NCBI GenBank assembly: GCA_038243585.1
Contig: JBBSQY010000046.1
Coordinates: 1-26,169 of the forward strand
Source: Candidatus Sumerlaeales bacterium
GTDB lineage: Bacteria; Sumerlaeota; Sumerlaeia; Sumerlaeales; Sumerlaeaceae
DNA length: 26,169 nt
Reading direction: 5' to 3'
Shown in pieces: positions 1 through 26,169 of the stretch (positions are counted from its first letter, which is position 1; every line of letters starts with the position of its first letter). The position numbers and the translations under genes were made by a program. The notes beneath the pieces are model-generated. The model ran no database searches. It was not told where the DNA came from and saw only the letters and a program-made list of their open reading frames with translations.

Positions 1-1140
1 ATTGGCGCTGGTCCACATTTCCATTTCACCGCCGGTGCCCCACTTTTGCGGGCCGGGAGCGGTGGGGCCGATGATCCTCCAGAGGCCGTCTGGTTCGCAG
101 TAGATGGCGCCTACGTCGTAATTGTGGGTTGAGGTTGTGACGGGGTTTAGTTCCCAGGATTTTTCCGGGGCTTTCCAGCGGGCGGTGACCCAGGTGCGGT
201 CGGGATCCTGAAATCCCGGCTGGTGGCCGCTGCTGACGACGTAGAGGATGACTGGCTGGCCATCGGCGTCGAAGGTTACATCCTGGATATAGACCATCCG
301 GCCTTCCGACTCGTAGTCGACTACCAAGGATGGATTTTTGATTTCCGAGAGCGGGGTTTTTAGCGGTTCACCGGCGGCGTTTTTCCAGGTCTTGCCGAAA
401 TCATTGCTTCGCACGAAGTACAGGTTTGTTCGTTTATCCACGCTGCCGCCGGGATGATAATTAAATGCGCTGATGATCTCGTCGCCGCGCTGGGCGCTGG
501 TCTGATAGTGGCCGCCGAAGCCGGCCAGCTTCTTGGCTTCCGTCCAATCGCGGCCGTCCGGGCTGGTCATCCAGTAGGCCTCGCGGCCCTTTGAATACAT
601 GGTGAAGAGAAAGAGGAACCCTTTGCCGTCTACGTACCACGGTTGGGGGTAGGCCATCTTTTCGCGAGTATGGATGAGCTCGAAAGAGTCGATGTCGTAG
701 GGTTTTGCGGCGCGATAAATGAACCCTGGCCGCGTATTACCCCGGCCCGATATGAACACGCATAGGCGGCCTTCGCCGTCAATGGTGAGGGCGGCATTGT
801 CGTGGGGATCGTTTACGCCGCCTTTGTCATGAACGATGGTCGGTTTGGGGACGGTGCCGGTGGCATGATCATAATAGGACGCCATGATGAGGAGATGGCG
901 TTTTCCTGGCACGGTGCCGCCGTAGACGAAGAATGTCTTGTTTGCTTTCGGGGAGTAAATCGCGAGCGGCACGTGGCTAGTGGTATAGGTGCCCAGGCCG
1001 CCGGAGTATTTGTCTCCATACTCGCTTTTCTGGCCGAGTTCGAACCATATCCCCTGGTAGCCGTCGGCCTTTAGGGTCTCGGTGGCAGTTGCGTGGGATA
1101 CGAGGTGAAATACCATTAAGCAGATGATGAGATAGCGCAT
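1..1140 (-). CDS. Secreted BNR/Asp-box repeat (BNR-4-like) beta-propeller protein; partial, 3' end beyond the left edge
   Basis: Not in the ORF track. My translation from ATG 1140 is open to base 1: MRYLIICLMVFHLVSHATA (signal peptide)...GYQGIWFELGQ...KYSGGLGTYT...DPHDNAAL...YPQPW...TSPDGRDW...SNDFGKTW...HNYDVG. Asp-box motifs SxDGxxW/SxDFGKTW. GGAG RBS upstream. Confidence 0.85.
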   Translation of the reverse strand, partial: MRYLIICLMVFHLVSHATATETLKADGYQGIWFELGQKSEYGDKYSGGLGTYTTSHVPLAIYSPKANKTFFVYGGTVPGKRHLLIMASYYDHATGTVPKPTIVHDKGGVNDPHDNAALTIDGEGRLCVFISGRGNTRPGFIYRAAKPYDIDSFELIHTREKMAYPQPWYVDGKGFLFLFTMYSKGREAYWMTSPDGRDWTEAKKLAGFGGHYQTSAQRGDEIISAFNYHPGGSVDKRTNLYFVRSNDFGKTWKNAAGEPLKTPLSEIKNPSLVVDYESEGRMVYIQDVTFDADGQPVILYVVSSGHQPGFQDPDRTWVTARWKAPEKSWELNPVTTSTHNYDVGAIYCEPDGLWRIIGPTAPGPQKWGTGGEMEMWTSAN

Positions 1141-1350
1141 TTGTAGACTCCCGGTTGCTGGTACTGTTTAATATGTGGTAGTTTATTGCTGAATCAAAAG
1201 TCTAAAATGCGACGGGTGAGTTATATTTGTATTTTGGTTACCCAGTAGGAAGAGAATTCTCCTGCTGGCTTGGCTGGGTGGGAGAAATGCGGTTGCGCAA
1301 TATAGTTGAACTGGTTTCGTTGGTTAACTGATTAAGTAGAGGTTAGCGTT

Positions 1351-1716
1351 TTGAACTTTTTATCTTTTCTAATTGGCCCGGTTGGGATTCTGATAATTAC
1401 GGTTGTCATTTTAATTTACACGGCTGTGCGTCGTCCGGCCTGGTTTAACTCTTATATGAAAATGTGGGGCGGAAAGGGATATGACGATCCATTCTATCCG
1501 TTTCAGCGTTGGACGGCTGACCCTGCGTCGGTTCCCTGGAGGAACAAGCGGTTGCAGTTCGCGGCTGTAATGATGATGTTCTTTGCTGTCGGGTTAGCTT
1601 TTTTCCTTAAGGGACCGGGGGCGAAGCCGTGGAGTGTCGTAGCTGTACTCTGGATTTTCGCTGCGTATTTTCTGTGGCTTGTGGTGCGGATCACGCGGTT
1701 TGGGAATGGGCGGTGA
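1351..1716 (+). CDS. Hypothetical membrane protein, 3 predicted TM helices
   Basis: 121-aa ORF with TTG start, AGAGG RBS-like sequence upstream, three hydrophobic stretches; no family recognised. Confidence 0.6.
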   Translation: MNFLSFLIGPVGILIITVVILIYTAVRRPAWFNSYMKMWGGKGYDDPFYPFQRWTADPASVPWRNKRLQFAAVMMMFFAVGLAFFLKGPGAKPWSVVAVLWIFAAYFLWLVVRITRFGNGR

Positions 1717-1874
1717 GGGGGCTGTTGTAGGGGGCGAGGGGACACGGTTAAAGGGCTATTTGGCTCAATCGTAAATGACTAAGAATGACGTATTTTAACA
1801 TGTAGTCAGTTTTGCTTGTCTCTTAATTGATTATTCTTATCATGGATGTCCATGAAACTTCATTTCCGTTTCCG

Positions 1875-2030
1875 CGACTGGTGCTGAAGCGGTAGAAAGC
1901 CACGCTGAAGCGCGCTATAATTTTTTGGAAATCAGTAACACCCCCCATGAATGAGGGTGCAATGAGGGATCCGGCTAAAGCCGGAAAAATTCGTTGGCGT
2001 GGTTGTTCGTGCATTTTGGTGAGTTGCGCC
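1875..2030. repeat. Palindromic REP/MITE-like element, copy 1
   Basis: Aligns end to end with 5108-5263. Contains hairpins with TGAA/TAAA loops (cacgcTGAAgcgcg, cccccaTGAAtgaggg, ccggcTAAAgccgg). Confidence 0.85.
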
Positions 2031-2041
2031 CTATGTTCCCT

Positions 2042-2065
2042 TTTATGGGTTTATGGGTTTATGGG
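2042..2065 (+). repeat. Short tandem repeat (TTTATGGG)x3
   Basis: Read directly: tttatggg tttatggg tttatggg, just after repeat copy 1. Confidence 0.7.
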
Positions 2066-2131
2066 ACATGGAGCGTATGGCCGAGCCTGGCATTTCCTGG
2101 GCAAAAGAGCGTGTTAAAAGCCAGGCATGGG

Positions 2132-4876
2132 CTAATACAGTTGCCAGTCGGCGACCTTGCTGTCGAGGACAGTGATGTAGTGCGGTTCGCGGCCGGTGAC
2201 GCCGTCGTTGGGATCGGCGGCGAAGATTAGCTTATTTCCGATTACGCCGGCGTCGCTCATTATGGCTCCGGAAGCTCGGCCTGGCGCGAAATCCTGTACC
2301 AGATTCAAGCCGCCGTCATACCCCACTGTCCTGTAAAGCTCGCGGCCCAGATCCGGGGTTGTCATGGCGAGGTACAAAAATCCTCGGACTTCAGCCAGCA
2401 TTTGCGGGGCCGCATCAGCCGGCAGTTCCGCCACCACCCGCGTGCCGGCGGCGGGTCCGTCGCTGTATATCAGCCGGCAACTGCCTGCGTGGACACCGGT
2501 GATATATACGCCGCCGTGCTGGCTGGCCCGCATGACGAATTGCTCGTCTTCATCTACCAGGGCGTTTAAAGGGGGCAGCTTAGTTGTGCCCGCCTCCGTG
2601 CCGTCTGTCGCCCAGACCGCCCATGTGCCGCCCGGCTCGTCGGCCACAAAAAACGCGCGTGCGCCGGCGCTGGTAAAACGGCGGGCGTTAGATCCCGATG
2701 CGCCGGGTACTATGTCGGCCAATAGTTTGGTTCCCGTAGACGTGCCGTCGGACAACATCGGTTCTATTCCCGCGCCGGGCATCTCCGCCCCATAGACGAT
2801 GAGTCCGCCGGGCACCTCTGCGCCTGCGGTCGGCGCGGCGATGGACTCGGAGATTTTTGCTGTTCCCTGGGCCGTGCCGTCACTTGACCATATCTCATGA
2901 GTCAGGACAGCGGTATTGGTCGTGCGGGCGTAATACAGGCCCCTTGCGCCAGCGACGCCAATGGGATGAAACGGATACTCGAGATTGGTGGGTTCAAAGG
3001 ACTGCGAGACGAAACTCGTACCTTGCGGCGTTCCGTCGCTCGTAATTAAAATCGGTTCATCTTCGAAACGCGAGCCTCCGATGAAACTGACTCCATTGAT
3101 TGTGAACAGGCGGGTAGGCGGTCTGCCGGTATGACTATCGGAACTATTAAATATTGGCTGGGGAATCGCGCCGGGCATGCCGTTGGAGAGAAAAAACTGG
3201 CCGTCGCCGTAATACCCGCCGAATCCCATTTCTTGAATTTTGTGATAGAAAAGCATTCCGTGGACGGTGCCGCCGAGCCACACCGGTTCAGTCGGCAGGA
3301 GGTCAACTGTGCCGGCCGCGGTGCCGTCGGTTCTGTAGACCTGTTCGGGGTATGTGTCCTCGTGCACTGTGTTTCGAAAAAAGCTATACTGTGCCGCTGT
3401 TTCAAAATCTCCGGGATCGCTGCTAATGGGGGTGCGGGTGAATTGAGTCAACAGATGGGAATGATAGGGATCCGCGGGATCGGATATGAAAAGCTGGTCG
3501 CTATTGCCGACAGTGGTTCCGGCTCCATATGCAATCCGCCCATCAAAGAAAGCCATGGTGTAGGAGTCCAACTGATCTCTCTGTTCAAAGCTTGCAATCA
3601 GTTGTGAGTTTGACACATCCCCGACGACAAAATAGATGGTGTTGTCGGAGTAGACATAGGTTCCGGTAGCCGTCTCGGCTTTCGCATAAATAGAACTCAT
3701 AGGCACCTCGCCGCTGCTCAATGCGGTTGGCGTGCTGACTCCGTCGCTGACCAGCAATGGACCAGGATACATCGGACCGATTCCTGTCGTTATTGTGCTA
3801 ATATAGAGTTTGCCTTCCACCCAGCATAGAGCTTTTGGCGCAAGGTCGGCATCCTCATCAAAGGGAAGCACTCCGGTTGTCAACCCATCGCTATACATAA
3901 TTTGGCCTTCGTAAGGGCTGGAAAGCCAGTAAAGGGTCGAACTGGATTCCGCATTTTCATATGGGCGATAACCAGGGAGAATTCCAGGCATGGCTTCGTC
4001 AATCAGAGTGGTTCCCGCGAAGGTTCCATCTGTTATGTGAAGAGCCACGGAGCTAGCGTCTTTCATGACGCTAAAAAAGCATTTGCCTAACGCCAATATC
4101 AAGTTGCTATTAATGTAGGAGTCGCTGGCCTGGCTGTGGAGTTGTTCTGTTCCAGCGGCTGTGCCGTCCGTTCCCCATAGAGTTACCTTCTTAAAATCTT
4201 TTTCACTAACAGCAAACAACAAGGTGTTGCCAAGCACCTTGACGGCGGTGATCTGCGGTGGGCCATAAGGAAAGCCATGGTCGTATGGGACTGGAATCTG
4301 ACGGGTAATTGTTAGTCCAGTGCTGCTGGATGCGTCCAGAAAGCCAATCTCAAAGGAATACTCGGCATAGGTGTTACGCAGAAAACAAATTTGGTTATCC
4401 GCCCCGATCCATGTGGCGATGGCGGCATTCGACTGTTTGTCAAAGGTTAGCCGGGTTACCTCGCCAGTTGCGCCGTCAAGCTCTACAAAAGAAGAAGAAT
4501 CCTCCCCTCGGGAAAACACGGCTTTTCCGTCGCGAACTACGAAGAATGGATAATCAGTTGGCGCATACCCCGAATCAAAACTGACCGGCGATCCCAAAGA
4601 AAAGCCAATCTTTTGTTCCATGTCTTGCCCATTGCTGGAGTTAATGTAGTACCGTGTGCGTTGAATGTAGTCAGAACGGCGGCCTGAAACTGTATAAAGG
4701 GTGTGGGTCGTGGGCACGATTTGCACAATGGTTCGCACGTCGTTTTGCACCAGACCCGGCTGCAGGTCTTTCAGCAACTGGATCGTCTGGGCCGCGGCGG
4801 GGACGGATAGCGCCAGTAAAACAGCAGTGACGCCTGTGCCTAATATGTAGCGAATGCCCGAATGCGTAAAACCCAT
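2132..4876 (-). CDS. Secreted beta-propeller protein with degenerate ELWxxDGT repeats; C-terminal SKVADWQLY motif
   Basis: 914 aa; signal peptide (...LLALSVPAAA-Q); repeats TLWGTDGTAAGT, LHITDGTFAGT, VYRTDGTAAGT, EIWSSDGTAQGT, EPMLSDGTSTGT, VWATDGTEAGT, GRELY. Confidence 0.85.
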   Translation of the reverse strand: MGFTHSGIRYILGTGVTAVLLALSVPAAAQTIQLLKDLQPGLVQNDVRTIVQIVPTTHTLYTVSGRRSDYIQRTRYYINSSNGQDMEQKIGFSLGSPVSFDSGYAPTDYPFFVVRDGKAVFSRGEDSSSFVELDGATGEVTRLTFDKQSNAAIATWIGADNQICFLRNTYAEYSFEIGFLDASSSTGLTITRQIPVPYDHGFPYGPPQITAVKVLGNTLLFAVSEKDFKKVTLWGTDGTAAGTEQLHSQASDSYINSNLILALGKCFFSVMKDASSVALHITDGTFAGTTLIDEAMPGILPGYRPYENAESSSTLYWLSSPYEGQIMYSDGLTTGVLPFDEDADLAPKALCWVEGKLYISTITTGIGPMYPGPLLVSDGVSTPTALSSGEVPMSSIYAKAETATGTYVYSDNTIYFVVGDVSNSQLIASFEQRDQLDSYTMAFFDGRIAYGAGTTVGNSDQLFISDPADPYHSHLLTQFTRTPISSDPGDFETAAQYSFFRNTVHEDTYPEQVYRTDGTAAGTVDLLPTEPVWLGGTVHGMLFYHKIQEMGFGGYYGDGQFFLSNGMPGAIPQPIFNSSDSHTGRPPTRLFTINGVSFIGGSRFEDEPILITSDGTPQGTSFVSQSFEPTNLEYPFHPIGVAGARGLYYARTTNTAVLTHEIWSSDGTAQGTAKISESIAAPTAGAEVPGGLIVYGAEMPGAGIEPMLSDGTSTGTKLLADIVPGASGSNARRFTSAGARAFFVADEPGGTWAVWATDGTEAGTTKLPPLNALVDEDEQFVMRASQHGGVYITGVHAGSCRLIYSDGPAAGTRVVAELPADAAPQMLAEVRGFLYLAMTTPDLGRELYRTVGYDGGLNLVQDFAPGRASGAIMSDAGVIGNKLIFAADPNDGVTGREPHYITVLDSKVADWQLY

Positions 4877-5107
4877 GACTTTAATCCCCTGATTGACTCA
4901 TCTTCTTAAACTGAGATATGGTGTGGTCCCGGATTAATCATGGTCAATAAAATTTCCGCTTTGTGCTTAGCCTGTTTGGGTCTAGTGGACTGCGGGTTTT
5001 TTTGCAGCTGCGGCGTGGCTTGGGGCACAACCCAGTTCCGTGCGTATTAATAAGAAAATTATACAATTGAGCGAGCGGCTGGTTCTAACGAATATGTACT
5101 GTTGCCT

Positions 5108-5263
5108 CGACTGGCGCTGAAGCGGTAAAAAAGCCGCGCTGAAGCGCGCTAGAAGTCTTCACAATAATCGCTACACCCCTCATAAATGAGGGTGCAAAGA
5201 GGGATCCGGCTAAAGCCGGAAATTGGTTGGTGTAGTCGTTCGTGCGTTTTGGTGAGTTGCGCC
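5108..5263. repeat. Palindromic REP/MITE-like element, copy 2
   Basis: Direct repeat of 1875-2030 with perfect hairpins cgcgcTGAAgcgcg, ccctcaTAAAtgaggg, ccggcTAAAgccgg and the shared 3' end ttttggtgagttgcgcc. Confidence 0.85.
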
Positions 5264-5341
5264 GCGTGGCCTGCCTACTGAGTTTTTATTGCGTTTTCTT
5301 ATTTGAACGTTTTGATTAATCTAACAATCATGATGAGGTGA

Positions 5342-6823
5342 ATGATGAAATTAGCTGGGTTTGAAACGGTTTTATTTTTTGGCGCACTATGGCTGCTTTG
5401 CCCCTCTGGCGCACAGTCAGCGGAGGTAACTACGGCGTCGAAACCAAATATCCTTTTTATCATTTCTGATGATCTTAATGATTGGATCGGGCCTATGAAG
5501 GGCCATCCGCAGACGAAGACTCCTAACCTGGATAAACTTGCTGCACGGGGTATGACGTTTCTTAACAACCAGTGTCCGACGCCGCTTTGTAATCCGTCGC
5601 GGGCCGCTTTCATGAGTGGTCTGAGGCCGTCTACAACTGGCATCTATAGCAATCAGCAGACGTGGATGCCTCATATCCCGCATGGTTTGTGTATCAATGA
5701 TTACATCCGAACGGTGGGCTATAAGTCGCTTGGTGCCGGCAAGATTTATCATTACCGTGACTACCGGCCTGAGGAATGGGACCAGGTGGTTTTTCATACA
5801 GATGACACCCTGCCAAGGCAGAAGGCGAATCGCAAGCCGGGCCCTTTTGGTTATCGGGAGTTCACGGAGGGTGCCCCGCAAAATCCGTTTGAGGAACAGC
5901 GAGCGGAGAGCAAGCTGGTCGATGCGCAGAGCGTTGCGTGGTGTATTGACCGCTTAGCTGATACGACGGACCCTTTCTTTATGGTCTGTGGGATTCACCG
6001 TCCTCATATTCCCTGGGATGTTCCCATAAAGTATTTTGATCAGTTTCCGCCGGAGTCGATTCAGCTGCCTGAGGTTCTGCTTACGGACCTGGACGATTTG
6101 CCACCGCAGGGAAAAAATTTCGCGGTGCAGGGGAGCAAGAATTCCTACCATGAGAAAATCCTGAAGATGGGGCTTTGGAAGGATCGGGTTCGCGCTTACC
6201 TGGCGAACGTTTCTTATGTGGACGCACGGGTAGGTGACCTCCTCGACGCACTGGCAAAGTCCCCCCATCGCGATAACACGATTATCGTTTTTGTAGGTGA
6301 CCACGGCTGGCACCTGGGGGAGAAGCAGCACTGGTCCAAGGTGACCCTGTGGAATTAGGCGGCGCGGACGCCTATGATCTGGGCTGTGCCGGGCGTCACC
6401 CCGCCGGGGTCTATTTGCGATAAGGGGGTCGACATGATGAGCCTGTATCCGACAATTTGCGAACTGGCCGGGGTGCCGATCCCAAAACATGTCGAAGGTA
6501 TCAGCATTAAGCCGTTGCTGAAAAACCCAAATGAGAAGTGGACCACGCCGGGGCTTTCCACAATGGGCAAAGGCAATCATACGCTTGTGAACGAAGACTG
6601 GCGTTATATAAGGTATGCCGATGGTACGGAGGAGCTGTATGATGAGCGCAATGACCCGAACGAATGGGTCAATGTCGCGGCCAGGCCGGAACACGCGGGT
6701 GTGATAAAGAAGTTGGCCGCGTTTCTTCCGAAAATTAACGCTGACCCAGTGGAATCAGATCCTGAGCCTGAGCGGAAAAAAAGAGGTAATGCACAGCCTG
6801 AACCGGAAGGGGAGGAGGAGTAG
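5342..6823 (+). pseudogene. Secreted formylglycine-dependent sulfatase (iduronate-2-sulfatase/choline-sulfatase-like), interrupted by one in-frame TAG at 6356-6358 (pseudogene, error or readthrough)
   Basis: KPNILFIISDDL, CNPSRAAFMSG (CxPSR), GKIYH, HRPHIPW, GDHGWHLGEK. After the TAG the same frame continues AARTP-MIWAVPG...RYIRYADGTEELYD...DPNEW (track ORFs 5342..6358 and 6374..6823 share the frame). Confidence 0.85.
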
Positions 6824-6968
6824 GGGATTGGTTGGGAGCTTTGGCTTTGAAGTTGGAATCTGGCAGGTCAGATATGGGAAATCGCCTGCTCTCAATTTTC
6901 GAGCAATAGCCTGTACAAGCGCTAAACCACCCGCTGTGGCTGCGTCTGGTTATCTCGTCCGGCTGGTA

Positions 6969-7256
6969 TTAATAAAGCGACCACGCGCTGACCGAAGAGC
7001 CAGGCTCCTCCGCTTTACCAGGAAGGAAACCGCCGGAAAGGCTATAGTCTCCGCCGGTCAGGACCTGGCCGGCGTCGGGCTGGCCTATGGACCCGACGAG
7101 ATTATAGTCGCCCCCGGAAAGTGTTCCCGCGCCAGAGTCGATAGTGCTCCAGGTAAGATCATACCCGCCACCGGATTGGGCGCGGGCAGATGACGCAGAG
7201 ATCAGGAGCATGCCCAAGAAGGCCGAGAGCAGCATAGTTTGCATTGGGGCTGGCAT
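6969..7256 (-). CDS. Small secreted Gly-rich protein (YDLTWSTIDSG...GSIGQPDAG...GGF domain) with C-terminal SSVSAWSLY motif
   Basis: 95 aa; signal peptide ending ARA-Q; start overlaps the upstream stop (TAATG at 7258-7254). Confidence 0.8.
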   Translation of the reverse strand: MPAPMQTMLLSAFLGMLLISASSARAQSGGGYDLTWSTIDSGAGTLSGGDYNLVGSIGQPDAGQVLTGGDYSLSGGFLPGKAEEPGSSVSAWSLY

Positions 7257-8107
7257 TAGTCTATCCTGATTATATCAAAGGTGGTGGAACGGTTAAAGTC
7301 GCCCTTTATCCTGGCGCCCGGCGCGGGCGAACTTACTTGTATCGAAAGTTCATCAAATGCCTGGAGCTGCAGGATTTCCACGCTCGACAATACAGTGGTG
7401 CCCGAAGGGAGAGAAGTAGTGCCGTCGGATAGACTTCTAATTGTCGAACCATTCCGCGTAATGGCAGCATTAACCGGGCCCGAAAAAGCCATATTAACGG
7501 TCAATCGGACAGAGACAACATATGTGCCCGGAGTCAATACTCTGACGCCCGAAAAGGTGTTCTGAAAGTCGTTCGAGAATTCATTAGCGGTAAACGGCGG
7601 AAACTCCGGAAAGGGATAAATATAATAATCATAGGTGAGCGACATCAACAGTTTTGGATTTACAGACGGGGCGAGCTTTGCGCGGGTGATAGCGCCGTCC
7701 TGGATTGCTTCGCTGCTTACTCCGCCAGCGGCGACAGACAATGCGACAGGGGCTGGCATCACGGCGGCGCGAGGAGCAAGGCCCATATACACCGTGTCGC
7801 CAATAGAGCGGACCATGATCTGCAGAAATCGCTGTTCGGTGCCAAATGCGCCGGCGCCAAAGTCCAGATTAACATTAAAAAGACCGTTGGTAACGGCCAC
7901 ATTAGCCAGCGTAATTGTCGTACCGACCTGGCCGGTTCCGGATGCGGAGTCGTAAATCCCAAACTCGAAGTCCTGTGGCGTTGAAACCGGGACGCCGCCT
8001 TTGATCAGGCTACCCTGGTAAGTGAAGGCCGTGCCAACAGGCGCCGCAGTCAGCGGCAACGCAGCAAGCGTCAGCGCCCCAATTAGTAACCCAATAATTT
8101 TCATCAA
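7256..8107 (-). CDS. Secreted fibre-like protein: N-terminal 'FTYQG' domain, short IQDGAITRAKLA linker, C-terminal C1q/TNF-like domain
   Basis: 283 aa; signal peptide; AFTYQGSL...FGIYDSASG...VTNGLFNVNLDFG...RFLQIMVR. The C-terminal pattern (TPGTYVVSVRL, ITRNG, ILQLQAFDELSIQV) resembles C1q-like beta-sandwiches; that domain call is inference. Confidence 0.75.
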   Translation of the reverse strand: MMKIIGLLIGALTLAALPLTAAPVGTAFTYQGSLIKGGVPVSTPQDFEFGIYDSASGTGQVGTTITLANVAVTNGLFNVNLDFGAGAFGTEQRFLQIMVRSIGDTVYMGLAPRAAVMPAPVALSVAAGGVSSEAIQDGAITRAKLAPSVNPKLLMSLTYDYYIYPFPEFPPFTANEFSNDFQNTFSGVRVLTPGTYVVSVRLTVNMAFSGPVNAAITRNGSTIRSLSDGTTSLPSGTTVLSSVEILQLQAFDELSIQVSSPAPGARIKGDFNRSTTFDIIRID

Positions 8108-8337
8108 AGAAACCAGTCAAATTTAAAAGTTAAGTGCCATTAGTAAGTGAAGGGGAAAATGTGAGGTGCAAGAAATACCTTTGTCCCTAAAAGAGATCCG
8201 TTCAGGTTTAAATGGGAATCTCTATGTTTCTCATCGATCGTATTGAGTCCTTGACGGGTCCTTAAGAATTAAACAACTTTCTCATATCGCAACGACTCAA
8301 TCTTTTGTGGTTTCAACATGGGCGAAAAGGGAAATGT

Positions 8338-9363
8338 ATGTCTTTAATAAGTGGATGTGTTTTCGGATTTTTGGTTTGGTTTTTTGTGCGGTATATCGCG
8401 ACCAGCCTCTACACGGTGAATCAAAATGAGCGGGCGGTGCGGACCCGGTTTGGTCGTGCTCAACGGGTGGGCGGGCGCTCTACGGCGGACACTCCGTTGG
8501 TTGATTCGCTCACTGAGGAGGAGCGCCGGCGCTACGCTTATCCGCAGGTTCGGGTGATTGGGCCGGGGGGGCCTTATTTCAAATGGCCCTGGGACCAGAT
8601 CCACAAGGTGAACGTTTCCACGCAAACGGTAAACATGGCGTTTGATCCTGATAACCCTCTGGCAAACGAGGGGGGGACTCTGCTGGAAGCGGTTACGAAA
8701 GATCAGCTGGACACGGGTTTGACAGGTGAGATTCGCTATCGGGTTTCGGAGCAAAATCTTTATGCTTATCTGTTTGGCGTCAAGAACCCGGTAGCGCATG
8801 TGATGGGATATTTTGTGTCGATATTGCGGGAACGGATTGCGAACTTTGAAGCTCCTAATTCCACATTAATGGCTATTAAAGATGATTCCGATGGAGAGGT
8901 TCCGGCGAGTCTTGTGGCGTCTGGAATGAGTGTCGCTGCGGGGATTTCCATCAACGATTTGCGTAAAAATCTTCGGGACATCAATGAACATATGGATCGG
9001 GAATGCGCCACCGCGCCGGCCAGGTATGGCATCGTTCTGGAAGCGTCGCTTATCACGGGTATCGATCCGCCGTCGGAGGTGGAATCTGCACTTGCCGCCA
9101 TCAATACGGCTCACAACCAGGTGTCGTCGGATATCAGCCTGGCGCATGCGGCGGCCGATCAAAAGATTGTGCAGTCGAAACGTGCGGTTGAGATTGAGAC
9201 GTTGAAAGCGCAGGCCGAGGTGGAACCGCTGCGCTGGCTGGCGACGCAACTGAAACAATTAAAAGCGGCGGGGCCTAACGCGTTGCCGTCTTATCTGCGT
9301 AATGTGCGGCTAGGCCTATTTGAAAAGGCGCGCAATGTAATCATGGAGGTGAAACAATCATGA
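8338..9363 (+). CDS. SPFH/Band 7 domain membrane protein (first of pair)
   Basis: N-terminal TM helix, YTVNQNERAVRTRFG, GPGGPYFKWPW, AVTKDQL, coiled-coil tail. ATG 8338 with AAGGG upstream is preferred over GTG 8305. Confidence 0.85.
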   Translation: MSLISGCVFGFLVWFFVRYIATSLYTVNQNERAVRTRFGRAQRVGGRSTADTPLVDSLTEEERRRYAYPQVRVIGPGGPYFKWPWDQIHKVNVSTQTVNMAFDPDNPLANEGGTLLEAVTKDQLDTGLTGEIRYRVSEQNLYAYLFGVKNPVAHVMGYFVSILRERIANFEAPNSTLMAIKDDSDGEVPASLVASGMSVAAGISINDLRKNLRDINEHMDRECATAPARYGIVLEASLITGIDPPSEVESALAAINTAHNQVSSDISLAHAAADQKIVQSKRAVEIETLKAQAEVEPLRWLATQLKQLKAAGPNALPSYLRNVRLGLFEKARNVIMEVKQS

Positions 9364-10322
9364 CTTCCGGAGATTTTCAGGGATTCATTATCGCGGCGGT
9401 AGCCACGTTTTTACTTATGTTTATCGTGGTGCCGATGATTCTCGGGGTATTCAGGCTGCTGGGGCTTTATGTGATGGTGCCAGAGGGGCGCTGTTGTGTG
9501 TATGTGCTTTTCGGCAAGGTGATCGGCATTATCAGGGAGCCGGGTCTCCATTTCCTGCCGTTCCATATTGGCACCTCGGCTTTTCTGGTACACTGGTTTG
9601 GGAAAGTCGAGACTGTGGATTTGCGTATGGATCAGGAGTACCTGCGCAGCCAGGCGGTGAACTCCGAAGAGGGCGCACCCATGGGGATTGGAATCTGGTA
9701 TGAAATGTATATCAGCGATCCGGTTGCGTACCTGTTTAAGAACGCTGATCCGCGCGGATCGCTTCGTACCAATGTGAGCAACGCCACCGTGCGCTGTCTG
9801 AGTAATATGCCGCTTTCGGAACTGTTGGAAAACCGGCACCAGATGAGCCGCACTGTGCGCACAGAAGTGAGCGAGAAGAGCGAGGAGTGGGGCTATGGGT
9901 TGGGCTCCATTTATATCCGCAAGGTGCATTTTCGCGATAAGGGTATGATCCGGCAGATCGAGGAAAAGGTGGTCAACCGGCTTCGGCAGGTGACGTCTGC
10001 CATCAGGCAGGACGGGGTGAACCAGGTGAGCATTATCGCATCTACGGCGGAGCGGGAGGCGGCGGTGGAATTCGCCAAGGCAGCGGCGGTGCGGCCGCTG
10101 GTGGTGGGCATGGCGTTGCACGAGATCGGCGAGGACAGCGAAATTCAGTCGGCGATGTTTGAGATCCTGGAGCAGCAGAAGCTGATCAAGAGCGACGCTA
10201 ACATCACGCTTATTCCGGAAAAGAGCGACGCGCTGGCCGCGCTTATCACCAGCGAAAGCCTTTCACGACCAGTGTCGCCGCAGGCGTCCCGACCGGATAG
10301 AGGTAAGCCGACGGTGGGCTGA
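9360..10322 (+). CDS. SPFH/Band 7 domain membrane protein (second of pair)
   Basis: TM helix, VLFGKVIGIIREPGLHFL, WGYGLGSIYIRKV; ATGA overlap with the upstream gene and GGAGG RBS. Confidence 0.85.
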   Translation: MTSGDFQGFIIAAVATFLLMFIVVPMILGVFRLLGLYVMVPEGRCCVYVLFGKVIGIIREPGLHFLPFHIGTSAFLVHWFGKVETVDLRMDQEYLRSQAVNSEEGAPMGIGIWYEMYISDPVAYLFKNADPRGSLRTNVSNATVRCLSNMPLSELLENRHQMSRTVRTEVSEKSEEWGYGLGSIYIRKVHFRDKGMIRQIEEKVVNRLRQVTSAIRQDGVNQVSIIASTAEREAAVEFAKAAAVRPLVVGMALHEIGEDSEIQSAMFEILEQQKLIKSDANITLIPEKSDALAALITSESLSRPVSPQASRPDRGKPTVG

Positions 10323-10402
10323 CGCGGGCGTTTGGGAGCTTATAATTTAACCCTTGAGGTCTGCGGTGGAACGACATCGCGTTGTGTTATTTTAGCTTCA
10401 AT

Positions 10403-10419
10403 TTAAAGAGCCTCTTTAA
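10403..10419. promoter_or_regulatory. Perfect 8-1-8 palindrome TTAAAGAG-C-CTCTTTAA, possible operator
   Basis: Read directly; lies about 145 bp upstream of the SOUL gene. A 1-nt spacer is too short for a hairpin loop. Confidence 0.3.
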
Positions 10420-10563
10420 GAGAATTCGCCCGCACAATGATCAAGTTAGGTGCATTGAAGCCAATCCGATGTGCTATGGTTTATTTAGTGCACCACTTGC
10501 TCGTATTCTCGAGTGTGACCAACATTAAATCCTCTGTCGTAGAGCCCCACGAAAGGTAGTCCT

Positions 10564-11253
10564 ATGGATTACGCCTCGAAACGTCTAACAAACTTGTTGG
10601 TCAAATCCGCATTGGCGATTCTCTTTATAGTACCCGGAGGAGGTATAATGGCCCAGGAAGAAGCGAAGTTCACCGTCATTAAAAAAGACGGGAACTATGA
10701 GATTCGCGAATACGCTCCGCGGGTGGTGGCTCAGACCTTTATCGATGGCTCTTTCACAGATGCTGGCAATCGTGTGTTTAACCGGTTGTTTGGGTATATA
10801 TCTGGTGAAAATTCTGGAAGTAAGAAAATTGCCATGACCGCGCCTGTCACACAGGAAACGAGCCCCGCCGGCTCGGGAGAGAAAATCGCGATGACTGCCC
10901 CCGTTACGCAGCAGGAGAAGGATGGTAAATATCGCGTCACCTTTATATTGCCTGCTAGCTATACGATGGACAATGCCCCGAGTCCCACGAATTCCGACGT
11001 CACCCTGGCAGCGGAACCTGAGACCCGCGTGGCCGCAGTCACTTACTCAGGCACATGGAGCGAAGAGAATTATGATAAGTATCTGAAGGAGCTTCAGGGC
11101 TGGATGACGTCGAACAGCCTGAAAGCCGAATCTGGTCCAATTTGGGCACGTTACAATCAGCCGTTCTCGCTGCCCCTATTGCGCCGCAACGAAATTATCA
11201 TACCGATCAAGGATGCAGACGACCAGACTTCAGGTTCACAAGCCTTGAATTAG
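10564..11253 (+). CDS. SOUL family heme-binding protein
   Basis: YEIREY, FNRLFGYISGEN, KIAMTAPV (twice), FILP, ARYNQPF...RRNEI; N-terminal hydrophobic/signal segment. Confidence 0.9.
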   Translation: MDYASKRLTNLLVKSALAILFIVPGGGIMAQEEAKFTVIKKDGNYEIREYAPRVVAQTFIDGSFTDAGNRVFNRLFGYISGENSGSKKIAMTAPVTQETSPAGSGEKIAMTAPVTQQEKDGKYRVTFILPASYTMDNAPSPTNSDVTLAAEPETRVAAVTYSGTWSEENYDKYLKELQGWMTSNSLKAESGPIWARYNQPFSLPLLRRNEIIIPIKDADDQTSGSQALN

Positions 11254-11458
11254 GTGCATTGTGGTGGTCATTTTCAGGGACATTTAATGGAGAACTATTA
11301 TCGATTCTAAACACAGCCCAATAAATGTGCAGTTCGTGTTTGACAAAAGCGGGTTGCGGTTGCGAGTTAAGAGCGCGGTGTATGATTTGCCGCTATTCTT
11401 ATCGCATAATTTCATAACGTTATCGTGCTGATTTACGCTGCGTTATCGATCGGATCGT

Positions 11459-14233
11459 ATGATGAAAGCTAGTTTAATGATGGCATGTGTGCGGAAATTT
11501 CCGACGACTCTAATCGGGATTCGTTTCGGTTCGCTTCGACTTTTAGCGCTTGCGGGGGCATTGGCTTTTTCATCAGCGGTCACGGTCGCCGGTGACGTCG
11601 GCTGGACGTGGGAGTCTGGTTCGCCTGTTGTTACTGCTTATGTTAATTATGGCGATTTGGGTGTGCCACGATCCTCGAACTCGCCTGGTGCTCGAGATGG
11701 ATCTGCCACGTGGACAGATGCCGACGGTAATCTTTGGTTATTCGGCGGATGGCTGAAAACAGAGGATGACCTGGTTTCTACGAATGATGTTTGGATGTAT
11801 AATCGGACTACGAAGTTATGGACATGGATTGCGGGTAGCAGCACACCTGAAATTGCCGGCAATTATGGCCAGGTTGGCATTGAATCTCCCGGTCGTTTTC
11901 CTGGCTCCCGTCGTGGCTCGAGCGCCTGGGTGGACAGCTCAGGGAAGGTTTGGATTTTCGGTGGTCGTGGCTTAAGTGCATCCAGACTAAACGATCTTTG
12001 GAGATTTGACCCTGTCTCTAAAAATTGGACGTGGATGAGCGGGAGCAATTCAGCAGATGCTATTGGTGTCTACAACGGAACTAATTCCGCTCATCCTGGC
12101 GCCCGCTCTTCTGCCGCCAGTTGGTTAGATGGTTCCGGCAACTTATGGTTGTTCGGCGGCGAAGGTTTCGGCACTTCGTCCGGATCGGGAGCGCTCGCCG
12201 ATTTGTGGAAATATGATCCGAGCACCGGAAATTGGACTTATGTAAAAGGGTCGTCTTCTGTATACGACGTGGCGGTGACTGGCGACCAGGGAGTGGCAGC
12301 GACTGGGAATATGCCCGGAGGTGTTACTTCAGCGATTACATGGAATGATTCCACAAGCCTTTGGTTTTACGGGGGATTTGGCAAAGTTGCCGGCGGTTAT
12401 GGGGGGTATTATGACTGGCTCAATGATCTGTGGAAATACGATATCAGTTCCGGAAACTGGACGTGGATGAAAGGCACTAATGAGCTAGGTGCAATCGGCG
12501 TCTACGGGTCCAAAGGTGTTGCCGCCGCAGCGAATCGCCCCGGATCCCGGAGCAGCAGCGCTTCTTGGGTGGACAGCGCTGGGAACTTCTGGATGTACGG
12601 AGGATATGGGTACACCGATGACTTTTCGGATTCCGGTTACTTGGCTGACACCTGGAAGTACACGCCGGGAACGAACAATTGGACATGGATGGGTGGATCC
12701 CTGGAGCTGACGGAAAAGCCGGCTTATGGAAATTTGAATGTTGCCAACGCCGGAAACAATCCAGGCTCGAGGAATACGCCGTTGAGCTGGGCAGTGCCCG
12801 GTGGTAACGGCTGGGTTTACAGTGGAGAAATATTTAACTATGACGGCACGGAGCTTTGGTGGTCGGATCTTTGGGAGTTTAATTCTGCTTCCGCTCAATG
12901 GACATGGAGGGGTGGACCGAAACCTCACTTGCCGAAGCCAGATTATGGGAGTAAGGGCATCGTCAGCTCGAGTAACCAACCGGGCGCAAGAACTGGCGCC
13001 GCAACCTGGCAAACTGCTGATGGTGATCTCTGGATGCTGGGCGGCGGAGGCATTGATACCTCGTCCACCCTCGGCCTTCTAAACGATCTATGGCGGTTCG
13101 ATCCGGACACCGGAAACTGGGTATGGGTTACAGGGAGCGAAACAGAAGGCGCTGCCGGCCGATATGGTCAGTTAAGGAACACCCAAAGTTTTAATATGCT
13201 GCCGGGCCGCAGAGATGCTGTGACGTGGACAGGCAATTCTGGCGATTTTTGGGTCTTCGGCGGCTACGCCGTGAGGGACATAGAAGGCTCTCGTGCTGAC
13301 ATTTTGCGAAACGACCTGTGGAAGTTTAATCCGGTCACCAAGTTGTGGACGTGGATGGCCGGAGGGCAGTATAATCAGGATTTGGGAGTTTACGGCACTA
13401 AGGGGGAGCCCCATAACGATAACACCCCCGGTGCCCGCGAATCCTCAGTTTCCTGGAAAGATTCGGACGGAAACCTATGGCTTTTTGGAGGGTTCGGAAC
13501 ATCTGCAACTGCACTTTTTGGTAGTTCTCTTAATGATTTATGGAAGTATAATCCGACTACAAACCAGTGGACGTGGATGCATGGCTCCAATGCTCACAAT
13601 ACGCGTGGAACGTATGGAGAAATTGGGGTTGCTGCAGTGGGCAACTCGCCCGGTGCCCGGAAGGATGCTGTTTCCTGGACTGACTTGTCCGGAAACTTCT
13701 GGTTGTTTGGCGGCTATGGTTATGCAGAATCTGGCTTTGGCGATCTAAATGATCTGTGGATGTATCAACCTTCCAGCGGTGGCGGTCCGTCCATGGGCCA
13801 ATGGACATGGGTTGCTGGCAGCAAGGTGACATATAGGGTCGCGGTTTACGGAGCTGCCGGTAGTTTCTCCCCGCTTAATACCCCAGGGGCTCGGCAGCAA
13901 TCGGCAACCTAGACAGACATCGACGGAAACCTGTGGCTCTTTGGCGGTAGACGAGAGGATGATGTTTGGAAGTTTGACACGAATCTCAGACAGTGGGCGT
14001 GGATGTACGGAACCCACGAAGAGTTCAATACGCCGGTCTATGGAGTTATTGGCGAGTTTGCTGACAACAACACCCCTGGCAATCGTTACGATGTTCAAAC
14101 ATGGTCTGGCGACGGCACCGCTTTCTGGATGTTCTCTGGCGCAGGCGCAAACGTACCGGTAACTGACGATTTGTGGACGTTCTCTACTGGGGTTGAGCCG
14201 GCCAGCGCGGCGGACTGGCAGCTTTTCGAATAG
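11459..14233 (+). pseudogene. Secreted Kelch/galactose-oxidase-like repeat protein (12 repeats), interrupted by one in-frame TAG at 13910-13912; C-terminal ASAADWQLFE motif
   Basis: Repeat unit PGAR-x-SWxDxxGNLWLFGG...LNDLWKYxP...WTW. After the TAG the frame continues TDIDGNLWLFGGRREDDVWKFDTNLRQWAW into track ORF 14003..14233. Confidence 0.85.
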
Positions 14234-14240
14234 ACATTCC

Positions 14241-14275
14241 GCAGGTGTCACGGCAAAATCTGTCGTGACACCTGC
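14241..14275 (+). terminator. Stem-loop after the Kelch-like gene
   Basis: gcaggtgtcacggca-aaatc-tgtcgtgacacctgc: 15-bp stem with one G-U, 7 bp after the final stop; no strong U-tract. Confidence 0.6.
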
Positions 14276-14626
14276 TGGGCCTTATTGAACGTGCTTGTGA
14301 TATAAAATGGGCCTTTTAAAAAGTTAAGAATACTTGTTGGGATATATCTTTTCTTCGTGGCAGCGCCGACTCCGTAGCGATATACGACCTCTCCGCCGAT
14401 CCATCCTCGGAATGAAACTGTGCCGAATTATCGGACACTAGTCAATTAGGGATTAGTAGTATTTGGGTTTCGGTTGGACAAGATGTCATCTGTTTTGTCT
14501 TGCACCTCCGGTTAGTTTCGCACTTACGTTTTGGTGACTTCCACCATCTCGACTCACTAACGGCTATGTTTTGTAGGTTGGACGATGCGGAGGTCGCCAT
14601 CCGATTAGCGAAAGCTGCCATCCAAC

Positions 14627-17425
14627 ATGACGAACATGTCTCTTGTAGCACAACGTATATCTGCCATATTAATGTCCCCTGTGCACCGGCGCAGTAATTA
14701 TCCCGCGCGGGCAAGCCTGGCGGTCCTGGGGCTAGCCATTGCCGCGATGGCTGCTGCGGCGCCTTCCCCTTATCTTATCAAGGACATCGCTCCCGGGCCG
14801 GATTTTACCCCCTATGCCATATTGGGTGATCGGGGTATGATGGGGTCCAATCTCTATTTCTCCATGGGCAATGAACTCTATGGCGACACCTTGAACTACG
14901 GTTCGGAATTGTTCAAGACTGACGGAACGGCCTCCGGCACTGTGATGGTAAAAGACATCTGGCCTGGCGTAGCGGGCAGCGCGCCTGCTGACCCTACCGA
15001 CGTAAACGGTGTGTTATTTTTTACTGCGGATGATGGCACTCACGGCCGCGAGCTTTGGAAGAGCGACGGAACATCCTCAGGCACAGAGATGGTGAAAGAC
15101 ATATTTGGAGGAGCCCAGGCTAGCGAACCGTATTACCTAACGAATCTGAATGGGACGCTGTTCTTTGTGGCCCAGACCGACACAAGCGGCGTGGAACTAT
15201 GGAAGAGCGACGGAACGTCGTCGGGCACAGTGATGGTGAAAGATATTTTGCCTGGCCCGGATAGCTCTGACCCCAGCTACGCGGTGGCAGTAAACGGTAA
15301 CCTCTTTTTTAGCGCCGCGACTGCCGATAACGGCTCTGAGCTGTGGAAGAGCGATGGAACCGACGCCGGCACCGTAATGGTGAAAGATATTAATCCGGGG
15401 ACAGCCAACAGTGAACCAGCCTACCTGGTGGTGGTGAACAACAAGGTGTTTTTTACAGCTACAGATAATATGACTGGCAACGAACTCTGGGTAAGCGACG
15501 GGACCGAGGCTGGTACGGTGATGGTGAAGGTAATCGTACAGGGACAGGGCGGTACCCCTTTGTATGATATGGTGGAAGCGGGCGGCCTGCTTTATTTTAG
15601 CGCACCCGGACCAAACGGGCGGGAACTCTGGAAAAGTGACGGAACCGAAGCCGGTACGGCGATGGTCAAAGACATCAAGGCGGGCGTAGACGGCAGCTAT
15701 CCCTACGCCCTGGTAAGTCATAATAACGTTTTATTCCTAACGGCAGATGATGGCGTGCATGGCGAAGAACTATGGATGAGCGACGGAACTGAAACTGGTA
15801 CGGTGATGGTGAGAGATATCTATCCGGATTTAAGCTCCAGCTATCCATCCGACCTGACCAGCGTCGGCGGCACGCTGTTCTTTAGAGCCATGTATCCTCA
15901 AAATAAGTATGAGGTGTGGAAAACCGATGGCACGGCAACGGGCACGGTGATGGTAAAAGATATCTATCCGCAGGAAACCAGCTATCCCGATTCCTTCAGT
16001 GCGATAAATGGTAAGCTGTTCTTCGCTGCCACTGATGAGCTCAACGGAAAAGAGACGTGGATTAGCGACGGTACCGAGACAGGAACAACCAAGCTGCTTA
16101 ACTACGCTTCCGGTCCGATGAGTTCAGAACCACGCAGCGGCTTAATGGTGGGTAGCATGTTGTATTTCATGGCGAGGGACACGTCGCAGGGATGGGCGCT
16201 CTGGAAGAGCAATGGCACCGAGGCAGGAACTCTGCTGGTTAAGAATCTCCCCGCCTACTATGAGTCCGGATTGCCGCGCCCCCGCGGTGCGATCAACGGA
16301 AACCTCCTCTTTAGAGCCGATGACGATGTAAACGGACAGGAATTATGGATCAGCGACGGCACCGAAGCTGGCACCGCATTGCTTAAGGACATCAACCCCG
16401 GCACCGATTCGGGCAGTCCATCGGAAATGGTGGACGTCAACGGCACAGCTTATTTCACTGCCCAGACCAATACGGCCGGAGAAGAACTATGGAAGACCGA
16501 CGGCACCGCAGCGGGCACCGTCATGGTAAAGGATATCAGCCCTGGCACTGACAGCTCTTATCCATCTCAATTGACCAACCTCAACGGCACGTTATACTTT
16601 GTTGCAACAGACTGGTCCCAGGGGGAGACTGCCCTGTGGAAGACCGACGGCACTGAAGCGGGCACCGTGGTGGTCTTCGGACGCGCAAGTCTGGGCGGCA
16701 CAACGCCAAATTTCAATGGAGACATGTGTAACGTCAATGGCACCCTGTATTTCAGTATGGATAACCGTGTTTCCGGATACGAACTATGGAAAAGCGACGG
16801 AACCACGACCGGAACAGTCCTGGTTAAAGACATCTACGAGGGCCTCTTCATGAGTAGTTATCCAGATATGCTGACCAATGTCAATGGCACCCTATTCTTT
16901 CAGGCAAACGATGCAAACGGCACCGAGCTATGGAAGAGCGACGGCACCCCCGAAGGTACTGTTATGGTAAAGGATATTAATGAAACAGGAGACAGTTACC
17001 CTGACGAGATGGTCGCTGCCGGCAACAAGCTCTTCTTCAGCGCGAGTGACGGAATCCATGGATACGAACTTTGGGTCAGCGATGGTTCATCGACGGGGAC
17101 CTTCTTGTTAAATGACATTGAACCCGGTTCAGAAAATGGCAATCCGAATGACCTGGTCAACGTCAATGGCACCGTTTACTTTAATGCAACTGACTCGACC
17201 CACGGTGACGAATTATGGAAGAGTGACGGCACCCCTGGAGGCACAGTACTGGTCAGCGACACCGCGCCAGGAATCATTTCTTCCCAAACGGAAATCCTCG
17301 GGTTCACCGCAAACCAACTCCTGCTGTCCGCAACCGACGGTGATTTCCTGGAAAGTGGAATCGGCGTTGAATTGTGGGGATTAATGCTGGGTGATTCCGC
17401 CGTAGCGGATTGGTCGATCTACTAA
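14627..17425 (+). CDS. Secreted ELWxxDGT repeat protein (17 repeats); C-terminal SAVADWSIY motif
   Basis: 932 aa; 17 copies of ELWKSDGT-like...GTVMVKDI; signal peptide LAVLGLAIAAMAAA. The exact start could be 14627, 14636 or 14672. Confidence 0.92.
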   Translation: MTNMSLVAQRISAILMSPVHRRSNYPARASLAVLGLAIAAMAAAAPSPYLIKDIAPGPDFTPYAILGDRGMMGSNLYFSMGNELYGDTLNYGSELFKTDGTASGTVMVKDIWPGVAGSAPADPTDVNGVLFFTADDGTHGRELWKSDGTSSGTEMVKDIFGGAQASEPYYLTNLNGTLFFVAQTDTSGVELWKSDGTSSGTVMVKDILPGPDSSDPSYAVAVNGNLFFSAATADNGSELWKSDGTDAGTVMVKDINPGTANSEPAYLVVVNNKVFFTATDNMTGNELWVSDGTEAGTVMVKVIVQGQGGTPLYDMVEAGGLLYFSAPGPNGRELWKSDGTEAGTAMVKDIKAGVDGSYPYALVSHNNVLFLTADDGVHGEELWMSDGTETGTVMVRDIYPDLSSSYPSDLTSVGGTLFFRAMYPQNKYEVWKTDGTATGTVMVKDIYPQETSYPDSFSAINGKLFFAATDELNGKETWISDGTETGTTKLLNYASGPMSSEPRSGLMVGSMLYFMARDTSQGWALWKSNGTEAGTLLVKNLPAYYESGLPRPRGAINGNLLFRADDDVNGQELWISDGTEAGTALLKDINPGTDSGSPSEMVDVNGTAYFTAQTNTAGEELWKTDGTAAGTVMVKDISPGTDSSYPSQLTNLNGTLYFVATDWSQGETALWKTDGTEAGTVVVFGRASLGGTTPNFNGDMCNVNGTLYFSMDNRVSGYELWKSDGTTTGTVLVKDIYEGLFMSSYPDMLTNVNGTLFFQANDANGTELWKSDGTPEGTVMVKDINETGDSYPDEMVAAGNKLFFSASDGIHGYELWVSDGSSTGTFLLNDIEPGSENGNPNDLVNVNGTVYFNATDSTHGDELWKSDGTPGGTVLVSDTAPGIISSQTEILGFTANQLLLSATDGDFLESGIGVELWGLMLGDSAVADWSIY

Positions 17426-17463
17426 TCCAGTTCAACCGGAGAGTCTTTCTTCCTAAGGCTTAG

Positions 17464-17501
17464 GCGGTGCCGGAGTGGGTAAACACATCTCCCGGCACCG
17501 C
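17464..17501. terminator. GC-rich stem-loop between convergent genes
   Basis: gcggtgccgg (17464-17473) pairs with ccggcaccgc (17492-17501). Confidence 0.55.
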
Positions 17502-17559
17502 TACCAGCTGTCGCAACATGCCTGGCAGGCCTGACATGCCAGACAGTTTCACTAACATG

Positions 17560-17579
17560 TTAATTGGTGCCTGTCCCTA
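17560..17579 (+). repeat. Left 20-bp inverted repeat TTAATTGGTGCCTGTCCCTA
   Basis: Exact reverse complement of 25981-26000. Confidence 0.85.
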
Positions 17580-17606
17580 GTTTACTAAAAAAATCTGCTG
17601 GCAAGA

Positions 17607-18230
17607 CTAAACCGTCGGTTTTTCTACCCCCCATTCTTTAAGCCTTTGTGCAATTTGATCCGTCCGGCTGCCGATTTCGGCGTAGGCTATATAGGCTTCA
17701 TCCGCCAGGGCCGCGGTGATTTCGTTTCGGCGGGCGGCGGATTCTTTTGTGATTCGGGTGGGTTTTTCCGCAAAGGGAGACAGGAACAGGATGCGTCCTT
17801 CGTTAAAGGCCGGGCGGCATTGGGCGGGAATGCGCATGCCGGTCAGGCTGCGGGCCACGCTGATGATGATCGGTTGTTTGCCCCGCAACAGAATGGCCAG
17901 GCATTCCTTTTCCATGGGAGATTGAAACCCGCTGATCACGGTGATGCCGCTGTCGCGCATGCGGCGGGCGGCTTGGTGGGTTCGAAGGATTGCGTCGGCC
18001 GGGCATCGGGTTGAACAGAACAGGGCGGTTTTATGGGTGTCGAGTATCTCGGGAGGGCCAAGGAGGTGCAGACGTGGCGGCGCGGCATCGCGCAGGCGAA
18101 GGGACAACTGCCCAGGCCAACGGGAATCCAGAGGTAAAAGCTCAGCAGGCGGCAGGGGCGCAACACCATGGCAGGGGCAACCTGCCCCCTGTACAGTGAT
18201 GTTGTGGCAAGCTTGCGCCCGCTGGTTCAC
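17607..18230 (-). CDS. Short DprA/Smf-like (SLOG superfamily) protein
   Basis: RWPGQL...PPRLHLLGPPEIL...ALFCSTRCP...VISGFQSPMEKECLAILLRGKQPII...RRNEITAALADEAYIAYA. Start uncertain because the first ~25 codons overlap palindromic repeat DNA. Confidence 0.75.
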   Translation of the reverse strand: MNQRAQACHNITVQGAGCPCHGVAPLPPAELLPLDSRWPGQLSLRLRDAAPPRLHLLGPPEILDTHKTALFCSTRCPADAILRTHQAARRMRDSGITVISGFQSPMEKECLAILLRGKQPIIISVARSLTGMRIPAQCRPAFNEGRILFLSPFAEKPTRITKESAARRNEITAALADEAYIAYAEIGSRTDQIAQRLKEWGVEKPTV

Positions 18231-18250
18231 GGGCTGGAAGCCCGTGCCAC
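18151..18250. repeat. Cluster of REP-like palindromes
   Basis: CACGGGC-TGGAA-GCCCGTG hairpin enclosed by GTGGCA...TGCCAC (18204-18250); GGGGCA-ACC-TGCCCC hairpin and duplicated GGCAGGGGC (18151, 18170). Confidence 0.6.
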
Positions 18251-18251
18251 T

Positions 18252-21200
18252 TCATGCGTCCGCGCTCTCGGCGTCCCGGCCCATGCGGTACTTGATGTCG
18301 TAGTTGATGATGAAGTCCAGTTCCTCGTCTGTGAAGCCGTAGTGTTTGGCGAGGACATTGTCGATTTCGTCCATGATGGGTTTGGATCTGTCCATATAAA
18401 ACTCGTCATATTCAACTGAGCCAGTTTTATAGGCATAAGTACGGCGTTTAGAATTCTTTTTCAAGTCCACCATTAGCCTATTGAATATGGAACTTAATAA
18501 CTCCAGTTGCTTCCCGCGGAGATTGCCCACGCGAAAAGTTTCAATATCTGCCGCCGTAATGTTTCTACAATTACCCTGCACAGTAAACCAAAAGTAAAAC
18601 AAAGAGCTGGCTATTATGGCACCGGTAGTTTGTGCGTCCTGGATACTATGAAAATATAGATCTTTTATGTGGTCCGTCGATCTGTCTTTAATTGGTGATT
18701 TAAAATATGGCTCAAAATCCATGGATCGGATCCAGAAAGATGGGCTTCTGTGGTAGGTTATGTGACCAGCTCCGCTCTTACGTATACTGGCTGATAATTC
18801 GGCTGGCATCTCTGTAATTTTAAATACTATTTTTGCTGCTACTTCCTCACCCGTCTTGGCAAACCACATACTGTCATTATCATTGATATTGTTGTTTTCA
18901 AAAGTGGAAATTTTAGTGTGAAAAAGGTTAGGCCTTTCAATAGAGTACCATCGTATGTAGCTAGAGGTGTTTATTTTTTTCTCAAATGTGCTTCCTTTGT
19001 TTCCAATTAATATAGCTAGACGATATTTCACGCCTGCAAACAATACAGACGGGTGAGCATCGCCACTGTAAAAAGATAGTACTATAGAATTAAAATGCTG
19101 CCTGATAAGGGAGGCAAAATTGGCCATCCGTTCAGTGGAAAACCCGCTAAGCGGTATTATTAAACCAGTGGAACCAGCAGCTGAAAGTAACGCAGTGCAA
19201 CGCTCCACGCACACGGCATATATATTTCCTGCATCTTTTGTAACGTAATTTCTAACCTCATACTCGGAAACCTTGGAGACCTCCACATACGGTGGGTTCC
19301 CAATAATGACATCAAACCCACCCGATGCCATGATGCCGTAGAACTCTGTGAACCAGTGGAACGGCTGGTGGGATTTTAGCCAGCCGGGGTATTTTTTCTG
19401 ACCGTCTTTGCGGGTGAGATCAATTCCGTAATCCTCAGCCAGGTGGCGATTCAGGACGTCTGCCAGTTCGGCCATCTGCCGTGACAGTTCCCGCTTGTGG
19501 TCGGCAGGCACGGCGCCGTCGCCTTCGGTCTGGACGCGACGGAAGTTGTCAGCCAGTTGCTGGGTGTCGGCGGCTTTGGTTTCAATTTCGGCTACCTGTT
19601 CGGAGCGGAGCATATCCGTCTCCGCCGCCTTTTGCACCTCCGCCAGGGTGGCGTAGCCTACCAGGGTGTTGCCGGCGCGGATGTTGAAATCGATATCGGG
19701 CAGAGGTTCGATGCCGAGGTTAGCTTTGGCGCGGTCTGGTTCGACCTGGGCTGCCAGCTTAAGAAAGAGGCGTAGCTTGCAGATTTCTACGGCCTCTTCC
19801 ATAATGTCGACGCCGTAGAGGTTTTTCAGGATGATGGACTTAAAAATAAAATAGGCGCGGTTTGGGTGGCCGGCGACGCGGGCCAGCAGCTCACGGAAGT
19901 CGGCCAGCTTTTCCGGGCGGTGTTTTCTACCGGACTTGTCCATATCCTCTACGAACTCTTCCATACGCTGGAGGCACTGTTCATAGATAGGTTCGAGAAT
20001 GTTAAGGGCGGCGAAGAGGAAAGCTCCGGAGCCGCAGGTGGGATCGAGAACGGTAATTTTCGTGATGGCGTGCCAGAAGGCCCGGAGCATCTCCGGGCCG
20101 CCGGCCCAGGCGACAACGTCGAGGGCAAACTGTTCGATGTCGAGGTTCAGGGTGATAAGTTCGTTGATGTCGCGGACTTCGCCGTTCTCCAGCTTCCGCC
20201 GAATTTCCTCATAGCGCTGGCGTCGGGCGATGACTTCCCGCCATATTTCTGTGGGCAGGGCAGCTCCGACGGGTGCGGGTTTGTTCCATTGTTTGCGGCG
20301 TTCGAGCAAATCCGGGGCGGCGGTATCGAAGCCGACGACAATGTTATCAGGAACGGGAAACGGTTCGGCCATGGGCGCGCCGGCGTGGACATCCCAGGTG
20401 ACGCCGTGTCGAACGGCTTTATAGATGTATTTGTCGGGATCATCGCGAAGAAGATCCCACACAGTGGGGCCGGCGGGGTTGTCGAACGCAACTTTGCATT
20501 CCTTGCGGGCGGCGTCGAAGAGATAAGGGATGATGGTGTTGCGGCCTATGTAGCCGGTTATATCTTCCTTTGTATAGTAGGCGCCCATCTGCTTCTGGTT
20601 GATGTATTTTTCGAAGATGTAGCCGAGGACGTCGGGGTTAATCTCGTTGTCATCGCCGAGGGGGCGTTCGTCCAGGTGCCAGCGCCAGCCATCGAAGAAG
20701 GCGAAGAGGCGGGCGAAGGCGGCGTTTTCCACCTGGATGGCGGCGCCGTGGGTCTCTTCGATCTGGTGCTTTTGAAAAATGCCGCCGTTCAGATAAGGGA
20801 TCTTGCCGCGGTATTCGGCGGGGCGGGCGGGGTCGTCTTCGGCCAGGGCGAACCCCTGGAAGAAGAGGGGGCAGAGGAAGTCGCGGTAGTAATTGCCCTG
20901 GAAGGTTTCGAGGTGCTCCTGGAGAAACCGCAGGCGGCCGTCGAGAAAGCCCTTCGCCTGGAGGAAGTAAAGAAACATGACGCGGTTAATAAGCACGGCG
21001 GCATACCAGCGCTGGAGTTCGTCATCGGGTATGCCCTGGATGAAGGCCTGGAAAGCTTTCTGCTCGATTTGGAATCGGCTGTAAAACTTCTTGGTGAGTT
21101 TGTCTTTGTCGAAGGCATCTTTAAGGCGGCGAACGGCGCCAAGGAGATCAATGGATTCTTCGTCGTTCAGGGTGAAGGTGATGGACTGGAGGTTTTGAAT

Positions 21201-21584
21201 CAGGCGGACGTTTGCGGCGGCAGGGTTGAAACGATAGACGCACGGGCGGGCGGAGCGGCCAGGGTCTCGTCGGGTGTATAGCCAAAGCTGTTCAGATTTT
21301 GCGGCGTCGGAAAAAATGAGCAGGTGTTCGCGGGCGAGTTTCGTGAGTTCGCGGTCGATTTTCGCGCGGGTATCGGAGGAAGGGATATTACCGAAGGCGT
21401 CGGGGCGGCAGTGGAATATCTGGACGCCGCGTTTTTCGGCGACGCCATCGATAATATACACATCTTCGTTGACCGTAATTTGCTCAGTTTTGGTGAACCA
21501 GTCCCAGCCAAGCTCCTGAGTAAAGAGTTCGGCAAAAGCAAACTTTTGGAGCCAGTCCCGGATACCGTCGTAATTGATGGTCAT
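18252..21584 (-). CDS. Large Eco57I-like (gamma-class) N6-adenine DNA methyltransferase with C-terminal target-recognition region
   Basis: IPYLNGGIF, GYIFE, GAYYT, motif I VLDPTCGSGAFL, YGVDI, motif IV FDVIIGNPPY. ATG 21584 (MTINY) is preferred over TTG 21614. Confidence 0.92.
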   Translation of the reverse strand: MTINYDGIRDWLQKFAFAELFTQELGWDWFTKTEQITVNEDVYIIDGVAEKRGVQIFHCRPDAFGNIPSSDTRAKIDRELTKLAREHLLIFSDAAKSEQLWLYTRRDPGRSARPCVYRFNPAAANVRLIQNLQSITFTLNDEESIDLLGAVRRLKDAFDKDKLTKKFYSRFQIEQKAFQAFIQGIPDDELQRWYAAVLINRVMFLYFLQAKGFLDGRLRFLQEHLETFQGNYYRDFLCPLFFQGFALAEDDPARPAEYRGKIPYLNGGIFQKHQIEETHGAAIQVENAAFARLFAFFDGWRWHLDERPLGDDNEINPDVLGYIFEKYINQKQMGAYYTKEDITGYIGRNTIIPYLFDAARKECKVAFDNPAGPTVWDLLRDDPDKYIYKAVRHGVTWDVHAGAPMAEPFPVPDNIVVGFDTAAPDLLERRKQWNKPAPVGAALPTEIWREVIARRQRYEEIRRKLENGEVRDINELITLNLDIEQFALDVVAWAGGPEMLRAFWHAITKITVLDPTCGSGAFLFAALNILEPIYEQCLQRMEEFVEDMDKSGRKHRPEKLADFRELLARVAGHPNRAYFIFKSIILKNLYGVDIMEEAVEICKLRLFLKLAAQVEPDRAKANLGIEPLPDIDFNIRAGNTLVGYATLAEVQKAAETDMLRSEQVAEIETKAADTQQLADNFRRVQTEGDGAVPADHKRELSRQMAELADVLNRHLAEDYGIDLTRKDGQKKYPGWLKSHQPFHWFTEFYGIMASGGFDVIIGNPPYVEVSKVSEYEVRNYVTKDAGNIYAVCVERCTALLSAAGSTGLIIPLSGFSTERMANFASLIRQHFNSIVLSFYSGDAHPSVLFAGVKYRLAILIGNKGSTFEKKINTSSYIRWYSIERPNLFHTKISTFENNNINDNDSMWFAKTGEEVAAKIVFKITEMPAELSASIRKSGAGHITYHRSPSFWIRSMDFEPYFKSPIKDRSTDHIKDLYFHSIQDAQTTGAIIASSLFYFWFTVQGNCRNITAADIETFRVGNLRGKQLELLSSIFNRLMVDLKKNSKRRTYAYKTGSVEYDEFYMDRSKPIMDEIDNVLAKHYGFTDEELDFIINYDIKYRMGRDAESADA

Positions 21585-21648
21585 TTGTCGTGCGCGCCTC
21601 TTCCAGTGAATCAATTCATTCGTATAGGTTAAATAGGTTTGTAACTTT

Positions 21649-21713
21649 GGTGACCAGTGTGGGCCGGACCTTTTTTCGACTCCGTGACTTTACGTCCCTG
21701 GCCGCCCCTTTTT
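21649..21713 (-). ncRNA. Candidate structured RNA overlapping the DUF3800 3' end
   Basis: A-tract, then GGCGGCCAG/CUGGUCACC closing stem around GAC-GUAAA-GUC and CGGA...UCCG hairpins. Folded by eye only. Confidence 0.35.
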
Positions 21714-22475
21714 ATTTTGTTCCGCCAGCCACTGGATTACGTCGGGGAACGATTCGCTGCCTCGATGTATGAGGCGATCGGCCAGATTCGTCCATGTCGC
21801 GTTAAGCGGGCTCAGTGTTATGCCGGCTTTTTCCTCTTCCTTGCGGCGAACCGCGAATGCGCACATATCGCATAATTGAAGAAGCAGGCTTTTTCTGGAG
21901 TCGATAAAGAAACCTTTTTCGATAATGTTGCTTAGGCGAAGCGTTCCTTCCATAAGCCTGAGCGCCTGAATCGCTTTTTCAATATCGGCGAGCACATCTT
22001 TGTTTTCATCAAAGATGAACATGCCCCGCTGGTTCGGGCCGAGGCCAGTAAGATAATTATCGATGACCCTGGCCACCAATGGGAATACAGCGATATGGGG
22101 ATTAATGACAATTCCGCCGCCAAGCTCGCGCTGTTGCCACGCCTGAAACCGTTTTTTGACTAATGCGCGATACACGAGTTTAAGATCCGCGTCTGCCGCC
22201 ATGTTGAACAATTCGTCTCGAAAATCCAGACGCTGCCGCACAGAGTAGTTGCGCAGGTAATCATGATGACGGGGGCTGTTTAGTTCGGCGGCATGAATCT
22301 CGAAATTCAATGGACGATCAGGAAAGTGGGAGTTTAGAATTAATCGTATTTGAGCTTCAACAAATTGCCATTGATCTTCTGAAATAATAAGCGCGGCCAA
22401 AGCAAAAACGGGCTGTGCCGTATCATTTAAGTTCGTGCCGGTGTTTCCCGTTTCATCCATGTAAATAAGGTGCAT
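21690..22475 (-). CDS. DUF3800 family protein (RNase H-like fold, predicted nuclease)
   Basis: MHLIYMDETG, FALAALI, EIHA, FIFDE, DSRKSLLLQLCDMCAF. ATG 22475 lies 1 nt after the helicase stop (TAA-T-ATG); 261 aa. Confidence 0.85.
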   Translation of the reverse strand: MHLIYMDETGNTGTNLNDTAQPVFALAALIISEDQWQFVEAQIRLILNSHFPDRPLNFEIHAAELNSPRHHDYLRNYSVRQRLDFRDELFNMAADADLKLVYRALVKKRFQAWQQRELGGGIVINPHIAVFPLVARVIDNYLTGLGPNQRGMFIFDENKDVLADIEKAIQALRLMEGTLRLSNIIEKGFFIDSRKSLLLQLCDMCAFAVRRKEEEKAGITLSPLNATWTNLADRLIHRGSESFPDVIQWLAEQNKKGRPGT

Positions 22476-22476
22476 A

Positions 22477-25400
22477 TTACTTTTCCGCGAGCCCGAGAGA
22501 ACAAATGATCTGCGGCTCTCCGGTTCGTTCTTCGTCGTGGATGACGCTGAGGCGATCTTCATCACGGAGGGCAATGACCAGGTCCGCCAGAGTTTCATCT
22601 GAAATACCGGCGCGTAACTGACGATTGAGCGTATCGACTGCGGATTGCCTGAGGGGATACTTGTATATGGCTTCGATGGCTTTAGACAGTTCCGGGGTCT
22701 GGAACAGGGTGTCTTTCATTTTTTCGCTATGTTGTTTCAGCCGTTCATAGGCGCGGAAACGCGCCCCGGACGGGCGCCCAAGCTGGCCGCCCACGACCCG
22801 TTCTTCAGAGGCTACCATGTCCACACCGAGGCTTACGAGTTCATGGTGATTCTGTTGCCTTTCCGCCGCGGCGGTGTCGGGTGAACATTCGGCGGCCCGC
22901 AGGATTTCGTATTGAGATTCGGTTACACTATGGCCATCTTTACCTATCCATGCGAGAGCGTCATTGCCTTCGGAGGTGTGAAGATAAAGAAGCACGCCGG
23001 CTGGTTTTCCCACGGTGGGTTGATGGCGGCGGCTTGAATAGACGACAGCAGGCAGAGCTGGAATGATTCGTTTTAATTCCGGATTTTCGTCGGTTGCATT
23101 TTTCCAAATCTGGTAAGCATGAGAAGCCAGGTCGACCTCCGTATCTGCGTCGCCATCTAGAATTCCGGCCTTCTCATTGTACAGGTCGGCGAGTTTCTGG
23201 AACTCTTCTTCGTCCTCAAAAAACGCTTCGTCGGTTCCCACGACTTCGGCGTTTTCTTTTAGTCGCTGGAGAACGCGCCGGCGCAACCCGATAACATCTT
23301 CGACCCCTTCCGCCGGAAGAAAGGAATAGCAAAGAATTTGCTCGGCCTTCTGGCCGATACGATCTACGCGGCCGGCACGCTGAATGAGGCGTATTATGGC
23401 CCAGGGAAGATCGAAATTTACGACTATGGCGGCATCCTGAAGGTTTTGCCCTTCGCTGAGAACATCCGTTGCGATGAGAACGCGGAGTTCTTCATCGGCG
23501 GAAACGCGATCGCGTTTTTTGTTGCTGACAGGGCTGAATCGCCAAGCGAAACTGGTGGGATTATCGTCGCCGCCAGTTACCCCGGCCAAGCGTGTGACAC
23601 CTCGCGATTCCATGCATTTTTCGAGATAGCGCACTGTGTCTGCAAACTGTGTGAAGACGATAATTTTTTCGTCAGGATGTTTGGTGGCCAGGAGCTGGTA
23701 GAGCGCTTCTATCTTTTTGTCTTTGTTTGCATCCCAATCTCCAGGACCGGTGAGGATGTTAAGTAGCGTGTCTGCGTCTTTTTGTAAATCGCTTTTGAGG
23801 GTCTTTACAAAGTGTTCCGCACGGAGCCATTTGAAACGCCTTTTGTATCGTGTGGCATAGGAGGAGTAAACCTGGGCAGCTCGTTCCTGATATTGTGGAA
23901 TGGTACGCAGTTTCCCAGGGGTCGAGGGTTCCGGCTTTTGCTGGTTTTTAGGTTCGAAAAATTCCAGTTCAGGATTTGGATCATCATGATCTTCATCATA
24001 GCTACCGGTATCGAGAAAGCCGGCATCCTGTGTGCCAAGAGGAAGCGGAAGATTATTTTCGATTGCATGAAGGAAAACGTAGTTTCTCAGGATATGCCTT
24101 TCAATTGACTGCTGAAACGCATAGCCGCTGCTCTCTAATCGCTTGAACAGGTTCGTGCGGCAGAACCCCATGAGGCGCTTTCCGGCGCGGGAGAGATCTT
24201 GTAGTTGTTGGGCTTCGCTTTGAGACGGGGGATCATGGGGAGTCGCGGCAACATAATTACCCAGGCCATAGCGCGGGAGATTAAGCCCGTTAATGGCCAG
24301 AACAACGTCTGGTGAAAAAAGCTGCGCGTATTGGTCGGCGGGGTTCACTTCAAACTTAACAGTCTTTGGAATGCGGTCTGGGAAGTATGAACGTGAGCCG
24401 TCTTCGAATGTCAGAAACTGACGGCCTGTATCGGGGTCTGTGGCGGCGTAGTTGGTCTGGATGAAACCTCGAGTGCGGCGAACCATATAAAGGCGCATAA
24501 GTTCTCGCCAATCGTCGGCGTGTTCGCTTTTTTCGAAGGCAGAGAGGGACCGGACCGGACATTGGTGGCGCTTTATAAATTCTGTTTCTCCCAGTTGCCG
24601 GATGAGGTTTTCCGGACGGATGCCAACGTCCTGGTCATCTTTGACGAAGAGCCTTAACTGCCCTGAGAGGTCGCCGTAGGTTTTATTGTAGGGGGTGGCG
24701 GAGAGTAGAATGCATTTGCTGTCGTTTTCCTGGATATATTCCTGAATAGCACGGAAGCGTTTGCCGGCACGGTTGCGGAGATTGTGACTTTCATCAATAA
24801 GGACGACTCGGTAACGGCGCATTTCGGGTAACTCATTGGCTACACGGGTAACAGAGAGCACCTTGGCAATGAGCCGGTATTGTGCCACGTAATCTTCCCA
24901 CATGCCTACAAGATTCTTAGGACAGAGAATTAAGGTTTCTGTAAAGTGGTCATCCTGGAAAATCTTTGCCAGCGCCGTGGCCATTAGGGTTTTACCCAGG
25001 CCGACTACGTCACCAATGAGCACGCCGCCGCGCTTGTTCATATGATGTGCGGCGATTTTAACGGCGGCAACCTGATAATCGAACAACTGATTTCCAAATT
25101 CTGCGGGAATGCGAAATTCAGCCAGACCGGCACGAGCTTCCTGGGCAAGGTGGTATGCCATTTTAACGTATATGTGAAATGGCGGGATGGGCTGCGTGCG
25201 GGCCCAGCTCTCTTCTATAACCTGAATGAGCTCTGTAGTTATATCAATACACCAGCGGTCGGTCCAGCGATCAATAAACCAGCGGTTTAACTTATTGGCG
25301 GCATCCGTGTCCATGATGTCTACATTAAGTTCGCCCTGATAACTGAGGCCGGAAAGTGTTAAATTACTGCTGCCCATGTACCCTATAATTGGATTTATGG

Positions 25401-25848
25401 GATCAGGGCGGTATAATAAGTAAAGTTTTGCGTGGAGAGTGTGCCGAAGAAATAATTTAACGATCAGTTTTTGGGATTTTAGCTGGGCAGCCAGCCGGCG
25501 AAGGCCGGCCTCATCGGAGTTTGTAGGTGTTCCAATGGTAAGCTGATCTCGAAATTCCTCGGCAAGTCTACGTTTGAGCTTTATTGCCGTCTGGTTATCG
25601 AGTTGCGTACCTGCTTTTTCATGAGCGAATAACTCGCGAAGTTCATCTTGTGGTAAACGTTGCATTCCGACAAGGAGCCGACACTGGTTTCCTTCGCCGC
25701 CGGGCCAACATTCAACCAGGTCGTCAATCGATTTCCAGCCACGCAAATTGAAATATCCAACGCAGAAATCAGATGATTTTGTATGTTGTAAAGTGGTGCG
25801 AAGTGTCGGTAAAAGGTTCTGTTCAATATTATCGAAAATGGTAGGCAT
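22477..25848 (-). CDS. Phospholipase-D-family nuclease fused to SNF2-like (SF2) helicase
   Basis: PLD: VGYF, HAKLY, GSSNLT. Helicase: GDVVGLGKT, DESHN, SATP, FTQFADT, TDVLSEGQNLQ, QRAGRVDRIG. 1123 aa. Confidence 0.92.
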   Translation of the reverse strand: MPTIFDNIEQNLLPTLRTTLQHTKSSDFCVGYFNLRGWKSIDDLVECWPGGEGNQCRLLVGMQRLPQDELRELFAHEKAGTQLDNQTAIKLKRRLAEEFRDQLTIGTPTNSDEAGLRRLAAQLKSQKLIVKLFLRHTLHAKLYLLYRPDPINPIIGYMGSSNLTLSGLSYQGELNVDIMDTDAANKLNRWFIDRWTDRWCIDITTELIQVIEESWARTQPIPPFHIYVKMAYHLAQEARAGLAEFRIPAEFGNQLFDYQVAAVKIAAHHMNKRGGVLIGDVVGLGKTLMATALAKIFQDDHFTETLILCPKNLVGMWEDYVAQYRLIAKVLSVTRVANELPEMRRYRVVLIDESHNLRNRAGKRFRAIQEYIQENDSKCILLSATPYNKTYGDLSGQLRLFVKDDQDVGIRPENLIRQLGETEFIKRHQCPVRSLSAFEKSEHADDWRELMRLYMVRRTRGFIQTNYAATDPDTGRQFLTFEDGSRSYFPDRIPKTVKFEVNPADQYAQLFSPDVVLAINGLNLPRYGLGNYVAATPHDPPSQSEAQQLQDLSRAGKRLMGFCRTNLFKRLESSGYAFQQSIERHILRNYVFLHAIENNLPLPLGTQDAGFLDTGSYDEDHDDPNPELEFFEPKNQQKPEPSTPGKLRTIPQYQERAAQVYSSYATRYKRRFKWLRAEHFVKTLKSDLQKDADTLLNILTGPGDWDANKDKKIEALYQLLATKHPDEKIIVFTQFADTVRYLEKCMESRGVTRLAGVTGGDDNPTSFAWRFSPVSNKKRDRVSADEELRVLIATDVLSEGQNLQDAAIVVNFDLPWAIIRLIQRAGRVDRIGQKAEQILCYSFLPAEGVEDVIGLRRRVLQRLKENAEVVGTDEAFFEDEEEFQKLADLYNEKAGILDGDADTEVDLASHAYQIWKNATDENPELKRIIPALPAVVYSSRRHQPTVGKPAGVLLYLHTSEGNDALAWIGKDGHSVTESQYEILRAAECSPDTAAAERQQNHHELVSLGVDMVASEERVVGGQLGRPSGARFRAYERLKQHSEKMKDTLFQTPELSKAIEAIYKYPLRQSAVDTLNRQLRAGISDETLADLVIALRDEDRLSVIHDEERTGEPQIICSLGLAEK

Positions 25849-25980
25849 AGTGGGACCGGAAAGCCGTCCTAAACGGAAGATTGCTAGTAACCTACGCGGA
25901 TTAAAAATTGCAAATCAAGATTTTAATTTGTTAGGTGTGAACTTAAACGGCTAATCCATTGCGCCTATTTTTTGCGAAAA

Positions 25981-26000
25981 TAGGGACAGGCACCAATTAA
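25981..26000 (-). repeat. Right 20-bp inverted repeat TAGGGACAGGCACCAATTAA
   Basis: Exact reverse complement of 17560-17579. Confidence 0.85.
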
Positions 26001-26035
26001 ACGGAATTGAACCTGAGCCGTTTTCGTAGACAGCC

Positions 26036-26063
26036 CTCTGCGTCTCCGCGCTTCTGCGTTAAA
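26036..26063 (+). repeat. Degenerate (CTCTGCGY)x3 short repeat
   Basis: ctctgcgt ctccgcgc ttctgcgt taaa; 8-nt period read directly. Confidence 0.5.
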
Positions 26064-26147
26064 ATTATGCTCTAAGCACCCGTGCGGGAATACCCAGCCG
26101 AAATTCCGTGAGTAAATATCTCCAGTGAACTACCAACACAGGTTATC

Positions 26148-26168
26148 TCAGCGTTTCCCTAACGCTGA
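26148..26168. terminator. Hairpin tcagcgtt-tccct-aacgctga at the right edge
   Basis: Perfect 8-bp stem; context cut off by the window edge. Confidence 0.3.
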
Positions 26169-26169
26169 A

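Follow-up and report, generated by a model that had tools for sequence, protein, structure and literature searches.

A nine-residue C-terminal tail on exported Sumerlaeota proteins as a probable, uncatalogued minimal sorting signal, with a PorU-like C25 peptidase as its candidate reader

Among described C-terminal signals, one of the closest to the tail analysed here is the C-terminal domain (CTD) of Porphyromonas gingivalis's type IX secretion system (T9SS), a folded unit of 50–110 residues that accompanies a signal peptide on many unrelated cargoes and is cleaved by the C25 peptidase PorU (NF033707; structure 6za2), which joins the cargo to an amine of LPS. PMC4560394 tabulates 17 PorU cleavage sites (its Table 2), T/SIADV and D/SVEDI among them, with the consensus X/(GSA)(VLI), and cleavage is described in PMC4804311 and PMC11285876 as sequence-independent and tied to the folded CTD. 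The tripartite signals (LPXTG, PEP-CTERM, GlyGly-CTERM, and MYXO-CTERM) contain a transmembrane helix and a basic cluster; in the sorting-signal list of a preprint (bioRxiv 10.1101/2023.06.07.544157), such signals are C-terminal, occur many times per genome on unrelated signal-peptide proteins, and are swapped in homologues. The YLP-box (NF050076, 11 positions) is an ultrashort, putative C-terminal sorting motif that has no membrane helix, and a literature search conducted mostly outside subscription journals returned no paper on it. Finally, the β-signal of the BAM pathway is a run of alternating hydrophobic residues that ends in a terminal aromatic and is found on outer-membrane β-barrels.

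The window, by which we mean the whole 26,169-nucleotide stretch of DNA that was analysed, encodes four tails of another kind, and each of the four peptides named in a preliminary description translates exactly at the coordinates and on the strand given there, with a stop codon directly after it. Tail 1 (SKVADWQLY and stop, 2132..2161, minus strand) closes carrier 1 (2132..4876, minus), a 914-residue ELWxxDGT-repeat protein with a signal peptide that scores 128.9 bits on TIGR04534 (cut-off, 65). Tail 2 (SSVSAWSLY and stop, 6969..6998, minus) closes carrier 2 (6969..7256, minus), a small Gly-rich exported protein of 95 residues, and tail 4 (SAVADWSIY and stop, 17396..17425, plus) forms residues 924–932 of carrier 4 (14627..17425, plus), a 932-residue ELWxxDGT-repeat β-propeller protein with 991.9 bits on TIGR04534. 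Tail 3 (ASAADWQLFE and stop, 14201..14233, plus) lies in frame with the Kelch-repeat gene of carrier 3 (11459..14233, plus). This gene is broken by an in-frame TAG within a Kelch repeat (13910..13912, plus), 106 codons ahead of the tail, which consequently falls beyond the assembled product (11459–13912). Because of this stop, only three of the four products in the window carry the tail as assembled, so that the proposal of four tailed secreted proteins holds for these three and fails for the Kelch carrier. The sulfatase, SPFH, and SOUL proteins encoded in the window do lack the tail, as had been claimed.

The genome studied (3.43 Mb, 90% complete) yields 2574 genes with a crude gene caller. 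Using [VAIG]xxWx[LIMVAYF][YF]x? at the gene end as the pattern for the main count, we found the tail at the terminus of 78 genes (∼3%), flush in 49 and followed by one extra residue in 29, compared with a chance expectation of 0.53 calculated from the internal rate (93 internal matches). The pattern put forward in the preliminary description gives 68 terminal matches vs 0.23 expected, and the motif is thus terminal rather than internal. The consensus is [ST]-x-[VAI]-x-D-W-x-L-Y(-x). The Trp and the closing Tyr or Phe are present in 78/78 tails by virtue of the search pattern itself; the residue five positions before the Trp, which lies outside that pattern, is Ser, Thr, or Ala in 74/78. Position −4 is Ala, Ser, Gly, or Asp in 61/78 tails, position −3 is Val, Ala, or Ile in 78/78, and position −1 is Asp in 48/78, while position +2 is Leu in 51/78 and position +3 is Tyr in 64 and Phe in 14. 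The extra residue beyond the aromatic is mostly Glu, Asp, Gln, or Asn. An initial, stricter pattern suggested that whole families lack the tail, which was mostly an artefact, as variants that are one residue longer or devoid of the Asp were subsequently found.

Tails are concentrated on proteins with predicted signal peptides. A crude, home-made test calls a signal peptide on 63 of the 78 carriers and on 589 of 2496 other genes, an enrichment (odds ratio 13.6, p = 2e-25) that serves as a rough guide because the test over-calls. The 14 carriers without a call are mostly apparent fragments or genes with wrong starts, one of them being an apparent chance match on a cytoplasmic enzyme, and one further carrier failed the test through a predicted membrane segment. 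A lipobox is present on a single carrier. With their tails masked, the 78 carriers fall into 43 sequence clusters. Family-library scans identified the carriers covered as propeller proteins, enzymes, or proteins with binding domains. The reported lack of a transmembrane helix and basic tail also holds throughout: no carrier (0/78) reaches a 17-residue hydropathy of 1.6 within its last 40 residues, and none (0/78) has two Lys or Arg residues among its last five.

We conclude that this tail is real and very probably acts as a minimal, uncatalogued sorting signal, one outside the tripartite, T9SS-CTD, YLP-box, and BAM classes. On the list of sorting-signal features given in the preprint cited above (bioRxiv 10.1101/2023.06.07.544157), it displays numbers 1, 2, 6, 7, and 8 and lacks the helix and the basic cluster, and the absence of these two elements sets it apart from the substrates of intramembrane sorting proteases. 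The YLP-box resembles it in length and in the absence of a helix but has a basic end and no Trp, and NF050076 matched none of 6 tail pieces and 14 tails at E values up to 10. No model in Pfam or NCBIfam matches the tail, and no description of it was found in the literature (searched mostly without subscription journals); the term 'C-terminal' is absent from the main text of two papers on Sumerlaeota (PMC8092238 and PMC10866078) and one on Hinthialibacterota (PMC9324843).

The position of the tail within its carriers argues for a sorting role as well. Among the best 120 of 339 homologues of carrier 2, one is carrier 2 itself, and 94 of the other 119 end at the same point in a YLP-type box, with near-variants or longer modules on the remaining 25; when two YLP-type homologues were scanned with NF050076, one gave a weak match. 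Among the best 120 of 7996 homologues of carrier 4, 22 end in a T9SS CTD, 7 in a YLP-type end, 5 in a dockerin-like module, 1 in the tail, and 85 in other ways. A peptide with neither membrane helix nor basic end therefore sits where homologues carry a YLP-box, a dockerin-like module, or a T9SS CTD, and it is very probably a sorting signal of some kind. Carrier 4 was modelled with a mean pLDDT of 88; its last propeller strand spans residues 915–920 and the tail at 924–932 is unstructured, with pLDDT below 50, a low value to be expected in part from an alignment in which no other row has the tail. Accounts of the tail as the closing strand of each fold, for which this expected drop in pLDDT leaves some room, or as a product of chance have a negligible probability, given that the last strand stops short of the tail, homologues swap modules at the same point, 78 occurrences contrast with 0.53 expected across 43 unrelated clusters, and 151 genomes of another phylum, that of a Bacteroidales record, contain 14 matches to the tail pattern vs 22 to the control.

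The preliminary description's placement of similar tails on Ca. Sumerlaeota proteins was supported. Of the phylum's 75 genomes, 42 contain the strict pattern at the DNA level (28 matches in the genome studied, control 0), and 66 contain the form with one extra residue, over a background of 0–4 per genome. Seven of the 75 genomes have neither form, and two of these (G005 and G031) show Asp-less variants in a looser search of DNA matches in 14 genomes. In one family (f4), DNA matches rather than ORFs indicate the Asp-less tail A-[QR]-[HR]-W-E-[LI]-Y-R. The closed genome G069 is nearly free of tails: none of 478 genes (800 kb of 6 Mb) ends in W..[YF], compared with 86 of 2367 in the genome studied (p = 2e-7), and of 31 loose matches genome-wide, 30 were checked and 1 ends a real gene, which encodes a CotH-domain protein. 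Its sister G068 has no tail among 15 checked of 16 loose matches.

Which machinery might read such a signal? The preliminary description postulated a dedicated outer-membrane translocon or anchoring machinery. Searches of the 90% complete genome found no dedicated translocon: the PorV family had no match, with positive controls; SprA had no match, with controls that were silent too; and the T9SS CTD (TIGR04183) matched neither the genome nor the scanned carriers, the control genomes being silent in the genome search. Since the T9SS translocon was not found, some other outer-membrane route is needed, and the genome encodes three secretins and a gsp cluster. A better candidate for a dedicated component belongs to the peptidase class that the preliminary description had also named, namely a PorU-like enzyme. 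The genome contains three Peptidase C25 genes (C8, C5, and C49), all outside the window, whose products have signal-peptide-like starts, an intact His/Cys pair, and no tail of their own; two of the three carry CARDB domains. In 101 aligned orthologues of the C8 enzyme, His900 and Cys939 are invariant, and among 150 homologues the pair is kept in 147 and the tail is present on 0. A profile of the 101 orthologues searched against solved structures ranks PorU first (6za2, E = 3e-40), with a match that extends over the N-terminal domains, ahead of gingipain (5e-21).

These enzymes are nonetheless distinct from PorU proper. All three fall below the cut-offs of the PorU model NF033707 (160–185 bits vs 420) and of NF052324 (118–178 bits vs 450), and the Arg that PMC4560394 describes as conserved and specific to PorU, 32 residues after the catalytic Cys, has no aligned Arg in the C49 enzyme or in the consensus of the C8 group. 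They also occur as three paralogues, and their cleavage of the tail is a prediction. Close C25 relatives that bear names all come from Sumerlaeota, and atlas searches returned C25 clusters or weak leads only.

The sequence of the tail provides a second line of comparison. We built a profile of the P1–P4′ columns from the 17 PorU sites tabulated in PMC4560394 and applied it to the 78 tails. Their score is +1.8 with P1 placed five positions ahead of the Trp, and it lies between −4.3 and −8.4 in each of the other 24 registers. Over the four columns that are free of the search pattern, the tails score +1.3 vs −5.1 for 1068 internal look-alikes. The native column order is the best of 24 shuffles (1.34 vs 1.14), and the PorU pattern [GSA][VLI] fits 33/78 tails strictly and 46/78 when relaxed. 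The first five residues of the tail thus appear to fit PorU cleavage sites in one register, a suggestive agreement of which much is compositional because column shuffles reach up to +1.1. As PorU depends on a folded CTD, the Sumerlaeota C25 enzymes would have to recognize the W-x-L-Y cap instead.

The distribution of the enzymes can be set beside that of the tail. Among the phylum's 75 genomes, 73 have a C25 and 69 have a C8 orthologue (42 of 43 good genomes). Four of the six genomes that lack the orthologue are 58–72% complete, and the other two are the tail-poor G068 and G069, which represent one genus; G069 is the only good genome among the six, and its sole C25 is gingipain-like with added sugar-binding-type domains. 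Among four candidates profiled, only the C25 enzyme is missing from this pair. GspD, a giant secretin (a 1692-residue TPR secretin), and the pseudopilin family are all kept, and these three were rejected as tail-specific readers on the grounds that they are not co-lost with the tail. Profiles of the C49-type enzyme and of a TPR neighbour were uninformative outside the family owing to thresholds or divergence. Based on one lineage of co-loss and a low-complexity motif, a C25 enzyme may be the reader of the tail, an assignment we regard as tentative.

Two features of this distribution deserve mention in their own right. The co-loss occurs in one lineage only (two genomes of one genus), which weakens the link between the C8 enzyme and the tail. 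The coupling between C25 enzymes and tails is also loose elsewhere: G067 encodes two PorU-like enzymes yet has 1 clear tail in 537 genes, and in G039, which has six C25 matches, none of the 10 golvesin-domain proteins whose ends are visible bears a strict tail.

In the reading we prefer, to which we assign a probability of roughly 0.45, a T9SS-independent, PorU-like C25 transpeptidase cuts the tail, a minimal C-terminal sorting signal, and transfers its carrier to a surface glycan. The protein would leave the cytoplasm via Sec through its signal peptide, a step that the crude predictions support; the subsequent steps are ones we infer. After periplasmic folding, the protein would cross the outer membrane; a type II-type secretin, for which genes are present, is the most likely route. 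The W-x-L-Y end would then dock into a pocket of the peptidase, which, judging by the motif fit, may cut after the conserved Ser, Thr, or Ala five residues before the Trp. A cut at this point would release a piece that begins [ASG]-[VAI]-x-D-W, like the pieces removed by PorU. By analogy, the new C-terminus may be joined to an amine of LPS or of another surface glycan. The gene neighbourhoods of the C25 enzymes lean toward glycans: an O-antigen-ligase-like gene is near the second C25 at 4 of 6 loci and a GT4 glycosyltransferase is beside the first at 3 of 14 (all from one family), and both arrangements also exist in the genome studied. Tail genes seldom adjoin C25 genes, with 4 of 21 loci holding one, and a complex prediction for the C8 peptidase (in two parts) with the tail gave a score of 0.02, which points neither way.

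In this transpeptidase reading, the tail most likely mirrors the attachment step of the T9SS, with the folded domain shrunk to a peptide. The two systems share the signal peptide, a C-terminal signal borne by many unrelated cargoes, a C25 peptidase whose N-terminal domains are PorU-like, and the same slot in ELWxxDGT proteins, and the first five residues of the tail bear a suggestive resemblance to the X/(GSA)(VLI)xD form of sites tabulated in PMC4560394; the systems differ in that the signal is a nine-residue tail rather than a domain and that SprA, PorV, and the CTD were not found in the genome studied. A more general scheme can be envisioned, although it is doubtful at present, in which PorU-family transpeptidases are general sortases for ultrashort C-terminal tags outside the T9SS. 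In Sumerlaeota, a nine-residue tag composed of a cleavage site and an aromatic cap would be the whole signal, with cargo that passes through a type II-type secretin and ends up bound to a surface glycan; the same logic might also hold for the YLP-box and for further orphan tails exchanged with the tag, and the cleavage motif might be the older core, with the folded T9SS domain a later addition. At nine residues and borne by ∼3% of a proteome, the tail would rank with the smallest known surface-sorting signals. It labels the exported enzymes of a widespread, uncultured phylum, and its pairing with a soluble PorU-like enzyme makes an orphan tag amenable to peptide cleavage assays without a cultured host. 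The pairing, if correct, would inform how PorU-type enzymes pick their cut site and why C25 enzymes exist in lineages that have no type IX secretion; it could also furnish a new protein-ligation tool.

An unlikely alternative is that the tail is an uncleaved export signal for the type II or type IV pilus machinery, for example through GspG-like pseudopilins that select folded cargo for a secretin. The three secretins and gsp cluster are consistent with this proposal, and a pilin-like gene adjoins 9 of 78 tail genes, compared with 17 among 581 further genes with signal peptides (p = 0.002), a comparison whose control set stems from the crude signal-peptide predictor. On the other hand, 69 of the 78 carriers, including all four in the window, have no adjacent pilin gene. 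The pseudopilin family is found in 75 of 75 genomes and numbers 17–28 copies in G068 and G069, with 28 in G069, which is nearly tail-free and still keeps GspD and the giant secretin. Recognition during export and transpeptidation can both apply.

We consider it similarly improbable that the tail stays uncleaved and acts by docking, in non-covalent contact with a surface scaffold or chaperone, in the manner of dockerin and cohesin. The invariant Trp and the terminal aromatic suit a pocket, one extra end residue is tolerated, and the tail swaps with the YLP-box in the 94 of 119 homologues of the 95-residue carrier and with dockerin-like modules, the five dockerin-like and seven YLP-type ends among the best 120 ELWxxDGT homologues being in line with docking. 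The analysis identified no scaffold, however, and docking leaves unexplained the strict Ser/Thr/Ala at position −5 (74/78), the fit to PorU sites, and the joint loss with C25.

Far less probable is a BAM-type β-signal, or a PDZ-type C-terminal ligand that acts as a quality-control or degradation tag in the periplasm. The preliminary description had suggested β-augmentation of the BAM type, and an aromatic does lie at or beside the C-terminus in a cell that has BamA. The hydrophobic positions of the tail (0, −1, −3, and −6 from the last aromatic) do not alternate, though, 29 of 78 tails run past the aromatic, the scanned carriers are not barrels, and homologues bear export or anchoring modules in the slot of the tail; the BAM proposal was thus not borne out.

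Several smaller observations concern the window itself. The TAG at 13910–13912 recurs in a second assembly, which probably derives from the same reads and is thus not independent, and an intact 915-residue Kelch paralogue elsewhere in the genome (C31) ends in the tail. Amber recoding was ruled out, as TAG is the stop codon of 634 of 2574 genes. Among 70 in-frame continuations past a TAG, those that fall mid-domain, as judged by eye, are only the two in the window. The fold of carrier 4 gave generic multi-propeller matches only, and the model of the 95-residue carrier 2 is of low confidence, with a mean pLDDT of 56. An ORF coupled to carrier 2 on its immediate upstream side (7256..8107, minus) encodes a 283-residue exported protein without the tail; this protein has zero matches in Pfam or NCBIfam and is possibly a partner displayed via carrier 2.

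Sequence variation within the tail offers a natural test of co-variation between this nine-residue C-terminal tag and its proposed reader, for which a PorU-like C25 peptidase is the best candidate. DNA matches in two genomes of family f4 (G005 and G006) give a variant, A-[QR]-[HR]-W-E-[LI]-Y-R, in which basic residues replace the acidic one, and a terminal Glu is favored in G010 and G011. In the closed genome G069, which has nearly lost the tail, a different C-terminal module is common to five large extracellular-like ORFs of 753–3640 aa (L247, 6582–15266; L248, 8961–18596; L254, 1270–12192; and L258). Scanning of two of these ORFs returned no Pfam match to the module. The five may be paralogues of one another, or the module may serve as a substitute signal in this lineage, which lost the tail.

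GspG-like pseudopilins, a rival candidate for the reader, are present as paralogues in 75/75 genomes of the phylum at 10–129 copies each (for example, L028 and L029), and a single N-terminal motif is conserved across them. A secretin of 1692 aa, which includes TPR and long linker regions, is conserved in 69 of the 75; its gene in the source genome (C32:28553–33631, L013) is not within any pilus operon. The same genome contains two BamA genes (C2:113547–116213 and C95:389–2959) with near-identical ends and the same neighbor, one of them on a 4-kb contig, possibly reflecting a second strain in the bin.

Within the window, the sulfatase gene (5342–6823, plus strand) is interrupted by an in-frame TAG at 6356–6358 and is the second gene so affected, after that of the Kelch carrier. 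The occurrence of two such stops inside 8 kb suggests local gene decay and disfavors recoding of TAG. Adjoining the carriers is a restriction-modification-like island (17607–25848, minus strand) encoding DprA-like, Eco57I-type methylase, DUF3800, and PLD-SNF2 helicase proteins. At 6969–8107 (minus strand), the gene for the 95-aa carrier is coupled to that for a 283-aa protein that is exported, lacks the tail, and belongs to no known family. Several homologues of this carrier weakly match NF058579, 'CPR-type pilus protein PamT' (E 0.001–0.03).
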